The position numbers and the translations under genes are program-made. This document shows positions 1-64,000 of a stretch of 64,000 nt of DNA, piece after piece. The stretch spans positions 4,415 through 68,414 of the forward strand of contig JBIOUG010000095.1 of the NCBI GenBank assembly GCA_044866775.1, in the 5' to 3' direction. The first letter of the stretch is position 1. Each line of letters starts with the position of its first letter. This stretch comes from Thermoanaerobaculia bacterium (GTDB lineage: Bacteria; Acidobacteriota; Thermoanaerobaculia; Multivoradales; UBA5704). Under the pieces are notes generated by a model. It saw only the letters and a list, made by a program, of their open reading frames with translations, was not told where the DNA came from and made no database searches.

Positions 1-1545
1 CGGTCACCGTGTTCTTCTTCCTCGGCGGGCTCTTCGCCCTGCTGGTGCGGCTCGAGCTCCTCACCCCGCCCGGCGACCTGGTGCAGCCGGACACCTACAA
101 CCGGCTCTTCACCATGCACGGCGTGGTGATGGTCTTCTTCTTCCTCATCCCGGCGATCCCGGCGGTGCTCGGGAACTTCCTGATCCCGATCATGATCGGC
201 GCCCGCGACCTCGCCTTCCCGCGCATCAACCTGGCGAGCTGGTACATCTACGTGCTGGGCGGCCTCTTCACCCTCTGGTCGGTGATCCAGGGCGGCGTCG
301 ACACCGGCTGGACCTTCTACACCCCGTACTCGACGAGCTTCTCCAACACCTACGTCGTCTCGACGGCGCTCGGCATCTTCATCACCGGCTTCTCGTCGAT
401 CTTCACCGGCCTCAACTTCATCGTCACCATCCACCGCATGCGGGCGCCGGGGCTCACCTGGTTCCGGCTGCCGCTCTTCGTCTGGGCGCACTACGCGACG
501 AGCCTCATCTTCATCCTCGGCACGCCGGTCATCGCCGTCACCGTCCTGATGGTGGCGCTCGAGCGGGTCCTCCACCTCGGCATCTTCGATCCGGCGCTCG
601 GCGGCGACCCGGTCCTGTTCCAGCACCTCTTCTGGTTCTACTCCCACCCGGCGGTCTACATCATGATCCTGCCGGCCATGGGGGTGATCAGCGAGCTGGT
701 GGCGGCCTTCTCGCGCAAGCGCATCTTCGGCTACCGCTGGGTCGCCTACGCCTCGATCGGCCTCGCGGTGCTCGGCTTCCTGGTCTGGGGACACCACCTC
801 TTCGTCTCCGGCCAGTCGCTCTACGCCGCGACGATCTTCTCGGTGCTCTCGATGCTGGTGGCGATCCCCTCGGCGGTGAAGGTCTTCAACTGGACCGCCA
901 CCCTCTACGAGGCGTCGATCTCCTACGAGACGCCGATGCTCTACGCCCTGGGGTTCATCGGCCTCTTCACGATCGGCGGCCTGACCGGGGTGATGCTCGC
1001 CACCCTGGGCTTCGACGTCCACGTCCACGACACCTACTTCGTGGTGGCGCACTTCCACTACATCATGGTCGGCGGCACCATCATGGGGTACCTGGGCGGC
1101 CTCCATTACTGGTGGCCGAAGATCGCCGGGCGCCTCTACCCGATCTTCCTCTCGCGCCTCGCGGCGCTGCTCGTCTTCGTCGGCTTCAACTTGACGTTCT
1201 TCCCGCAGTTCGTCCTCGGCTATCTCGGCATGCCGCGCCGCTACTGGTCCTACCCCGACGAGTTCCAGGTGCTCAACGTGATGTCGACCGCCGGCGCCTC
1301 GATCCTCGGCGTCGGCTACGTCATCCCGATGGCCTACTTCCTCTGGTCGATGCGCTACGGCAAGGCGGCGACGGCCAACCCCTGGGGCGCCGTCGGGCTC
1401 GAGTGGGAGACCAGCTCGCCGCCGCCGACCGAGAACTTCCTGCTGCCGCCGGTCGTCGACCACGGGCCGTACGACTACGGCGTCGGCTACAAGGGAGACT
1501 CCGAGGAGAAGCCGCGGACGCCGCCGCAGGCGCAGGAGGCGCACG

Positions 1546-1553
<8 letters not shown>
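1..1553 (+). CDS. ctaD: cytochrome c oxidase subunit I (heme-copper oxidase catalytic subunit); N-terminus cut by window edge
   Basis: Translation of ORF 9..1553 is a polytopic heme-copper oxidase with [30 protein letters not shown] and [12 protein letters not shown] motifs. The frame is open to the window start. The 3' end overlaps the next gene by 8 nt. Confidence 0.95.
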
Positions 1554-2219
<666 letters not shown>

Positions 2220-2223
<4 letters not shown>

Positions 2224-2522
2224 GCGCCGACCACGCCCCCTCCCGCGGCGTCTACTTCGCGGTCTTCGGCGCCCTCATGGCGCTGACCGCGATCACCTAC
2301 GGGGTGGCGACCCTCGATCTCGGCCCGTTCAACGACGTCGTGGCGCTCACCGTGGCGGTGACCAAGGCGGTGCTGGTCATCCTCTTCTTCATGCACGTCC
2401 GCCACAGCACCCGCATGACGAAGCTGACCGTGGTCGCGGGGTTCTTCTTCCTCGGCATCATGCTGGCGCTGACGCTCGCGGACTACCTGACGCGGGGGGC
2501 GCAGGGGATCCTCGGGAAGTAG
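2220..2522 (+). CDS. cytochrome c oxidase subunit IV (prokaryotic small subunit, COX4_pro-like)
   Basis: 100-aa, 3-TM protein MSADHAPSRGVYFAVFGALMALTAITYG...KAVLVILFFMHVRH. It is the last 100 codons of track ORF 1650..2522. The ATG at 2220 overlaps the subunit III stop. Confidence 0.8.
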
Positions 2523-2560
2523 GCGGGCGGCGGCGCAGCGTGCGCGGACACTGACGGGCG

Positions 2561-3148
2561 ATGCGCGCCAACGAGACTCTCCTCGACCTCTTCCTCGAGC
2601 TCCAGCTCCTCGACCGCATCCCGCGCAGCGGCTTCGTGCTGCGCGGCGTCGCCTCCCCGGAGAGCGTCACCGAGCACTCCTGGCACGTGCTGTTCCTGGT
2701 CTGGGCGCTGGGCGCCGAGGTCCCGGAGGTGGACCTCCCGCGCGCGGTCGAGATCGCCCTGGTCCACGACCTCGCCGAGCTGCGCATCGGCGACCTGCCA
2801 CGCACCGCCGCGCGCTACTTCCCGGAAGGGGCCAAGAGAGGCGCCGAGACCGCCGCCATCGACGAGATCCTGGCCCCCCTCCCGGAGCGCGCCCGCAGCC
2901 TCTACCGCGACTACCTCGAGGGCAAGAGCCCCGAGGCCCGCCTGGTGAAGGCCTGCGACAAGCTCCAGCTCATGCTCAAGGTGGCGGTCTACGAGCGCTG
3001 GGGCACCGGCGCGCTCGCGGAGTTCTGGGACAACCCGGACAACTTCCCCGACCCGGCGTTCCCGCCGGTGCGCGCGCTCTTCGAGGAGCTCCTCCGCCGG
3101 CGCCGGCAGGAGCCGGAACGGCTGGATCCGCTGACGGAAGATCGGTAG
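2561..3148 (+). CDS. HD-domain phosphohydrolase (YfbR-like 5'-deoxynucleotidase family)
   Basis: SVTEHSWHVLFLVWAL followed by ALVHDLAELRIGDLP gives the H...HD...D metal-binding pattern of HD hydrolases. Length (195 aa) fits the YfbR family. Confidence 0.8.
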   Translation: MRANETLLDLFLELQLLDRIPRSGFVLRGVASPESVTEHSWHVLFLVWALGAEVPEVDLPRAVEIALVHDLAELRIGDLPRTAARYFPEGAKRGAETAAIDEILAPLPERARSLYRDYLEGKSPEARLVKACDKLQLMLKVAVYERWGTGALAEFWDNPDNFPDPAFPPVRALFEELLRRRRQEPERLDPLTEDR

Positions 3149-3246
3149 AACGACTCGCTCGCGCCGGGCGCCGCCGGCCTTAGCGGCTCACGCGCACCGT
3201 CCGGCCGTTGAGCGGCTGCACCGCGCGGGCGCGGCCCGACTGCCAG

Positions 3247-3506
3247 TTAGGCGAGCGGCGCGATCTTGCCCGGGACCTCGTGGTGCCGAGCTCGCTGCCA
3301 GCACAAGCGGAGCTCGCCGCGATGGAGAGACGCCCACTCGATGACTAGGCCAGGGCGCGCCCGGGGAGATCGCCTTGCAAAAGCGCCAGGTTCTCGATTC
3401 CCACGACCGCCCGGTGCTCGGCGTACTCGACGTGGAAGTGCGGCGGCTCGTGCTCCCGGTAGAACATGCGGATCACGAGGCCGTAGAAGCGCGCGATCTC
3501 AGGCAC
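3247..3506 (-). pseudogene. DUF4160-family gene interrupted by a 1-nt frameshift
   Basis: A GTG at 3506 opens VPEIARFYGLVIRMFYREHEPPHFHVEYAEHRAVVG..LPGRALA and reaches a stop at 3345. The expected C-terminus (GLVIEWASLHRGELRLCWQRARHHEVPGKIAPLA, stop at 3247-3249) continues in the adjacent frame. Confidence 0.6.
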
Positions 3507-3783
3507 GCGCGTTTGCGGTCGCCAGGCCCGGCCAGAGGTCCTCGGGCCGCTGCCCGGTGATCTCGAGGTACAGGCTGTCGGGGCAGAGCTCGATGTCTTC
3601 GCTCCAGGCGATCGAGTCTCCCGGGCCGATGGTGACGGCCTCGAAGGTCCCCGGCTGCTCCCAGGCCGCGAAGACTCCCTTGCCGGCGAGGTCCGAGAGG
3701 TCAATCTCCCCCTCGACCCCGTCGTCATAGCGCAGCCAGATGCGGTAGTTGGGAAGCGGACGGACGGCGACAGGGCGTGGCAT
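3499..3783 (-). CDS. DUF2442 domain protein
   Basis: This is the last 94 codons of track ORF 3499..4437: MPRPVAVRPLPNYRIWLRYDDGVEGEIDLSDLAGKGVFAAWEQPGTFEAVTIGPGDSIAWSEDIELCPDSLY. An alternative ATG lies at 3807. It overlaps the DUF4160 start by 8 nt. Confidence 0.7.
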   Translation of the reverse strand: MPRPVAVRPLPNYRIWLRYDDGVEGEIDLSDLAGKGVFAAWEQPGTFEAVTIGPGDSIAWSEDIELCPDSLYLEITGQRPEDLWPGLATANARA

Positions 3784-3860
3784 GTGAGTCGCTCCAGCTA
3801 GGATCATAGCCTGCTCCGCGTCCAGCGAGCCTCCCCACCGGTGACTGAGAAGACGCTCAA

Positions 3861-4982
3861 TCACCCGACAGCCCTGAGGGTCGGCGGCGTCGTGTCGGCC
3901 ACCTCGGCCACGGCGAAGGCGCCGCCCGCGAAGCCGCAGCCGTCGGCGGCGGTGACGTCGAAGCGCACGGTGGCCGGGCCGCCGGCCAGGTTCGCGACCA
4001 GGGCGCTCCCCTCGATCTCGACCGTCCGGCCGTCCACCTGCTGGGCGACGAAGGCGAGGTTCGACAGGTCGGCGCGGCCGTCCACGATGGCGGCCGCGAC
4101 CTCGACGTCTCCGGCGGCGACCGAGCAGTCGTCGGTGACGGTCGCGGTGAAGGTCACCGCGAGCTGGTATGCCGCGTCGACCTCGCCGCCCTCTGCGCTC
4201 GCCGCGACCTCGGGCGCGCCGGCGACGACGAGGAAGTCGGCGTTCGAGATGTCGAAGAAGATGTTGTCCACGGCCGAGACGCGGATCCGCGCCGCGGCGG
4301 TCTCCTCGCAGGGCAGGACGACCGCGTGCGGCCCGTCGTTGGCCACGCCAGGCGCCAGCGGGTCGTAGGTGAACCCGCCGTCGCTGGAGAGCGCGATGTC
4401 GACCAGGTCCGCGATCGCGCCGCCGCCGACCTCCCACCTGACCTCCTCCGTGCAGCCCGCCCCGAGCTCGACGAAGCTGTTGGGGCTGGTGACGCGGAAG
4501 GGATCGCCCTCGACGGCGATCTCGACCGTGTCGTAATCGACGCCGCCGCCGTCCTGCCGCTGGTCGCGCGCGGTCAGGCGGAAGGTGAGGGGATCGCCGA
4601 CGCGGTCGACCTGCGGCAGCAGATCGCCCAGCGTCGTGGTGTTGCCGATGATGTCGCTGAGCTGCGGGAAGGTGCGCGCCGGGCTCGCCGCCGGCGGGAA
4701 CGAGCCGAACAGCGCGCCGCAGCCGGGATCAGTGCCGGGCAGGAACTGGCCGGGCGCCAGGTCGAACTGCTCCCAGGCGTAGGTCAGGGTGTCGGCCTCG
4801 GGATCGTCGGCCGAGCCGGTGAGGACGAAGGGCGTGTCGCGCGGGATCGTGGAGTCGGCCCCGGCGTCGACCTCGGGCGCGGAGTTGCCGGTCGCGCCGG
4901 CGACGGCGCAGGCGTTGCCGCCGCCGCTCGTGACGTAGGCGACGATCTGGTCGAAGCTGCGGGTGTGGAAGTAGGTGTCCAT
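3861..4982 (-). CDS. C-terminal region of a reprolysin-like (M12B-type) secreted zinc metalloprotease; catalytic domain absent, probably a gene remnant
   Basis: The in-frame sequence upstream of the first Met reads SGTCGAANNIQTTTMDTYFHTRSFDQI, which matches the end of the protease domain in this family. It is followed by PEVDAG..IPRDTPFVLTGSADDPEADTLTYAWEQFD and FRLTARDQRQDGGGVDYD modules. No HExxH motif is present. See finding. Confidence 0.5.
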   Translation of the reverse strand: MDTYFHTRSFDQIVAYVTSGGGNACAVAGATGNSAPEVDAGADSTIPRDTPFVLTGSADDPEADTLTYAWEQFDLAPGQFLPGTDPGCGALFGSFPPAASPARTFPQLSDIIGNTTTLGDLLPQVDRVGDPLTFRLTARDQRQDGGGVDYDTVEIAVEGDPFRVTSPNSFVELGAGCTEEVRWEVGGGAIADLVDIALSSDGGFTYDPLAPGVANDGPHAVVLPCEETAAARIRVSAVDNIFFDISNADFLVVAGAPEVAASAEGGEVDAAYQLAVTFTATVTDDCSVAAGDVEVAAAIVDGRADLSNLAFVAQQVDGRTVEIEGSALVANLAGGPATVRFDVTAADGCGFAGGAFAVAEVADTTPPTLRAVG

Positions 4983-5236
4983 CGTCGTGGTCTGGATGTT
5001 GTTGGCGGCACCGCAGGTGCCCGAGCGGCGACATCAGGGCGAGGAGCGGGAGCAGGTGCGAGAGCGAGGGCATGGGTTCCTCCTTGAGGGTGGCGGGTGC
5101 CGAGGCTGGCCTGGGTGGCCTCGGCCGACACTCAGGAGGTAAGTCGGAAGGCAGAGCCTCGACCCGCCAACCGGCACTCATGCTCGTGAGACGGGCGGGA
5201 GCGTCTTCGCTTACAGCGTGCGCAGCTTCAAGACTC

Positions 5237-7918
5237 TCAGGTAGGCGTTCCTGTCGCGGCGATGCGGGCGCGGAGGGCCGCTATGTGAGCGGCGCGCGGC
5301 TCGGCGGCCGGGTGGTCGATGGACCGCTCGTAGTCAACGCAAACTTGCATGAGGTCGGCGGCGCGGGCCAGGTCGCTTTCCTGCTCGTAGAGGAGGCCGA
5401 GGTTCCAGCAGGCGTTCGCCTCCCCCCGCCGGTCGCCGATCTGCCGCGCGACCACGAGGCGCTGCTCGTAATACTCGATCGCCTGCCGCGGCTCCCCAAG
5501 CGCCGCATAGGCGTTAGCCACGTTGCCCAGGGCGTATCCCTCACCCCGCCGATCGCCGATCTCCCGCGAGATCACGAGGCGCTCCTCGTAATATTCGATC
5601 GCCCGCCGCGGCTCCCTAAGCGCCGCGTAGGCAAGGCCCAGGTTTCCCAGGACCTGACCCTCTCCTCGGCGATCGCCGATCTCCCGCGCGATCACGAGGT
5701 GCTGCTCGTAGTACTCGATCGCCCGCCGCGGCTCCCCAAGCGCCGCGTAGGCAAGGCCCAGGTTGCTCAGGACCTGACCCTCTCCTCGGCGATCGCCGAT
5801 CTCCCGCGCGATCACGAGGTGCTCCTCGTAATATTCGATCGCCCGCCGCGGCTCCCCAAGCACCGCGTAGGCGTTGCCCAGATTGCCGAGGGCGTTCCCT
5901 TCGCCCCGTCGATCGCCGATCTCCCGCGCGATCACGAGGTGCTGCTCGTAGTACTCGATCGCACGCCGCGGCTCCCCAAGCTCCGCGTAGGCAAAGCCCA
6001 AGTTGCCGAGGGCGTTCCCCTCTCCCTGCCGGTCGCCGATCTTCCGCGCGATGACGAGCACCTGCTCGTGGTGCTCGATCGCACGCCGGGGCTCCCCAAG
6101 GTCCGCGTAAGCGTTGCCCAGGTTGCCGAGGTGTGCTCCTTCCGCAGCCCGGTTGTTCATGCGCCGCGCGGCCACGACCGCCGATTGCAGCCAGCCCACC
6201 CGTTGCCGCGGATGGAGGCGGAGGTGAAGACAGTAGGCCCCGACGTTGGGGTAGTCGCTGCACAGCGCGGCGGCCCGCTCGTCGTCCGCGGCGCGCGCCG
6301 CGGACCAGGCCTGGCCGGCCTCGACGTTCCTCCGCTCGGCGTCGAAGAGCGCCAGCCCGGCCAGCAAGGAAGCGCCACCCTTCAGGTACAGCACGTTCGC
6401 CGACCGCAGCACCCCTGCGTAGTGGGCCGCGTGGCGCCGCTCGCTCTGGTCGCGCTCGGCCTCGGCGAGTTGCGCGCCGGCGAAGTCGCGGGCCAGGTCG
6501 TGGAGGCGATAGCGGCCGTCCTCCCACTCGACGAGGCTGGCGTTGACCAGCTCGCCCAGAGTGTCGCGGGCGGGAGCAACCTCCACCTCCCATACCGCGG
6601 CGGCGCCGGCAGCGTCGAAGGTGCCGGGGAAGACGGCGAGTGTTCGCCAGTGGGCGCGGAGCTCTTCGGCAAGCAGTTCGTAGCTGGTGGCGAGCGCGCC
6701 CTCGATCAGGCCGAGGCGCTCCTTGGCGTCGGCGAGCTTGCGGGCGTACTCCTCGGGCGTGAGCCATGGCTTCTCGGCGAGCGCGCTGCCGGCGAGGCGG
6801 AGAGCGAAGGGGAGGCGGCCGCAGCGGCGGGCGATCTCGGCGGCCTGGTTCCCGATGCGGGGTGCGATGCGCAGCAGCAGCGTCTGGGCGTCGGCCCCGG
6901 GCAGTTCGTCGAGGTCCTTGGCGACAAGACCGGGCAGGGTGAAATGAAAGCGTGAAGTAACGAGGAGGAAGCACCCGGCAGGCGGAGTGAGCGGCTCCAC
7001 CTGCGCGCGGCCGGCGGCGTTGTCCATGAGCAGGAGGGCGCGCTGGCCGTGGAGGGAGGAACGGTAGAGCCCGTCCAGCTCGGCCGCGGAATCCGGTAGC
7101 TGCGCCGTCGGATGGTAAGCGCGGACAACGTGCGCCATCGCCAGGGCGGCGGTGAGCGGCTGCGGACTGACGCCCTTGAGATCGAGGTAAAGCTGCGCGT
7201 CGGTGTAGAGGGGCGTCAGCTCCTGCGCGAGCTTGAGCGCCAGGGCGGTCTTGCCGATGCCACCGGCGCCGCGGACAACCAAGGTCGCAGCGCCGCCAAG
7301 CTCCAAGGCCGCCCGGAGCTCCGCCAGCTCCATTTCCCGGCCGGTGAAGTCAGCAGGCGGGGACGGGATCTGATGGAGAGCTTGGGGCAGGGTCGGTATG
7401 GGCTGCTGTCCGACCTCGGGACTATGCTGTAAATCGCTTCCTGGCTCCCGCGGCTGGCGCCCCCCGTCCAACAGCCTGCGCACCTCCTTCGCGATCTTTG
7501 CCAGCTCGGCGTTTCGCTGTTCCCCGCGGAAGCTAGCGAGAGCGCGGCCGCCGCGTGGCCGCACCTGCATCGCAGCCAGCCAGGGGACCTCGTCCCACGC
7601 GCAGGCGCTGACGATCACTGGCAGCACGTGGATGCCGTCGGCGGCGCGACGCTCGAGGAGGCGGTGCACCTCCTCGCGCAAGATGAACCTGGACGTCAGT
7701 GAGTGGGCTGAAACGAGGAGGACGGCAACCTCCGCCCGTTCCATCGCGGCGCTGATCTCGCCAAGCCAGTCGCCGCCGCCGGTAGTCCTATCGTCGTCCC
7801 AGGTCTCGAGAAGCCCCTGCTGTTCCAGGACACCGAGATGGGAGACGAGCTGGTCCTTCCAGCGGCTGTCTTTGTGGCTGTAGCTGACGAAGACCGTCCG
7901 CGAGGGCACTCCCACCAT
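5237..7918 (-). CDS. TIR - NB-ARC (STAND P-loop NTPase) - TPR repeat protein (bacterial NLR-like, presumed antiphage or signalling)
   Basis: N-terminal TIR_2-like segment VFVSYSHKDSRWKDQLVSHL...AVLLVSAHSLTSRFILREEV. Walker A is VVRGAGGIGKTALALKLA and Walker B-like is RALLLMDNA. The C-terminus carries 6 near-identical plus 1 divergent 40-aa TPR units (GEPRRAIEYYEQHLVIAREIGDRRGEGNALGNLGNAYAAL). Start is placed at MVGVPSRTVFVSY (7918); an alternative ATG lies at 8032. Confidence 0.85.
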   Translation of the reverse strand: MVGVPSRTVFVSYSHKDSRWKDQLVSHLGVLEQQGLLETWDDDRTTGGGDWLGEISAAMERAEVAVLLVSAHSLTSRFILREEVHRLLERRAADGIHVLPVIVSACAWDEVPWLAAMQVRPRGGRALASFRGEQRNAELAKIAKEVRRLLDGGRQPREPGSDLQHSPEVGQQPIPTLPQALHQIPSPPADFTGREMELAELRAALELGGAATLVVRGAGGIGKTALALKLAQELTPLYTDAQLYLDLKGVSPQPLTAALAMAHVVRAYHPTAQLPDSAAELDGLYRSSLHGQRALLLMDNAAGRAQVEPLTPPAGCFLLVTSRFHFTLPGLVAKDLDELPGADAQTLLLRIAPRIGNQAAEIARRCGRLPFALRLAGSALAEKPWLTPEEYARKLADAKERLGLIEGALATSYELLAEELRAHWRTLAVFPGTFDAAGAAAVWEVEVAPARDTLGELVNASLVEWEDGRYRLHDLARDFAGAQLAEAERDQSERRHAAHYAGVLRSANVLYLKGGASLLAGLALFDAERRNVEAGQAWSAARAADDERAAALCSDYPNVGAYCLHLRLHPRQRVGWLQSAVVAARRMNNRAAEGAHLGNLGNAYADLGEPRRAIEHHEQVLVIARKIGDRQGEGNALGNLGFAYAELGEPRRAIEYYEQHLVIAREIGDRRGEGNALGNLGNAYAVLGEPRRAIEYYEEHLVIAREIGDRRGEGQVLSNLGLAYAALGEPRRAIEYYEQHLVIAREIGDRRGEGQVLGNLGLAYAALREPRRAIEYYEERLVISREIGDRRGEGYALGNVANAYAALGEPRQAIEYYEQRLVVARQIGDRRGEANACWNLGLLYEQESDLARAADLMQVCVDYERSIDHPAAEPRAAHIAALRARIAATGTPT
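5395..6135. repeat. six tandem 120-bp repeats (coding the TPR units of the STAND protein)
   Basis: The sequence lines 5401-6130 are in exact 120-bp register, for example the recurring cgccgatctcccgcgcgatcacgaggtgctgctcgtagtactcgatcgcccgccgcggctccccaagcgccgcgtaggc. Confidence 0.9.
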
Positions 7919-8040
7919 TTTAGCGGCAGTGAGATCGTGGGCGGCAGGCGCCGCGCTCCCCCACCCGGATCCTTCGCTGCGCGCTCCGGGACCGCGTCGG
8001 ACGTCCGCCTCCGCGCCAGGGCGCGCGATCACGATGGCGC

Positions 8041-8481
8041 GCGCTCGACCACCGTCACGAGCGCTCCATCCCCGGAATGGGAGCTCAGTTAGGCGGCCGG
8101 ACGCTCCGTCGCCGTTCCGGTGGCCCGATTACCATTCTCGGCGCTCGAATACTTGTTCCGAGCGCGCAATTACCCCTCCGGGCGCGCAAGTTCCGACTTC
8201 GGCGCTCAAGTTCCGTTCCGGGCACTCGATCACCATTTCAGGCGCTCGAGTTCCGATCTGGGCGCGAAACTATCGTTCTCGGCACTCAAGCACCAATCCG
8301 GGCGCTCAAGTTCCAATTTCGGCGCTCGAGTTCCGTTCCGGGCGCTCGATAACCGCTTTCGGCGCGCGATCATCATTCAGGACACGCAAATCACCAGTCC
8401 GGGCACTCGATCACCGCCTCGGCCCGCCAAGGTCCGTCTCCGGCGCTTGGGTTCGCTGATCGGCGCTCCACCGCCGTCTGT
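8041..8481. repeat. tandem array of about 22 units of 20 bp (consensus about GGCGCTCRAGTTCCGNTYYS, with a GGCACTCGATCACC variant)
   Basis: 18 units lie in perfect 20-bp phase from 8041 to 8400, for example ggcgctcaagttccgttccg, ggcactcgatcaccatttca, ggcgctcgagttccgatctg. A 1-nt slip and 4 more units follow. The array is intergenic, between divergent genes starting at 7918 (-) and 8539 (+). Confidence 0.9.
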
Positions 8482-8498
8482 GGTCGGTCCGCACTGCA

Positions 8499-8538
8499 TT
8501 TTGACCACGGCACGGTCAAATTGCTAGGATCTTTGACC
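8499..8538. promoter_or_regulatory. operator-like TTTGACC inverted repeat plus a third half-site abutting the ATPase start codon
   Basis: ttttgaccacggcacggtcaaa (7-bp arms, 7-nt spacer) lies at 8499-8520. A further tttgacc at 8532-8538 sits immediately before the ATG at 8539. Confidence 0.3.
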
Positions 8539-9792
8539 ATGCTCGCCCGGATGGTCGGTGCGCGTCTCCCTTCCCCGACCGGGCCTCGGCGGCTCGTGGT
8601 GCTGACGGGGGCGCGTCAGGTGGGGAAGACGACGCTGGCTCGCGCGCTCTACGGCAAGAAGCTCCGCTACCTGAACCTCGACTCGCCGGGAGAGCGCGAG
8701 CGACTCCGGGGAGTGCCCGCCGAGGGATGGGCGCGGGTGGTCGGGCCGGCGGTGCTCGACGAGGTGCAAAAAGCTCCCGGGCTCCTCGACAAGATCAAGT
8801 GGGCGTACGACGAAGGGGAGCTGCGGTTCTCGGTGCTGCTCGGCTCCTCGCGCATCCTGCTGCTCGAGCAGGTGCGGGAGACGCTCGCGGGGCGGGTGTT
8901 CCTCTACGAGCTGTGGCCGCTCACCGTTGGCGAGCTCGCCGCTCACTTTGGAGGGACCGCTCCGGCCGAGCCGCTGATCGCCACGCTGGCGGCCGATCCC
9001 GCCGGCGCCGCCGCGCGGCTGCGCCCGCTGCTCGACGGCGTCGTCGGCCCGCAGGCGGGCGTCGCCCAGGCGGCGGTCCAGCACAGCCTGGAGTGGGGCG
9101 GTCTCCCCGCCCTCCTCCAGTACCCTGTCGAGGAGCGGCGGCAGTGGCTCGACGGGTACCACGCGACCTATCTCGAACGGGACCTGGCCGATCTCGCCCA
9201 GCTCCGCGACCTCGAGGCATTCACTCTCTGTCATCGCCTGGCGTCGCTGCGCGCGGGAAGGATCCTCTCCTATTCCGAGCTCGCCCGCGATGCCGCCCTC
9301 CCCATCACCACGGTGCGGCGCTACCTGCGGTACCTCGAGCTCTCCTACCAGATCTTCCACTTGCCGGCCTGGGCGGGCAATCCCAGCCTGCGCCTGATCA
9401 AGGCCCCGAAGCTCATCTGGTTCGACAGCGGCGTGCAGCGCGCCCTCTCGGGCGAGGTCGGCGGACTGCGCGGCGAGCAGTACGAGAGCACCCTGATCGC
9501 GCAGATCCTGATGACCCTGTGGAATCTCGGCGTGCGTGCCGAGGCGTCCTACCTGCGCACGGCCGGCGGTCTCGAAGTCGACCTCGTGATCGAGCGGCAG
9601 GAGGGGCTCCTGGCCTTCGAGATCAAGGCGCGCTCGCGCGTCGAGACGCGCGACGCGGGCCGGATCGAGAGGGCGCGGCGGGCCCTGGGAGAGCGCTACC
9701 GCGGCGGGATCGTCGTCTATCGCGGCCAGCAGGTCGTGCAGCTCACGGAGACGGTCTTCGCGGTCCCCGACTGGCTGCTGCTGGGGTACTGA
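8539..9792 (+). CDS. AAA+ ATPase with DUF4143 C-terminal domain (AAA_14/DUF4143 family)
   Basis: Walker A is LVVLTGARQVGKTTLARALY. The family-typical C-terminal half includes LDGYHATYLERDL and SELARDAALPITTVRRYLRYLELSY. The first ATG is at 8539; the track ORF starts at a TTG at 8521. Confidence 0.8.
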   Translation: MLARMVGARLPSPTGPRRLVVLTGARQVGKTTLARALYGKKLRYLNLDSPGERERLRGVPAEGWARVVGPAVLDEVQKAPGLLDKIKWAYDEGELRFSVLLGSSRILLLEQVRETLAGRVFLYELWPLTVGELAAHFGGTAPAEPLIATLAADPAGAAARLRPLLDGVVGPQAGVAQAAVQHSLEWGGLPALLQYPVEERRQWLDGYHATYLERDLADLAQLRDLEAFTLCHRLASLRAGRILSYSELARDAALPITTVRRYLRYLELSYQIFHLPAWAGNPSLRLIKAPKLIWFDSGVQRALSGEVGGLRGEQYESTLIAQILMTLWNLGVRAEASYLRTAGGLEVDLVIERQEGLLAFEIKARSRVETRDAGRIERARRALGERYRGGIVVYRGQQVVQLTETVFAVPDWLLLGY

Positions 9793-12431
9793 GCTCTATC
9801 CTTCGCCTCGTACCAGCTCCGCCCCCACCCGGCGTCGACCACGAGAGGCACCGCCAGCGCCGCCACGCCCTCCATCTCCTGCTTGACCTTCGCCGCCACC
9901 GTCTCGACCTCGGCCTCCGGCACCTCGAAGACCAGCTCGTCGTGGACGGTCAGGAGCAGGCGCGCCTCGGGGTGCTCGTCTCGCAACCGGCAATCGACCG
10001 CGATCATCGCCTTCTTCAGGAGGTCCGCCGCGGTGCCCTGGATCCTGGCGTTGATCGCCATGCGGCGGGCGTTCTCGCGCAGCGCCCGGTTCTTGCTCTG
10101 GATCTCGGGGAGCCAGCGGACGCGGCCGTAGAGGGTCTCGACGCGGCCTTCCTTCTCGGCGCTCGCCAGCGTCTCGTCGAGGTAGCGCCGCACGCCCGGG
10201 TACTGCGCCAGGTAGTCGCGGATGAAGCGGTCGGCTTCCTTCTGCGGGATGCCGAGGTTCTGCGCCAGGCCGAAGGCGCTCATGCCGTAGAGGATGCCGA
10301 AGTTGATGGTCTTGGCGGCGCGGCGCTGCTCGGGGGTGACCAGGGCCGCCGAGATGCCGAAGACGGTGGCGGCGGTGGCGCGGTGGATGTCGGTGCCGTC
10401 GGCGAAGGCCTTGACCAGCGCCTCCTCCTCGGCGATGTGGGCGAGGATGCGCAGCTCGATCTGGCTGTAGTCCGCCACCAGGAGCTGGCTGCCCGGACCG
10501 GCGATGAAGGCCTTCCTGATGCGCTGCCCGAGCTCGGTGCGGATCGGGATGTTCTGCAGGTTCGGGTTGGCCGACGACAGCCGGCCGGTCGCCGCCACCG
10601 CCTGGTAGTAGCGGGTGTGGAGGCGGCGGTCGCCGTCGACCAGGCCGGGGAAGGCGTCGATGTAGGTGCTCTTGAGCTTCGACAGCTCGCGGTAGCGCAG
10701 CAGCACCTCCGGCAGCGGATAGCCGCGCGCCGCCAGCTCCTCGAGCGTCTCGGCGCCGGTCGAGTAGCTGCGGGTCTTCTGCGTGCGCTTGAGCACCGGG
10801 TAGCCGAGCTTCTCGAACAGGATGACGCCGAGCTGCTGCGGCGAGTTGAGGTTGAAGCGCTCGCCGGCGATGTCGTAGGCCTGCCCCTCGAGCGCCAGCA
10901 GCTCCTTGCCGAGCTCGCTCGCCATGTCGGCGAGGAGGTCGATGTCGAGCAGGATGCCGCGCTCCTCCATCCCCAGGAGCACCGGCAGCAGCGGCGCCTC
11001 GATGTCGCGGTAGATGCGCTCGAGCGCCGGGCTCGCTGCCAGCTCCTCGCGCATCGGCGGCACGAGCTGCCGCGCGAGGTCGATGCGCTCGCCGGCGTAG
11101 GCGGCGAGGCGCGAGTCGCCGAGCGGCGGCTCCTGTGCCTTGTCCCAGCCGGCGTCCTTGGCGGAGAGCGGCTTGCGATTGAGCCGCTCGAGCGCCAGCT
11201 CCTCGAGCGCATGGCCGTGCACCGAGGGCTTCAGGAGATAGGAGGCCAGCATGGCGTCGAAGAGCGGCGCCCGGCAGAAGCGGCCGGCGGCGCAGAGGCG
11301 CAGGACCTCCTTCAGGTTGTGGCCGACGAGCGTGGTCGCCGGGTCCTCCGCCCAGCGCGCCAGGGTCTCGACGGCGGCCTCGCGCATCCCGGGCCGCCGC
11401 AGGTCGGCCATCCAGACCGCGCCTTCGGCGCTCCCGGCCGCCAGCCCGAGCGGGTGCTCCTCCCCGAGCACGGCGATGTAGAGGTCGCCCGCGAGCGCCG
11501 CCGCCAGCCGCCGCCACTCCTCGGGAGACTCGACCTCGGTCGCCGGCGCCGCGGCCTCCCCGGCCACCGCCGCCGTCGGCGCCAGCTCCTCGGCGAGCGA
11601 GAAGAACTCGAGGTCGGTGAAGAGGCGGCGCAGCGCCACCGGGTCCGGGGCCTCGCGGCGGAGCTTCTCGGGCTCGAAGGGGATCGGCAGGTCACAGTGC
11701 AGGGTCGTCAACTGCTTCGAGAGCTTGAGCTGCTCGGCGTGCGCGCGCAGAGTCTCCCGCTGCTTCGGCGGCGCCTCCTCGAGCCGCGACAGCAGCTCCT
11801 CGATCGAGCCGAACTGCTGGATCAGCTTCTTGGCGCCGACCCGTCCGATCCCCGGAACGCCGGGGATGTTGTCGATGGTGTCGCCGATCAAGGCCAGGAA
11901 GTCCGGAACCTGCGCGGGGAGGACCCCATAGTCCTCCTCGACGTCCGGCGGGCCGTAGACCTTCTCCTTGATCAGGTGGAGGAACGACACTCCGGGCCGC
12001 ACGAGCTGCATCAGGTCCTTGTCGGCGGAGACGAGCACGACGTCGTACCCCGCCTCGGCTCCCTTGCAGGCGAGCGTGCCGAGCACGTCGTCGGCTTCGT
12101 AGCGCGGCTCTTCGACGATCGGGATCCGATAGGCGTCGATGATCTGGCGGATCCAGGGGAGCTGGTTGATGAGGTCGGCCGGCATCGGCGCGCGGTTCGC
12201 CTTGTACTGCTCGTAGAGATCGCTGCGGGCGCTCGGCGCGCCGACGTCGAGCGCCATGGCCATGAACTCGGGCTGCTGCTCGCGCAGGAGCTTGCGCAGG
12301 GTCTGCACGACGATGTAGACGGCGTTCGTCGGCTGCCCGCGGGAGGTCGAGAGCCGCGTCGGGGCGAAGAACGAGCGGTAGATGAGGTAGTAGCCGTCGA
12401 TCAGGAACAGCCGCGGGCGGGGCTCGGTCAT
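9717..12431 (-). CDS. polA: DNA polymerase I
   Basis: The 5'-nuclease N-terminus is RLFLIDGYYLIYRSFFA. Polymerase motif A is LVADYSQIELRILAH, motif B is RRAAKTINFGILYGMSAFGL and motif C is LLLTVHDELVFEV. Length is 904 aa. Confidence 0.95.
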   Translation of the reverse strand: MTEPRPRLFLIDGYYLIYRSFFAPTRLSTSRGQPTNAVYIVVQTLRKLLREQQPEFMAMALDVGAPSARSDLYEQYKANRAPMPADLINQLPWIRQIIDAYRIPIVEEPRYEADDVLGTLACKGAEAGYDVVLVSADKDLMQLVRPGVSFLHLIKEKVYGPPDVEEDYGVLPAQVPDFLALIGDTIDNIPGVPGIGRVGAKKLIQQFGSIEELLSRLEEAPPKQRETLRAHAEQLKLSKQLTTLHCDLPIPFEPEKLRREAPDPVALRRLFTDLEFFSLAEELAPTAAVAGEAAAPATEVESPEEWRRLAAALAGDLYIAVLGEEHPLGLAAGSAEGAVWMADLRRPGMREAAVETLARWAEDPATTLVGHNLKEVLRLCAAGRFCRAPLFDAMLASYLLKPSVHGHALEELALERLNRKPLSAKDAGWDKAQEPPLGDSRLAAYAGERIDLARQLVPPMREELAASPALERIYRDIEAPLLPVLLGMEERGILLDIDLLADMASELGKELLALEGQAYDIAGERFNLNSPQQLGVILFEKLGYPVLKRTQKTRSYSTGAETLEELAARGYPLPEVLLRYRELSKLKSTYIDAFPGLVDGDRRLHTRYYQAVAATGRLSSANPNLQNIPIRTELGQRIRKAFIAGPGSQLLVADYSQIELRILAHIAEEEALVKAFADGTDIHRATAATVFGISAALVTPEQRRAAKTINFGILYGMSAFGLAQNLGIPQKEADRFIRDYLAQYPGVRRYLDETLASAEKEGRVETLYGRVRWLPEIQSKNRALRENARRMAINARIQGTAADLLKKAMIAVDCRLRDEHPEARLLLTVHDELVFEVPEAEVETVAAKVKQEMEGVAALAVPLVVDAGWGRSWYEAKDRAQYPSSSQSGTAKTVSVSCTTCWPR

Positions 12432-12593
12432 AGGGCGGTCATTGTGTCAGGTCCGGGCGAGGGCATGGCACGGGTCTAGCATTTTGCCAGCGCGTCTGAA
12501 CAGGCACGCCTGGAGAGGTTCGCACAGGCGGGGCGGCAGGGACGAGGCCGGGGCCCGCACGGGCGGGCCGCCGTTGCGAAAGGAGGCAGTCAC

Positions 12594-12863
12594 GTGGAAG
12601 CGGGCATGGGACTCATCTCGTGGATCGTGTTCGGCCTGATTGCGGGTCTGATCGCCAAGATGATCATGCCGGGCAGGGACCCGGGCGGCTGCATCATCAC
12701 GGTCATCATCGGGGTCGTGGGGGCGCTGCTCGGCGGCTTCATCGCCACGGCACTGGGCTTCGGGGGGATCAGCGGGTTCGACTGGCGGAGCCTGCTGATC
12801 GCGATCCTCGGATCGCTCGTGCTGCTGTTCATCTGGAGGGCCATCTCCGGCAGGAGGGCGTAG
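12594..12863 (+). CDS. GlsB/YeaQ/YmgE family (transglycosylase-associated) stress membrane protein
   Basis: GLISWIVFGLIAGLIAKMIMPGRDPGGCIITVIIGVVGALLGGF is the family signature. An AGGAGG lies 7 nt upstream of the GTG at 12594; an alternative ATG lies at 12606. Confidence 0.85.
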   Translation: MEAGMGLISWIVFGLIAGLIAKMIMPGRDPGGCIITVIIGVVGALLGGFIATALGFGGISGFDWRSLLIAILGSLVLLFIWRAISGRRA

Positions 12864-12888
12864 GCCGGGCGCCCGCGGGTTTCGTCGC

Positions 12889-13398
12889 TCAGGCGCGGCG
12901 GGCTTGGGCGACGAGGTGCGCGGCCTCGGGGAGGATGAGCTCCTCCATGGCGAGGGCCACGGCCTTGGGCGAGCCGGGGAGGGCGAACAGGGCGCGGCCG
13001 GCGATGACGCCGGCGGCGGCGCGGGAGAGCATGGCGGCGGCGCCGACCTGCCGGTAGGAGAGCATCCGGAAGAGCTCGCCGAAGCCCTCGACCGGCCGCT
13101 CGAGGAGCGGAGCGACGGCTTCGAGCGTCAGGTCGCGGGGCGAGAGGCCGGTGCCGCCGGTCGTCACCACCACGTCCACCTCCGGCAGAGCCAGCAGCTC
13201 GCGCAGGGCGGCGCGGATCTCCGGCACCGCGTCGCGCACGATCCGCGCCTCGATCACCCGGTGCCCCGCCCGCTCCGCGGCCTCGCGGATCGCCCGCCCG
13301 CCGGCATCGTCCTCCGGCGTCCTGCTGTCGCTCACCGTCAGAGCGGCGAACCCGAGGCTCCGCGGCGCCTGGGCGCGGTGCTGCGCGGGGACGTCCAT
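12889..13398 (-). CDS. moaB: molybdenum cofactor biosynthesis protein B (MoaB/MogA fold)
   Basis: LTVSDSRTPEDDAGG...VVVTTGGTGLSPRDLT...ALPGSPKAV. Length is 169 aa. Confidence 0.8.
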   Translation of the reverse strand: MDVPAQHRAQAPRSLGFAALTVSDSRTPEDDAGGRAIREAAERAGHRVIEARIVRDAVPEIRAALRELLALPEVDVVVTTGGTGLSPRDLTLEAVAPLLERPVEGFGELFRMLSYRQVGAAAMLSRAAAGVIAGRALFALPGSPKAVALAMEELILPEAAHLVAQARRA

Positions 13399-13445
13399 CG
13401 GCGGGGCAGGCTAGCACGCGGCCGGGCAGCTAGAATCGCCGCCTC

Positions 13446-16400
13446 ATGCGCTTCCGGCCCGTGCTCGCCACTGCAGCTCTGCTTCTCGCCGCCCTTCCTT
13501 GCCTGAATTCTCTTTCTGCGAATGGTCAACCGCCCGCCTTGCCGCCGCGGGCGCTCGAGCTGCGGACGCTGGGGATCGCGCAGCTCGAGAACGAGCAGCC
13601 GGCGGAGGCGGCGGCGACCTTCGCGGAGGTGGCGCGGCTGGTGCCGGGGGATCCGCTGGGCGACGCCAACCTGGCGGTCGCGCTGCTGCGCCAGCAGAAG
13701 AGCGACGAGGCGCTGGCGGCGATCGGGCGGGCGCTCGGGAAGACGCCGGGGCGGCCCGACCTGCTGGCGATCCAGGCGGAGGCGCTGCAGTGGGCCGGCG
13801 AGCCCGAGAAGGCGCTCGCGGCGCTCGAGCAGGCGATGGCCGCGGCGCCCGAGGATCTCGAGATCCTGTTCGCGGCGCAGCGCCTCGCCGTTACGCTCGA
13901 AGGCGAGGCGGCGGAGCGGGTGGGGGCGGCGGCGCTCGAGCGGCTGGCGCGGCTGCGGCCGGAGAACGTGGTGGTCCTGACGCAGCTCGGCAGCCGCGCG
14001 GTCCAGGCCGGCGACCGCACGGCGGCGACCGGCGCCTATCTGCGCCTGAAGGAGCTGCTCTGGCAGGCGCCGCAGGCGGAGGCGCTCCTGGGCCAGCTCC
14101 TGACGGCGCTCGAGGCGGGCGACCCGGCGGCGGTGCGGGTGCCGGCGCTGCGGCTCGAGAACGTCCTCAAGGTGACGCCGATGTACCAGCAGGGGCTGCG
14201 CGAGCTGACCGCCGGGATCCAGGGGGTGCCGGTCACGCGCTTCGCCGGCGAGCCGCCGCCGGCGGCGTTCGGCGAGCCGGTGCCGGTCGAGCTGCGGGGC
14301 ACGGCAATCGACGGCACGGCGACCGCCGGTTCGGGCCTCGCGGTGGGAGATTTCGACAACGACCAGAAGCCGGACCTGGCGCGGCTCGTCGCAGGTGAGG
14401 CGCCGGGCCTGGAAGTGCGTCTCGCAGCCGCCGGGTGGCAGGCGCACGGCTCGCCCGCCCACGAGGTCCGTGGGTTCACCGGCCTCGCCGCTCTCGACCT
14501 CGACAACGATGGGAAGCTCGATCTCCTGGGCTACGGCCCGGAGCGGACCGCGATGTTTCTGGGTAAGGGGGACGGGGCATTTGCCGCCGCACCCGAGCTT
14601 CTCGCCGCCGCGCGCGGCGCAACCGCCGCCACGGCCCTCGATTACGACATCGAAGGCGACCTGGACCTCGCGCTTGCCGGGGGCCCGGCAGGCGCGCCGG
14701 CGCCCGCCCAGCTCCTGCGGAATACCCTCGAAGGACCAGCGACGCCGCTGACGGCCGTCGGCGAGAAGACCTTCCCTTCCCTTCCCTGGAACGCAGTCCA
14801 CCAGGCCCTCGCCACCGATCTCGATCGCGACGGCGACCTCGACCTCCTCCTCGCCCACGCCGGCGGCCTCGCCTGGCTCGACAACCTGCGCCAGGGGCGC
14901 TTCGCCGACCGCACCGCCGCCGCCGGCCTCGCCGCCGCGGGCAGCCCCGGGGAGGTCCTGACCGTCGCCAGCGCCGACCTCGACCAGGACGGCCTCCCCG
15001 ACCTGATCGCGGCGCCGGCCGCCGGCGGGCTCCGCTTCCTCCGCAACGAGGGCGGGAAGTTCACGGCCTGGGACCTCGCGTCGGGCCTGGCGGGCGCCCC
15101 GCCGCCGGTCGTCCGCGCCCTCGCCACGCCCGACCTCGACAACGACGGCCGCGTCGACCTCGCCGTCGCCGGCGACTCCGGCGTGGCCGCGCTCTCGCGC
15201 CGCGGATCGGGCTTTGAGGCGATCCCCTTGACCGGCGGCCCGCCCCGCGCCACCGCCCTCGAGGCGGCCGACCTCGACGGCGACGGCGACCTCGACCTCC
15301 TCGCCGCCGGCCCGTCCGGCCTCCACCGCCTCGACAACCAGGGCGGCAACACGAACCACTGGCTGGCGGTGCGGCTCCAGGGGCTGGCCAAGGGGAACAG
15401 CAAGAACAACCTCTTCGGCGTCGGCTCGGTCGTCGAGGTGCGCGCCGGAGCGGCGTACCAGCTCCGCGAGGCGATGGGGCAGGTCGTGCACTTCGGCCTC
15501 GGGAGCCTCGCCAAGGCCGACCTGCTGCGCGTCGTCTGGCCGAACGGCGTGCCGCAGAACCGGCTCCAGCCGCGGCTCGACCAGCGCATCGTCGAGGAGC
15601 AGCTCTTGAAGGGGAGCTGCCCGTTCCTCTACGCCTGGGACGGGACCCGCATGGCGTTCGTCACCGATCTCCTCTGGGGGGCGCCGATCGGCCTGCCGGT
15701 CGCCGAGGGGGTGTGGGCCGGCGCCGATCCCGACGAGCTGGTGCGGGTGGACGGCGCGCGCGCGGACGGCGGCAGCTACCGTCTGGCGGTGACCGAGGAG
15801 CTGTGGGAAGCGGCCTTCATCGACCGCCTGCGGCTCTGGGTCGTCGACGCCCCGGCCGAGGTCGAGGTGGCGAGCAGCCTGAAGATCCTCCCCGGGCGGG
15901 TCCTGCCGGAAGCGGTCGTGGGCAGCCGCGGCCTGCGGCCGGTCGCGGCGGCCTGGGACGGCGCGGACCGGGACGTCACGGCGCGGGTCGCGGCGCGCGA
16001 CGAGGTCTACGCCTCGGGGTACGAAGAGGGGCGCTACCAGGGAGTCGCGGCGCGCCCGTGGAGCTTCACCTTCGATCTCGGCGCGGCGCCCGGCGGTCCC
16101 GTGCGCCTCCACCTCGACGGCTGGATCTTTCCCGCCGACGCGAGCTTGAACCTCGCCGTCGCCCAGCGCGCCGTTCCCGGCCTCGTGCCGCCGCGCCTCG
16201 AGGTCGAGACCGCCGGCGGCTGGCGCGCGCTGCTGCCGGAGATGGGCTTCCCGGCCGGCAAGACGAAGACCATGGTCGTCGACACGCCGCCGCTGCCGCC
16301 CGGGGCGCGGCGCCTGCGCATCACGACCTCGCTCTGGCTCGCCTGGGACCGCGTCGCCTGGACGACCTCTCCGGCCGATACCGCGCCGCGCATCGTGGCC

Positions 16401-16871
16401 CGCCTCGCGCCGGCGCGCGCCGAGCTGCGCTTCCGCGGCTTCTCGCGCCTGGTGCGCAGCGCGCCCAACGCGCCGCACCGCTTCCTCTATGAGGAGACGT
16501 CGACCGCCTCCCCCTGGCTCCCCTTCCCCGGGCGCTATACGCGCTTCGGCGACGTGCGCGAGCTGCTGGGCGAGGCCGACGACCGCGCCGTCGTCATGGC
16601 CCCCGGCGACGAGATCGCCCTCGCCTTCGACGCCGGCGCTCTGTCCCCGCCCCCCGCCGGCTTCCGCCGCACCGTCTTCCTCGAGAGCTCCGGCTGGGAC
16701 AAGGACGCCGACCGCAACACCTATGCGGCGGCCGCGGTCGAGCCGCTCCCCTTCCGCGCCATGAGCGGCTACCCGTACGGGCCGGGCGAGCGCTTCCCCG
16801 ACACGCCGCTCCACCGCGAGTACCTGGCGACCTGGCTCACCCGGGAGGTGCCGCCGGCAGGCTTCGACTGA
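13446..16871 (+). CDS. secreted TPR + FG-GAP/VCBS repeat + ASPIC/UnbV domain protein (CRTAC1 family)
   Basis: Has a signal peptide, N-terminal TPR-like helices and repeated Ca-loop motifs (DLDNDGKLDLL, DLDRDGDLDLL, DLDQDGLPDLI, DLDNDGRVDLAV, DLDGDGDLDLL). These are followed by NHWLAVRLQG...FGVGSVVEV...VVWPNG. Confidence 0.8.
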   Translation: MRFRPVLATAALLLAALPCLNSLSANGQPPALPPRALELRTLGIAQLENEQPAEAAATFAEVARLVPGDPLGDANLAVALLRQQKSDEALAAIGRALGKTPGRPDLLAIQAEALQWAGEPEKALAALEQAMAAAPEDLEILFAAQRLAVTLEGEAAERVGAAALERLARLRPENVVVLTQLGSRAVQAGDRTAATGAYLRLKELLWQAPQAEALLGQLLTALEAGDPAAVRVPALRLENVLKVTPMYQQGLRELTAGIQGVPVTRFAGEPPPAAFGEPVPVELRGTAIDGTATAGSGLAVGDFDNDQKPDLARLVAGEAPGLEVRLAAAGWQAHGSPAHEVRGFTGLAALDLDNDGKLDLLGYGPERTAMFLGKGDGAFAAAPELLAAARGATAATALDYDIEGDLDLALAGGPAGAPAPAQLLRNTLEGPATPLTAVGEKTFPSLPWNAVHQALATDLDRDGDLDLLLAHAGGLAWLDNLRQGRFADRTAAAGLAAAGSPGEVLTVASADLDQDGLPDLIAAPAAGGLRFLRNEGGKFTAWDLASGLAGAPPPVVRALATPDLDNDGRVDLAVAGDSGVAALSRRGSGFEAIPLTGGPPRATALEAADLDGDGDLDLLAAGPSGLHRLDNQGGNTNHWLAVRLQGLAKGNSKNNLFGVGSVVEVRAGAAYQLREAMGQVVHFGLGSLAKADLLRVVWPNGVPQNRLQPRLDQRIVEEQLLKGSCPFLYAWDGTRMAFVTDLLWGAPIGLPVAEGVWAGADPDELVRVDGARADGGSYRLAVTEELWEAAFIDRLRLWVVDAPAEVEVASSLKILPGRVLPEAVVGSRGLRPVAAAWDGADRDVTARVAARDEVYASGYEEGRYQGVAARPWSFTFDLGAAPGGPVRLHLDGWIFPADASLNLAVAQRAVPGLVPPRLEVETAGGWRALLPEMGFPAGKTKTMVVDTPPLPPGARRLRITTSLWLAWDRVAWTTSPADTAPRIVARLAPARAELRFRGFSRLVRSAPNAPHRFLYEETSTASPWLPFPGRYTRFGDVRELLGEADDRAVVMAPGDEIALAFDAGALSPPPAGFRRTVFLESSGWDKDADRNTYAAAAVEPLPFRAMSGYPYGPGERFPDTPLHREYLATWLTREVPPAGFD

Positions 16872-16926
16872 GCGCCTGAAACCTGCCCGTCCCATTCCCG
16901 TAGAAGGGGGGCACCGAAGAGTTGTC

Positions 16927-18180
16927 ATGGACATCCCTCGCGCCGATCGTGCCCGCAGCCTCCGCCGCCGCCGCGTTGCCATCGCCGGCACCGCCGTGGC
17001 AGCCCTGGCGGCCATCACCTATGCCTCGACCCAGTTGAAGCCGGCGGCGCCCTCGGTGGACGGCGCCGGCCTCTGGATCGACACCGTCAAGCGCGGCCCG
17101 ATGCTGCGCCAGGTCCGCGGCCCCGGCACGCTGGTGCCGGTCGAGGTGCGCTGGATCTCCGCCCCGGTCGAGGGGCGCATCGAGCGCATCCCGGCGCTCG
17201 CCGGCGCCGAGCTCGGCCCCGACACCGTCCTGATGGAGCTCTCGAACCCCGAGCTCGAGCAGCAGGCGTTCCAGGCCGAGTCGGACCTGCGCGCCGCCCA
17301 GGCCGACCTCGAGGACCTGCGCGCCCAGCTCGAGAGCCAGGTGCTGGCGCAGCAGGCGACGGCGACGCGCGTCCTCTCCGAGAGCCGTGAGGCGGCCCTC
17401 GAGGCGGAGGCCAACGAGGCGCTGTCCAAGGACGGTCTGATCCCGGAGATCACCTTGAAGCGCTCGCGGCTGCGCGCCGAGCAGCTCGACCGCCAGGCCC
17501 AGATCGAGCAGCAGCGGGTCGAGAAGGCCAGGAGCTCGGCGGCCGCCCAGCTCGCGGCGCAGCAGGCGCGGGCGCAGCAGTTCCGCGACCTCTCGGCGCT
17601 GCGCCGCCGGCAGGTGGACTCGCTGCGCGTCCGCGCCGCCATCTCCGGCGTCCTCCAGGAGCTGCCGGTGCAGGTCGGGCAGCGGGTCGCGCCCGGCACG
17701 ACGCTGGCGCGCGTCGCCCGCCCCGAGACGCTCAAGGCCGAGCTGCGCGTCCCCGAGACTCAGGCCAAGGACGTGGCCCTCGGGCAGGTGGCGGCGATCG
17801 ACACCCGAAACGGCGTCGTGCCCGGCCGCGTCGCCCGCATCGACCCGGCGGCGCGCGAAGGCACGGTGACGGTCGACGTGACCCTGACCGGGCCGCTGCC
17901 GCAGGGCGCGCGCCCCGACCTCTCGGTCGACGGCACGATCGAGATCGAGCGCCTCGCCGACGTCGTCTACATGGGGCGGCCGACCCACGGCCAGCCGCAC
18001 AGCACGATCGAGATCTTCAAGCTGGTCAAGGACGGGCGCGAGGCGGAGCGGGTGACCGTGCGGCTGGGCCGCAGCTCGGTCTCCACCGTCGAGGTCCTCT
18101 CCGGCGTCAAGCCCGGCGACCAGGTCATCCTTTCCGACGTACCGGCCGCGGACGGTCAGGACCGCCTGCGCCTGGACTGA
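16927..18180 (+). CDS. HlyD/MacA-family periplasmic adaptor (membrane fusion protein)
   Basis: Has an N-terminal TM helix, a long coiled-coil region (LEQQAFQAESDLRAAQADLEDLRAQLES...) and a beta-barrel C-terminus. It sits directly upstream of ABC ATPase genes. Confidence 0.8.
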   Translation: MDIPRADRARSLRRRRVAIAGTAVAALAAITYASTQLKPAAPSVDGAGLWIDTVKRGPMLRQVRGPGTLVPVEVRWISAPVEGRIERIPALAGAELGPDTVLMELSNPELEQQAFQAESDLRAAQADLEDLRAQLESQVLAQQATATRVLSESREAALEAEANEALSKDGLIPEITLKRSRLRAEQLDRQAQIEQQRVEKARSSAAAQLAAQQARAQQFRDLSALRRRQVDSLRVRAAISGVLQELPVQVGQRVAPGTTLARVARPETLKAELRVPETQAKDVALGQVAAIDTRNGVVPGRVARIDPAAREGTVTVDVTLTGPLPQGARPDLSVDGTIEIERLADVVYMGRPTHGQPHSTIEIFKLVKDGREAERVTVRLGRSSVSTVEVLSGVKPGDQVILSDVPAADGQDRLRLD

Positions 18181-18204
18181 TCCATCCAATCCACGGAGGC
18201 TCAC

Positions 18205-18954
18205 ATGGCTTCTTCCGACCGCCCGCTGATCCACCTCGATGGCGTCACCAAGGTCTTCCTGACCGACGAGGTCGAGACCCACGCGCTTTCGGGCATCCAC
18301 CTCGAGATCCGCAACGGCGAGTACGTCGCCATCGCCGGCCCGTCCGGCTGCGGCAAGACCACCCTGCTCTCGATCCTCGGCCTGCTCGACACGCCGAGCG
18401 ACGGGCAGTACTGGCTCAACGGCAAGCAGGTGGCCGACCTCTCCTTCTCCGAGCGGGCCAGGATCCGCAACCGCGAGATCGGCTTCATTTTCCAGGCCTT
18501 CAACCTGATCGGCGACCTGACGGTCTACGAGAACGTCGAGCTGCCGCTCACCTACCGCGGCATGGCGGCGAAGGAGCGCAAGGAGCGGGTGCAGGCGGCG
18601 CTCGAGCGCGTCGCCATGGCGCACCGCGCCAAGCACTATCCATCGCAGCTCTCGGGCGGCCAGCAGCAGCGCGTCGCGGTGGCGCGCGCGGTCGTCGGCA
18701 AGCCCTCGATCCTCCTCGCCGACGAGCCCACCGGCAACCTCGACTCGCGCAACAGCGAGCAGGTCATGGAGCTGCTCGACGAGCTGCACCGCGAGGGGGC
18801 GACCATCTGCATGGTCACCCACGACCCGCGCTACGCGCGCTACGCCAGCCGCTCGATCCACCTCTTCGACGGCAAGGTGGTCGAGGAGCAGGAGGGCGTC
18901 GAGCGCGCGATGGAGGAGCGCGAGCTCGCCCAGCGCGGCTTCGAGCTGAACTAG
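18205..18954 (+). CDS. ABC transporter ATP-binding protein (MacB/LolD-type NBD, no fused permease)
   Basis: Walker A is GPSGCGKTT, the signature is LSGGQQQRVAVARA and Walker B is ILLADEPTG. A GGAGG lies 6 nt upstream of the ATG. Confidence 0.9.
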   Translation: MASSDRPLIHLDGVTKVFLTDEVETHALSGIHLEIRNGEYVAIAGPSGCGKTTLLSILGLLDTPSDGQYWLNGKQVADLSFSERARIRNREIGFIFQAFNLIGDLTVYENVELPLTYRGMAAKERKERVQAALERVAMAHRAKHYPSQLSGGQQQRVAVARAVVGKPSILLADEPTGNLDSRNSEQVMELLDELHREGATICMVTHDPRYARYASRSIHLFDGKVVEEQEGVERAMEERELAQRGFELN

Positions 18955-19002
18955 GCCGGCGAGGCGGGCCGTGACCCGGCGGGCGGAGTCAGGAGCGCGC
19001 GC

Positions 19003-19671
19003 GTGATTCGTCTGCACAACGTCGAGAAGAGCTACGTCGCCGGGCCGCTCACCACCTGGGTGCTGCGGCGGATCGACCTCGACGTCGACGAGGGGGAGTT
19101 CGTCACCATCATGGGCCCGTCGGGCTCGGGCAAGACGACCCTGCTCTCGATCCTCGGCATGCTCGACGCCGCCTGGAGCGGCGAGTACCACCTCCTCGAC
19201 CAGCCGGTGCACGCGCTCAAGCAGAAGCAGCGGGCGCTGCTCGCCAAGCAGCACATCGGCTTCGTCTTCCAGAGCTACCACCTGCTCGACAGCCTGACGG
19301 TGGCCGAGAACCTCGACCTGCCGCTCTCCTACCGCGACGTGCCGCGCGGCCAGCGCCAGGCGCTGGTGGCCGACGCCCTCGACCGCTTCAACATCGTCGG
19401 CAAGAAGGACCTCTTCCCGACCCAGCTCTCGGGCGGGCAGCAGCAGCTCGTCGGCGTGGCGCGGGCGGTCATCGGCGCGCCGCGGCTGCTGCTCGCCGAC
19501 GAGCCGACCGGCAACCTCCACTCGAGCCAGGCCGACGAGATCATGCGGCTCTTCAAGCGCCTCAACGACGAGGGCACGACCATCATCCAGGTCACCCACT
19601 CCGAGCGCAACGCCGCCTACGGCAACCGCGTCGTCAACCTCCTCGACGGCTGGATCACGCCGGCGGACTAG
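19003..19671 (+). CDS. ABC transporter ATP-binding protein (second MacB/LolD-type NBD)
   Basis: Walker A is GPSGSGKTT, the signature is LSGGQQQLVGVARA and Walker B is LLLADEPTG. It uses a GTG start with an AGGAG upstream. Confidence 0.9.
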   Translation: MIRLHNVEKSYVAGPLTTWVLRRIDLDVDEGEFVTIMGPSGSGKTTLLSILGMLDAAWSGEYHLLDQPVHALKQKQRALLAKQHIGFVFQSYHLLDSLTVAENLDLPLSYRDVPRGQRQALVADALDRFNIVGKKDLFPTQLSGGQQQLVGVARAVIGAPRLLLADEPTGNLHSSQADEIMRLFKRLNDEGTTIIQVTHSERNAAYGNRVVNLLDGWITPAD

Positions 19672-19683
19672 CCGCCCCGCGGC

Positions 19684-20313
19684 CTACTTGCGCCCGCGCT
19701 CGAGGTCGATGCCGCGCTTGCCGAGGACCTTCTTCAAGCGCCCGTAGAGGTTCTCGCCGAGCAGCGAGTTGGCGGTGACGGTGAGGTCGTGCAGCACCGT
19801 GTGCAGCTCCTCCGAGCCGCTCCAGTGGCGGTGGGCGTGGCGCTCGAGGTCGCCGCCGAAGACCTGGGAGAGGACGGCGGCGGCGAGCACCAGGTCGTCG
19901 AGGTAGCCGGCGCCGCCGATGATCGCCTCCGGCAGGAGGTCCATCGGCAGGATGAAGTAGGCGAGGGCGCCGCCGATGAGCGCCCGCGTCGGCCCGGGGA
20001 CGTCCTTGTCGAGCGTCAGCCGGACCAGCAGCATGAAGATGTCGGGCACGAGGAGGAGCGCCTTGACGGCGCCGCTCGAGAGCTTCCCGCCCTTGCGCTC
20101 GACGGTCTGCACCACCCGCTCGCGCAGGCGGTCGTAGAAGGAGAGCAGACCGCTGTGCGGCAGCCCGGGATCGGCCGCAGCGAGCGCCGTCACCGAGCGC
20201 TCCTCGGCGGCGCGCATCTCCGGCGGCTCGAGGTACTCGGCGACTCCCGTCGCCGCCTCGCCGCCCGTCGGCCCGCCCGCCGGCACGTCCTGAGGCTCTT
20301 TCCGCTCGGCCAT
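19684..20313 (-). CDS. DUF1232 (YkvA-like) membrane protein
   Basis: The DUF1232 core is LLVPDIFMLLVRLTLDKDVPGPTRALIGGALAYFILPMDLLPEAIIGGAGYLDDLVLAAAVL. Confidence 0.75.
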   Translation of the reverse strand: MAERKEPQDVPAGGPTGGEAATGVAEYLEPPEMRAAEERSVTALAAADPGLPHSGLLSFYDRLRERVVQTVERKGGKLSSGAVKALLLVPDIFMLLVRLTLDKDVPGPTRALIGGALAYFILPMDLLPEAIIGGAGYLDDLVLAAAVLSQVFGGDLERHAHRHWSGSEELHTVLHDLTVTANSLLGENLYGRLKKVLGKRGIDLERGRK

Positions 20314-20399
20314 CGCGATCTCCCCGCCCTCCCCGAGCCATGTTAGCAGCAGCTAGCGGTTCAAGGGACGTGCCACGCCGGCGCTCGGCGTCGCGACGA

Positions 20400-21389
20400 T
20401 CAGAAGACGTACGCGAGCGCGAAGCCGACCTGGGCGGCCATCATCATCAAGTACATGTGGCGCCAGGAGGGGTGGTTCTCGGTGGCGGTCAGGGAGGCGG
20501 GGTCGCGCAGCAGGAGGTAGACCGTGTAGCAGCCCCAGAGGGTGAGCGCGACGCCCAACGCCAGCAGCAGCGCCGGGTTGCCGGTCAGGATCGGCAGCTC
20601 GGGGTTGCGCGGGTCGCGCAGCACGATGCCGAGCGGCAGCAGCAGCCAGGGAAAGACGAAGAACGGGGCGATGATCCAGGCCGCCTTCTTGACGCCGTAG
20701 ACGATCGGCAGCGTGCGACAGCCGCCGGCGCGGTCGCCCTCGATGTCGGCGAAGTCCTTGGTCGACAGCGACCCCAGCAGGAAGAGGCCGAAGACCGCGC
20801 CGATGTACCAGGGCTCCGCGAACCAGACCGGCGCCACCATGCCCCAGCCGGCGACCTTCAGGAGCACGCCGCGCGGAATGGCGATCGTCCAGTTGGCGAG
20901 CCAGCCGCGGGTCTTGGTGCGGCCGAGCGCCGGCGCCGAGTAGATGAAGGTGAAGAGGAGGCCGGCGAGGTAGATGAAGAAGCAGACGCGCAGGGCGAGC
21001 GGCGCCGCGAGCTTCTCGGCCAGGGTGTCGTAGGGGTAGGGGACGACGATCCACACCGGGATGAGGGCCAGGGCGTAGAACAGCCAGGTGAATTTCCAAG
21101 CCTGGCGCGGCGACAGCTCGCCGGTCACCAGCGGCCGGCCCGGCTTGTTGAGGCGGTCGATCTCCAGGTCGTAGATCTGATTGATGGCGTTCGAGGCGGC
21201 GTTCATGAAGCTGGCGCAGAGCGAGCCGAGGGCGACCGTCAGCACGACCGAGAGCGTCAGCCGCGCTTGCGGGTCCGGGTTGTGCGCCGAGCCGAAGGCG
21301 CAGACGGCACCGGAGACGATGCCGAGGAGGGGCGGCAGGAGGGTGAATGGGCGAGCTAATTTCAGGTAGCGGGAAAGGCGCTCGCGCAT
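20400..21389 (-). CDS. UbiA-superfamily prenyltransferase (ChlG/HPT-like motifs)
   Basis: This is the last 329 codons of track ORF 20400..22379. The first Asp-rich motif is NQIYDLEIDRLNKPGRP and the second is KDFADIEGDRAGGCRTLP. About 8-9 TM helices. The ATG at 21389 overlaps the upstream stop (ATGA). Confidence 0.85.
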   Translation of the reverse strand: MRERLSRYLKLARPFTLLPPLLGIVSGAVCAFGSAHNPDPQARLTLSVVLTVALGSLCASFMNAASNAINQIYDLEIDRLNKPGRPLVTGELSPRQAWKFTWLFYALALIPVWIVVPYPYDTLAEKLAAPLALRVCFFIYLAGLLFTFIYSAPALGRTKTRGWLANWTIAIPRGVLLKVAGWGMVAPVWFAEPWYIGAVFGLFLLGSLSTKDFADIEGDRAGGCRTLPIVYGVKKAAWIIAPFFVFPWLLLPLGIVLRDPRNPELPILTGNPALLLALGVALTLWGCYTVYLLLRDPASLTATENHPSWRHMYLMMMAAQVGFALAYVF

Positions 21390-22798
21390 CAGCTCACCAG
21401 CGGCGCCAGCGCCATCGCCGCCAGCGCGCCCACCAGGGTGTTCAGGAAGTTGACCGCCTCGTTGTCGAGCCAGCCGCGGCGCTCGATCGTGGCGCCGACG
21501 ACGCTCTCCAAGGTGGTGCCGGCGAAGGCGGCGACGACGACCGGCACGACGCCCACCGGCGGGTAGAGCCCGACCGCGGCCCCGAGCGCCGCGATCGCGA
21601 GCGACGCCGCGACGCCGGCGAGCGTCCCTTCGACCGACACCGCTCCCTGAGTGCCGCGCGGCACCGGGCGGAGCGTCGTGATCAGGAAGGTGCGCCGGCC
21701 GAGGAGCTGGCCGATCTCCGACGAGGCGGTGTCGGAGGCGGCGGTGGCGAAGGCGCCGGCGAAAGCCAGGGCGAAGAGCACCGGGTGCGGCGTCACCGCG
21801 GCGAAGAGGGCGCAGACCGCCGCCACCGTGACGTTGGCGAGGGCGTGGCGCGCGCCGCGCCGGCCGCCTTCCTCCTGCGCCAGCTTCGCCGCCGCCTTGC
21901 GCCGGTAGCCGAGCTTGGTGGCCGCGCTGCCGATCACGAAGAAGGCGCCCAGGAGCAGGAATCCCCGCCAGTCGAGGAAGGTGTAGATCGCGGTCCCCAG
22001 CACCCACCCCGCGACCACCCCCGAACGGTTGACCGAGCGCGCCGCGTAGGCCGCCCCGGCGAGGGCGGCGTTGATCGCCGCGCCGATCAGGAAGCGGCTC
22101 CCGACGCCCCCCGCCGCCAGCCAGCGCTCCCACCCGCCCTGCGTCAAGAGCAGCCCGAAGAGGAAGAGGCCGGAGAGGAGCGGCACCCCGAGGTTGTCGT
22201 CCAGTCCCTGCGGCAGCGACTCGAGCACGGCGGCGAAGACGGCCGCCGCCGCCCCGGCCGCCACGGCGAAGCTCCAGTCGTAGCGCCCCGGCGCCGTCCA
22301 GGCCAGGAGCCCCGCCGCCGCCACCGTGCCGAAGAGCGCGTAGGCGCCGCTCCCGGCCCAGCTCTTCTCGGGGTTCCACGGCAGCTTGCGCCGGCCGAGC
22401 GTCATGCCGACGACCGAGGCCATGCCGTCGCCGAAGGCGAGGATGCCCCAGGTCGCCGCCGCCACCTCGAGCCGCCGCCAGAAGAGGAGGACGAGCAGGA
22501 GCACGGAGAGCGGGTAGAGGACGATCCCGGCCGAGCCGCCGGCGGCCAGCTCGGCGTCGCGCCAGAGCCGCCGGCCGCCGACCCGCGGCAGCAGGAAGAG
22601 GTTCATCAGCAGCGCCGCGAGCGCGCAGACCGCCGACCAGAAGGGCCCGAGGAAGCGCAGCAGGAGGGCGATCGACCCCGTGCCCATGTGGACCGTCTTG
22701 CGCAGCAGCTCGCGGCGCAGGGCGGCGGCGGCCGCCTGCCGATCGTCCCGATCGACGCCGGCTGACCCGGCCGGCGGCGCCGCCGGCGCGGGCGTCAC
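21389..22798 (-). CDS. fusion of a CdsA/dolichol(phytol)-kinase-like domain and a DUF92 (TMEM19/VTE6-like) domain
   Basis: The N-terminal half has ELLRKTVHMGTG...GDGMASVVG...KSWAGSGAYALFG (CTP-dependent prenol kinase family pattern). The C-terminal half has DTASSEIGQL...GAVSVEGTLAG (DUF92 pattern). The GTG at 22798 overlaps the upstream stop (GTGA). Confidence 0.7.
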   Translation of the reverse strand: MTPAPAAPPAGSAGVDRDDRQAAAAALRRELLRKTVHMGTGSIALLLRFLGPFWSAVCALAALLMNLFLLPRVGGRRLWRDAELAAGGSAGIVLYPLSVLLLVLLFWRRLEVAAATWGILAFGDGMASVVGMTLGRRKLPWNPEKSWAGSGAYALFGTVAAAGLLAWTAPGRYDWSFAVAAGAAAAVFAAVLESLPQGLDDNLGVPLLSGLFLFGLLLTQGGWERWLAAGGVGSRFLIGAAINAALAGAAYAARSVNRSGVVAGWVLGTAIYTFLDWRGFLLLGAFFVIGSAATKLGYRRKAAAKLAQEEGGRRGARHALANVTVAAVCALFAAVTPHPVLFALAFAGAFATAASDTASSEIGQLLGRRTFLITTLRPVPRGTQGAVSVEGTLAGVAASLAIAALGAAVGLYPPVGVVPVVVAAFAGTTLESVVGATIERRGWLDNEAVNFLNTLVGALAAMALAPLVS

Positions 22799-23814
22799 CG
22801 CTTCCACTGGCCCGTCTCCTCGAGCCAGGCGAGCGTCGCCCCGAGCCCCTCCGCGAACGGCCGGCAGCGGTAGCCGAGGTCCGCTTCGGCGCGCGCCGAG
22901 CTGTAGGCCCAGTCGTGGCGGTAGATCTCGACCAGGTCGGGGGTGAGCTGGGGCGTGCCGCCGGTCAGCCTCGCCCAGCCCTTCTGCAGCGCCCCGGCCG
23001 CCTTCGCCAGGCCGTCCGGCATGCGCCGGCGCGGCACCGGCACGCCGGAGAGCCGCTCGACGGTCGCGTAGAACTCGCCGAGCGTCACGTTGGGGCCGCC
23101 GAGCACCCAGCGCCCGCCGGGCGCGCCACGCTCGAGCGCCGCCGCCACGCCGCGCGCCACGTCCTCGACGTAGGCGTAGCTCCAGCGCCGCTCGGGGCGG
23201 CCGATGAGCGCCGGCAGCCGGCGGTGCAGGAGATCGAGCACGTGGCGCACGACGATGTTGCCCTCGGTCATCTCCCCCGGGCCGTAGATCACGCCGGGGT
23301 AGACGATGGAGAGCGGCGCGCCCTCGTCGATCGCGTTGCGCGCCAGCGCGTCGGCCATCGCCTTCGTGCGCTCGTAGTGGTTGATCCAGGCGCGCGGCGG
23401 ACCGCCGCCGCCGGCACCGGCCGCGGGCGCCGACTCGTCGAGCACCCCGCCCGGCCCGCCCTCGCTCGGCCCGAGGGCGATGAAGCTCGAGACGTAGACG
23501 ATCCGCTCGACGCCGGCCATCTGCGCCGCCGCGAGCACGCAGTGGATGCTGCCGACGTTGATGCGGTCGAACTCCGCCGCCGGCGCCAGGATCTTGACCA
23601 GCGCCGCGGCGTGCAGGATGGCGTCGCACCCCGCCGCGGCGCGCGCCAGACTGTCCACCTCGGTGACGTCGCCGGCCGCGAACTCGACCCCTTCGGGAAA
23701 GCGGGCGCGCGACGCCGACGGCCGCACCAGCAGCCGCACGGCGTGGCGCGGCGCGAGCTCGGCCACGACGCGGCGGCCGAGGAACCCCGTCCCTCCGGTG
23801 ACCAGGATCCTCAT
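22795..23814 (-). CDS. NAD(P)-dependent epimerase/dehydratase family SDR
   Basis: Rossmann motif ILVTGGTGFLG and catalytic YERTKAMAD (YxxxK). It is the first gene of the three-gene overlapping operon. Confidence 0.85.
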   Translation of the reverse strand: MRILVTGGTGFLGRRVVAELAPRHAVRLLVRPSASRARFPEGVEFAAGDVTEVDSLARAAAGCDAILHAAALVKILAPAAEFDRINVGSIHCVLAAAQMAGVERIVYVSSFIALGPSEGGPGGVLDESAPAAGAGGGGPPRAWINHYERTKAMADALARNAIDEGAPLSIVYPGVIYGPGEMTEGNIVVRHVLDLLHRRLPALIGRPERRWSYAYVEDVARGVAAALERGAPGGRWVLGGPNVTLGEFYATVERLSGVPVPRRRMPDGLAKAAGALQKGWARLTGGTPQLTPDLVEIYRHDWAYSSARAEADLGYRCRPFAEGLGATLAWLEETGQWKR

Positions 23815-23845
23815 GCCGCCGCGCGAGCGATCCGCACCGCGCCGC

Positions 23846-25135
23846 TCAGCGGGTGACGCGCACCTTCAGGTTCGAGAACTTCCAGCCGATCGGCGGGAAG
23901 TAGGCGTTGTCGGCCACCCCGGGCAGACCGAAGCTGAGCCGCACCGGGTTGCCGCGGTCGGCGAGGTCGAGGTTGAAGGCCGCGCCGGTGACGTCGGCGA
24001 CCACCGCGTCGTTGCGCGTCACCAGCATGCGCACCGTGGCGCTCTCGGTGTCGTAGACCAGCGTCACGTGGTGGGTAGCCCCTTCCTTCCAGCCGGTGCC
24101 GAACTTGAGCGCGGGCTCGACCACGGCGCTGCCCTGATCGACCATGGTCCGGGAGCGCTTGCCGCGGACGAAGCTGCCGAAGTAGAGGGTCTTGTTGAAG
24201 CGCGCGCCGCCGGTGTGGAACATGCCGACGAGGCCGGTGAAGAGGGGCGTGAAGCTGCCGATGCGGACGTCGAAGTCGATCGTCGCCGCGCGGTAGCCGC
24301 GGCCGGGCACCAGCGGCAGCGTCAGGTCGAGCGCCGAGCGGGCCGGCGTGGGGGCGAAGAAGACGCCCGGCCGGTCGAGGCTCACCGTCTCGACGGGCGC
24401 CACCGGCGGGCCGTCCAGCGGATAGAGCATGCGGAAGGCGCGCGCGTCGGCGCCGACGAAGGTGCCGTAGGCGTAGAAGGGCTGGTTGCAGGTGACCTGG
24501 GCGCGCAGACCGCCGGCCGCCGGCGCCGAGAGGACGCCGTTGAAGGGGTCCTCGACGATGCGGTGCGACACCGGCAGCAGCGCCACGGTCTCGGCGGGCG
24601 CGAGCGGCGAGCCCTTGGGGCGCAGCAGCGTGAGGTGGCAGACGGCCGCCGCCGGCGCGAAGTTCATGATCTCGATGTTGGCGTGGCCGGAAGCGCTGCG
24701 CGAGAGGTTCTGGAGGAAGGCGGTCTCGCCGGGCTGGTACCAGTTCGCATCGGAGAGGACCGGCATCGCCCAGGTCAGGGTGTCGTCGCCGCGCTCCAAG
24801 AACAGGACGCCCGTCCGCACCTCGATGCCGCCGTCGCCGTCCAGCCGCAGCATGCCGGTGCCGTCGATGAACGGCGCGACGTTGAAGACGTTCGGCTTCT
24901 CGTCGTTGTCCACGTTCACCGGGTCGCCGTCCAAACCGGTCCCGGGGTGCCCGGTCTCGATGAAGACCGGGGCGAGCCGGCGCGGGCCGGTCTTCGAGAC
25001 CTCGAGCTTCGTCGTCGGCCGGCCGGAGCCGCCGAGCTCGGGGTTGGGCACGTAGAAGGTCGCGGCGTGGGCGGCGGGAACGAGCAGGGCCGCCAGGGCC
25101 AGGGCCAGGGGGATCGCCAGGTACTTCTGCCTCAT
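23846..25135 (-). CDS. secreted hypothetical protein
   Basis: Signal peptide MRQKYLAIPLALALAALLVPAAHA. High third-position GC throughout. The beta-rich C-terminus may be a jelly-roll (guess). No motif recognised. Confidence 0.6.
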   Translation of the reverse strand: MRQKYLAIPLALALAALLVPAAHAATFYVPNPELGGSGRPTTKLEVSKTGPRRLAPVFIETGHPGTGLDGDPVNVDNDEKPNVFNVAPFIDGTGMLRLDGDGGIEVRTGVLFLERGDDTLTWAMPVLSDANWYQPGETAFLQNLSRSASGHANIEIMNFAPAAAVCHLTLLRPKGSPLAPAETVALLPVSHRIVEDPFNGVLSAPAAGGLRAQVTCNQPFYAYGTFVGADARAFRMLYPLDGPPVAPVETVSLDRPGVFFAPTPARSALDLTLPLVPGRGYRAATIDFDVRIGSFTPLFTGLVGMFHTGGARFNKTLYFGSFVRGKRSRTMVDQGSAVVEPALKFGTGWKEGATHHVTLVYDTESATVRMLVTRNDAVVADVTGAAFNLDLADRGNPVRLSFGLPGVADNAYFPPIGWKFSNLKVRVTR

Positions 25136-25186
25136 GAGTCGCTTCTCTCCTCGTCTGATGTCGGACCGTCGGAGCGGGAAATCGAG

Positions 25187-26107
25187 CTATTGTAATGCAT
25201 TCCGCCCGGCGGGCGCCTCTGCGGCGGCCGCCCAGAGGTCGGCGAGGGCCTCGTCGAGGGTGCGCCGCGGCGTCCAGCCGAGGGCGCACAGGCGTCGCGC
25301 GTCGCCCATCAGGAGCGGCAGGTCGACCGGCCGCATGCGGGCCGGGTCCGCCACCACCTCCGCCGCGACGCCGGCGATCGCCATCAACCGCTCGAGCGCG
25401 GCGCCGATCGAGGTGGCGCGGCCGGAGGCGACGTTGTAGACCCCTCCCGGCCGCCCGCGCTCGGCGAGGATCGCGACCGCCGCGGCGCCGTCGTCGACGT
25501 GGACGAAGTCGCGGCGCGCCGAGAGGTTCCCCACCCGCAGCGTCGGCTCCTGCTCGCCGCGGGCGATGGCGGCGAGCTGGGCGGCGAAGGCCGGCAGCGC
25601 GAAGGCCGGCGACTGGCCGGGGCCGACCAGGTTGAACGAGCGCATCACCACCGCGCCGTGGGCGGCGGCGAGCCGCTCGGTCCCCAGCTTGGTGAGCGCG
25701 TACGGCGTGCGGGGGTCGGCTAGGCGCTCCTCGCCGAGCGGCTGCTCGGCCTCGGGCACCGGGCCGTAGACCTCGGCGCTCGAGGCGACCACCACCCGGC
25801 GGCCGGCGGCGGCGACCAGGAGGTTGGCCGTCCCGCCGACGTTGACCTCCACGTACTCGGGCATGCGGTGCCACGACTCGCCGACGTGCGAGAGGCCGGC
25901 GAGGTGGACGATCGCCTCCGGGTCCGCCGCCGCGACCGCCTGCGCCAGGGCCTCGCGGTCGAGGAGGTCCGCCTCGTAGAGATCGACGCCGGGCAGCTCG
26001 GGGCGCTCGATGAGATAGGTGCCCGCGACCGCGTCGCCGCGGGCGACGAGGAGCTGGGCGAGGCGGACGCCGACGAAGCCGGAGACGCCGGTGATGAGGA
26101 CGCGCAA
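25187..26107 (-). CDS. NAD-dependent epimerase/dehydratase (GDP-4-keto-6-deoxy-hexose reductase, Rmd-like)
   Basis: VLITGVSGFVG, YALTKLGTE (YxxxK), and RVGNLSARRDFVHVDD, typical of the Gmd/Rmd subfamily. Confidence 0.7.
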   Translation of the reverse strand: MRVLITGVSGFVGVRLAQLLVARGDAVAGTYLIERPELPGVDLYEADLLDREALAQAVAAADPEAIVHLAGLSHVGESWHRMPEYVEVNVGGTANLLVAAAGRRVVVASSAEVYGPVPEAEQPLGEERLADPRTPYALTKLGTERLAAAHGAVVMRSFNLVGPGQSPAFALPAFAAQLAAIARGEQEPTLRVGNLSARRDFVHVDDGAAAVAILAERGRPGGVYNVASGRATSIGAALERLMAIAGVAAEVVADPARMRPVDLPLLMGDARRLCALGWTPRRTLDEALADLWAAAAEAPAGRNALQ

Positions 26108-26121
26108 GCGGCCCCTGGCGC

Positions 26122-27108
26122 CTAGCGCGCGACCTCTGCCGGGCGGCGGCGCCGGGCCATGGTCTCGCGCCAGTAGTCGAGCAGGTCGCGCACGGTCTGG
26201 TCGAAGGGGATGCGCGGCTCCCAGCCGGTGTCGGCGCGGAACTTCGAGCTGTCGCCGATCAGGATCTCGACGTCGGAGGGGCGCAGCCGCTCGGGGTCCA
26301 CCTCCACCCGCACGTCCACCTTGGCCATGGCGACGATCTTCTGCAGCAGCTCGCGGATCGAGATCCCGCGGCCGCTGGCGATGTTGTAGACCTCGCCCGG
26401 CCGGCCCCTCTCGACCGCCAGCCAGTAGGCGCGCACCATGTCGCGCACGTCGGTGAAGTCGCGGATGGCGTCGAGGTTGCCGACCTTGATGACCGGCTCC
26501 TGGAGCTCGAGCTCGATCGCCGCCACCTGGCGGCAGAAGTTGGAGGTCACGAACGGGTGCCCGCGGCGCGGCCCGGTGTGGTTGAAGCCGCGGGTGCGGA
26601 CGACCTTCAAGCCGTAGCTCTGGAAGTACTGGTAGCCGAGGAAGTCCTGCGCCACCTTGGAGACGGCGTAGGGCGAGAGCGGCCGCAGCGGGTTGGTCTC
26701 CTTGATCGGCACCTCGTCCGGCAGCACCAGGCCGTACTGCTCCGACGAGCAGGCGATCTGCACCACCGGATCGAGGCGCAGGGCGCGGATGGCCTCGAAG
26801 AGGTTGACCTGTCCCTGGACGTTGGTGGTGATGGTCTCGTTCGGGCCGGTCCAGCTCGCCGGGACGAAGCTCTGGGCCGCGAGGTGGAAGACGGCGTCGG
26901 GGCGCGAGCGTTCGAGCGCCTGGTGGATCGAGCTGTAGTCGCGGAGGTCGGCCTCGAGGAGCTGCACGCCCTCGAGGTGCTCGACGTTGTCCATGCGGCT
27001 GCGCCAGCGGTGGGTGCCGAAGACCTCCACCTCCGGGTGCTCGGCGAGCAGGAGCTCGGCGAGGTGCGAGCCGGCGAAGCCGGTGATGCCGGTGATGAGA
27101 ACACGCAT
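26122..27108 (-). CDS. GDP-mannose 4,6-dehydratase-like SDR
   Basis: VLITGITGFAGSHL, YAVSKVAQD, GFNHTGPRRG and KVGNLDAIRDFTDVRD. Length is 328 aa. Confidence 0.7.
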   Translation of the reverse strand: MRVLITGITGFAGSHLAELLLAEHPEVEVFGTHRWRSRMDNVEHLEGVQLLEADLRDYSSIHQALERSRPDAVFHLAAQSFVPASWTGPNETITTNVQGQVNLFEAIRALRLDPVVQIACSSEQYGLVLPDEVPIKETNPLRPLSPYAVSKVAQDFLGYQYFQSYGLKVVRTRGFNHTGPRRGHPFVTSNFCRQVAAIELELQEPVIKVGNLDAIRDFTDVRDMVRAYWLAVERGRPGEVYNIASGRGISIRELLQKIVAMAKVDVRVEVDPERLRPSDVEILIGDSSKFRADTGWEPRIPFDQTVRDLLDYWRETMARRRRPAEVAR

Positions 27109-27251
27109 TGCGAATCTCCTAGCAAACTATCCAACGATCGCGTCCCGTAGCGCCCGGGCCACTTCCCGGGCGTTCTCGGCCCGATTCGCCCGCACCCGCC
27201 CAAAACGCCCGGCACGTAGGCCGGGCGCTACGTCCCTCCGGCCGACCTTCG

Positions 27252-28106
27252 TCATCCTCTCCCCGCCCGGATGGCCGCCAGGTATTCGACGAGGCCCCAG
27301 CCCCAGGGCTCGACGCGGCGACCGAGCGCCGCTTCGCAGCGTGCGACGTCCAGCACCGAGTAGGCGGGACGGGGGGCGGGACGGGGGACCTCGCGGGTGG
27401 AGACGGGCACCACCTCGACGCGGCTCGCCCAGAGGCGGGCGATCTCGTCGGCGAAAGCGTACCAGGAGACCGGCTCGCGGTTGCGATAGTGGACCACCCC
27501 GTCCATCGGGAGCCGCGCCAGGTCGAGGATGGCGCGGGCGAGGAACGGCGTGTAGGTGGGGCACCCGACCTGGTCCTCCACCACCCTCAGCCGCCGCTCG
27601 CCGCGCCCGATCATGCCGACGATGGTGGCCACGAAGTTGGGGCCGCCGGGACCGAAGAGCCAGCTCGTCCGCACCACCAGCGTCCGCGGCAGCGCCAGCG
27701 CCCGCGCCTCCCCTGCGAGCTTGCTCTTGCCGTAGACCGAGAGCGGCGCCGTCGGGTCCTCCTCGCGGTAGGGCGCGCTCCCCCGGCCGTCGAAGACGTA
27801 GTCGGTCGAGAGCTGGATCAGCCGCGCGCCGGCGCGCTCGGCGGCCGCCGCCACGTGCTCGACCGCCCGGCCGTTGACCTCGAAGGCGTGCTCCGGCTCG
27901 GCCTCGCAGCGGTCCACCTTGGTGAAGGCGGCGCAGTTGACGACCAGCTCGGGGCGGAAGGTGTCGGCCCAGTAGAGCAGGCGGTCGCGGTCGCGCACGT
28001 CGGCCTGGCCGCGCGGCAGCGCCAGGGCGGCCCAGCCCCGCGACCGCGCCTCGGCGACCAGCGCCCGGCCGAGCATGCCCGAACCGCCAAAAATCACCGT
28101 GCGCAA
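27252..28106 (-). CDS. rfbD: dTDP-4-dehydrorhamnose reductase
   Basis: VIFGGSGMLG, QLSTDYVFDG, YGKSKLAGE and RTSWLFG. The start is a TTG at 28106 or a GTG at 28097, just after the upstream stop. The longer track ORF (to 28526) is out-of-frame overlap. Confidence 0.85.
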   Translation of the reverse strand: MRTVIFGGSGMLGRALVAEARSRGWAALALPRGQADVRDRDRLLYWADTFRPELVVNCAAFTKVDRCEAEPEHAFEVNGRAVEHVAAAAERAGARLIQLSTDYVFDGRGSAPYREEDPTAPLSVYGKSKLAGEARALALPRTLVVRTSWLFGPGGPNFVATIVGMIGRGERRLRVVEDQVGCPTYTPFLARAILDLARLPMDGVVHYRNREPVSWYAFADEIARLWASRVEVVPVSTREVPRPAPRPAYSVLDVARCEAALGRRVEPWGWGLVEYLAAIRAGRG

Positions 28107-28108
28107 CG

Positions 28109-29176
28109 CTAAGTGATCCCCACCTCGGAGTTGTCGCCGACCATGAAGCGGTAGGCCTTGGGCTTGTAGTCGGTCTTGACGATCCGCACGTTGCGGCCGA
28201 CGAGCGAGCCGTCGATGCGCAGCGGGATGTCGCGGATCTCGGAGTCGGAGAGGACGATCGAGTTCTCGATCTCGCAGCGCACCAGCGTGCAGCGCTCGCC
28301 GATCGAGGTGTAGGGGCCGACGAAGGCGTGCTCGAGGCGGGTGCCGTCGCCGATCACCACCGGGCCCCGGATCAGCGAGTCGACGATCTCGACGCCCTCG
28401 CCGAGCTTCACCCGCCCCTCGATGGCGCTGCCGCGGCCGACCTCCCCCGAGCGCTGCGCTTCCAAGGTCTCGAGCACGATGCGGTTGGCCTCCAGCATGT
28501 CGTCGAGCTTGCCGGTGTCCTTCCACCAGCCCTGGACGATGTGCGGGTGGACGTCGAGGCCGCGGTCGATGAGGTCCTGGATCGCGTCGGTGATCTCGAG
28601 CTCGCCGCGCCGCGAGGGCTTGATGCGGCGCACCGAGTCGAAGATGTTGCGGTCGAACATGTAGACGCCGACGAGAGCGAGGTCGCTCTTGGGCTCCTTC
28701 GGCTTCTCGATCAGGCGCTTGACCTTCCCCTCAGCGGTCAGCTCGGCGACCCCGAACTGCTCGGGGTTGTTGACCTGGGCGAGCAGGATCTCGGCGTTGC
28801 AGCCGAGGGCGCGGAACTCCTCGACCAGGCTGGTGATCCCGCCGGCGATCAGGTTGTCGCCGAGGTACATGACGAACGGCTCGTCGCCCAGGAACTCCTC
28901 GGCGATCATCACCGCGTGCGCCAGACCGCGCGGCGCGTCCTGCTCGATGTAGGTGACGCGGGCGCCGAAGCGGGCGCCGTCGCCGACCGCGGCGCGGATC
29001 TCGTCGCGCGTCTCCCCCACCACGATGCCGATCTCCTCGATGCCCGCCGCGACGATCGACTCGATGGCGAAGAACAGCACCGGCTTGTTGGCCACCGGCA
29101 CGAGCTGCTTGGCCGAGGTATAGGTGAGCGGGCGCAGGCGGGTGCCCTTGCCGCCGGAAAGAATGAGTCCCTTCAT
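28109..29176 (-). CDS. glucose-1-phosphate thymidylyltransferase-type sugar nucleotidyltransferase (long form with C-terminal left-handed beta-helix)
   Basis: MKGLILSGGKGTRLRPLTYTSAKQLVPVANKP. Length is 355 aa with a hexapeptide-repeat-like tail. Confidence 0.85.
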   Translation of the reverse strand: MKGLILSGGKGTRLRPLTYTSAKQLVPVANKPVLFFAIESIVAAGIEEIGIVVGETRDEIRAAVGDGARFGARVTYIEQDAPRGLAHAVMIAEEFLGDEPFVMYLGDNLIAGGITSLVEEFRALGCNAEILLAQVNNPEQFGVAELTAEGKVKRLIEKPKEPKSDLALVGVYMFDRNIFDSVRRIKPSRRGELEITDAIQDLIDRGLDVHPHIVQGWWKDTGKLDDMLEANRIVLETLEAQRSGEVGRGSAIEGRVKLGEGVEIVDSLIRGPVVIGDGTRLEHAFVGPYTSIGERCTLVRCEIENSIVLSDSEIRDIPLRIDGSLVGRNVRIVKTDYKPKAYRFMVGDNSEVGIT

Positions 29177-29277
29177 CGGTTTGCGGACTGTAACAGCTCC
29201 ATCAGATTGGACACCAGCCGCGGCGATGTCCTATCCTGCGGCTCGGCGTTCCCCAGGGTCCCCTCACGTCACCACTG

Positions 29278-31293
29278 TTGATGCCATCCGCCGGCTCCAT
29301 CACAACGGGCCTGTCGCTGCTCGTCGCGGCGGCCGCCCTCCTCCTCGCCAGCGGCGTCCCGGGACTCTTCATGAGCCGGCGGTCGGTCTGGGGGCCCAGG
29401 CTGGCGGCGGCTCTGGTGGTCGCGGGCTCGACGCTGGGTCTCGCCGGCGCGGCGCTCGCGCTGGTAGGGGCGGGCGGCGGCTCGCTCGCCTATCCGTTGC
29501 CGGTGCCGGAAGGGCGCGGCGAGCTGGCCGTCGACGCCCTCGGCGCGTTCTTCGCCGTTCCCGTGCTCGTCGTCGGCGCGCTCGGGTCGCTCTACGGCAT
29601 GGCCTACTGGCCACCCGCGAGGCACCCGCGCAACGGCCGCCGCCTGCGCCTCAGCTACGGCATCCTCCTCGGCAGCATGATTCTGGTGACGCTCGCCCGG
29701 GACGGGGTGTCCTTCCTCGTCGCCTGGGAGGCGATGGCCCTGTCGACGTTCTTCCTGATCACCACCGAGGAGGTCAAGGCTCCCACCCGCCGGGCGGGCT
29801 GGATCTATCTGCTCTTCAGTCACGGCAGCGTCCTCTGCCTCCTCGCCATGTTCCTCCTCTTCGCCCGCCTCGCCGGCGGCTTCGCCCTGCGGCCGCTGGC
29901 GGCGGCGCCGGCGCCGCTCGCCTGGGCGGTGTTCGTCCTCGCGGTGGCCGGGTTCGGGGTCAAGGCGGGGATGATGCCGCTGCACACCTGGCTGCCGGGG
30001 GCGCACGCCGCCGCGCCCAGCCACGTCTCCGCGCTCATGTCCGGCGTGGTGATCAAGATGGGCGTCTACGGGCTGGTGCGGGTGTGCGGCCTGCTGCCCT
30101 CCCCGCCGCCGGGCTGGGGGGCCGTCCTGCTCGCGCTGGGCGCCGTCAGCGCCTTCTTCGGCGTCGTCTTCGCCCTCGCCCAGCACGACATCAAGCGGCT
30201 CCTCGCCTACCACAGCATCGAGAACGTCGGCATCATCGTCCTCGGCCTCGGCCTCGCCATGGTGGGCCGCTCCCTGGGTCGGGCGGACTGGGTGCTCCTC
30301 GGCCTCGGCGGCTGCCTGCTGCACGTGTGGAACCACGCCCTCTTCAAGCCGCTGCTCTTCTTCGGCGCCGGCTCGGTGGCCCACGCGGTGCGCAGTCGCG
30401 AGATGGAGCGGATGGGCGGGCTGGCCAAGCGCATGCCCGTCACGGCGGCCTGCTTTCTCCTCGGCGCGGTCGCGATCTCCGGCCTGCCGCCGCTCAACGG
30501 GTTCGCCAGCGAGCTGCTCGTCTACCTGGGTCTCGTGCGCACCGCGGCGGGCGGCGGCGCCTCGTGGCTCCCGGCCGCCCTGGCGGTGCCCGTGCTGGCG
30601 GCGGTGGGCGCGCTGGCGGTGGCCTGCTTCGTCAAGGTCTACGGCATCGTCTTCCTCGGCGTGCCGCGGACCCCGGCGGCGGCGAAGGCGCACGAGTCCG
30701 GCCGCCTGATGCTGGCGCCGATGGCGCTGCTGGCCGCCGCCTGCACGGTGATCGGCGTGCTGCCGTGGGCCGCCGCTGCGGCCCTCGAGCGGGCCGCCAT
30801 GACCTGGGCGCCGCAGCAGCTCGCCGCGGCGCCCGGGCTCGCGGAGCTCGCGCCCCTGTACGAGATCACGGCGGTCGCGCTGCTCCTCGCCGTCCTCCTC
30901 GCCGCCCTCTCGGCCCTCGTCCTGCCGGCGGTGCGCCGGAGCCGGCGCCGCGACCCGGCCCTCCCCACCTGGGACTGCGGCTATGCCACCGCCTCGGCCC
31001 GCGTGCAGTACACCGCCTCGTCCTTCGCCGACCTCATCACCTCCCATTTCGCCTGGGTGCTGCGGCCGCACGTCGAGCGGCCGGACCTGCTGGCGCTGTT
31101 CCCGGCCGCGGCGCGCTTCGCGACCCACGTCGAGGACCCCGTCATGCAGCGGCTCCTCCAGCCGGCGACGCGCCTCGCGCTGCGGCTGAGCGGTCACTTC
31201 CGCGCCGCGCACCAGGGCCAACTGCAGCGCTACCTCCTCTACGTCCTGCTGGCCATCGTCACCGTCCTCGTGTGGAGCATGCTGGCCGGGTGA
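29278..31293 (+). CDS. HyfB/NuoL-like antiporter-type membrane subunit of a hydrogenase-related (Ehr-type) complex
   Basis: 671-aa polytopic protein with the proton-conducting membrane transporter pattern (WLPGAHAAAPSHVSALMSGVVIKMGVYG, HSIENVGII). Confidence 0.85.
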   Translation: MMPSAGSITTGLSLLVAAAALLLASGVPGLFMSRRSVWGPRLAAALVVAGSTLGLAGAALALVGAGGGSLAYPLPVPEGRGELAVDALGAFFAVPVLVVGALGSLYGMAYWPPARHPRNGRRLRLSYGILLGSMILVTLARDGVSFLVAWEAMALSTFFLITTEEVKAPTRRAGWIYLLFSHGSVLCLLAMFLLFARLAGGFALRPLAAAPAPLAWAVFVLAVAGFGVKAGMMPLHTWLPGAHAAAPSHVSALMSGVVIKMGVYGLVRVCGLLPSPPPGWGAVLLALGAVSAFFGVVFALAQHDIKRLLAYHSIENVGIIVLGLGLAMVGRSLGRADWVLLGLGGCLLHVWNHALFKPLLFFGAGSVAHAVRSREMERMGGLAKRMPVTAACFLLGAVAISGLPPLNGFASELLVYLGLVRTAAGGGASWLPAALAVPVLAAVGALAVACFVKVYGIVFLGVPRTPAAAKAHESGRLMLAPMALLAAACTVIGVLPWAAAAALERAAMTWAPQQLAAAPGLAELAPLYEITAVALLLAVLLAALSALVLPAVRRSRRRDPALPTWDCGYATASARVQYTASSFADLITSHFAWVLRPHVERPDLLALFPAAARFATHVEDPVMQRLLQPATRLALRLSGHFRAAHQGQLQRYLLYVLLAIVTVLVWSMLAG

Positions 31294-32198
31294 CGACCAC
31301 GCTGGCGCAGATCGTCGTCCTGACCGTGTTGCCGCCCCTGCTCCTGGGGGTCGTCAACCGGACCAAGGCCGTCTTCGCCGGGCGCCGGGGAGCGAGCGTC
31401 TGGCAGCCGTACTTCGATCTCGCGAAGCTCCTGCGCAAGGAGACGGCCCTGAGCGCGACCACCACCTGGCTGTTCGCCGCGGCGCCGCTGGTGGTGGTGA
31501 GCGTGACGGTGGTCGCGGGGCTCATGGTGCCGCTGGGACCGTTCGCGGCCCCGATCGCCTTTCCGGGGGACTTCGTGCTCTTCGCCTATCTCCTGGCGCT
31601 CGGCCGCTTCGTCACCGCCGCGGCCGCCCTCGACACCGGCTCGCCTTTCGCAGGCATGGGGGCGGCGCGCGAGGTCGGCTTCGCCTGGATGACGGAGCCG
31701 GCTCTCTTCTTCGCCTTCCTCGCGCTGGCCCGGCTCGGCGGTTCCCTGAGCCTCGACGGCATGCTGCGGGCGACCGAGCGGGGCGCCTGGGCGGTGCGTA
31801 CCGCGCCGCTGCTGCTGATGGCGGCGGGGCTCTTCATCCTTCTGCTCAGCGAATGCAGCCGCATCCCGATCGACGACCCCAACACCCACCTCGAGCTGAC
31901 CATGATCCACGAGGTCATGGTCCTCGATCACGGCGGCCCCCTGCTCGGCCTCGTCGAGTACGGCGCGGCGATGAAGCTCCTGGTGCTCGCGGCCGTGCTC
32001 CTCCACGTCGTCGCTCCGGCCGCGAGCGTCCCGGGATGGGCGGGCCTGGCGCTCTTCGCTCTCGGGCTGCTGGTGATCGCGATCGGGATCGGGGTCCTCG
32101 AGTCGACGATGGCGCGGCTGCGGCTCCTCCACGTGCCGATGCTCCTGGCCGCGGCCTTCCTCTCCTGCGGCTTCGCCCTCCTGCTGCTCACCCGGTGA
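31290..32198 (+). CDS. HycD/HyfC/NuoH-like membrane subunit
   Basis: This is the last 302 codons of track ORF 29124..32198 (VTTTLAQIVVL...SECSRIPIDDPNTHLELTMIHEVM). The GTG at 31290 overlaps the upstream stop (GTGA). Confidence 0.85.
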   Translation: MTTTLAQIVVLTVLPPLLLGVVNRTKAVFAGRRGASVWQPYFDLAKLLRKETALSATTTWLFAAAPLVVVSVTVVAGLMVPLGPFAAPIAFPGDFVLFAYLLALGRFVTAAAALDTGSPFAGMGAAREVGFAWMTEPALFFAFLALARLGGSLSLDGMLRATERGAWAVRTAPLLLMAAGLFILLLSECSRIPIDDPNTHLELTMIHEVMVLDHGGPLLGLVEYGAAMKLLVLAAVLLHVVAPAASVPGWAGLALFALGLLVIAIGIGVLESTMARLRLLHVPMLLAAAFLSCGFALLLLTR

Positions 32199-32845
32199 TC
32201 GCGATGGAATCCCTGCTCAGCCCGCTCGTCGTCTCTCTCCTCCTCGTCAACCTGGTGGCGCTCGGCAGCGGCCGCATCGGCGTCGTGGTGCGCGCGGTGG
32301 CGCTGCAGGGGCTGCTCCTCGGCGTCCTGGCGCTGGTGGCGCACCGGCGGGTGGATCAGGCCGCGATCGTCCTGGCGACCGCGGGCGTCGTCCTCAAGGG
32401 CTGGCTCATCCCGGCCATCCTCTTCCGCGCCCTGCGACAGGTGGCGATCAAGCGCGAGGAGGAGCCCTCGATCGGCTTGCTCCCCTCCCTCCTCCTGGGC
32501 GCTCTCGCGACGGCGCTGGCGCTCGTCCTCGGCGGCCGGGTGCCGCTGGCCGACGACCGCCTCTCGCCGCTGCTCGTCCCCACCGCGCTGGCGACGATGG
32601 TCACCGGCCTCATCCTGCTGACCACGCGGCGCAAGGCGATCAGCCAGGTCCTGGGCTACCTGGTGCTCGAGAACGGGATCTTCATCTTCGGGCTGCTCCT
32701 CGTTCAGGCGATGCCGTTCCTGGTCGAGGTCGGGGTGCTGCTGGACCTCTTCGTGGGCATCTTCGTGCTCAGCATCATCATCCATCACATCAACCGGGAG
32801 TTCGCCTCCCTCGATACGCGCCGGCTGTCGCTGCTCAAGGAATAG
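32195..32845 (+). CDS. HyfE/NuoK-like membrane subunit
   Basis: Small polytopic protein ...ISQVLGYLVLENGIFIFGLLL.... The GTG at 32195 overlaps the upstream stop; an alternative ATG lies at 32204. Confidence 0.8.
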   Translation: MIAMESLLSPLVVSLLLVNLVALGSGRIGVVVRAVALQGLLLGVLALVAHRRVDQAAIVLATAGVVLKGWLIPAILFRALRQVAIKREEEPSIGLLPSLLLGALATALALVLGGRVPLADDRLSPLLVPTALATMVTGLILLTTRRKAISQVLGYLVLENGIFIFGLLLVQAMPFLVEVGVLLDLFVGIFVLSIIIHHINREFASLDTRRLSLLKE

Positions 32846-32850
32846 GCCCG

Positions 32851-34280
<1,430 letters not shown>

Positions 34281-34284
<4 letters not shown>

Positions 34285-35810
34285 GCGGCCTGGCACGACT
34301 CGCTCGCCTCGCCGCCGGCGGCGCGGTGCCGCTGGGCGCCGTCCCCGACCTCGCCTGGAACGACTTCGCCGCGGCGGTCGCCCTGGCGGTGGAGCGCGGG
34401 CTGCGCGTGGTGGCTTACTTCGGCACTCCCGCCGAGGGCGGCGGCGTCGCGCTCCACGCCGTCCTGGCGGACGATCGGGCCGGCAACGTCGCGCTGGCCG
34501 GCACGCTGATCGCGGGCGAGGCCTTCCCTTCGCTGACCTCCGATCTGCCGCAGGTCCACCTCTTCGAGCGCGAGATCGCGGAGCAGACCGGGCTGCGGCC
34601 CGAGGGTCACCCGTGGCTCGAGCCGGTGCGCTTCCACCACTCCTACCGCGCCGGCCGGGACGCCTGGGGCCGGACGCCGGGCGAGCCGATCGTGCCGGGA
34701 GCCGTCGGGCCCCACCGCGTCGCCGGGGAGGAGGTGCACGAAGTCGCGGTCGGCCCCGTCCACGCCGGCGTCATCGAGCCCGGCCACTTTCGCTTCGAGT
34801 GCCACGGCGAGGAGGTCTTCCATCTCGAGATCGCCTTGGGCTACCAGCACCGCGGCGCCGAGCGCGCTCTCGCCGGCGGGCCCGACAAGCGCTCGATCCA
34901 CTACCTCGAGACCGTCGCCGGCGACACGACGGCCGGACACGCCACGGCCTACTGCGAGGTGCTGGAGGCGCTGAGCGGGTGCGCCGTCCCGGCGCGCGGC
35001 CAGGCGCTGCGCGCGATCGCGCTCGAGCTCGAGCGGGTGGCGAGCCACGTCGGCGATCTCGGGGCGCTCGCGGGCGACGTCGGCTTCCTCCCTACCGCCG
35101 CGTTCTGCGGCCGCATCCGCGGCGATTTCCTCAACCTGACGGCGGAGATCTGCGGCAGCCGCTTCGGGCGTGGGCTCCTGCGGCCGGGCGGCGTCGGGTT
35201 CGATCTCGAGGCGGGAGAGCTCGCCCGGCTGCGCGAGCGCCTCGAGCGCGCCGCGACCGACGCCCGGGTCGCCATCGAGCTGCTCTGGGCGACCCCGTCG
35301 GTCATGGCCCGCTTCGAAGCCACCGGCGCACTGCCCGGCGTCGTGGCGCAGCTCCTCGGCCTCAAGGGGCCCGCCGCGCGCGCCTGCGGCCTCGACCTCG
35401 ACGCCCGCCGCGACCATCCCACGGGCCGCTACCGGTCGCGCCACATCCCGGTCGCGCTGGCGGAGTCCGGCGACGTCTACGCCCGCGCCTGGGTGCGCTG
35501 GCTCGAGATCCAGCACTCCTTGGCCTTCCTGCGGGAGGAGCTGGAAGCGCTGCCTGAAGGGCCGGTGCGGGCGGCGACGAACGGCCTCGCCCCCCGCCAT
35601 CTGGCCGTCTCACTGGTCGAAGGGTGGCGGGGCGAGATCTGCCATGTCGCGATCACCGACGCGCGCGGGGCATTCTCGCGCTACAAGATCGTCGACCCGT
35701 CGTTCCACAACTGGAGCGGTCTCGCCTACGCTCTGCGCGGCCAGCAGATCTCGGACTTCCCGCTGTGCAACAAGAGCTTCAACCTCTCCTACTGCGGGCA
35801 CGACCTGTGA
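34281..35810 (+). CDS. NuoC+NuoD / HycE-like large subunit lacking NiFe-ligand cysteines
   Basis: This is the last 509 codons of track ORF 33012..35810. GPVHAGVIEPGHFRF and LEIALGYQHRG are large-subunit hallmarks. The L1 position reads VAGDTTAGH instead of CGxCxxxH. The C-terminus reads FPLCNKSFNLSYCGHDL instead of DPCxxCxxR. The GTG at 34281 overlaps the upstream stop. Confidence 0.85.
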
Positions 35811-35841
35811 CGCCGCCGGCGCGCCCTGGCACGGGATACGG

Positions 35842-36612
35842 ATGATCAAGATTCTGCGCGCACGCTGGCAGCAGGGCCACCGCACGGTCGCTTTCCCCGA
35901 CGGCCCCCCGCCGCCGCTTCCCGAGCGTTTCCGGGGGGCGCCCGCGATCGACGCCACGCGCTGCGTCGACGGCTGCCGCCGCTGCGCCGAGGCCTGCCCG
36001 ACCGGCGCCATCTCTCTCGCCCCGACCCCGGCCGTCGACCTGGGCAAGTGCCTCTTCTGCACGGATTGCCTGGAGGCCTGCCCGGAGGGCGCGCTGGCCT
36101 ACGGCCGGGACTACCGGCTGGCGGCGCGCCGGCGGGAGGACCTCCGCGTCGACTCCCGGCGCGGCGTCGAGCTCGCCGCGGCGCTCGACGCGGCGACGCG
36201 CCAGCTCTTCGGCCGCTCCCTGAAGCTCCGCGAGGTGAGCGCCGGGGGCTGCAACGGCTGTGAATCGGAGGTCAACGCGCTCTCGACCGTGGTCTGGGAC
36301 CTCGGCCGCTTCGGCATCCAGTTCGTGGCCTCGCCGCGCCATGCCGACGGCCTGCTGATCACCGGGCCGGTGACCGAGACCATGCGCTTGGCGCTCGCCA
36401 AGACCCACGCCGCCGTCCCGCCGCCCAAGCTGGTGATCGCGGTGGGCGCCTGCGCCATCTCCGGCGGGCCCTACATCGACCATCCCGAGGTGCACAACGG
36501 CGCCGACGCGGTCGTGCCGGTGGACCTCTACGTCCCCGGCTGTCCGCCCCACCCGCTGACGATCCTCGACGGGCTGCTGCGCCTGCTGGGCCGCATCCCG
36601 ACCCCCGCCTGA
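35842..36612 (+). CDS. fused 2x[4Fe-4S] ferredoxin (HycF/NuoI-like) and NuoB/HycG-like small subunit
   Basis: CVDGCRRCAEACP and CLFCTDCLEACP form the ferredoxin part. GGCNGCESE, VGACAISGG and PGCPPHP are the NuoB-type cluster ligands. This is the last 256 codons of track ORF 35170..36612. Confidence 0.8.
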   Translation: MIKILRARWQQGHRTVAFPDGPPPPLPERFRGAPAIDATRCVDGCRRCAEACPTGAISLAPTPAVDLGKCLFCTDCLEACPEGALAYGRDYRLAARRREDLRVDSRRGVELAAALDAATRQLFGRSLKLREVSAGGCNGCESEVNALSTVVWDLGRFGIQFVASPRHADGLLITGPVTETMRLALAKTHAAVPPPKLVIAVGACAISGGPYIDHPEVHNGADAVVPVDLYVPGCPPHPLTILDGLLRLLGRIPTPA

Positions 36613-36624
36613 GCGGCAGAGCCC

Positions 36625-36643
36625 GGCGCGAAGCCTTCGCGCC
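36625..36643. terminator. GC-rich hairpin between convergent genes
   Basis: ggcgcgaag-c-cttcgcgcc (9-bp arms) lies between the stop of the small-subunit gene (36612) and the lptD stop (36643). There is no T-tract, so terminator function is inferred only. Confidence 0.35.
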
Positions 36644-38937
36644 TAGTTCTCGGTCGGCACCGAGCTGCGCCCGGAGAGGTCGAGGAAAGTGCCGACGTTC
36701 TTCAGGGTGAGCGAGAACCGGTACTCCCGGTTGCGCACCGCCTGCGCCTGGAACGAGACGAACTCGAAGCGGAAGCCGTAGCACTGCGACAGGTAGTTGG
36801 CGATCCAGCGCTGCTGCTGCAGCTCGGCGCTGTCGAAGTCGTAGGAGACCCGGCCCTCGAGGCGCAGCCGCTGCGGGAAGACGGAGAGGGCGCCGAAGAC
36901 CTGGACCTGGGTGCCGAGCTCCGCCGGGTCGCCGGCTTGCGGCCGGCGGTAGAGGGTGAGCCCGAGGCTGTTGCCGGTCCCCCAGCCGTAGGCGCCGGAG
37001 AGCGAGCTCGACGCGATGCGGCTGTCCAGCGTGTCGTAGGAGAGGCGCGTCTCGAAGCTCGTCTTCTCGCTCGGGTTGATGCGCAGCAGGCTCTCGAGCG
37101 GCCCGGCGGTGTCGGTCTCGAGGCCGTCGATCGAGCGCTGCAGCGGCTGCTCGTCGTCGTAGGAGAGGTCGCGCGCCACCTCGAAGAGGAAGACCTCGCG
37201 CGCCGCGCCCGACTGTCCACCCCCGGTCCCCGCGGCCGGCTTGGCGAGGATGCGGTTGACGAGCGCGAAGCGGGAGCGGTTGGTGGCGAAGGCGGTGTCG
37301 ATCTCGTCGAAGCGCGGGATGAGCGTCGGCTGCTCGTCGACCTCGCCCGAGTAGTTGTAGGTGACGCGCGGCGAGACCACGTGCTTGAAGCGCCCGAAGC
37401 CGCCGAGCTTGCGGTCGTAGATGCGCGAGAACGACGGCCCCACCAGCTCGGCGCGGCCGAACGGGAAGTCGCGGGTGATCGACTCGCCGGTGAACTGGAA
37501 GGTGGTGCGCGACTGGCTGTCGCCGTACCAGGTGTAGCGCTCGCCGGCGACCAGCCGCAGCGACAGCCAGGGCAGCGTCGAGAGCGGCAGCGACAGCTCC
37601 GGGCCCAAGTCGAAGCGGCCGTAGCTGCCCTCGATGCCGAGCTGGTTGTCGAGGCTCAGGTAGTCGGCCGAGCCCTGGAAGGCGAGGTAGAACGGCGTCC
37701 GGCCGAGGCGCGTCGAGCGCAGCCGGTACTCGAGCTCCGGCAGCTTGCGCTGGACCAGCGTCACCCCCGGCTGATCGAGGGTCTGGACCTCGTTGAGCAG
37801 GAGGTTGACGAGGTGCGGCCCCGCGTTGCGGGCCACGAAGGCGCGGCTGTTGACCCGCCGTGTCGTGTTGCGGTCGATGTCGCGCTCGAAGTCGCGGAAG
37901 AACTCGAAGTCCGAGAAGTCCTCGTAGGCGATGACCCCGCGCATCCCCCACGGCAGGTCATTGGTGACGTGGTCGAGGTTGAGCTTCCAGCGCCATTCGT
38001 CGCGGTCCGGGTCGCTCACCGCGTAGCCGGTGAAGCTGCCGCGCGTCCCTTCGCTCGGGGCGTAGCGGAACTCGTTGCCCAGGCCGAGGAAGCCCTTGCT
38101 GTAGGTGTCGACGTGGAAGGTCGTGTCGTAGCTCCGCCCGAGCGTCTGGAAGTAGGCCAGCGAGAGCGCGCCGCCGCGGCGGTCGGAGTAGCCGATGTTG
38201 GGAATCAGGAGGCCCGAGCTGCGCTCGCTCTTGACCGGCCAGACGAGGTACGGCGTGTAGAGGACGGGCACGCGCTTGACCCGCATCGCGGCGCTCCGCA
38301 CGTGGGCATAGCCCTCGACCTCCACCGTCGCCTTGCCCAGGCGGAAGCTCCAGTCGGGGCTCTCGCCGGCGCAGGAGGTGAAGGTGCCGTCGGTGACGGT
38401 GTAGGTGTCCTCGCCGATCTTCGCCACCTCGCTGCCGCTGAAGAAGTAGTCCTGCGCGACATGGGCGGTCGACTCGGTCAGCGTGCCGGTCTTGGTCTCG
38501 AGGTTGAAGGTGGCGGTGGCGCCGGTGATGCGGCGCGGCCCCTGGTCGATGATCACGTTGCCGGTGGCGGTGACGACCTTGGTCTCGATGTCCAGCTCGG
38601 CGCGGTCGGCCTTGAGCTCGATGTCCTGGTACTTGAGCTGCACGGCACCCGCGAGCACCGCATAGTCCTCGCGCCGGTACTCGAGGCTCTCGGCGCTGCC
38701 CGAGGCCGTGCCGCCGCCGCGCTCGGGGGGGAAGTTCAGGTTGAAGTCGATGCGGTCGGCGGCGGGGGTCGGAGGGGCTGCCGGCGCCGGAGGCGCCGGT
38801 GGGGGCGTCTGCCCGGCAGCGGGAGGAGAAGCGGGCTGGGTAGGGGGGACCTCCTCGGTGGGCTGCGGCTCCTGGGCCGCCAGGGGCAGAGCCAGGCAGA
38901 CTGCAAGCAGGAGAGCGGCGGGCACGCGGGCCATCAC
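36643..38937 (-). CDS. lptD: LPS-assembly outer-membrane protein LptD (OstA family)
   Basis: Has a signal peptide (MMARVPAALLLAVCLALPLAAQ) and an OstA-like N-domain (ADRAELDIETKVVTATGNVIIDQGPRRITGATATFNLETKTG). The large beta-barrel ends in an aromatic-rich C-terminus. Confidence 0.85.
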   Translation of the reverse strand: MMARVPAALLLAVCLALPLAAQEPQPTEEVPPTQPASPPAAGQTPPPAPPAPAAPPTPAADRIDFNLNFPPERGGGTASGSAESLEYRREDYAVLAGAVQLKYQDIELKADRAELDIETKVVTATGNVIIDQGPRRITGATATFNLETKTGTLTESTAHVAQDYFFSGSEVAKIGEDTYTVTDGTFTSCAGESPDWSFRLGKATVEVEGYAHVRSAAMRVKRVPVLYTPYLVWPVKSERSSGLLIPNIGYSDRRGGALSLAYFQTLGRSYDTTFHVDTYSKGFLGLGNEFRYAPSEGTRGSFTGYAVSDPDRDEWRWKLNLDHVTNDLPWGMRGVIAYEDFSDFEFFRDFERDIDRNTTRRVNSRAFVARNAGPHLVNLLLNEVQTLDQPGVTLVQRKLPELEYRLRSTRLGRTPFYLAFQGSADYLSLDNQLGIEGSYGRFDLGPELSLPLSTLPWLSLRLVAGERYTWYGDSQSRTTFQFTGESITRDFPFGRAELVGPSFSRIYDRKLGGFGRFKHVVSPRVTYNYSGEVDEQPTLIPRFDEIDTAFATNRSRFALVNRILAKPAAGTGGGQSGAAREVFLFEVARDLSYDDEQPLQRSIDGLETDTAGPLESLLRINPSEKTSFETRLSYDTLDSRIASSSLSGAYGWGTGNSLGLTLYRRPQAGDPAELGTQVQVFGALSVFPQRLRLEGRVSYDFDSAELQQQRWIANYLSQCYGFRFEFVSFQAQAVRNREYRFSLTLKNVGTFLDLSGRSSVPTEN

Positions 38938-38980
38938 GTCGTATCGCGGCGCGAAGACAGGTCTCGTCGCGGCGGAGCCG

Positions 38981-40162
38981 CTAGTCTACCCGCTCGACGA
39001 TCATGGCGGTGGCCTCGCCGCCGCCGATGCAGATGGCGGCGCAGCCGGTGCGCGCGCCGCGCTCGCGCATGGCGTGGAGCAGGGTGACCAGGATCCGCGC
39101 CCCCGAGGCGCCGATCGGGTGCCCGAGCGCCACCGCGCCGCCGCGCACGTTGACCCGCGCATGATCGAGGCCGAGGTCGCGGAGGAAGGCGATGGCGACG
39201 ACGGCGAAGGCCTCGTTGACCTCCCAGAGGTCGATGTCGGCGGCCTTCATCCCGGCGCGGTCGAGCACCACCTTGACCGCGCCCGCCGGCGCGGTCGTGA
39301 ACCACTCCGGCTTCTGGGCGAGCGAGGCGTGCGCCACGATGCGCGCCAGCGGCTGCTTGCCCAGCGCCGCGGCGTGCGCCGCCGTCGTCAGCACCAGCGC
39401 CGCGGCGCCGTCGTTGAGCTTGCTCGCGTTGCCGGCGGTCACCGTGCCGTCCTTCTGGAACGAGGGGCGGAGCGAGCCCATGCGCGCGAGATCGACGCGG
39501 AACGGCTCCTCGTCGCGCTCGACGAGCGTCGTCTCCCCCTTGCGGCCGGGCACCGGGACCGGCGCGATCTCCTCGCCGGCGCGGCCGCTCTCGGTCGCCT
39601 CGCGCGCCCGCCGGTAGCTCTCGAGGGCGTAGGCGTCCTGCTCCTCGCGCGTCACCGCGTACTCGGCGACGCAGAGCTCGGCGCAGCTCCCCATGTGGAC
39701 GTCGCTGTAGGGGTCCCAGAGGCCGTCGTGGATGTTGGAGTCGATCAGCCTGCCGTGCCCCAGGCGCAGGCCCTCGCGCACGCCGGGGGCGAGGAACGGG
39801 GCCTGGCTCATGCTCTCCATGCCGCCGGCGGCGACCAGGGTGAAGTCGCCGCAGCGCAGGTCGTTGGCCGCCATCATCACCGCGCGCATCGCCGAGCCGC
39901 AGACCTTGTTGAGGGTCACCGCGCCGGTCGCCACCGGCATCCCGGCGCCGAGCGCCGCCTGCCGCGCCGGCGCCTGCCCCAGTCCGGCGGTCAGGACGCA
40001 CCCCATGTTGACCTGCTGCACGTCTTCCGGCGCGACGCCCGCCCGCGCGATGGCGGCGGCCAGGGCGCGGCTCCCGAGCGCCGGCGCCGTCACGCCGGCG
40101 AGGGTCCCCTGGAAGGCGCCGATCGGCGTACGCACGGCGCTCAGGATGACGACGTCGTCCAT
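38981..40162 (-). CDS. acetyl-CoA C-acetyltransferase (thiolase II)
   Basis: [19 protein letters not shown], active-site [31 protein letters not shown] and [13 protein letters not shown]. The start is placed at the second Met of the track ORF. Confidence 0.9.
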
Positions 40163-40394
40163 GGACAGGGCTCCTGTGGTCGGCTTAGAGGCGCGAACGC
40201 TTTCGCGCCGGGCTCCGATCAATCCTGGGAGCGCCTTCCGTCGCGCGACCAGCGCGACGGGCTCCTAGGCGGTACGGCCACCGGGGGGCGGAGGCCAGGC
40301 CGGACCAGCCCGGCGATCGTAGCACAGCGCTTCGGCGACGCCGGTCCCGCGCAGGCGCGGCATAGAATCACTGGACGCGCCCGCGCCTGCGACC

Positions 40395-40814
40395 ATGCGC
40401 ACCCTCGGCATCGACTTCGGCACCAAGCGGATCGGCATCGCGATCTCGGACCCTGCCGGGAGCGTGGCCGTCCCGCTGACGACGCTGCCGCGCACCAGCG
40501 ACGCCGCGGCGGCCACCGAGATCGTCGAGATCGCCCGCCGCGAGGGCGTCGAGCGCCTCGTCGTGGGCGAGCCGGTCAACCTCGACGGCAGCCGCGGCGC
40601 CGCCGCAGTACGGGCGCGGCGCTTCGCCGAGCGCCTGGGCGAGGCGAGCGGCCTCCCCTGCGAGCTGGTCGGCGAGGCGCTGACCAGCGTCGAGGCCGAG
40701 GCGCGGCTGCGGGCGGCCGGGGTCGACCCGCGGCGGCAGCCGGAGCGGGTCGACGCCGTGGCGGCGCAGATCCTCCTCCAGGAGGCGCTCGACCGGGCGC
40801 CGCGCGGCGCATGA
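40395..40814 (+). CDS. ruvX: Holliday junction resolvase-like RuvX (YqgF)
   Basis: MRTLGIDFGTKRIGIAISD...LVVGEPVNLDGS.... Confidence 0.9.
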   Translation: MRTLGIDFGTKRIGIAISDPAGSVAVPLTTLPRTSDAAAATEIVEIARREGVERLVVGEPVNLDGSRGAAAVRARRFAERLGEASGLPCELVGEALTSVEAEARLRAAGVDPRRQPERVDAVAAQILLQEALDRAPRGA

Positions 40815-41977
40815 GCCCGGCGCGGCGCGGTGGCGGCGGCTCACGGCCGCGGCGGGCGAGCCGGCGCGAGGCTGCGCCGAAGCCCAAGGCGAAGCCGCAA
40901 CGTACAAGGAAGGGCATGCGACCGCGGTTCGCGCTCGGACTGGGGCTCCTGGTGCTGCTCCTCGCCGTTCCCGCCGGCATGGCGGCGTGGTCCTGGTGGC
41001 GGCTCAACCAGCCCTACAAGGGATTCGCCGGTGCCGAGCGGACGGTCACCGTCGAGCCCGGCATGGGGGCGGCCCAGATCCTCGACCTCCTGGCGCGCCA
41101 GGGCGTGATCGCCGACCCGCGGCTCGCCCGCACCTACCTCGTCTACGTGCTGCGCGACCCGCCGATGCAGGCCGGCGAGTACCTCTTCACCGGCCCGGCC
41201 TCGACGCCCGAGGTGCTGGGCAAGCTGGTCCGCGGCGAGGTGGTCTCGGTGCGCGTCACCCTGGTCGAAGGGCTGACCCTCGAGGAGAGCGCCCGCTCGC
41301 TCGCCGACCAGGGGCTCGCGACCTACGACGCGCTCGAGTCGGCCATGCGCGACCCGGCGCCCATCTCCGATCTCGATCCGGGGGCGCAGGACCTCGAGGG
41401 CTACCTCTTCCCGGAGACCTACAGCTTCGCCAAGCGCAGCCCGCCGGAGAAGGTCGTGCGGACGCTCGTCGACACCTTCCGCGCCCGCTGGCAGGAGCAG
41501 GTGGCCCCCCGCCGCGGCAAGGCCGACGCCCGCACGCTGCGCGAGCTGGTCACCCTGGCCTCGATCGTCGAGAAGGAGGCCAAGGTGCCGAGCGAGCGGC
41601 CGACGATCGCCGCCGTCTACCGCAACCGCCTGGAGCGCGGCATCGGCCTCTTCGCCGACCCGACCGTGATCTACGTCTTGAAGCGCGAGGGCCGCTGGGA
41701 CGGCAACCTCCGCCGCCGCGACCTCGAGCTGGACTCCCCCTACAACACCTACCGCTACGCTGGCCTGCCGCCGGGCCCGATCTGCTCGCCAGGGTTAGCG
41801 AGCCTGGAGGCGGCGGCCCGGCCGGCGGACGTCGATTACCTGTACTTCGTAGGACGCAACGACGGCACGCACGTCTTCGCCGAGACGATGGCGGAGCACA
41901 ACGCGAACGTGGAGCGGTGGCAGCGGAGATTTTGGAGGGAACGGCGGGCGGCGGAACGGCGGGGGACGCCGAGGTAA
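40811..41977 (+). CDS. mltG: endolytic murein transglycosylase MltG (YceG family)
   Basis: The ATG at 40811 overlaps the ruvX stop (ATGA). Has an N-terminal TM helix, LVTLASIVEKEA and YNTYRYAGLPPGPICSPG. It is the C-terminal part of track ORF 38708..41977. Confidence 0.9.
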   Translation: MSPARRGGGGSRPRRASRREAAPKPKAKPQRTRKGMRPRFALGLGLLVLLLAVPAGMAAWSWWRLNQPYKGFAGAERTVTVEPGMGAAQILDLLARQGVIADPRLARTYLVYVLRDPPMQAGEYLFTGPASTPEVLGKLVRGEVVSVRVTLVEGLTLEESARSLADQGLATYDALESAMRDPAPISDLDPGAQDLEGYLFPETYSFAKRSPPEKVVRTLVDTFRARWQEQVAPRRGKADARTLRELVTLASIVEKEAKVPSERPTIAAVYRNRLERGIGLFADPTVIYVLKREGRWDGNLRRRDLELDSPYNTYRYAGLPPGPICSPGLASLEAAARPADVDYLYFVGRNDGTHVFAETMAEHNANVERWQRRFWRERRAAERRGTPR

Positions 41978-42101
41978 TCCGAGGCTACCGAAGAGTTCCG
42001 GAAAGCCGTCCATACAGCGTCCTCCCGCCGGCGATCGCTCATGCGACGGTACGTGAAAGTCGAAGGCGGCGGGTCCCAGCTGATTCCTCACGGTTCCAGC
42101 G

Positions 42102-42473
42102 CTACGAGATCGAGAATTCATAGGCTTCGCGCAGGTACGGCTTCATGGCTTCGAGCTCCTCCATATCTCGAAGCTTGACCACGTGCGAGACGTGCTTTCG
42201 ATCGGCGGCAACTTTCATGAACAGCTTGTTCTCCGCCTTCCGCCCCAGGTGGATCACGAGCCGCAAAGCATCAGACATGACCGTCAAGTCCGCGAAGATG
42301 CGGTTGCTCCGAAGCAACACGTATCGCTCGCGTGTCACGAACTCCACGGGACCGAGCGAATTCGCGAACGACTCCAACGCGGCATAGAGCTCGATGAGCT
42401 CTGGCGATCTGTTCCGCAACACCTCGGTTCGGTTGCCGGTACCGCAAGCGTGGCGGGCTCCGACTCTCTCCAT
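42102..42473 (-). CDS. DUF5655-like protein (possibly N-terminally damaged)
   Basis: PELIELYAALESFANSLGPVEFVTRERYVLLRSNRIFADLTVMSDALRLVIHLG...HVVKLRDMEELEAMKPYLREAY resembles DUF5655. The first about 20 codons overlap the upstream small ORF out of frame. Confidence 0.5.
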   Translation of the reverse strand: MERVGARHACGTGNRTEVLRNRSPELIELYAALESFANSLGPVEFVTRERYVLLRSNRIFADLTVMSDALRLVIHLGRKAENKLFMKVAADRKHVSHVVKLRDMEELEAMKPYLREAYEFSIS

Positions 42474-42583
42474 TCTTTGAGGCGGTAGAGATCATCCGCA
42501 GTGATCTTTCTTTCGCGAAGGCGCTCGAAGAGGTGGTCGCGGAGGGCGGGAGGCAGGTTGGCCCACTGGATCTTCGGCATCAT
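42335..42583 (-). CDS. small hypothetical protein, probably truncated or fused remnant
   Basis: The N-terminus MPKIQWANLPPALRDHLFERLRERKITADDLYRLKEWRESEP looks like a real conserved small protein. The remainder is low-complexity and overlaps the DUF5655 ORF. The ATG overlaps the upstream RHH stop. Confidence 0.35.
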   Translation of the reverse strand: MMPKIQWANLPPALRDHLFERLRERKITADDLYRLKEWRESEPATLAVPATEPRCCGTDRQSSSSSMPRWSRSRIRSVPWSS

Positions 42584-42855
42584 TCACCGAACGTCATCCG
42601 GGCCAGTTCCTCCTTTAGGCTGCTCTGCTCCTCAGGATCCGTGGAACGCGCGAGACGGTCGGCGAGATCGAAGAAGCGCCTACGCTCCTTCTCCCGTGCC
42701 TCAAGTCCGGACTCGATCAGTTCGATGAGGATGCGATTGGCGCTCGTGCGGCTCGATTTGGCAAGCGACTTGACGCGGCGTGCGACTCGCGGCGGGAGGC
42801 TGACACTCTGGCGGACGGGTCTCTCGGCTGGCGGCATGACGAGAGAGTACACCAA
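42580..42855 (-). CDS. ribbon-helix-helix (CopG-like) protein, antitoxin-like
   Basis: RQSVSLPPRVARRVKSLAKSSRTSANRILIELIESGLE fits a beta-strand plus two helices RHH pattern. Length is 91 aa. Confidence 0.55.
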   Translation of the reverse strand: MVYSLVMPPAERPVRQSVSLPPRVARRVKSLAKSSRTSANRILIELIESGLEAREKERRRFFDLADRLARSTDPEEQSSLKEELARMTFGE

Positions 42856-42914
42856 ACTGCACCAGAGAGCACCAAGATACCCAGGACACCGGCCTGAAGG
42901 GATGGAATCGGCTC

Positions 42915-43151
42915 GTGCCCGAGCGCTCGCTGCCGCCGCTTCCCGGAGTCGACCCGGACTCGGCGCCGTTGCCCGACGACCCCGCCTATCAGCAGTGGCG
43001 GGAGGAGACGATCTTCTCGCCCGAAGGCGTCGACCGCGCCCTCATCTGGGAGCACCTCCACCGATCACCGGACGAGCGCCTGGCCATCCTCGAGCGCGCA
43101 GTCAACGACATCCTGGAGCTGCGCGGTGGACGGTGGCCGGAGGACAGCTGA
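42915..43151 (+). CDS. hypothetical protein
   Basis: 78-aa ORF with a GTG start and moderately high third-position GC. No motif recognised. Confidence 0.25.
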   Translation: MPERSLPPLPGVDPDSAPLPDDPAYQQWREETIFSPEGVDRALIWEHLHRSPDERLAILERAVNDILELRGGRWPEDS

Positions 43152-43548
43152 TCCACTCCAGCGCCGTCGGGGAATGTACCGTCTGTCACGGTACCTCGGC
43201 ATCTATGGCTAAGTGCCGAGAGGTCGTGGCTGAGCGCACACCGCATCGGGCGCGAGGAGCCCGCGACGGGCTCCGCTGCCTCGCGTGTTGCGTATTTCAA
43301 TCATTGACGCTCGGCGAACCGAGCCGATAGTCTGACGGCAGGTAGTCAAAGCGACCAACGGGAGATCGTGATCGACGACGCGTGAAGCCGGCTCGGCGGG
43401 TCCGAGCCGAGACCTCTAAAGCGGGCACGGCAGAGGGCGCAACCTCTGCCGGCCCTGGCCCACACACGAGGAGGGACCTCATGTGCAGACGTAGTCGGAA
43501 GTGTAACCCCCTGCCGGATCCACCGGCGCCCAAGACGACAAGGACACG

Positions 43549-43920
43549 TTGGAGCAGGACCCCGCCGTGGCGCGCGCCCAGGCGCTCGCGGAGAGCGGGA
43601 GGGCCGTGGCGCGCGGGCGCCGCCACGCCGCCGGTGGCGAGTCGAGCGAGTCCGAAGAGCAACAGTCCGCGGCAGCCCTGCGCCGGATCGTCGGCGACTT
43701 TCTCGAGCGGGAGGCGCGGCGGCGGCGGCGGGACGCGCGGGCGCGGGCGGCGCGTGCCAATGGCCGCCGGTTCGCGACGATCTGCGGCCGTTTCCAGGGC
43801 CACGGCAGGGTGCCGGACCTGCGGCTGTCAGGAAAGTGGCTCGCGGACGCGGGCTTCGATCTCGGGCAGCAGTACGAGGTGGAGGTCGAGGCGGGGAGGC
43901 TGACGATTCGGGCGGTCTGA
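43549..43920 (+). CDS. SymE-family (AbrB-fold) toxin-like protein
   Basis: The C-terminal PDLRLSGKWLADAGFDLGQQYEVEVEAGRLTIRAV matches the SymE/SpoVT-AbrB-like signature. The N-terminal Arg-rich extension and the TTG start are uncertain. Confidence 0.55.
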   Translation: MEQDPAVARAQALAESGRAVARGRRHAAGGESSESEEQQSAAALRRIVGDFLEREARRRRRDARARAARANGRRFATICGRFQGHGRVPDLRLSGKWLADAGFDLGQQYEVEVEAGRLTIRAV

Positions 43921-44000
43921 GCCGCAGCCGGCTCACGCTGCCGCCACCATCGACTGAAGCGCTCGGCGAGCCGATATAGCGACGCGGCCGTGGCCGCGAA

Positions 44001-44030
44001 ACCTTCCGGGCGGGTACCCGCCCGGAAGGT
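44001..44030. terminator. perfect 30-bp palindrome between the SymE-like gene and the res gene
   Basis: accttccgggcgggt/acccgcccggaaggt has 15-bp perfect arms. No T-tract follows. Confidence 0.35.
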
Positions 44031-44121
44031 TGAAGCCATTCCCACTTCCGAGTACGCTCGATGGGACTCTGCCCGAAGAAAGACATGACTTTCCTGCGGA
44101 GTTGAGGGCACTAGGCTCAGC

Positions 44122-47100
44122 ATGACCGATCTGTTCTTCCAGCGACCGATCCTCAACTCGCCGTACGAGTACCCGAGCCGGCACTGGGAGCTCGATTCGA
44201 CGGGCCAGCCCACGGGAAAGATCCTCGAGAAGCGCCGTGAAGCAGCGTACATCACGCCGATCCCGAAGCCGAAGAAGCGCAGGACGGGCCAGAGGGAGTT
44301 CGTCTTCGACGAGGGTAAGGGGCTCTCGACGGAGGAGCAGCAGTACGATCCGACGCCGGTCATCAACGCCTTGCGCGCCAAGGTGGACGCCTGGCGGGCG
44401 CTGCCCAATCCGAACGACTGGCTGGTGACGCCGGAGACGGCGCGCCTCCTCCAGCACTGGCGCCACCACGAGTTCAGCGGAGAGCGGCCGTTCTTCTGCC
44501 AGGTCGAGGCGGTCGAGACGCTCATCTGGCTGACCGAGGTCGCACCGAAGCTCGGCAAGGAGGGACAGCGGTTCATCGACCACTTGGACCGGGCCAACGA
44601 ACAGTCGAACCCCGGCCTGCGGCGCCTCGCGCTCAAGCTCGCCACGGGCTCCGGCAAGACGATCGTGATGGCGATGGTAGTCGCCTGGCAAACGATCAAC
44701 GCCGTGCGGCGGCCGAATAGCAGATCGTACACACGGGGGTTCCTGGTCGTGACTCCCGGTCTGACGGTCAAGGACCGGCTGCGCGTCCTCCAGCCCCACG
44801 ATCCGGACTCCTACTACCAAAGCCGCGAGCTCGTGCCGAACGACATGCTCCGCGACCTCGAACGCGCGAAGATCGTCATAACGAACTTCCAGGCGCTCAG
44901 GCTCCGCGAAACCCTCGAGGTCTCAAAAGGCGGGCGCGCCCTGCTCCAGGGACGACATGGCGAGCCGATCGACACCAAGGAGACGGAAGGCCAGATGCTC
45001 CAGCGCGTCCTGCCCGAGCTGATGGGGTTGCGCAACATCCTGGCGATCAATGACGAGGCCCACCACTGCTACCGCGAAAAGCCGACGGAGGCCGACGAGG
45101 AGGAGGCCGAGCTCAAGGGGGAGGAGCGCGATGAGGCCAAAAAGAACCGCGAAGCAGCGCGACTCTGGATCTCCGGGCTCGAAGCGCTCCAGCGCAAGCT
45201 AGGCTTGATGCGCATCATCGACCTCTCGGCGACCCCCTTCTTTCTCCGCGGCTCCGGCTATCGGGAAGGGGTGCTCTTCCACTGGACGATGAGCGACTTC
45301 TCGCTCATGGATGCCATCGAGTGCGGCATCGTCAAGCTCCCCCGCGTGCCGGTCGCCGACAACATCCCCGGCGGCGAGATGCCGAGGTTCCGCAATCTCT
45401 GGGAGCACATTCGCAACCGGATGCCGAAGAAGGGGCGCGGGAAGGCTGGCACGAGCTACGACCCGCTCAAGCTCCCTGTCGAGCTCCAGACCGCGCTCGA
45501 AGCGCTCTATGGCCACTACGACAAGACCTTCGAGCTATGGCGCAAGGCAGGTGTCGAGGTCCCCCCCTGCTTCATCGTCGTCTGCAACAACACCTCGGCA
45601 TCGAAGCTGGTCTACGACTACATTTCCGGCTTCTTCCGCGAGGCAGAAGAGGGCACAAGCACGTTCGAGAACGGTCGTCTACCCCTCTTCCGCAACTTCG
45701 ACGAGCACGGCAACCCGCTCCCCCGGCCTCGGACGCTGCTCATCGACTCCGAGCAGCTCGAGTCCGGGGAGTCGCTAAGCGACGACTTCCGAGCGGCGGC
45801 GGCCGACGAGCTCGAGCGCTTCCGGCGCGAGATCGTCGAACGGACAGGGGATCGCACCAGGGCTGAGAACCTCTCGGATCAGGAAATCCTTCGGGAAGTC
45901 ATGAACACCGTCGGCAAGAAAGGGCGCCTCGGCGAGGGGACACGGTGCGTGGTCTCGGTTTCGATGCTGACCGAGGGATGGGACGCGAACACCGTCACGC
46001 ACGTACTCGGCGTCCGGGCCTTCGGCACCCAGCTCCTCTGCGAGCAGGTCATCGGTCGCGCGCTGCGGCGGCAATCCTATGACCTGAATGAAGAAAAGCG
46101 CTTCAACGTCGAGTACGCCGACGTACTCGGGATTCCCTTCGATTTCACGGCGAAGCCGGTCATCGCGCCGCCGCAGCCACCGCGCGAGACGATCCTGGTC
46201 AGGGCGATCACCCCGGAGCGAGACGCCTGCGAGATCTGCTTCCCTCGCGTGGAGGGATACCGCGTAGAGCTCCCGGAGGAGCGGCTGGCGGCGACCTTCA
46301 CCGAAGATTCAACCCTCCTGCTCACTCCGGCCCTGGTCGGGCCATCGGTGACCCGCAACGAAGGGATCCTCGGCGAGGGGGTCGACCTGACGCTCGTCCA
46401 CACCGGGGAGCTCCGCCAGTCGACGCTCCTCTTCCACTTGACGCAGCGTCTCCTCTACACCAAGTGGCGTGACCCAGGCGGTGAGCCCAAGCTCTACCTC
46501 TTCGGCCAGTTGAAGCGCATCACCCGCGAGTGGCTGGAGAGCCATCTCGCCTGCAAGGGCGGCACCTATCCGGCGCAGCTCATGTACCTGAGCCTCGCCG
46601 ACCTGGCTTGCGAGCGGATCACAGCGGCGATAACCCGCCACTACTCGGCGGAACGCCCGATCCGGGCGATCCTCGACCCCTACAACCCGACGGGATCCAC
46701 CCGCTTCGTCCACTTCACGACCTCGAAGAAGCTCCGCTGGCAGACGGCCCCGAATCTCTGCCATGTCAACTGGGTGATCCTGGACAGCAACTGGGAGGCC
46801 GAGCTCTGCCGGGCCGTCGAGAGCCACTCGCACGTGCTTGCCTATGTGAAGAACCACAACCTCGGTTTCGAGGTCCCCTACAGGATGGGCTCGGAGTCGC
46901 GCCGCTACCGCCCGGACTTTATCGTCCTGGTCGACGACGGGCACGGCTTGGAGGACCCGCTTCACCTAGTGGTCGAGATCAAGGGCTACCGGGGGGAGGA
47001 CGCAAAGGAGAAGAAGTCGACCATGGAGACGTACTGGGTGCCTGGGGTGAACAACCTGGCCGCTTACGGGCGCTGGGACTTTGTCGAGCTGAAGGACATC

Positions 47101-47184
47101 TGGGAGATCGAATCGGATTTCCGGGCGACAATCGACACTGCCATCGCCGAGATGATGAAAGAGAAAACCGGAGCGGCGGTCTGA
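44122..47184 (+). CDS. type III-like restriction enzyme Res subunit (SF2 DEAH helicase + C-terminal PD-(D/E)xK nuclease)
   Basis: The N-terminus is FFQRPILNSPYEYPSRHWELD. Helicase motif I is LATGSGKT, motif II is INDEAHHCY and motif VI is QVIGRALRR. The nuclease motif is YRPDFIVLV...LVVEIKGY. Confidence 0.9.
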   Translation: MTDLFFQRPILNSPYEYPSRHWELDSTGQPTGKILEKRREAAYITPIPKPKKRRTGQREFVFDEGKGLSTEEQQYDPTPVINALRAKVDAWRALPNPNDWLVTPETARLLQHWRHHEFSGERPFFCQVEAVETLIWLTEVAPKLGKEGQRFIDHLDRANEQSNPGLRRLALKLATGSGKTIVMAMVVAWQTINAVRRPNSRSYTRGFLVVTPGLTVKDRLRVLQPHDPDSYYQSRELVPNDMLRDLERAKIVITNFQALRLRETLEVSKGGRALLQGRHGEPIDTKETEGQMLQRVLPELMGLRNILAINDEAHHCYREKPTEADEEEAELKGEERDEAKKNREAARLWISGLEALQRKLGLMRIIDLSATPFFLRGSGYREGVLFHWTMSDFSLMDAIECGIVKLPRVPVADNIPGGEMPRFRNLWEHIRNRMPKKGRGKAGTSYDPLKLPVELQTALEALYGHYDKTFELWRKAGVEVPPCFIVVCNNTSASKLVYDYISGFFREAEEGTSTFENGRLPLFRNFDEHGNPLPRPRTLLIDSEQLESGESLSDDFRAAAADELERFRREIVERTGDRTRAENLSDQEILREVMNTVGKKGRLGEGTRCVVSVSMLTEGWDANTVTHVLGVRAFGTQLLCEQVIGRALRRQSYDLNEEKRFNVEYADVLGIPFDFTAKPVIAPPQPPRETILVRAITPERDACEICFPRVEGYRVELPEERLAATFTEDSTLLLTPALVGPSVTRNEGILGEGVDLTLVHTGELRQSTLLFHLTQRLLYTKWRDPGGEPKLYLFGQLKRITREWLESHLACKGGTYPAQLMYLSLADLACERITAAITRHYSAERPIRAILDPYNPTGSTRFVHFTTSKKLRWQTAPNLCHVNWVILDSNWEAELCRAVESHSHVLAYVKNHNLGFEVPYRMGSESRRYRPDFIVLVDDGHGLEDPLHLVVEIKGYRGEDAKEKKSTMETYWVPGVNNLAAYGRWDFVELKDIWEIESDFRATIDTAIAEMMKEKTGAAV

Positions 47185-50057
47185 TGCCGACGACGAAGAA
47201 GCCGAAGCCCAAGAAGCAAGTGGAGGCGCTCCGCCACGACGAGGCGTCCCGGAAGTACATCCCGACGGCCGAGTACCAGTCGCTGCTCGCATCCAGCGAA
47301 CAGGAAACCGTGGAGGTCCGCTATCCGCGCAACACCTCTGGCCTCGGGGAGGAGACGGCGTCGCGGAACCGGGATCTCGACCCACAGGTCGTCTGGCGCG
47401 GCAAAGACGAGAAGGACTGGTCCGACCTCGTGGTCCCGGCGCCTCCCCTCTTCATTCAGGAGAAGATCCATCCCAAGGTCCTGATCGACGACCTGATGCG
47501 CCGGAGCGCGGCGGCCGCGGCGGAGAAGTCGGCTTCAGAGCCGGGCCATCAGCCCGATCTATTCGCGGACTTCAATGGGATCGCAGATCCGAGCCTGAAG
47601 ACCGAGTTCTACCAGCACGACGCCAACTGGGCGAACCGGATGATCCTGGGCGACAGCCTACAGGTGATGGCCTCTCTCGCCGAGCGCGAGGGCCTCCGCG
47701 GGCAGGTGCAGTGCATCTACATGGACCCGCCCTACGGCATTAAGTTCAACTCCAACTTCCAGTGGTCCACGACGAGCCGTGACGTCAAAGACGGCAACCT
47801 CAACCACATCACCCGCGAGCCTGAGCAAGTCAGAGCCTTTCGCGACACCTGGCGCGACGGCATCCACAGCTACCTGACCTACCTCCGCGACCGCTTCAGC
47901 GTGGCCCGCGACCTTCTTGCTGACTCTGGCTCGATCTTCGTCCAGATCGGGGACGAGAACGTGCATCGTGTTCGCGGAGTGATGGATGAGGTGTTCGGAA
48001 GCGACAACTTCGTCTCGTTGATCACCATCGTGAAGACAACCGGCGCCGGGAGTCCAGCGATTGGAACGAACGTCCTCGCTTCGGTGAACGACTACATCCT
48101 CTGGTACGCGAAGAAACTTCCGAGTATCAAGTATCGTCAGGTCTACGAGCAGAGACAACTCGGCAAAGAAGGGGCTACTCAATACGGCCTCCTAGAGTCG
48201 CCAGACGGGCTGTATGTGCGAGGAATGTCTGAAGAAGAAAAGGCGCAACCCGAATTGATCCCTTCTGGTTGGAAGATCATTGCGCATGACAATCTGACAT
48301 CTCAGACTGGCGCTGAGACAACGCAGGTTCCAATCTCGTGGCAAGGCCGGAGCTACAAGGCCAACAAGGGCGGCTGGAAGACGAATGTAGAAGGCGCGGA
48401 TCGTCTAGCCAAAGCAACGAGGCTTCTTCCGATCGGACACACGCTTCGCTACCGGCGTCGTTTTGCAGACTTCGGCAACATTCCTATCAACAACTTCTGG
48501 TCGGCGTTCAGGATTAGTGGTTTCTCGGATCCAAAGATCTACGTTGTGCAAACGAATCCAGGAATTGTCGATCGCTGTCTCTTGATGGCGTCTGATCCGG
48601 GGGACCTCGTCCTAGATCCCACGTGCGGTTCAGGCACGACCGCATTCGTGGCGGAGCTAGAGGGTAGGCGGTGGATCACGATCGATACATCGCGCGTAGC
48701 ATTGGCGCTAGCGCGGGCTCGCATCATGGGGGCGCGGTATCCGTTCTATCTGCTCGCCGACAGCGAGGAAGGGCAGCGGAAGGAGGCCGAGATCGCGCAC
48801 TCGGAGCCATCGGCGGCGCCAAGGCGGGGCGACCTGCGGCAGGGCTTTGTCTACGAGCGGGTGCCGCACATTACCCTCAAGTCAATCGCCAACAACGTCG
48901 AGATCGACGTCATCTGGGAGCGATTCCAGGCGGCTCTCGAGCCATTGCGCGCGGAGTTGAACGCCGCCCTCGGCCAAGCGTGGGAGGAGTGGGAGATTCC
49001 TCGTGAAGCCGATGTGCGGTGGACTGCGAAGGCGAAGGAGCTGCACTCGAGGTGGTGGGAGCAGCGGATCGCGCGACAGCGGGAGATCGACGCCTCGATC
49101 GCGGCTAAGGCGGTGTACGAGTACCTCTACGACAAGCCGTATGACGATCCGAAGAAGGTCAGAGTCGCCGGTCCGTTCACGGTGGAGAGCCTATCGCCGC
49201 ACCGGGTGCTCGGCGTCAACGAGAACGACCAGCTGATCGACAGTGTCGCCGAGCAGAAGCTCGGGTACACCGTGCAGCGAGACTTCCCGTCAATGATCCT
49301 CGAGAGCCTGAGGGCGGCGGGTGTTCAGCAGGCTCACAAGGAAGACCGGATCGCCTTCTCCTCGTTGACCCCCTGGCCGGGCGATCTCGTTTGTGCTGAA
49401 GGTCGCTACTTCGAGGGTTCCGACAGCAAAGGTCAGGAGAGGCGCGCCGCGATCTTCATCGGTCCCGAGTTCGGCACCGTCTCACGGCCGGACCTGGTCG
49501 CCGCAGCTCGGGAGGCGGCCGACGCCGGCTTCGATGTCCTAATCGCCTGCGCCTTCAACTTCGACGCCCATTCGACCGACTTCTCGAAGCTCGGCCGGGT
49601 CCCCGTTCTCAAGGCTCGGATGAACGCCGACCTCCACATGGCCGAAGACCTTAAGAGCACCGGCAAGGGCAACCTCTTCGTCATCTTCGGCGAGCCGGAC
49701 ATCGAGATCCTGCCGGCGGAGAGCGACCAGATCCGAGTACGCGTCAAAGGCGTCGACGTCTTCCACCCCCAGACCGGCGAGATCCGCAGCGACGGCCCCG
49801 AGGGCATCGCCTGCTGGTTCATCGACACCGACTACAACAAAGAGAGCTTCTTCGTCCGCCATGCCTACTTCCTTGGCGCCAACGACCCCTATAAGGCTCT
49901 CAAGACCACCCTCAAGGCCGAAATCGACGAGGATGCCTGGGCGACTCTCCACAGCGACACCTCGCGGCCGTTCGAGAAGCCGAAGTCGCGACGGATCGCG
50001 GTCAAAGTCATCAACCATCTCGGCGACGAGGTGATGAAGGTCTTCCGCGTAGAGTAG
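47184..50057 (+). CDS. site-specific DNA methyltransferase (Mod subunit; beta-class N6A/N4C MTase)
   Basis: The ATG at 47184 overlaps the res stop. Motif IV is IYMDPPYGIKF and precedes motif I, LVLDPTCGSGTTAFVA. It is the C-terminal 957 codons of track ORF 46530..50057. Confidence 0.9.
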   Translation: MPTTKKPKPKKQVEALRHDEASRKYIPTAEYQSLLASSEQETVEVRYPRNTSGLGEETASRNRDLDPQVVWRGKDEKDWSDLVVPAPPLFIQEKIHPKVLIDDLMRRSAAAAAEKSASEPGHQPDLFADFNGIADPSLKTEFYQHDANWANRMILGDSLQVMASLAEREGLRGQVQCIYMDPPYGIKFNSNFQWSTTSRDVKDGNLNHITREPEQVRAFRDTWRDGIHSYLTYLRDRFSVARDLLADSGSIFVQIGDENVHRVRGVMDEVFGSDNFVSLITIVKTTGAGSPAIGTNVLASVNDYILWYAKKLPSIKYRQVYEQRQLGKEGATQYGLLESPDGLYVRGMSEEEKAQPELIPSGWKIIAHDNLTSQTGAETTQVPISWQGRSYKANKGGWKTNVEGADRLAKATRLLPIGHTLRYRRRFADFGNIPINNFWSAFRISGFSDPKIYVVQTNPGIVDRCLLMASDPGDLVLDPTCGSGTTAFVAELEGRRWITIDTSRVALALARARIMGARYPFYLLADSEEGQRKEAEIAHSEPSAAPRRGDLRQGFVYERVPHITLKSIANNVEIDVIWERFQAALEPLRAELNAALGQAWEEWEIPREADVRWTAKAKELHSRWWEQRIARQREIDASIAAKAVYEYLYDKPYDDPKKVRVAGPFTVESLSPHRVLGVNENDQLIDSVAEQKLGYTVQRDFPSMILESLRAAGVQQAHKEDRIAFSSLTPWPGDLVCAEGRYFEGSDSKGQERRAAIFIGPEFGTVSRPDLVAAAREAADAGFDVLIACAFNFDAHSTDFSKLGRVPVLKARMNADLHMAEDLKSTGKGNLFVIFGEPDIEILPAESDQIRVRVKGVDVFHPQTGEIRSDGPEGIACWFIDTDYNKESFFVRHAYFLGANDPYKALKTTLKAEIDEDAWATLHSDTSRPFEKPKSRRIAVKVINHLGDEVMKVFRVE

Positions 50058-50242
50058 CGAGTTGACTACCCTTTGCCGCCCCGACCTGCTTGATCCTGCC
50101 GGCCTGGTCCTAGGGTACAACAAGCCCCACAGGGCTTGCGCCCGAGGAAGATAGCCTCTATGCTGCGCGAGCACTCATATCTCATGTCGTGATCCCGTTG
50201 GCGCTGGAGCGTCGAGCCCTGGCCGGTGAAGGAGGGACCCGC

Positions 50243-51193
50243 ATGGCAACAACTGCGCCCAGAGAACCGAAGAAACGCACTCTGACCTATCGTCGAGCTG
50301 TCTGGCATGTAGCCGAGGACCACGACCTTCAATACTACGTCCGTCGAATCCATCAGCGACTGACCACCACTCGCGCGCGAACCTTTCAATACACGGGCGG
50401 TACCGTGCTCACCGGCATGTGCTTTGAGAGCCGGCACGGCTCCGCACTCGGTCATTTAGCTCAGTTCGTGCCACATGACCACGCCTCTACAATTCCTGTT
50501 CCCTCGGTGGAACTTGCAGACTCAGATGCGGCCGAGCTCCCGCCCCCCCGCGGCCGTGAATTCCTGACAGGAGATCTCTTCTTCTTGGTGCATGGCAACA
50601 ATGTTCTCCTCTGCCCTAGCGGCGCGCGCGAAAGTGCACTAAAAGCTTATCTTGATAGGGCTGGCGAGGCAACCGGCGAGCGCGGTTTGATGAGCAGATG
50701 CGGCATTGAGCCTGTGGCTAACGTGGCTAAATTGGCTCTCATACGCGAAGAAGGAGTCAAGAGTATTCAATTGGACGCGACGCTCTTCTCGGCGTCGCTG
50801 ATGGACGAGCAAGTCCCTACTGTTCGCCGTCACGTGCTGAGTCGGGTCGGCGATAGCCTGCTTGACCTGTTCGGAGACGACCCCGATCTGGCTCAGGCGG
50901 CCGAAGACGAGAATATAACTGTTTATTTGGAAGTAGTTTTCGACAAACGAAGGAAGGGCGGAGTGATTGGTCAGAGGAGGATGCAGGGGTTGGCCAGCCA
51001 GCTAGTGAAGGAGCATGAGCCTGGATTTCGTATCGTCACTGGGAGTGGCGGCGTGATTGAATCCGACGAACTCAAGATACAACAACCTGTGCCATTGAGG
51101 CCACGTGGAAGCAGCGTTGAAAGAGAGCATGCTTGGGAAGCTCTTCTCGGATTCCTTGAAGACCTGCGCCGAAGCGGAGCGCTAGAGACATGA
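50243..51193 (+). CDS. hypothetical soluble protein (316 aa), first gene of low-GC two-gene cassette
   Basis: A GGAGGG lies 6 nt upstream of the ATG at 50243; the track ORF starts at a GTG at 50189. No TM segments and no motif recognised. The stop overlaps the next start (ATGA). Confidence 0.6.
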   Translation: MATTAPREPKKRTLTYRRAVWHVAEDHDLQYYVRRIHQRLTTTRARTFQYTGGTVLTGMCFESRHGSALGHLAQFVPHDHASTIPVPSVELADSDAAELPPPRGREFLTGDLFFLVHGNNVLLCPSGARESALKAYLDRAGEATGERGLMSRCGIEPVANVAKLALIREEGVKSIQLDATLFSASLMDEQVPTVRRHVLSRVGDSLLDLFGDDPDLAQAAEDENITVYLEVVFDKRRKGGVIGQRRMQGLASQLVKEHEPGFRIVTGSGGVIESDELKIQQPVPLRPRGSSVEREHAWEALLGFLEDLRRSGALET

Positions 51194-51720
51194 AGCCCCA
51201 AATAAGCAAGGCGGAGGTTGCGTTTTTCGTCTTGACCCTTGTTGCTAGCTGCGTAGCCGCTCGCTATGTTCAGCCGCTGATTCATGGAGATAAGGAAGCG
51301 ATCGGGCTCATCGCTACTGTATTTTCTATCTTGGCCGGACTCTTGGTGGGAATCATAACCCTTGTTGCGGATACGTCGAGCCTGCCAGGCAAGACGTGGC
51401 GGGGCGTTGCACTCGCGCGGCCGATTCTTAGGCGGCGCTTGTATCGTCATCGCGTACTGTTCCTCGTCTATCTCGTCACGCTTCTGCTAATACTGGCGGC
51501 ATTAATTGTAGATGATGGATCGGGAGGCAAGATTGTAAAGTGGTTGGAAAGGGTATATATTTTTTTCGCCGCCGTAGGATTCGCTTACTCATTGCGTCTA
51601 CCCTGGACGCTGGCTCGCATGCAAGAAGAGCGACTAAATGCGGCCATCGAGGAACGGCGCCAGCAAGCCGGCGCAGCGGCAAGCGGCGTAACGGAAGCGA
51701 AGGAAGGCCGGATCGAGTAG
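51190..51720 (+). CDS. hypothetical four-TM membrane protein (176 aa) with charged C-terminal tail
   Basis: Hydrophobic segments lie at about residues 8-27, 37-60, 88-107 and 122-141. The tail is MQEERLNAAIEERRQQAG. The gene is translationally coupled to the upstream gene. Confidence 0.65.
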   Translation: MKPQISKAEVAFFVLTLVASCVAARYVQPLIHGDKEAIGLIATVFSILAGLLVGIITLVADTSSLPGKTWRGVALARPILRRRLYRHRVLFLVYLVTLLLILAALIVDDGSGGKIVKWLERVYIFFAAVGFAYSLRLPWTLARMQEERLNAAIEERRQQAGAAASGVTEAKEGRIE

Positions 51721-51811
51721 CCCGCTCGCTGACACGTTTACCTGACCAGCCGCCGCACCACTCCATCAGTTCCTCATCCCGCACCGACAGCCGCGCTAAC
51801 TCGGCCGCGAG

Positions 51812-51965
51812 CGCCCTTGAGCCGAACACCAGACGGCCGTAGAGCTCGGACGTCCGTTGCTCGGCAATCGTCCGTTGGCGACGGGGGCGAACTAGGGACC
51901 TTGGGGATCAGGTCGAGGAGGCGGTCGAGGTAGCGTGTCGCACAGGGGGACGCACAAGATGGCAC
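51812..51965 (-). pseudogene. fragments paralogous to the genes at 54217-54750 and 52823-53566
   Basis: 51812-51881 is about 80% identical to 54399-54468 (RQRTIAEQRTSELYGRLVF versus RQRGIAEQRTTELYGRMVF). 51895-51935 resembles 52905-52935 (YLDRLLDLIPKV versus HLDRLLEIILKV). Neither fragment has an intact ORF. Confidence 0.45.
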
Positions 51966-52161
51966 TACGGCGAGACCATCGGGTTCGAGCCGGGCGCCTC
52001 TCGACGAAGGCGCCTCGCCTCACTTCCAGCTGCGCGTATCGGCGGTCTGCTCTACGAACGCGAGAGCTTCTCTCTCCGATCGGCGACGGCTGACGAGGAG
52101 CGATTGACGGCGAGCCTCCTGCTCCGTGTCGAGCCGCCGCTGCGCGCCGAGGCGGCAGGCT

Positions 52162-52509
52162 TCACCCGGGCGGAACGCCGAGGGCGATCATCAGGGCCCG
52201 ATCGACTCGGCGCATCACAGCGGCAGGGAGGGTTGCGGCGGGGCCCTGGAGCTGCTCCTTCCAGAGAGTGTAGATCTCGGCGCACTTGACGACGCTGGCT
52301 CGCTGGAGGCCGGCCGTTCCCTTCGGCAAGCTGACCTCCCAGTCGAAGTCGCGTCCCAAGCGGCCGACGGAAGTCAAGTGCACGACCAGCACTTTCAGGT
52401 AGCGCTCGTTGGCGTTGAAGGCGTCGTCCGAGACCACGAGCATCGGCCGGCGCTTCTCTGCTGCGCCACGCATCGGCACTTTTGCCCACCAGATCTCGCC
52501 ACGCCGCAT
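52162..52509 (-). CDS. type II toxin, PemK/MazF family
   Basis: MRRGEIWWAKVP....RRPMLVVSDDAFN...LKVLVVHLTS...SVVKCAEIYTL is the MazF pattern. The start is placed at the internal Met; the track ORF extends to 52569 and overlaps the antitoxin gene out of frame. Confidence 0.8.
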   Translation of the reverse strand: MRRGEIWWAKVPMRGAAEKRRPMLVVSDDAFNANERYLKVLVVHLTSVGRLGRDFDWEVSLPKGTAGLQRASVVKCAEIYTLWKEQLQGPAATLPAAVMRRVDRALMIALGVPPG

Positions 52510-52513
52510 TGCC

Positions 52514-52759
52514 TTACTCTTCGCGGTCGAAGGCTTGGACGTCGATGAGCCCTTCGTCTTCGTCGCCATACCCGCGGTCGCAATAGGTCGCCACCTGCTC
52601 TGCCAAGAGATCCCGCCGCACTCGCTCGAGCTTCTCGTCGATGGCCTCGCGGATGAGCTCCGAGCTGGTGCGGTAGCGGCCGGTCTCCACGATCTCTCGG
52701 ATGCGCTCCAACTGGGCCGGCTCGGCGGTGAACACGGTCTTGCGCTTGGAAGCTGCCAT
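52514..52759 (-). CDS. ribbon-helix-helix antitoxin (CopG/ParD-like)
   Basis: RKTVFTAEPAQLERIREIVETGRYRTSSELIREAIDEKLE. Has an acidic C-terminus and lies 4 nt upstream of the MazF-like gene. Confidence 0.75.
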   Translation of the reverse strand: MAASKRKTVFTAEPAQLERIREIVETGRYRTSSELIREAIDEKLERVRRDLLAEQVATYCDRGYGDEDEGLIDVQAFDREE

Positions 52760-52822
52760 GATCCAGTAGACTAACTTGGTCGACGGTTTCGGTCAACCAA
52801 GCCTGGGGACCCCCAACCTCCC

Positions 52823-53566
52823 TCACGCCCCGAGCAGCCTCGGCAGGTACTCCGCCAACGCCGGCAGGTACACATGCGCCTTCGCCAGCAGCGCCTCGAC
52901 CTTGAGGATGATCTCGAGCAGGCGGTCGAGGTGATCCAGGTTCAGCGCCCCGCCCTGCTTCTTCACCCGCAGGTAGTGGACGGTGAGCTTGCCGACGGCG
53001 CGCTCGACGGCCTCCTCGAGGCCGCGGGCGCCGTGGATGCGGTAGTCGGCGACGGCGGCGCGGAGGGACTGGAGGATGTCGAGGGAGACCGAGCGGAGGG
53101 CGGGGTCGAGCTCGGCGCGGGCGGAGAAGGCGAAGAGGGAGTTGAGGCGGGCCTCGAGCTCGGCCAGGTCGTCGGGCGGCAGGATTAGCTCGGGGAGCTC
53201 CTCGGCGATGCGCAGGCCGCAGAACTCGACGGACTGGAGGACGATGTCGGAGAGGCCCTCCTGGAACGGGGGGTAGCGGCGGGAGTCCTGGTCGAGGCGG
53301 GCGGAGAGGAGGCCCTTCCTGGCCGCCGGGAAGTGGCGGAGGTAGCGCGGGGGGTCGAGGCCGGGGATCGCGGCGATCGCGGCCTGGGACTGGGCGAAGA
53401 GGTCGTCGAGGAGGACGAGCTTGCGGCGGATCGCGAGGTCGTCGGCGGGGTCGAGGTCGAAGACCTCGCCCAGGGCGTCGCGGATGGGGCGGCCCTCGCG
53501 GCAAGCGGCGCGCAGGGCGAGCAGGAGGCGGTGGAGGCGGAGGGCGGAGTTGGTCATGCGGTCCAT
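52823..53566 (-). CDS. hypothetical alpha-helical protein (247 aa)
   Basis: High third-position GC. The N-terminus MDRMTNSALRLHR is shared with the upstream pseudogene. No motif recognised. Confidence 0.6.
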   Translation of the reverse strand: MDRMTNSALRLHRLLLALRAACREGRPIRDALGEVFDLDPADDLAIRRKLVLLDDLFAQSQAAIAAIPGLDPPRYLRHFPAARKGLLSARLDQDSRRYPPFQEGLSDIVLQSVEFCGLRIAEELPELILPPDDLAELEARLNSLFAFSARAELDPALRSVSLDILQSLRAAVADYRIHGARGLEEAVERAVGKLTVHYLRVKKQGGALNLDHLDRLLEIILKVEALLAKAHVYLPALAEYLPRLLGA

Positions 53567-53575
53567 GGGGAGGCC

Positions 53576-54127
53576 TCAGTCCTCTCCGATCGTCTGCGCC
53601 TCGCCCTCGACGTCGGGCGCGGGGGTCCGCCAGTCGCGGCCGACATGCACCTCGTGCTTGCCGGGCGCGCCCCAGCGGACGAGGACCAAGTCGACGGGAT
53701 CGCGCCAGCCGTTGCGGGGCGGCTGGGCCGGCCGCTCGAGGCTGGCGAGGAGGCCGCCGTCGAAGCGGCAGGCCGAGCACCATGCGCAGGAGGGCCGCGG
53801 CGGCCTGGTTGCGCGGGACCTCCGTGTTGGTGCGCAGGCCCGGCGCGAAGGGCTCGCCGTCCGGCGAGGCGAGCGCGTGGTAGAGGCGGAGGGCGCGGCC
53901 GAGCCAGTCGAGGGCCAGGGCGCGGAGCTTCGGGGCGCCGGGCCGCCGGCGAGACCGAGGATGCGGCGGTAGTAGGGCACCTCGCGCGGGTCGGAGACGA
54001 TCTTGCCGGCGAGGCAGTCGGCGAGGCGGGCTTGGAGGGCGACGTGGGCGCGTTGCGCAGGGCGCATCGGGAACCTCCATGAGTCGGGGCGGTGGAGGCG
54101 GGGGGCGGAGTTGGTGGTACGTTGCAT
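53576..54127 (-). pseudogene. hypothetical gene with two compensating frameshifts
   Basis: The ends are in one frame (MQRTTNSAPRLHR...PREVPYYRRILGLAGG and FDGGLLASLERPAQPPRNGWRDPVDLVLVRWGAPGKHEVHVG). The middle codes convincingly only in another frame, with nearly 100% GC3 (PKLRALALDWLGRALRLYHALASPDGEPFAPGLRTNTEVPRNQAAAALLRMVLGLP). Confidence 0.5.
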
Positions 54128-54216
54128 GGGCTCTCGTTCGACGCGGGCGCGTTGAGGGAGGGCGGTGCGCCGCCGGCGGAGGTCAGATCTCCGCCGGCGG
54201 CCGTTGGTTTTGCCCG

Positions 54217-54663
54217 TCAGGGCTTGCGGGTCGGCTCCTCCTGAGCCGGGGCCGGAGCCGGGCCGGGCGGTTGCGGTGGCGGGACGGCGCCAGGCGCCGG
54301 CGGGGTCGTCTCCTCCTCCTCCTCCTTCTTTGCGGGTCCAGGGAAGGCGTTGGGCCGGAGGCCGAGCTCGTGGAGGACGTTGGCGCGCTTGCCGTAGGTG
54401 CCCTTGAGGACGAACACCATGCGGCCGTAGAGCTCGGTAGTGCGTTGCTCGGCGATGCCCCGTTGGCGGTTTGCCTCGCGGAGGCGGCCTTCGTGGACAT
54501 CGGCCTGGGTGAGGAGGGCGTCGATCTGCTGGACGAGGGCGGTCAGCTCCGCGTGGTCCTCCCTGAGGAAGGAGACCTCCTCGATGCGGGGCTTGAGACC
54601 CTCCGCGAGCACTCTCCAGTCCTGGAGCTTGTCTGCTAGCGATCCGTCGGGCACGGCGGTCAT
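54217..54663 (-). CDS. hypothetical coiled-coil protein with Pro/Glu-rich tail
   Basis: MTAVPDGSLADKLQDWRVLAEGLKPRIEEV.... The ATG at 54663 overlaps the stop of the upstream repeat ORF (ATGA). The track ORF extends to 54750, into the 21-bp array. Confidence 0.5.
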   Translation of the reverse strand: MTAVPDGSLADKLQDWRVLAEGLKPRIEEVSFLREDHAELTALVQQIDALLTQADVHEGRLREANRQRGIAEQRTTELYGRMVFVLKGTYGKRANVLHELGLRPNAFPGPAKKEEEEETTPPAPGAVPPPQPPGPAPAPAQEEPTRKP

Positions 54664-55016
54664 CTCCTTTCGTTGCTCAAGACGAGCGAGGAAGCGCTCC
54701 GGATAGAGCTCCGGGCGCTGGGGATACATCTCCGAGCGCTGGGGATACATCCCCGGTCGTTGGTGATGTATCTCCGGTTGTCGGTGATGTATCTCCCGTC
54801 ATTGGTGATGTATCTCCGGCCGTTGGAGATAGATCCCCAGGCGCTGGGGATGAATCTCCGGGCGCTGGGGATACATCCCCCAGGCGCTGGGGATAGATCC
54901 CCAGGCGTCGGGGATAGATCCCCGGGCGTGGGGGACACATCTCCGGCGGCTGCTACGACAACTTCCAGGGCCCGGATCGTCACCCCGCCCTCTGGCGCGG
55001 TTCCGCCGTCCGTCAC
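54660..55016 (-). CDS. possible heptad-repeat ORF spanning the 21-bp array (coding status unresolved)
   Basis: 118-codon ORF bounded by a GTGA overlap with the upstream gene (55013-55016) and an ATGA overlap with the downstream gene (54660-54663). It reads GDVSPTP GDLSPTP GDLSPAP then RRFIPSA RRYITND... Third-position GC is only moderate, and other frames are also open. Confidence 0.3.
   Translation of the reverse strand: MTDGGTAPEGGVTIRALEVVVAAAGDVSPTPGDLSPTPGDLSPAPGGCIPSARRFIPSAWGSISNGRRYITNDGRYITDNRRYITNDRGCIPSARRCIPSARSSIRSASSLVLSNERR
54694..54946. repeat. tandem array of about 13 units of 21 bp with a palindromic core (GGGGAT-AC-ATCCCC)
   Basis: Examples are gcgctggggatacatctccga (54715), gcgctggggatacatccccgg (54736), tcgttggtgatgtatctccgg (54757) and gcgctggggatagatccccag (54884). 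One unit has 22 bp (54862-54883). Confidence 0.9.
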
Positions 55017-55321
55017 GCCCCGAACTCCAGCGCCTCGGCCACCAGGAAGTCCCGCTCGGTGACGCCGTCGACCGCCGCCGTCGAGAGGTTGACGACGACG
55101 GTGCCCGGCGTCAGGGTCATCGTCGCTTCGCCCTCGTGGTAGTCGATGACGGAGGCGAGGGCGCTCGCGAAGGAGCTGCCGACGTAAAGGCTGGGGACGC
55201 TCCAGGTGCGGCGGATGGCCCTGCCGTCGCGCCGGAGCTCCCAGGTGGGGAGCCGCTCGAGGAGCGCTTGGATGCGCTCGGCCTTGAGCTGCTCGGTGAT
55301 GGGTCTGCGGCTCTCGTTCAT
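55013..55321 (-). CDS. pterin-4a-carbinolamine dehydratase (PCD/DCoH)-fold protein, catalytic His motif not conserved
   Basis: MNESRRPITEQLKAERIQALLERLPTWELRRDGRAIRRTW.....FASALASVIDYHEGEATMTLTPGTVVVNLSTAAVDGVTERDFLVAEAL parallels the PCD pattern, but YHEGEA replaces the HHP motif. A GGAGG lies 9 nt upstream of the ATG at 55321. Confidence 0.5.
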   Translation of the reverse strand: MNESRRPITEQLKAERIQALLERLPTWELRRDGRAIRRTWSVPSLYVGSSFASALASVIDYHEGEATMTLTPGTVVVNLSTAAVDGVTERDFLVAEALEFGA

Positions 55322-55385
55322 CTCAGGTTCCTCCAGGACTTCAGGGGCGCCGGGAGGCTCCAGTGCCTCCGGCGGGACAGCGGTC

Positions 55386-55447
55386 TTGCTACTCCAACCA
55401 AGCCCCCGCCGCTTCGCGGCCCACCCTGACCGGCTTCGCCGGTCAGC
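55386..55447. repeat. 62-bp element, copy 1 (inverted relative to copy 2)
   Basis: ttgctactccaaccaagcccccgccgcttcgcggcccaccctgaccggcttcgccggtcagc. It contains two hairpins, gccgc-ttc-gcggc and ctgaccggc-ttc-gccggtcag. It is intergenic, just 3' of the 55450..56940 gene. Confidence 0.9.
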
Positions 55448-55449
55448 GG

Positions 55450-56940
55450 TCATCGCGCCGCTCCTCCGCCGCGGCGGCGCGCGCCGGCGGCGGTGAAGGG
55501 AAGGAGGTTCGACTGCGGAGGACGGCGGCGCAGCGGCTCGGTCAGCGCCGGATCGAAGAGGACGCCGAGCCCGCGCAGCGGCCCCGGGCCTCCCGGCACG
55601 CGCTGCCCGAAGCGGCGCTGGAGGCCGGCGATGCGCTCGGCCTCGGCGCTCCCGCCGCGGAGCAGCCCGCGCAGCTCGCGCAGGAGGGCGCGCAGCTCGC
55701 TCGGCAGCGTCTCGGGGGCGAAGAGCGGCTCGATCTCGTCGGCCAGGGCGGCGAGACGCCCGCGCCGCTGCTCATCGGCAAACAGGACGGCGAGGTGGAA
55801 GGCCGCCGCGGCCGCCTCGCCCCAAGCGCTCGCCCCCTTGGCGGCGGCGAGCGCCTCGCGGAGCAGGCGCTCGGTCGCCTCGCGGTCGCCCGCCTCGGCG
55901 GTGAGCCAGGCCCGCGTCAGGAGGGCCAGGGCGGGAGTCCCCGCTCCCGCGGCCGTCGCCTGCCGCTCGGCCTCGGCGAGGGCCTCCTGCGCCGCCCATG
56001 GGTGACCGACCGCGGCGTGCATGAAGGCGAGGAGGAGCCGCTCGCGGAGCGCTTCGGCCGGCGCCAGCCACGCCTCGCGCAGCGCGAGCGACCGCCCGGA
56101 GAGCGCGAGCGCCCGCTCGGTGTCTCCCTCGCGGGCGTAGATCGCCGCCTGGTCGGCGACGGCGAGGGACTCCTCCACCGTCTCGCCCCTGCGGTGGAAG
56201 AGACTCTCCGCCCGCTCGAGCAGTGCCAGCGCCTCGTGGATCCGCCGCTGGCGGTCGCGGACGCCGGCGAGGAGGCGACAGAAGACCGCCGCCTCGACGT
56301 CCTCTGGATCGGCGATGTGGCTCTCCGCGACCCGGAAGGCCAGCTCGCCCGGGTCCTGGGGCAGCCGCTCGATGAGCTCGGTGTAGCCGCACAGCATGTG
56401 GACGCGCGCCTTCAAGTCGGCGAGGAGCGCCGGCGGCAGGCCGGCTTTCTCGACGGCGCAGCTCAGGTGGAAGGCGGCCTCGGCGAGCGCGTGGCCGCGG
56501 CTCGGGAAGGGGTAGCTCTCCTCGTAGGCGCGGTCGAGGACCCGCAGCAGGATGGCGACCGCCTGCGGCGCCGGCTTCTGCCGGAGCTCGCGCTCCATCT
56601 TCCTGACCGGCAGCGCGAGGAGCCCCTCGATCGCGGCGTCGGCCTCCGCGGCCGCCATGGCGACCGCCGTCGACGACGCGCTCGGCTCCGCAGCGAGGCG
56701 CGTGAAGACGCTCTCGTAGAGCTGACCGGCGAAGCCGGTCAGGGTGGGCCGCGAAGCGGCGGGGGCTTGGTCGGAGTAGCAAACCCGCGCCGCCCCGGCC
56801 TCGGGCGCGAGCTCCGGCAGCAGCCGGCGCACGCGGCGGCGGCAGAGGCGGCAGGCGAGGAGGTGATGGAGGTGCTGGAGCTGCGGGGCGGCGAGGCCGT
56901 CGGCCAGGCGGGCGAGATCGTCGAAGGGGACGTGCGCCAC
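55450..56940 (-). CDS. hypothetical regulator-like protein: N-terminal HxxxCxxC zinc-finger (zf-HC2-like) + alpha-helical/TPR-like body
   Basis: LQHLHHLLACRLCRRRV lies near the N-terminus. The body is long, Ala/Leu/Glu-rich and helical. The gene has a GTG start and is divergent from an XRE-type HTH gene. Confidence 0.55.
   Translation of the reverse strand: MAHVPFDDLARLADGLAAPQLQHLHHLLACRLCRRRVRRLLPELAPEAGAARVCYSDQAPAASRPTLTGFAGQLYESVFTRLAAEPSASSTAVAMAAAEADAAIEGLLALPVRKMERELRQKPAPQAVAILLRVLDRAYEESYPFPSRGHALAEAAFHLSCAVEKAGLPPALLADLKARVHMLCGYTELIERLPQDPGELAFRVAESHIADPEDVEAAVFCRLLAGVRDRQRRIHEALALLERAESLFHRRGETVEESLAVADQAAIYAREGDTERALALSGRSLALREAWLAPAEALRERLLLAFMHAAVGHPWAAQEALAEAERQATAAGAGTPALALLTRAWLTAEAGDREATERLLREALAAAKGASAWGEAAAAAFHLAVLFADEQRRGRLAALADEIEPLFAPETLPSELRALLRELRGLLRGGSAEAERIAGLQRRFGQRVPGGPGPLRGLGVLFDPALTEPLRRRPPQSNLLPFTAAGARRRGGGAAR
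56721..56782. repeat. 62-bp element, copy 2 (inside the 5' part of the 55450..56940 CDS, in frame)
   Basis: Its reverse complement matches copy 1 at 61 of 62 positions. It encodes CYSDQAPAASRPTLTGFAGQ within the protein. Confidence 0.9.
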
Positions 56941-57121
56941 CGATCGTTCCTCAGCCGCGCGGGAGGCGGGCGGGCGCTGGCGCCCAAGGGGTGCAGGAGA
57001 CGCGATAGCAGGTGTGATCGCCGGTCATTGCGGTTGATCAGACCAGCAACAGGTGGAGTTGTCAAGCCCCGTCCCCGCTGACAGGTGCAATGCACCGGCT
57101 GCACCGGTATAGACTCCCTTC

Positions 57122-57538
57122 GTGGAACCCCGCCCGCCGGGACGGCTCGACACGGAGACCATGCGGGAGGCGCTCAGGCGCCGCATTCGCCGTGAGGGGC
57201 TGACCCTGCGTCAGGTCGAGGAGCGGCTGGGGCGGAAGGGCGACTACCTGCGGCAGGTGCTGGCCGGGAAGATCGACCTGCGGTGGGACCACGTGGCCGG
57301 CATCCTCGCCGCCCTCGGCGTCCACCCCGTCGAGTTCTTCGAGGAGGTCTACGGCCCGGCGCCGAGCCGCGCCGCGCCGGCCGGCTCCGCGGCCACCCCG
57401 TACGCGACGAGCAGTCAGCTCGTCCGCTGGTCGAGCCTCCGCGTCCTCATCTGGGAGTTCAAGGAGAAGGGCATCTTCACGGCCGAGGAGGCCGAACGGT
57501 TGCTGGCGAAGCTCGAGAGCGAGCCGCCGCCGGTGTAG
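57122..57538 (+). CDS. XRE-family helix-turn-helix transcriptional regulator
   Basis: LTLRQVEERLGRKGDYLRQVLAGKIDLRWDHVAGILAALGVHPVEFF. The start is uncertain: a GTG at 57122 or an internal ATG. Confidence 0.7.
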   Translation: MEPRPPGRLDTETMREALRRRIRREGLTLRQVEERLGRKGDYLRQVLAGKIDLRWDHVAGILAALGVHPVEFFEEVYGPAPSRAAPAGSAATPYATSSQLVRWSSLRVLIWEFKEKGIFTAEEAERLLAKLESEPPPV

Positions 57539-57634
57539 GCCGCGTGCGGCGGTCCTACCCGCTGGCGGTCGCATAGTGCCGCACGGCCTGTCGACCGGGG
57601 CGAGCCGCGGGAACGGCGGTTGATTACGGCGGTG

Positions 57635-58003
57635 TTAGAGCAAACTGCCGATGAGCACGGCCGCGATCACGAGAGTGCCCAGTAGACCCATGACGATGCC
57701 GAAGATTGCCCGTCCCATGCCGTGTCGCTGGGGGTGACGCTTGATGTCGATCACCGCCAGGATTCCCGTGACCAGGGCGAACGGCGCCGGCAGGATCAAG
57801 AGCGAGAAGAGGCCCAGGTAGCCGGCGGCGATTGCCCAACCTGATCGACCGACGGGCAAGATCATTCGCATCATCGGGTCCTGGCCCGCCGGTTGCGAGG
57901 CTGGCGACGGTTGGCTGCGGGGGCGAGGCTTCCCGCATTGTGGGCAGGCGAGGGCGGTGTCAGAGACCTGCGCCCCACACTCCGGACAGGCTACGAGCGC
58001 CAT
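57635..58003 (-). CDS. zinc-ribbon + DUF4190 membrane protein
   Basis: CPECGAQVSDTALACPQCG is followed by two TM helices (GWAIAAGYLGLFSLLILPAPFALVTGILAVIDI...GIVMGLLGTLVIAAVLIG). A GAGGAGGGA RBS is present. Confidence 0.75.
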   Translation of the reverse strand: MALVACPECGAQVSDTALACPQCGKPRPRSQPSPASQPAGQDPMMRMILPVGRSGWAIAAGYLGLFSLLILPAPFALVTGILAVIDIKRHPQRHGMGRAIFGIVMGLLGTLVIAAVLIGSLL

Positions 58004-58017
58004 CGTTCATTCCCTCC

Positions 58018-58425
58018 TCAGCGTCCTGCGAGCCAGGACCGGATGGCGTCCATGTACTCGAGGACGGGCATCATGTTGAGGTCCTCGCCCGTATACCCCG
58101 CGTCGAGACGCTGATCGTAGAAGCGGAAGCGAACTCCGTGAACCTGTACCACAGCAGCGACGGAGCCGGCGCGTTCTTCACGCCCACCGTTTCGACGAAC
58201 CAGTCCCGCACGGCGCGAACCATCCTCTCGGGCTCGTTGGCTCTTGATGTCGACTCCCGAGAGGTCCGACAGGGCCTTCCTGAACTCGTGCTCAGCGGGG
58301 CGTCGAGCGGGCAGTTGACGAAGACGCTGTCGTCGAAGGCGGCCGTAGGCTGGTGGCGGTCGCGCGGCGGCAAGGGGGCGGAAGCGTACCAGAGGTCCGA
58401 GCGCGCGCTCGCCAACGCCCGCAAA
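58018..58425 (-). pseudogene. heavily frameshifted unknown gene
   Basis: High-GC3 coding signal switches frame at least three times: AFDDSVFVNCPLDAP / EFRKALSDLSGVDIKS / NEPERMVRAVRDWFVETVGVKNAPAPSLLWYRFTE / RFRFYDQRLDAGYTGEDLNMMPVLEYMDAIRSWLAGR-stop. Confidence 0.3.
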
Positions 58426-58992
58426 CTACTGCTTGAGCATGATCTGCCCGCCGCGGGCGCGGGCGTCGCCGATCGGCTGGAAGTCGAACTCCAGCTCTTG
58501 GCGTCCATCCTTGGGCTCGTTGACCGTGAGCGTGACCTTGCCGAAAGCCTCGATGTCGACCAAGTAGACCTGCGCTGCGCCGCGTTGCTCGACGTCGAGC
58601 GTGAAATCGTGGGGCTTGCCGTCGATCAAAACGCTACCTCCCGCCTCGATGGTGTCGCGCTGCACCCGGACCGGCATGGTGTACCAGCGCCAGAACCAGG
58701 TGAAGACGCGCTCGACGCCCGGGTGGATCGCCGTTCCAAGCCGTTCCGTGGAGAAAGGAATGAGGGGGTGAAGCGGCTCCGGGCCGGCTGGCTCGGGAGC
58801 TTCCAGGCTTGCACCACGTGGAAGGCAGCGCGTGCCGCCGCAGGCGTTGCAGTCGAGAGAGCAGTCGTCGTACTTGGCGCCCCCGATGCAGTTGTAGCAG
58901 TCCTGGGTGTAAACGCACTTGAGGGAGCTCGCGAAGAGCGCCGGCGTGCCGGCCACCAGGAGGGAAGCTGTCAAGGCCAAGCGCCGAATCAT
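58426..58992 (-). CDS. secreted Cys-rich hypothetical protein
   Basis: A GAAGGAGG lies 7 nt upstream of the ATG at 58992. The signal peptide is MIRRLALTASLLVAGTPALFA, followed by CVYTQDCYNCIGGAKYDDCSLDCNACGGTRC. The track ORF extends further upstream. Confidence 0.6.
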   Translation of the reverse strand: MIRRLALTASLLVAGTPALFASSLKCVYTQDCYNCIGGAKYDDCSLDCNACGGTRCLPRGASLEAPEPAGPEPLHPLIPFSTERLGTAIHPGVERVFTWFWRWYTMPVRVQRDTIEAGGSVLIDGKPHDFTLDVEQRGAAQVYLVDIEAFGKVTLTVNEPKDGRQELEFDFQPIGDARARGGQIMLKQ

Positions 58993-59315
58993 CGGGCCGC
59001 CTCCTTCATCATCGGCGAAGAGACTACCACCCCGAGTGACTCCCAGCGGGGCCGGTGGGTCCGGCGCGGCGGGCGCCGGCGGCCAGGCGGTTCGGCGCCT
59101 GCGACAGCGCCGAGCCGGCCACGGACTTCGCGGTGGGCCGGCCGTTTCGGGAGCGCCGCCGCCGCGATGGCCTGTCACTTGGCGCCAACTCTCGTTGACA
59201 CCAGCGGTTAAGCTGGTGTATCTAGTCGCTAAATCCGTAACACCCCGCCGTGCCCCGGAAGCCGTCCCCTGAGTAGGCCGACGCCGGCAAGGCAGCGGCC
59301 CTGAAGGAGACGTAC

Positions 59316-61259
59316 ATGCAGATCCCGGAAGAGTTCGGCAACTACCTGCTCCTCAAGAAGCTCGCCGAGGACCCCCTGGGAGAGACCTTCCGCGCCGGCA
59401 AGGTCGGCCGCGAGGGGCTCGAGCAGGTCGTGCTGCTGCGTGTCTTCAACGGCCGCGGCCTCGAAGGCGAGCGCTTGTGGCAGACGCTCTCCGGGCGCGC
59501 CGCCGTGCAGCAGGCGCTGCGCAGCCCCAACATCGGCACCGGCGCCGACCTCGGGCGGGTGCGCAACTACAGCTACGTCGCCTACGACTACATCTCGGGC
59601 AAGACCCTGGCGGCCCTGGCCGCCCAGGCGGCCCGCGCCCACATGCCGATCCCGCCGGACCACGCTCTGCTCATCGTCGAGCGGCTGGCGCTCGCGGTGG
59701 CGGTGGCCTACGAGAGCCGGGTGCAGGACGAGCGGGTGGTGCACGGCTTCGTCGTGCCGCACCTGGTGATGGTCTCGAACGAGGGCGAGACGCGCCTGCT
59801 CGGCTTCGAGGCCGCTCCGGGGCTGCGCGACGCCGCGGCCGCCGGGGCCCTCCCGCCCGAGGTCACCCGCTACCTGGCGCCCGAAGCGCTCGGCTCGGCG
59901 GCGGTGGCCAAGAACGACGACGTCTGGTCGCTCGCCGCGATCCTCTTCGAGCTGCTGACCGGCGAGCCGCTGCCGGAGGCGCCCGAGGAGGGCTACGGGG
60001 CGGTCGTCGACCAGGCCACGCTGGCCCACGAGGGGACGCCGCTGGCGCCGCCGCTCGCCGCCCTGCTCAAGAAGAGCCTGGTGCCGCGCGCCGAGCGGGT
60101 GGCCGACGCCGTCACCTGGCACAAGACGCTCTCGAAGCTGATGATCGAAGGGCAGTACAGCCCCACCACCTTCAACCTCGCCTTCTTCATGCACAACCTC
60201 TTCCGCGACGAGATCGAGCGGGAGAACCAGGAGATCCAGGCCGAGAAGAAGCTCGACCTCACCGAGCGCGTGCGCAGCGCCCCGCCGCCCCCGCCCACCG
60301 CGCCGGCCCACGACATGCGCGACTCGACCGGGGTGCGCGAGGCGCCGGTGCGCGAGTCAACCGGCGTCTACTTCGGCGCCCAGGCGGCGGTGCAGAAGCG
60401 CTCGAAGGCGCCGCTCTTCATCGCTCTCGCCGCCGTCGTGGCGGCGGCCCTCGGCGTCGGCGGCTGGATGCTCTACGGCCGGCAGGCCGCAAAGCCCGCG
60501 CCGCAGCAGGCGGCGGCGCCGCGCCCCACCCGCCCCACGGCCACCCAGCCCGCCGCGCCGGCCATGACGCAGGCGCAGATCGACGCCCAGATCAAGGCGC
60601 TCATCGAGCAGCGGAGCCAGCAGCTCGAGGACGCCTACCGCAAGCAGACCGACGAGCAGATCCGGGCCCTCCAGAAGCAGCTCGAGGAGAGCCGCAAGGC
60701 CACTGCCGCGGCGGCGAGCCGTGACGAGGAGCGGACCGCCGCGGTCCCACCGCCGGCGAGCCAGCCGGCGGGCGCCGACGCCCGCTCCGCCACGCGCCCC
60801 GCGCCGGATGCCGCGGATCCGGCCGCGACGCAGGCCGCCACGCAGCCGGGCCAGACCGCGCCCGTCCCGACACAGGCCGTCGAGCGCCAGGACACCGCGA
60901 CCGCGGCCGCCGTTCCCGCCGCCGCGGTGCCGGATCCCGCCCCGGCCGCGCCCCAGACCAAGGTCGGCGACCTGGTCTCCGCCGGCCCCGGGGTGACCGC
61001 GCCGCAGCGCGCGAGCGAGCTGCGCGCCATGTATCCGCGCGCCGCCGAGCAGCTCCGCCGGTCGGCCAGCGTCGACGTCCGGGTGCTGGTGGACGAGAAC
61101 GGCAAGGTGCTCCAGGCCGAGCGGGTCGGGCAGAAGGTCGGCTTCGGCTTCGACGAGGCGGCGCTCGACGCCGCCCGCCGTGTCAACTTTCGGCCAGCCA
61201 CCAAGGACGGCGTGCGGGTGAAAATGTGGACCACCCTGCGCGTGATGTTCAAGCCGTAG
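59316..61259 (+). CDS. protein-kinase-like (apparently catalytically dead) domain - TM - Pro/Ala-rich linker - TonB C-terminal domain
   Basis: Has a kinase-fold N-terminus (YLAPEALG...[17 protein letters not shown]), but [10 protein letters not shown] sits where HRDxKxxN is expected. A TM helix ([20 protein letters not shown]) follows. The C-terminus [19 protein letters not shown]...[27 protein letters not shown] is TonB_C-like. Confidence 0.75.
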
Positions 61260-61296
61260 CGCGGCGCGGACGCTCCGTGCCGAAGGAGGCGAGCTG

Positions 61297-62472
61297 GTGC
61301 GCGAAGCCCTGATCCTCGCGGCGCTGTCGGCGGCCGTCGCCGGCCTGATCACCAACCTGCTGGTGCCGCTGGTCGCCAAGGTCGCGGTGGCGATCCGCGC
61401 CGTCGACTACCCCGGCGAGCGCAAGCTCCAGCGCTGGGCGGTGCCGCGGCTCGGGGGCCTCGCCATCGTCCTCGGGCTGGGGCTCTCGGCGGGGAGCCTG
61501 CTGCTCTCGCGCTGGGCCGAGTGGGGAGGGCAGATCGGCCGCTCGGAGATCCTCGCCCTGGCCGTCGCCACCGCGATGGTCTTCCTGGTCGGCCTGGTCG
61601 ACGACGTCCTCGGCGTCTCCTCGGCCAAGAAGTTCCTGGTGCAGCTCGCCGCCGCCGGGTTGATGGTGCGGGTCGGCTGGTCGTTCGAGGTGCTGCGGGT
61701 GCCGGGGCTCGGGGACGTGGACCTCGGCGTCATGGGCGCCGTCGTCTCGCTCCTCTGGATCGTCGGCGTCACCAACGCCATCAACCTGATCGACGGCCTC
61801 GACGGCCTGGCGGGCGGCGTCGTCGCCATCATCTCGGGAAGCCTCCTCATCTACTCGGTCATCCTCGGCAACCCGCACACGGTGATCCTGATGGGCGCGA
61901 TGGCCGGCGCCTGCCTCGGGTTCCTGCGCTACAACCGGGCGCCGGCGCGCATCTTCATGGGGGACTCGGGCTCGCTCACCCTCGGGTTCCTGCTCGCGGT
62001 GATGAGCGTCCACTCGGCGCTCAAGGCGCCGGCGGCAGTGGCGATCCTGGTGCCCATCCTGGCGCTCGGCGTGCCGGTCATCGACACGCTGCTGGTGATG
62101 GCGGTGCGGTTCCTGGACCGCCCGAAGAGCCCGCCCGCGGAGCGCTTCCTGCGCATGTTCCGCGCCGACCGCTACCACCTCCACCACCTGCTCGAGCACC
62201 TGCGCCGCAGCCGCACGGGGGTGGTGGCGACGATCTACTCGGTGGTCGTGGTCTCCTGCCTCGCGGCGCTGCTGGTGGCGGTGCGCCGCGACGCGCTGCT
62301 CGGCCTGGTGCTGCTCGGCGTCGAGTTCATCGTGCTCCTCGGCATCCGCCGCCTGGGGATGGCGCGGTCCGCCGCCGCCATCGTCCGCCGGCAGCGCGAG
62401 GACGTCGCCCGCGAGCTGGCGGCGGAGGCGCCGGACGAGGTGCCGGCCGTCGTCCTGCCGTTCGGGCGCTAG
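61297..62472 (+). CDS. MraY/WecA-family polyprenyl-phosphate N-acetylhexosamine-1-phosphate transferase (glycosyltransferase family 4)
   Basis: [24 protein letters not shown] and [21 protein letters not shown] lies 7 nt upstream of the GTG at 61297. Confidence 0.85.
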
Positions 62473-62559
62473 AAAACCGTCCGCCGTTCCCCACGGGCTC
62501 TTGCAGGCGCGTCGCCGCGGTCCCGGCATCCTTTAGGATTACGGCCGGAGAGTCGCCGT

Positions 62560-64000
62560 ATGCCGCACGCCGGGAAGCTGGTCGCCTTCGCCTCCCTCTG
62601 GCTGGGGATCGTCGCCGGCACCGTCCCGGTCGAGCTGCTGGTGCCGCCGGACACCGCGCGCGTCGAGGTCCTCCTCGACGGGCGGCCCGCCGGCGTGCTC
62701 ACCGCTCCCCCCTGGTCGCTCCCGATCGACCTCGGCGCCGAGATCGCGCCGCATGAGCTGACCGCCGTGGCGACCGATGCCATGGGCAGCGAGCTCGGGC
62801 GCGCGCGGCAGTGGCTCAACCTGCCGCGGCCGCCGGCGGTCCTCGAGCTGACCGTCGACGCCACCCCCGAGACCGGCGGCGTGGCGCGGATCGCCTGGGC
62901 CGCGGTGGCGGGTGCGGCGCCGCTCGCGGTGCGCGCCAGCTTCGACGAGCGGCCGCTCCCGGTCCCCGATCCCGCCGCCGTGCCGGTCCCGCCGTATGAC
63001 CCGGAGGTCCCCCACCTGCTGCGGATCGAGGCCGACTTCCCCGGGGGCATCGCGGCCAGCCGCGAGCTGGTGCTGGGCGGCGCGCTCGCCGAGGAGATGA
63101 GCTCCGAGCTGACCGCCGTGCCGGTGCTCCTGGCGGGGCGCCGCGCGCGCGGCGAGGAGATCGAGGTCCACGCCGGCGACCGCCCGCTGCCGCCGCTCGC
63201 GGTCGAGAAGGGGCCGATCGATCTCGTCGTGGTCGTCGATCCCGGGGCCCGCCCGCAGCTCGTGGCGATGACGCGCGAGCTGCGGCGGATGGCGACGGTT
63301 CCCGGCGGCGCCCGCGCCATCCCCGCGCGGATCGACGGCCGCTTCGTCGCGCCGCTCGCCGCCGGCGTACGCCTGCGGGTGCTCTGGCCGCGCGAAAGCC
63401 TTCGCGCCTTCGACACACCGGCGCGGCAGGACGTCCGCTTCGAGCTCTTCACGCCCGGCCGGGAGCTGCGCCCGCGCGACGGCGGCCTCCTCTGGCACCT
63501 GATGCGCGCCGAGGCGCCGGAGCCGGCGGCCGAGTCGCGGTTTGCCGATGCCGTCGCCGTGGCGGGGCTCGTGGCGGCGCAGGAGGCGCGGCGGCGCGGC
63601 GTGCTGCTCATCCTCGGGCCCGAGGCGCGCGACGCGAGCCACTACCCGCCGGCCGCAGTACGCCGCTACCTCGAGCGGCTGCGGGTGCCGCTCACGGTCT
63701 GGTACGCCGGCGGCAAGCGTCAGGGGGAGCCCTCCGCGGCGTGGGGAGAGGTCGAGCGGGTCGCCAACCTGGCGGGGCTCGAGTGGGCGACCAAGCGGCT
63801 GGGCGAGCTGCTGGAACGGCAGCGCATCGTCTGGGTCGCCGGCGCCCACCTGCCGCAGGCGCTCGCGGCATCGCCGGGGCTCGACGGCGGCGCCATGACG
63901 GAGGCGGCCCTCGCCGCGGCCGCGAGCGGCGGCGCCGACGACGAGGCGGACACGGACGACGTAGCCGATGGCGCCGCCGCGGCGGCGGCTCCGAGCGGGG
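62560..64000 (+). CDS. hypothetical exported/membrane-anchored protein, 3' end outside window
   Basis: Not in the ORF track because no stop occurs before the window end. My translation from the ATG at 62560 (MPHAGKLVAFASLWLGIVAGTVPVELLVPPDTARVEVLLDGRPAG...) has no stop codon and very high third-position GC. The competing minus-strand ORFs are Arg/Pro-rich artefacts. Confidence 0.6.
   Translation, partial: MPHAGKLVAFASLWLGIVAGTVPVELLVPPDTARVEVLLDGRPAGVLTAPPWSLPIDLGAEIAPHELTAVATDAMGSELGRARQWLNLPRPPAVLELTVDATPETGGVARIAWAAVAGAAPLAVRASFDERPLPVPDPAAVPVPPYDPEVPHLLRIEADFPGGIAASRELVLGGALAEEMSSELTAVPVLLAGRRARGEEIEVHAGDRPLPPLAVEKGPIDLVVVVDPGARPQLVAMTRELRRMATVPGGARAIPARIDGRFVAPLAAGVRLRVLWPRESLRAFDTPARQDVRFELFTPGRELRPRDGGLLWHLMRAEAPEPAAESRFADAVAVAGLVAAQEARRRGVLLILGPEARDASHYPPAAVRRYLERLRVPLTVWYAGGKRQGEPSAAWGEVERVANLAGLEWATKRLGELLERQRIVWVAGAHLPQALAASPGLDGGAMTEAALAAAASGGADDEADTDDVADGAAAAAAPSG

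Follow-up and report, generated by a model that had tools for sequence, protein, structure and literature searches.

A 21-bp-period array of dyad-symmetric sites upstream of the p141 gene in uncultured Acidobacteriota: a candidate phased protein-binding element

The operators of the arginine repressor ArgR in E. coli consist of imperfect palindromes that are placed 21 bp apart, centre to centre, and the oligomeric repressor contacts them on one face of the DNA. In sopC, 12 repeats of 43 bp each contain a 16-bp inverted repeat, to which SopB binds (PMC3177203). Such tandem direct repeats, with a protein site in the form of an inverted repeat in every unit, are an established architecture (PMC3177203). 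The mycobacterial MIRU elements are minisatellites between two cistrons of an operon, with an ORF that reaches or overlaps the stop codon before it and the start codon after it, by which translation could stay coupled (PMC12548453). A literature search returned neither a described equivalent of the present array in Thermoanaerobaculia nor any relevant account of intergenic palindromic repeats of 21 bp.

The array described here lies in a 64-kb stretch of Thermoanaerobaculia DNA, which is referred to as the window. It belongs to an operon on the minus strand and is flanked there by a degenerate DCoH-like gene and the gene encoding p141 (Table 1). TRF reports it as a single array with a period of 21, 12.0 copies, 79% matches and a score of 182. 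The original prediction had counted 13 contiguous units of about 21 bp. The array as such is present, but the number of units is 12, which is also the number of starts that were listed for it (54694 to 54926). The one 22-bp unit that had been placed at 54862-54883 was found again when the array was split by hand; its length is caused by an extra G within a G-run, and this G is missing in the orthologous arrays of loci L020 and L021. In the sense (minus-strand) orientation, the unit reads CC-GGRGAT-NT-ATCYCC-AR-SSS. The first unit is degenerate, and three central units (54757-54819) carry the variant GGAGAT-AC-ATCACC. The palindromic core that had been claimed for the units is clearly borne out: with at most one mismatch, GGRGATNNATCYCC has 11 matches in the window, every one of them within the array, vs. 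0.66 expected by chance, and none of 100 shuffles reaches this number. From centre to centre, these cores are spaced by 21 bp, except for one spacing of 22 bp. Information per position amounts to 1.68 bits in the arms, 1.12 bits in the spacer and 0.61 bits in the centre, and the arms are the most informative positions within every array that was compared. The symmetry of the units is imperfect, as the centre is GT or CT in 35 cases vs. AC or AG in 10 and the sense-strand flanks are CC...AR, which would fit a role at the transcript level too. Array and flanks together have a GC content of 63-72%. The kinship that had been suggested with a 20-bp array at 8041-8481 was given up. The latter array exists but is not dyad-symmetric, and the motif common to both, CCGGGCGCT, occurs at chance level (9 matches vs. 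4.6 expected, not significant).

Table 1. Positions, strands and supporting evidence for the array and the features around it in the window.
Feature	Position	Strand	Basis
Tandem array, 12 units (11 x 21 bp + 1 x 22 bp)	54694..54946	-	TRF, unit split by hand
11 dyad-symmetric 14-bp cores GGRGAT-NN-ATCYCC	54720..54944	.	Palindrome search
118-aa ORF spanning the array	54660..55016	-	ORF list
DCoH/Pterin_4a-fold gene, 102 aa, 5' of the array	55013..55321	-	Pfam PF01329, E=1.7e-14; GC3 0.95
p141 gene, 146 aa from GTG at 54654, 3' of the array	54217..54654	-	Homologues start MPDxSL
p141 Shine–Dalgarno AAGGAG, 9 nt 5' of the GTG start	54664..54669	-	Sequence
33-nt GC-rich hairpin GCCGCCGGCGGAGATCTGACCTCCGCCGGCGGC directly 3' of the p141 stop	54169..54201	.	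Terminator-like match, 15 pairs
p247, conserved gene further downstream in the cluster, family-less	52823..53566	-	74-95% identical across loci
First operon gene, 496 aa, N-terminal HxxxCxxC (anti-sigma ZAS-like)	55450..56940	-	ORF, GC3
Divergent XRE-type HTH regulator	57122..57538	+	Pfam HTH_31

The DCoH-like protein of the window has YHEGEA in the place of the catalytic HHP motif, and 66 nt separate the stop codon of its gene from the first array unit. A DCoH-like gene, either in the long form or in a short form of 71 aa, precedes the array in most related loci. At the other side of the array, the context of the p141 Shine–Dalgarno sequence is kept in L021, L020 and other loci. The ATG at 54663, which touches this Shine–Dalgarno sequence, is probably not the p141 start, and public annotations with a p141 start extended into the array, e.g., the 177-aa NCBI protein of the window and the 337-aa P0143, are to be regarded as artefacts. 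The hairpin behind p141 is nearly identical in L009-L012, L020 and L021 and forms the right edge of the variable region that holds the array and p141. The product of the first operon gene is homologous to proteins of 254-280 aa at the same position in related loci, according to family clustering and tblastn, and the intergenic palindrome of the XRE regulator (GGTGCAtTGCACC at 57084-57096) differs from the array core. When the cluster proteins were searched against Pfam, PHROGs, PADLOC, NCBIfam and PDB sequences, Pterin_4a, HTH_31 and TPR were the only families found; p247 and p137 could not be assigned to any family in these searches, and p247 has no phage match either. The p141 and DCoH-like proteins of the window were absent from the records in exact-protein look-ups. 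In the window, no terminator was found ahead of the array and no promoter adjoining it, and the array is considered to be transcribed along with the operon. In L024, a sigma70-like promoter, TTGACG-17-TACTAT, is present upstream of the array.

Among 22 inspected loci with a p141 homologue, 21 have an array with a 21-bp period directly upstream of the p141 gene, with 4-13 units each. They include the distant homologues L023 and L024, and the sole exception is another distant homologue, L025. The array of L017 is decayed. The relatives with an array belong to uncultured Acidobacteriota. In the 288 kb covered by the window and the loci together, such arrays are only found upstream of p141, besides two unrelated 20-bp arrays. 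Despite a complete turnover of its sequence, an array is retained at this site in p141 homologues down to approximately 27% identity; it is an ancestral feature of the p141 locus and not an insertion. The palindrome differs from locus to locus, with about 10 types of half-sites being distinguished: GGGGAT, GCGGAT, GGGAT-cg, GGAGAT-cg, CGAGAT/GGAGAT, GGTATC, GGAAC, TCAGC, TGCGG, GCGGGA/GCGGCA and TTCCA. Within one 5.46-Mb chromosome (OY969474), five copies of the cluster have five different half-site types. The 21-bp period is held while the length of the arms and the inner spacing (2, 5, 1 or 7 nt) vary by type, the exceptions being one spacing of 22 bp in the window and one of 20 bp in L023. 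A relation to ECF promoters was considered as well, given GGAAC in the units of L007 and GGAACTT in the 20-bp array, but was rejected, as most array types lack GGAAC.

Closely related arrays additionally show how the units evolve. The number of units is 12 in the window, 13 in L021 and 9 in L020, and the arrays of L001 and L005 differ by a clean 21-bp indel. Between the window and L021, orthology can be followed unit by unit, the three variant units included. In 32 orthologous unit pairs, the arms have accumulated 0.034 substitutions per site, vs. 0.20 for the centre and 0.21 for the spacer, so that they change approximately 6-fold more slowly than centre and spacer (Fisher p=4e-13). Strong purifying selection thus acts on the arms, whereas centre and spacer evolve freely.

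Homology between the paralogous loci breaks at the array and at the C-terminal part of the DCoH-like gene. Between L001 and L003, p141 has a dS of 0.51 and a dN of 0.165, vs. 0.02-0.26 and 0.014-0.029, respectively, for the neighbouring genes, and among the nearby proteins, only p141 is different in each of the five paralogues. These comparisons suggest that array and p141 are co-inherited as one cassette. Nevertheless, p141 tracks the array type imperfectly: the p141 proteins of L001 and L014 are 88% identical and have different cores upstream, whereas those of the window and L021 are 82% identical and share the same core. The variable residues of p141 are scattered without clustering, and its N-terminal residues were rejected as specificity determinant, as they do not map consistently to array type. 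The XRE, ZAS-like and short DCoH-like proteins are all uncoupled from array type. The XRE regulator, which had been put forward as a possible binder, is therefore an unlikely reader: it is 95% identical in L001, L006 and L009, which have three different arrays, only 41% identical between L009 and L011, which have the same array, and its own operator-like palindrome is of another kind. The short DCoH-like protein was dropped as specificity determinant too, since L009 and L015 have copies that are approximately 92% identical (read from aligned sequences) next to unrelated arrays.

The constant partner of the array is p141. Its AF2 model (pLDDT 72) is a helical hairpin with helices at residues 10-27 and 32-100, i.e., a short helix and one of approximately 70 residues, followed by a disordered Pro-rich tail. 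The protein has an Arg-rich helix. It has no match in Pfam, PHROGs, PADLOC, NCBIfam or PDB, and a Foldseek search of the model against PDB gave no match and no recognisable DNA-binding fold. In a search of representative proteins, the p141 family comprised 320 clusters at 50% identity, all of them unnamed metagenomic sequences.

The explanation that we tentatively place first, with somewhat less than an even chance of being right as a whole, is that the array is a non-coding, cis-acting DNA element: a phased array of dyad-symmetric binding sites that would exert a regulatory effect via a protein. From the options that had been left open for this array, it is the operator-type one that gains support, by the position and 21-bp period shared by 21 loci, the selection on the arms and the locus-specific half-sites. 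The geometry resembles that of ARG boxes, with conserved inverted half-sites, a free centre and spacer, and a spacing of an integral number of helical turns. The window array would offer 11-12 copies of a 14-bp site, in which two inverted 6-bp half-sites GGRGAT flank a free 2-bp centre; since the copies follow one another at exactly two helical turns, all sites would share one face of the DNA. They are located in the transcribed gap, immediately 5' of the p141 ribosome-binding site, and would be filled cooperatively by a sequence-specific protein that is dimeric and probably oligomerises. The filament of protein and DNA formed in this way would control the passage of transcription from the preceding genes into p141 and those that follow, acting either as a roadblock or as an autoregulatory operator array. 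Since each paralogous locus has its own half-site, several copies could be present in one genome without cross-talk. Because the half-sites are locus-specific, the reader is expected within the co-inherited cassette; on these sequence grounds, the cognate reader is probably encoded there, with p141 as the candidate reader and prime suspect. We infer protein binding, with DNA rather than RNA as the target, p141 as the reader and a regulatory outcome.

A different view of the same period is that it equals 7 codons. The array could then encode a heptad peptide, or its ORF could be translated in order to couple p141 to the upstream gene, both of which we deem very improbable. The candidate peptides are GDxSPxP and xG(I/M)YPQR. 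In the window, the 118-aa ORF begins with a GTG that overlaps the stop codon of the DCoH-like gene (GTGA), and ends with a TGA 5 nt ahead of the p141 start. It stays open there through the combined effect of the extra nucleotide in the 22-bp unit and of a 61-nt deletion, in L021 the GDxSPxP frame has this GTGA and this TGA as its ends, all 14 non-redundant arrays have at least one open sense frame and the MIRU minisatellite provides a precedent (PMC12548453). Openness is not strand-specific, however, with 31 out of 42 frames being open in the sense orientation vs. 24 out of 42 in the antisense orientation, and with 14 vs. 13 loci having an open frame. For the window, at least four open frames had been claimed, which is slightly overstated: three are fully open (one on the plus strand and two on the minus strand), and a fourth has a single stop. 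The frame with the best GC3 (MYPQRSE) is indeed interrupted by a stop in the window (TGA, 54799-54801), as predicted, and by TAG in L010, L012 and L018; likewise, the shift of register at the 22-bp unit was confirmed for the GDxSPxP reading. The GC3 of the array frames is 0.48-0.71 in the window, where the 118-aa ORF has 0.71, and at most 0.86 in any locus, vs. 0.86-0.98 in the neighbouring genes; in most arrays of the GAT class, the GDx frame only has a GC3 of approximately 0.3-0.5. Synonymous and non-synonymous changes number 10 and 16 in the MYP frame and 14 and 12 in the GDx frame, vs. 17 and 6 in p141 as a control, and these counts give no sign of purifying selection on the encoded peptide in any array frame. 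By codon position, the substitutions in the MYP frame are distributed as 14, 29 and 30, a non-coding pattern that follows the dyad and not the codon. Within the arms, conservation is no lower at third codon positions than at the other two, and the invariant third positions make disfavoured codons (TAT, CAT, ATA and CAA). The frame relation to p141 varies among close relatives, and gene callers put no separate gene in the gap, save one antisense call of 43 aa in L021. Stops, low GC3 and the lack of peptide selection thus disfavour the heptad-repeat protein, which was one of the original options. From the coupled ORF that had been proposed across the array, the overlap geometry stands, but a functional gene is improbable: an ORF that borders on the neighbouring stop and start codons is seen in the window and L021 and not consistently across loci, and the 118-aa ORF, with its change of frame at the 22-bp unit, is not conserved elsewhere. 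This ORF is probably not a functional gene, and it may be translated in passing. A serious rival, which we nonetheless consider unlikely, is situated at the RNA level. According to this explanation, the array is an intercistronic or 5′ UTR element of the p141 mRNA that forms stem-loops or exposes single-stranded motifs; it could be the target of an RNA-binding protein, or tune stability, processing or translation initiation of the p141 mRNA. The location between co-oriented genes without a terminator ahead and with the promoter upstream in L024, the orientation-specific features of the units, the conserved hairpin after p141 and the Arg-rich helix of p141 all agree with it, as do further conserved hairpins in the leader and tail of the gap, one of which has a compensatory change in L021. 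Folding of the sense strand is much stronger than that of shuffled sequences (z=-7.4), but that of the antisense strand is no weaker (z=-8.0). Of the six arm pairs, all but the outermost (p=0.12) are more complementary than in a global shuffle (p<0.0005), but none is more complementary than in a within-array shuffle (p=0.17-0.93), and the arms therefore follow the array-wide half-site and not a pairing partner within the unit. Non-Watson–Crick arm pairs (n=190) comprise 29 G·T, 50 A·C and 111 others, without a bias to G·U on the sense strand. Neither the within-array shuffle nor the mismatch counts revealed compensatory or G·U upkeep of pairing per unit, and this absence of covariation and of G·U bias disfavours the per-unit hairpin that had been offered as an option. 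Moreover, with only 2 nt in the centre, the innermost T/A pair, which is invariant, would be unable to close a loop, a strict 21-nt period in spite of varying arm and loop sizes is not accounted for by pairing alone, and a permissive Rfam 15 scan of 52000-58000 gave nothing near any gathering score. A CsrA sponge was rejected as well, as GGA motifs are not general among the arrays and are lacking in L006 and L016.

An origin from a mobile element has to be weighed next to the phased protein-site array. It is improbable in our view that the array is a centromere- or iteron-like site of an integrated mobile or multi-copy element, diversified to avoid incompatibility. The architecture, with direct repeats that each contain an inverted repeat, is like that of sopC (PMC3177203), the cluster is multi-copy (five in one chromosome) with an own core per copy, and its conserved block is mosaic, with variable cargo and with toxin-antitoxin or defence genes nearby. 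That conserved block, however, lacks ParA, ParM, TubZ, Rep, integrase and relaxase. Searches of the cluster proteins in Pfam, NCBIfam, PHROGs and PADLOC yielded no partition NTPase or centromere-binding family, and no Rep-like protein was found among them. A partition system was dropped because the AF2 model of p315 (pTM 0.84) is not ParM- or ParA-like and has no NTPase-like or other significant Foldseek match in PDB; the family-less p247 and p137 do not help this explanation either. With tblastn, no homologue of p141 or p315 was found in 72,556 plasmids and none of p247 in 50,697 phage records, p141 is absent from IMG/VR contigs, and no AT-rich unwinding region or DnaA boxes are present beside the array. 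Hardly credible, finally, is a neutral minisatellite, i.e., a functionless repeat made by slippage with incidental palindromy. Such a repeat would agree with the varying number of units and the 21-bp indel between L001 and L005, the decayed array of L017 and the lack of an array in L025. It is strongly disfavoured by the retention of the site down to approximately 27% p141 identity despite complete sequence turnover, the 6-fold difference in rate between the arms and the spacer and centre, the unit-by-unit orthology retained between the window and L021, and the near absence of comparable arrays elsewhere in the 288 kb of the same genomes.

The phased protein-site array can be taken one step further, to an extension that is possible but rather doubtful: the array together with p141 could form an unrecognised recognition module, in which the coiled-coil p141 represents a new class of DNA- or RNA-binding proteins that polymerises on its own sites, and in which site and reader switch specificity as a cassette. 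If so, up to five copies per acidobacterial genome would be insulated from one another, much as plasmids are by incompatibility groups and phages by immunity types, here within a chromosomal and possibly defence-related cluster. It would be a clean case, found in nature, of joint diversification of a cis-element and its reader, the half-site being rewritten about 10 times with position, period and symmetry fixed. The p141 family would join the short list of proteins that form filaments on phased site arrays, and a handle would become available on an opaque multi-copy cluster that uncultured Acidobacteriota carry among defence-type genes.

Like CRISPR arrays, the array described here has short palindromic repeats that are conserved while the intervening sequence varies, and the repeat differs among systems in one genome. 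However, CRISPR repeats measure 23-50 bp and alternate with unique spacers of similar length, whereas the units here are contiguous and 21 bp long, and their 'spacers' are 7 nt, related by descent and evolving neutrally. No cas genes were found near the array, and no CRISPR-DR family of Rfam reaches its threshold; a match to CRISPR-DR8 at 54565-54599 scores 20.5 bits vs. a threshold of 39 and is located outside the array. With MIRU, the window array has in common that it lies between two cistrons, with an ORF overlapping or abutting the flanking stop and start codons. While MIRU elements are one dispersed, apparently mobile family with units of 40-100 bp, the present units are 21 bp, dyad-symmetric and unique to their locus, the core being restricted to the array within the window, and the array is an ancestral part of its locus with an ORF that is not conserved. 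As in sopC of plasmid F, parC of R1 and the pSK41 centromere, contiguous direct repeats each contain an inverted-repeat site, the array adjoins its own operon and the repeat sequence diverges among related systems. It departs from these sites in its unit of 21 bp, vs. 43 bp or 10-20 bp, in the lack of a nearby partition NTPase or known centromere-binding fold, in its chromosomal location (5.46-Mb genome) without plasmid or phage relatives, and in its position inside the operon, upstream of a ribosome-binding site. Tandem ARG boxes share with the array the imperfect palindromes at a centre-to-centre distance of 21 bp. Yet ARG operators have 2-4 boxes of 18 bp, whereas 8-13 boxes, each 14 bp long, are counted here; a gene like that of ArgR is absent, and the half-site is specific for each locus, while that of the ARG boxes is shared by the whole regulon.

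The tandem array of 21-bp palindromic units is situated in a minus-strand operon, between a DCoH-like gene and p141, the gene of a 146-aa helical protein. Tandem Repeats Finder reports it as a single array at 54694-54946, with a period of 21, 12.0 copies and 79% matches. The original prediction was correct in essence: the array exists with the proposed period and contains one 22-bp unit (54862-54883), which is caused by an extra G within a G-run, whereas the 13 predicted units become 12 when written out, the first being degenerate. Allowing at most one mismatch, the core GGRGAT-NN-ATCYCC has 11 matches in the 64-kb window, all inside the array, with 0.66 expected by chance. The GC content of the array is 63%, in a genome of ~72% GC.

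Features around the array and second tandem array in the window
Feature	Position	Strand	Remark
496-aa protein, N-terminal HxxxCxxC motif	55450-56940	-	first in operon gene order
DCoH/Pterin_4a-fold protein, 102 aa, without catalytic HHP motif	55013-55321	-	Pfam E=1.7e-14
Shine-Dalgarno AAGGAG, strong	54664-54669	-	between array and p141
p141, 146 aa	54217-54654	-	after Shine-Dalgarno
GC-rich hairpin, 33 nt, 15 pairs	54169-54201		directly 3' of p141 stop
XRE regulator, divergent	57122-57538	+	beyond the operon's first gene
Second tandem array, ~17-22 units of 20 bp (GTTCCGnTyyCGGGCGCTCrA)	8130-8470		intergenic

Through p141 homologues, 25 loci (22 distinct) were gathered from uncultured Acidobacteriota/Thermoanaerobaculia genomes and metagenomes, five of them being paralogous copies on one 5.46-Mb chromosome (OY969474). 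Of the 22 distinct loci, 21 have a 21-bp-period array of 4-13 units immediately before the p141 RBS, even where the p141 homologue has only ~45% (L023) or ~27% identity (L024). The distant relative L025 has no array, and carries two AT-rich palindromes at a promoter instead. Within 288 kb of window and loci, no comparable arrays were found elsewhere, save two unrelated 20-bp arrays. The array is thus a specific and conserved property of p141 loci, not a random minisatellite. In L005, L006, L009 and L010 (OY969474.1), conserved genes are split among several frames; this reflects either gene decay or indel errors in a long-read assembly, so that single-base indels in these loci are not to be trusted.

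Inverted half-sites underlie every array, almost always spaced at 21 bp (only one spacing of 22 bp in the window and one of 20 bp in L023 deviate), and the half-site varies by locus. Its core is GGGGAT in the window, L020 and L021, GCGGAT in L001 and L005, GGGAT-cg in L008, GGAGAT-cg in L009 and L011, CGAGAT alternating with GGAGAT in L010, L012 and L018, GGTATC in L006, GGAAC in L007 and L015, TCAGC-n-GCTGA in L013, L014 and L022, TGCGG-n5-CCGCA in L016, GCGGGA or GCGGCA in L019, GGAGATCTCC in L023 and TTCCA-s-TGGAA in L024; the five OY969474 paralogues all have mutually different arrays. In every array the arms hold the most information (1.35-1.89 bits per position), far above the central dinucleotide (0.3-1.1 bits) and the 7-nt spacer (0.7-1.1 bits). 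Comparison of orthologous arrays unit by unit (window-L021, L009-L011 and L010-L012; 32 unit pairs) gives substitutions per site of 0.034 for the arms against 0.20 for the centre and 0.21 for the spacer (Fisher p=4e-13). Unit identity is kept, as illustrated by three GGAGAT-AC-ATCACC units at the same relative place in the window and L021, and copy number differs between related loci in clean 21-bp steps.

A heptad-repeat protein, one of the readings proposed for the array, is opposed by frames, GC3 and substitution patterns. Of the six frames, three are open over the whole array, not at least four as had been counted; the frame with the highest GC3 (xG[I/M]YPQR, or MYP) does contain the one predicted stop, at 54799-54801, with stops in L010, L012 and L018 as well, and the GDxSPxP (GDx) reading does shift register at the 22-bp unit. 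Open frames are about equally common in sense (31/42) and antisense (24/42), and the frame relation between array and p141 is not constant among close relatives. Ordinary genes of the genome have a GC3 of 0.86-0.98; the best frame of the window array reaches 0.71, and the always open GDx frame ~0.3-0.5 in most GAT-class arrays. Synonymous and non-synonymous counts reveal no purifying selection in any array frame (p141 control, 17/6). Substitutions in the MYP frame (14, 29 and 30 by codon position) track the dyad axis, not codons, and the arm third positions are invariant, using codons that the genome avoids (TAT, CAT, ATA, CAA). In the GDx frame synonymous changes seem to be in excess, but geometry explains this: the 2-nt centre puts the symmetric degenerate positions 2, 5, 14 and 17 in one codon phase. 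The window and L021 contain an ORF that begins with a GTGA overlap of the upstream stop and terminates 5 nt short of the p141 start, an arrangement reminiscent of MIRU elements (PMC12548453); this GTGA-to-TGA layout is not conserved in the other loci. The ORF is kept open in the window by the extra G together with deletion of a 61-nt tail between last unit and RBS (54655-54700 vs L021 5895-5985), which relatives retain; a conserved hairpin in this tail, CTCCGGG..CCCGGAG, shows a compensatory change in L021. Judged from these patterns, the array is not a protein-coding repeat, though it may be translated in passing.

Gene calls have been misled here. All p141 homologues begin with MPDxSL, so that the true start is GTG 54654 and not one of the upstream ATGs. 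The 177-aa NCBI protein (P0001, window 54217-54750, beginning MYPQRSEMYPQR) is p141 over-extended into the array, and in L024 the gene caller again carried the p141 ORF through the array (P0143, 338-1351; artificial N-terminus ARTQWKS/ADFHCKS...). Such extension leads to artificial heptad-repeat N-termini in public proteins.

The array had also been proposed to be either a series of RNA hairpins or a series of operators. Both strands fold far better than shuffled sequence (sense z=-7.4, antisense z=-8.0), as any palindromic array would. At five of six arm pairs the arms are more complementary than in a global shuffle (p<0.0005), but no more so than in a within-array shuffle (p=0.17-0.93); therefore, the two arms of one unit vary independently of each other, both around a half-site common to the array. 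Most arm pairs that are not Watson-Crick are of the transversion type (29 G·T, 50 A·C, 111 other), with no preference for G·T over A·C. The innermost T/A pair is invariant and flanks the centre, which at only 2 nt is too short for this pair to close a loop, and the 21-bp period persists while arm length and inner spacing (2, 5, 1 or 7 nt) change. Shuffles, mismatches and geometry thus oppose within-unit pairing as the selected property. The operator-type reading fits the conserved inverted half-sites, free centre, free spacer and exact two-turn spacing, a pattern expected if a dimeric protein reads duplex DNA sequence-specifically. A reader acting on RNA by recognising sequence rather than pairing is a serious, if less probable, rival, because the units are imperfectly symmetric (centre GT/CT 35 vs AC/AG 10; flanks CC...AR) and the array is certainly transcribed along with the operon. 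Phased dyad-symmetric protein sites on DNA are our tentative interpretation of the array.

Which protein might bind such DNA sites is suggested by the paralogous loci, whose DNA homology is ~90% on both flanks and is lost in the array and in the C-terminal part of the DCoH-like gene. Between L001 and L003, dS and dN are 0.51 and 0.165 for p141, 0.26 and 0.029 for the ZAS-like fam0, 0.12 and 0.027 for p247, 0.06 and 0.017 for p315, and 0.02 and 0.014 for p137, the latter four being proteins of the same cluster. Array and p141 thus make up an old cassette, inherited together, whose flanks were homogenised recently. The XRE regulator does not go with array type: 95% identical copies lie beside three different types, its L009 and L011 versions are only 41% identical despite one shared type, and the palindrome in its intergenic region is unlike that of the array. 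The ZAS-like protein, p137, p315, p247 and the short DCoH-like protein are likewise uncoupled from it. Of the neighbouring proteins, p141 alone accompanies every array and has a different version in each of the five paralogues, which makes it the candidate reader by linkage. We go no further than inference, because its AF2 model (helix 10-27, long helix 32-100, disordered Pro-rich tail) has no recognisable nucleic-acid-binding fold and no Foldseek match, its identity tracks array type imperfectly, and its variable residues are scattered.

The cluster copy in the window is partly decayed: of the genes downstream, the 137-aa p137 gene of related loci is missing, and p315 (315 aa) survives only as three overlapping fragments in different frames (decayed stretch 53582-54127). 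The hairpin behind p141 is near-identical in all related loci, despite the variable p141 and array; with a T-run on the + strand only, it could be a cassette boundary, processing site or bidirectional terminator. Between the XRE gene and the operon, a 6+1+6 palindrome, GGTGCAtTGCACC (57084-57096), just upstream of a TTGACA hexamer (57060-57065), is probably XRE's own operator at the operon promoter.

The 20-bp array of the window, between a divergent TIR-STAND-TPR gene (5237-8032, -) and an AAA_14/DUF4143 ATPase gene (8521-9792, +), had been proposed as kin. Its period is not divisible by 3. It is not dyad-symmetric, and the common motif occurs at chance level, so that the kinship does not hold. 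L023 has a second array (3894-4023; 6.5 units of 20 bp, palindrome CTAAG-c-CTTAG), upstream of the gene preceding its 21-bp array. Strong 120-bp and 360-bp periodicities that TRF reports at 5411-6211 reflect the TPR repeats encoded by the TIR-STAND-TPR gene, ordinary coding sequence. Defence-type genes abound in the window: besides the TIR-STAND-TPR protein, a ResIII helicase/endonuclease (44089-47184) lies inside a low-GC island (42000-52000; GC 0.58-0.66 vs ~0.72), which is followed by a MazF/PemK toxin and RHH antitoxin (52162-52759). The 42000-52000 region looks like horizontally acquired defence cargo adjoining the cluster.

As a partition site, iteron, MIRU, CRISPR array or known RNA, the array was tried and rejected. 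The system contains no partition NTPase, Rep, integrase or Cas protein, and Rfam gave no family matches. The conserved block matches no PADLOC model; p141 and p315 have no relatives among 72,556 plasmids, p247 has none among 50,697 phage records and p141 none in IMG/VR contigs, and the p315 AF2 model is confident (pTM 0.84) yet without significant PDB match. The array is a real, conserved, non-coding element. Among known architectures, a sopC-type centromere (PMC3177203) or phased operator boxes spaced at 21 bp come closest; distinctive here are the half-site rewritten locus by locus and the tie to p141, an uncharacterised protein family.

Follow-up and report, generated by a model that had tools for sequence, protein, structure and literature searches.

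The inverted repeat and its two arms

How does a near-perfect inverted repeat come to span most of a bacterial gene, with one of its arms in frame inside the coding sequence? The repeat was initially described from the window, which is the whole 64,000-nucleotide stretch of DNA that was analysed, as a pair of 62-bp arms, and BLAST confirms this description: positions 55386-55447 and the reverse complement of 56721-56782 differ at one of 62 positions. A repeat search extends the arms to 55380-55447 and 56721-56788 (68 nt, 96% complementary, spaced by 1273 nt), and no such match is expected by chance (100 shuffles). The best reading is that the inverted repeat is a by-product of two insertions of a low-copy, non-autonomous insertion element. 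Specifically, we consider it probable that the repeat consists of two opposite copies of a 62-nt non-coding element with at least four insertions in this genome.

The first copy (copy 1; 55386-55447, GCTGACCGGCGAAGCCGGTCAGGGTGGGCCGCGAAGCGGCGGGGGCTTGGTTGGAGTAGCAA on the minus strand) is intergenic, as the initial annotation had placed it, and lies between the 496-aa gene (55450-56940, minus strand) and a downstream Pterin_4a (DCoH-fold) gene (55013-55321, minus strand). It starts 2 nt past the TGA of the 496-aa gene (stop at 55450-55452), with its other end 64 nt before the Pterin_4a start codon (ATG, 55321), occupying the spacer after the former and the 5' leader of the latter. Its 58-nt core (55386-55443) is bracketed by an 8-bp direct duplication, GACCGCTG, the upstream unit of which (55444-55451, minus strand) overlaps the GA of the TGA stop, while the downstream unit (55378-55385, minus strand) directly follows the core. 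The second copy (copy 2; 56721-56782, plus strand) has the opposite orientation and lies within the coding sequence of the 496-aa gene. The segment between the two copies, 55448-56720, comprises 1273 bp.

The element reads 5'-GCTG/ACCGGCGAAGCCGGTCAG GGTGGG CCGCGAAGCGG CGGGGGCTTGGTTGGAGTAGCAA-3'. Two hairpins with a shared GCGAAGC motif had been noted in it, and each copy indeed carries two C-GAA-G triloop hairpins with GCGAAGC within both, namely CTGACCGGC-GAA-GCCGGTCAG (plus-strand positions 55426-55446 and 56722-56742) and GCCGC-GAA-GCGGC (55408-55420 and 56748-56760). Both hairpins are predicted as RNA and as DNA on either strand, with z-scores of -2 to -4.6. GCGNAGC mini-hairpins are exceptionally stable (PMC13037366), and the GCGGAGC variant found in the copy on contig C20 is still within this consensus. 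GCTG abuts the hairpin-1 side in all four copies; in copy 1 it forms the last 4 nt of the upstream GACCGCTG and completes hairpin 1. Terminal inverted repeats are absent, the ends ACCGGCGAAG... and ...GGAGTAGCAA (or GCTGACC...) being complementary in no register. Additionally, Rfam gives no relevant match at E<=10 over 54900-57200, and the related loci have none either. Reading the element as an intrinsic terminator was rejected, with no T-tract and no match.

Four copies of the element and their empty sites

The check proposed in the initial annotation, a BLAST search of the 62-mer against its own genome, returns two further copies, on contigs C136 and C20. In alignment, the four copies, distributed over three contigs, are 91-98% alike, and beyond their sharp boundaries the flanks are unrelated. 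Identity to copy 1 is 98.4% for copy 2 and 91-94% for the distant copies. All four come from a single metagenome-assembled genome (MAG; G000) of an uncultured Acidobacteriota, which is 92% complete. Searches of 299 other genomes of the order, of plasmids and of viral contigs found no further copies, and the exact 27-mer is absent from 185,579 species genomes. A search of the same MAG for degenerate copies, by half-element BLAST and a structural regular expression, gave 34 matches, four of which are the known copies, against 24 in a reversed control; these degenerate matches are at chance level. No other sequence in the MAG has the same termini, and no autonomous partner, matching transposon end or parent IS was found in this 92%-complete assembly; an exact look-up of two neighbouring proteins (DCoH-fold and HTH_31) found no other assembly of the species.

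Three of the four insertion sites are empty in relatives. At the junction between fni and the HMG-CoA reductase gene (hmgR), four same-genus genomes carry CGACGCTG once, i.e. ...GCGACGCTG^CACGGAAGGG..., and the own junction, which holds the C20 copy, consists of CAACGCTG, a 57-nt core and CAACGCTG again. Copy 1 and its flanking GACCGCTG units have the same geometry, and the closest orthologous locus to this site (L022; 77% protein identity, same gene order) contains the stretch once and lacks the element. Perfect 8-bp target duplications, checked against the empty sites, are therefore present at two of the four copies, copy 1 and the C20 copy (copy 4); copy 2 and the C136 copy (copy 3) have none. 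Since an equal 8-mer at the element spacing is found at 3.8e-4 of genome positions, two of four would arise by chance with a probability of about 1e-6.

Two other proteins have their C-terminal tails rewritten or extended by the element, an IPP isomerase by the C20 copy and an HD-GYP protein by the C136 copy. HD-GYP homologues end about 3-10 residues past the start point of the C136 copy, a comparison of the C-terminal lengths of 45-60% homologues only. No empty site was found for this copy in same-genus genomes, which have a different upstream neighbour and no close HD-GYP orthologue.

Copy 2 as an in-frame insertion in the 496-aa protein

The 496-aa protein, a member of a large paralogous family in the host's bacterial family, has no Pfam match and is composed of an N-terminal H-x3-C-x2-C, a variable linker containing the insertion, and a helical-repeat (TPR-like) body. 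Copy 2 was said to add residues without breaking the frame, and it does occupy codons 53-73 of the ORF, encoding V-CYSDQAPAASRPTLTGFAGQ with the frame kept. The alignment of the protein with its homologues that the initial annotation had called for identifies these residues as an insertion: the 21 codons are absent from both a 63% identical orthologue (P0004, locus L023) and a 50% identical paralogue on contig C62. The net insert is 63 nt (56722-56784; codons 53-73, VCYSDQAPAASRPTLTGFAGQ), and its flanks join as ...cgg/ctc..., i.e. R/L, as in these two homologues. The ancestral sequence of this site is taken from homologues at 50-63% identity only, and the linker differs by a further 18 nt. 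The insertion region has no predicted structure (pLDDT 27-31 in a model from a shallow alignment of four sequences). These alignments show copy 2 to be a clean in-frame insertion of 63 nt, or 21 codons, into a linker that is variable and modelled with low confidence. The element-encoded APAASR was considered as a counterpart of the homologues' APLVSR/EPAVSR and rejected; 9 of 18 nt match, and the resemblance is therefore treated as a coincidence of high-GC codons.

Taken together, the two extra copies, the empty sites, the 8-bp duplications at two sites and the 21 residues absent from orthologues and paralogues support one of the readings initially offered, that of a small palindromic mobile element capable of inserting in frame. 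Counted against it are the missing duplications at copies 2 and 3, the lack of a partner and of a Y1 transposase, the occurrence of the four copies in one MAG, and the reconstruction of the copy 2 site from 50-63% homologues. Because terminal inverted repeats are lacking, the classical model of a MITE moved by a DDE transposase does not fit.

Alternative explanations for the repeat

A different history for part of the copies would be that only copies 1 and 4 are true transpositions, and that copy 2, perhaps also copy 3, was produced from copy 1 by templated repair or template switching, in inverted orientation and with a few flanking bases included. The high identity of copy 2 to copy 1 at a distance of 1.27 kb, compared with the lower identity of the distant copies, is consistent with such copying, as is the lack of an own target duplication. 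In line with this, the 63-nt insert consists of CTG, the core and AC, in which CTG repeats the final 3 nt of the upstream GACCGCTG unit of copy 1 and AC resembles the beginning of its downstream unit, less the G. However, local transposition followed by loss of the duplication would also account for copy 2, and the ancestral state to which the insert is compared comes from distant homologues only. On balance, we regard this history as rather unlikely.

Single-strand mobilisation by an HUH/Y1 enzyme of the REP/REPIN-RAYT or IS200/IS605-derived type, with the hairpins as recognition sites and insertion 3' of GCTG, is improbable. Several features would suit it, namely the absence of terminal inverted repeats, the subterminal position of the hairpins, the presence of GCTG on the same side in four of four copies and the two copies without target duplication; moreover, RAYT-like 'TIRYT' genes with GGGGWSAS-bearing repeats are known in Acidobacteria (PMC3733652). 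Yet PF01797 has no match in the 92%-complete G000, whereas controls matched in 6 of 14 genomes, and it is also absent from the closed same-genus genome G001. Perfect 8-bp duplications, as seen at two copies, are not made by a Y1 mechanism, and GTAG lies 15 nt from the nearest stem rather than at a stem foot. In the same-order genome G038, the Y1 genes are not flanked by that genome's GGGGTGAG repeats. The TIRYT/RAYT lead given by GGGGWSAS was consequently dropped, with Y1 genes missing from G000, G001 and two motif-bearing Rhodobacteraceae genomes and unflanked in G038.

It is very improbable that the two copies are maintained by selection for 5'-3' pairing of the mRNA, by which they would circularise the transcript or form an RNase III site controlling the 496-aa and DCoH genes. 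The predicted duplex, at -161 kcal/mol, is more stable than the four local hairpins (about -66 kcal/mol) and is within the MFE structure of the 1.6-kb RNA. Its one mismatch is G.U in the sense RNA, and Correia elements provide a documented case of RNase III cutting duplexes carried by an element (PMC10969869). However, the arrangement is found in one genome only and is conserved in no relative, its 5' arm lies inside the coding sequence, where translating ribosomes would unwind it, and a lone transition mismatch would be G.U in 50% of cases, whichever the strand. The pairing is predicted to be thermodynamically favoured, but we take it as a possible by-product of the two recent insertions rather than as a demonstrated function.

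The further proposal that the arms are recombination sites of a programmed switch, in which inversion of 55448-56720 would toggle between the native 496-aa protein and an N-terminal fragment with an antisense-encoded fusion, found no support and is extremely improbable: the arms are long and nearly perfect, but the 69-kb contig (C95), on which HTH_31, DUF4190 and Pterin_4a genes neighbour the repeat, has no serine or tyrosine recombinase (no match to PF00239 or PF00589), two unrelated loci have a single copy of the 62-mer each, relatives lack both arms, which are recent insertions, and the antisense product is Arg/Gly/Glu-rich and has no homologue. The arithmetic behind the proposed in-frame chimera is right, as a simulated inversion leaves the frame open for 540 codons, but it carries no weight as evidence because antisense openness is the genomic norm, the codon-aligned antisense frame being fully open over 424 codons in 62% of 1216 long high-GC3 ORFs of the same genome. 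The segment is in principle invertible by homologous recombination; no evidence of actual inversion was found.

Relation to known small elements

Compared by description, the insertion element resembles the Rickettsia palindromic elements (RPEs), small hairpin-forming non-coding repeats that insert in frame into genes and add a short peptide while the gene is kept (PMC10969869, citing Ogata et al. 2000). Both kinds are tolerated in linkers or at protein surfaces. With a length of about 100-150 bp, RPEs form ten families with tens of copies and occur in Rickettsia only, whereas the present element has 62 nt and four copies in an Acidobacteriota MAG, 8-bp duplications at two sites and one of four copies inside a coding sequence. 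With bacterial MITEs (Correia/CREE, ERIC, Chunjie, QMITE) it shares a small, non-coding and dispersed nature and, at two of its four copies, target-site duplications, as well as insertion into operons and gene 3' ends with possible effects through RNase III or on mRNA stability (PMC10969869). MITEs, however, by definition end in inverted repeats that match a parent IS; the present element lacks such ends, and no parent IS was found for it in the 92%-complete MAG.

REP/REPIN sequences (RAYT-mobilised; the 'TIR' repeats of TIRYTs) are likewise GC-rich stable stem-loops located mostly just downstream of genes; they sometimes supply or overlap stop codons, and intragenic REPs are documented (PMC3733652). 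They differ in their length of 20-40 nt, a GTAG/CGTC tag at the stem foot, more than 100 copies and linkage to RAYTs (PMC3733652), whereas the present element has GTAG 15 nt 3' of hairpin 2, a tag at neither stem foot, four copies, 8-bp duplications and no Y1 gene. IS200/IS605-derived (PATE-like) elements fit with respect to the hairpins, the lack of terminal inverted repeats and the GCTG flank at four of four copies, but not the 8-bp duplications at two of four or the lack of a Y1 gene.

A degenerate search with the core pattern retrieved repeat families in Rhodobacteraceae, in a delta-proteobacterial MAG and in G038. A 245-nt MITE family of G038 and the Rhodobacteraceae GGGGTGAG-hairpin-GAGGGGGC repeats share a 27-nt core, GGGTG(A/G)G + GCCGCGAAGCGGC + G(A)GGGGGC, which is common to them and the present element and is preceded by a GGCGAAGCC-loop hairpin. 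The G038 element differs in its 15-nt terminal inverted repeats (CTAGCAGGGTGCTGA), a third hairpin, GGGGGC/GCCCCC, and its at least 42 copies. A covariance model of the centre of the G038 family (R1; 17 sequences, 99 positions), scanned against the window and loci L008 and L009, misses all four copies at E<=10; membership in this family is therefore not claimed, and the model lends no support to common descent.

Proposed mode of insertion and its significance

The element is a small, unusual piece of mobile DNA. We propose that it integrates by a staggered 8-bp cut at sites ending in GCTG, made by an enzyme that would act in trans and be encoded outside the 92%-complete assembly. With a single difference from copy 1 and a distance of 1.27 kb, copy 2 would be the youngest, having either hopped in locally or been copied with copy 1 as the template. 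We take the element to be probably neutral or selfish; the copies that persist may lie where the host tolerates them, beside stop codons or within a disordered linker. As side effects, transcripts could carry 3' hairpins, fni and hmgR could lose their translational coupling, the RNA could form a 62-bp intramolecular duplex, and the pair of copies could serve RecA as a substrate for infrequent inversion.

Perfect 8-bp duplications without terminal inverted repeats are outside the standard MITE, REP and IS200 models, and this misfit may point to an uncharacterised integration mechanism. As a bolder proposal, which we hold to be distinctly improbable, the element could represent an undescribed type of small-element mobility, in which a hairpin-ended 58-nt core lacking terminal inverted repeats makes 8-bp staggered duplications at GCTG-ending sites; the target CTG, by completing the terminal hairpin, would amount to structure-guided target choice, and the enzyme would recognise the element through the widespread GGGTGRG-hairpin-GGGGGC core found in repeats of Acidobacteriota and Rhodobacteraceae.

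For annotation, the locus is a warning that, in genomes of 72% G+C, an invertible switch cannot be inferred from long inverted repeats on either side of a gene, even when the antisense frame is open. For the biology of the organism, it provides a clean, datable case outside Rickettsia of a hairpin repeat placed in frame in a protein, with the C-termini of two enzymes rewritten, that is, of selfish DNA seeding peptide novelty in a high-GC free-living bacterium.

A near-perfect inverted repeat consists of two copies of a four-copy element

The window corresponds to C95:4415-68414 in a 5.8-Mb genome (G000; 196 contigs, 71.7% G+C) that protein names from other sources assign to uncultured Acidobacteriota. 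A repeat search of the window identified two inverted arms of 68 nt, 55380-55447 and 56721-56788, which are 96% complementary and spaced 1273 nt apart. The 62-nt core carries only one mismatch by BLAST (55386-55447 versus 56782-56721), and zero matches are expected in shuffled sequence for such an inverted repeat. Copy 1 starts 2 nt past the TGA of the 496-aa gene (55450-56940, minus strand) and ends 64 nt ahead of the ATG of the Pterin_4a gene (55013-55321, minus strand), whereas copy 2 occupies codons 53-73 of the 496-aa ORF. Each copy contains two hairpins, CTGACCGGC-GAA-GCCGGTCAG and GCCGC-GAA-GCGGC, both with the GCGAAGC mini-hairpin motif (reviewed in PMC13037366), and the predicted fold comprises both hairpins for RNA and DNA on either strand. 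The factual statements of the initial annotation, among them a near-perfect inverted pair with two GCGAAGC hairpins in both copies, one copy being intergenic and the other in frame, all hold.

The initial annotation also proposed counting the 62-mer in the genome, and BLAST of the whole assembly revealed two additional copies, at C136:20878-20941 (93-95% identity) and C20:56148-56209 (91-98% identity, according to how much sequence is compared). Further matches in G000, sought with half-elements and with a structural regular expression, were at chance level only. The element was not found in 91 family genomes and 299 order genomes besides G000, in plasmids or in viral contigs, and its exact 27-mer had no match in a scan of one genome per species. 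A four-way alignment of the copies shows sharp boundaries, GCTGACCGG...GTAGCAA, with unrelated flanks. GCTG precedes all four copies, and its CTG pairs with an element-internal CAG to complete hairpin 1.

Empty sites and 8-bp duplications point to insertion

The C20 copy sits between fni (type-2 IPP isomerase) and hmgR (HMG-CoA reductase). In four same-genus genomes (L033-L036), this junction reads ...CTCAAGGCCGCGACGCTGCACGGAAGGGCCGACCAATGAGC... with a single CGACGCTG, and the site in G000 reads CAACGCTG + 57-nt core + CAACGCTG + CACGGAAGGG. Through the C20 copy, the end of the IPP isomerase changes from ...TLHGRA-stop to TLTGGAGQGGPRSGGG-stop; the G000 protein has a new 16-residue tail, and the fni-hmgR gap is about 40 nt (G000:C20:56100-56260). 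Three of the four same-genus genomes have an ATGA overlap between the two genes, which implies coupled translation. The copy 1 site shows the same geometry, GACCGCTG + 58-nt core + GACCGCTG, and its upstream GACCGCTG overlaps the stop codon. The closest orthologous locus, on an ENA metagenome contig (L022; orthologous protein 77% identical), has the same gene order as the window (HTH_31, TPR-like gene, Pterin_4a gene, 21-bp array) and is without the element at this site. Identical 8-mers at the core spacing occur at 3.8e-4 of G000 positions, so the chance of finding them at two of four copies is about 1e-6, a value without a modest correction for the choice of register.

The copy 2 gene contains exactly 63 extra nt, at ...cgg / ctc tac... 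(R|LY), relative to both the 63% orthologue P0004 (locus L023) and the 50% paralogue on contig C62. No target duplication was seen at copy 2. The insert consists of CTG + core + AC and resembles copy 1 plus a few flanking bases; this make-up, together with 98.4% identity and a distance of 1.27 kb, suggests copy 1 as the source, from which copy 2 may have derived via a local hop or templated copying. For the C136 copy, an orthologous empty site was not found. This copy, of 63 nt, forms part of the open frame of a Y_Y_Y/HD-GYP gene, and homologues of the encoded protein have their C-terminus 3-10 residues beyond the insertion point.

Further copies, empty sites and two 8-bp duplications support the earlier reading of a small palindromic mobile element able to insert in frame, and the observations agree with a non-autonomous insertion element of low copy number. 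The two duplications argue for integration at a staggered cut. The invariant GCTG, and the lack of a duplication at two copies, would also allow a single-strand or repair-based route.

Copy 2 is located in a variable linker of the 496-aa protein

No Pfam model matches the 496-aa protein, which combines a conserved H-x3-C-x2-C motif near its N-terminus with a helical-repeat body. Its protein family is rich in paralogues throughout the bacterial family (each of the 41 genomes searched has matches, at most 10 in one genome), with members at window 55450-56940, G000:C62:25342-26745 and G000:C186:68978-70387. Copy 2 falls in a length-variable linker that is unstructured (pLDDT 27-31) in an AlphaFold model built on a shallow alignment of four sequences; the same model shows helices over residues 95-470, predicted with good confidence for the most part but with low confidence at 193-231. 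The model is consistent with copy 2 being a tolerated insertion, as with Rickettsia palindromic elements, whose in-frame insertion is likewise tolerated by the protein (PMC10969869).

At L022:4001-4060, the 77% orthologue is without about 80 N-terminal residues, PFDDxxRL being joined straight to AAEAD, so that the H-x3-C-x2-C motif and the copy 2 site are deleted there. In the window, L022 and L023, the family gene has a divergent HTH_31 gene as its partner. An array of 21-bp palindromic units lies downstream of the gene module (window 54677-54969; L022:5640-5700; L023:2240-2420), and its palindrome differs by locus, being GGGGATxxATCCCC in the window and GGGGAACATTCCCC in L023.

Pairing and inversion of the two arms

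Pairing of the two arms at the 5' and 3' ends of the mRNA is possible but unproven. The predicted arm duplex has 66 pairs and -161 kcal/mol, compared with a value near -66 kcal/mol when the hairpins form locally, and is part of the predicted minimum free energy structure of the transcript. The paired-arm arrangement is specific to this genome, is a product of two recent insertions and includes a translated 5' arm, and pairing is therefore seen as a possible consequence of the insertions rather than a selected function. By analogy with Correia elements, for which RNase III cleavage has been shown (PMC10969869), such pairing might permit RNase III cleavage.

Inversion of the segment between the arms is unsupported. 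Contig C95 carries no serine or tyrosine recombinase genes. The in-frame antisense ORF noted earlier is real but typical of this genome, the codon-aligned antisense frame being fully open in 62% of 1216 long, high-GC3 ORFs (over 424 codons). RecA could mediate low-frequency inversion of the 62-bp repeats. The 572-aa plus-strand ORF (window 55363-57081) exemplifies such long "shadow ORFs", which, open antisense frames being the rule genome-wide, should not be taken for genes. The element was also rejected as an intrinsic terminator.

The element is a novel variant of small hairpin repeats

The degenerate core GGGTGRG-GCCGCGAAGCGGC-GGGGGC matches repeat families in two Rhodobacteraceae genomes, a delta-proteobacterial MAG and a same-order genome (G038); the reversed pattern, used as control, gave zero matches. 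G038 has at least 42 matches (loci L070-L099, e.g. L085, L092) to an element of about 245 nt, whose aligned full-length copies carry terminal inverted repeats CTAGCAGGGTGCTGA...TCAGCAACCTGCTAG and a chain of covarying internal hairpins, with GGGGTGAG-hairpin-CGAGGGGGC-loop-GCCCCCT as the conserved core. This MITE possibly has CTAG target duplications, and no Rfam family matches it. The Rhodobacteraceae intergenic repeats (Pararhodobacter, Kangsaoukella; L051, L056, L057, L060-L062, L064, L066, L068, L069) have the same core, here GGGGTGAG-hairpin-GAGGGGGC-loop-GCCCCC; their hairpins show compensatory changes, and ...TTCTGTTYGRAAATAYYCC is conserved upstream. These genomes were found to be without a Y1 transposase. 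A covariance model of the G038 MITE centre did not detect the four copies of the 62-nt element, and the likeness to GGGTGRG-core repeats is a lead, not membership.

Lacking terminal inverted repeats, the 62-nt element is no classical MITE. REP/REPIN, as defined in PMC3733652, was rejected given the absence of a GTAG/CGTC tag at the stem foot, the presence of four copies only and the absence of a Y1 transposase gene; the Y1-transposase lead from that paper was not supported. No Rfam family matches the element, and no Y1 transposase gene was found in G000, a 92%-complete MAG. Insertion sequences are frequently absent from MAGs of such completeness. Taken together, the element adds a novel variant to the small hairpin repeats already known, and its odd feature, target duplications without inverted ends, deserves pursuit.
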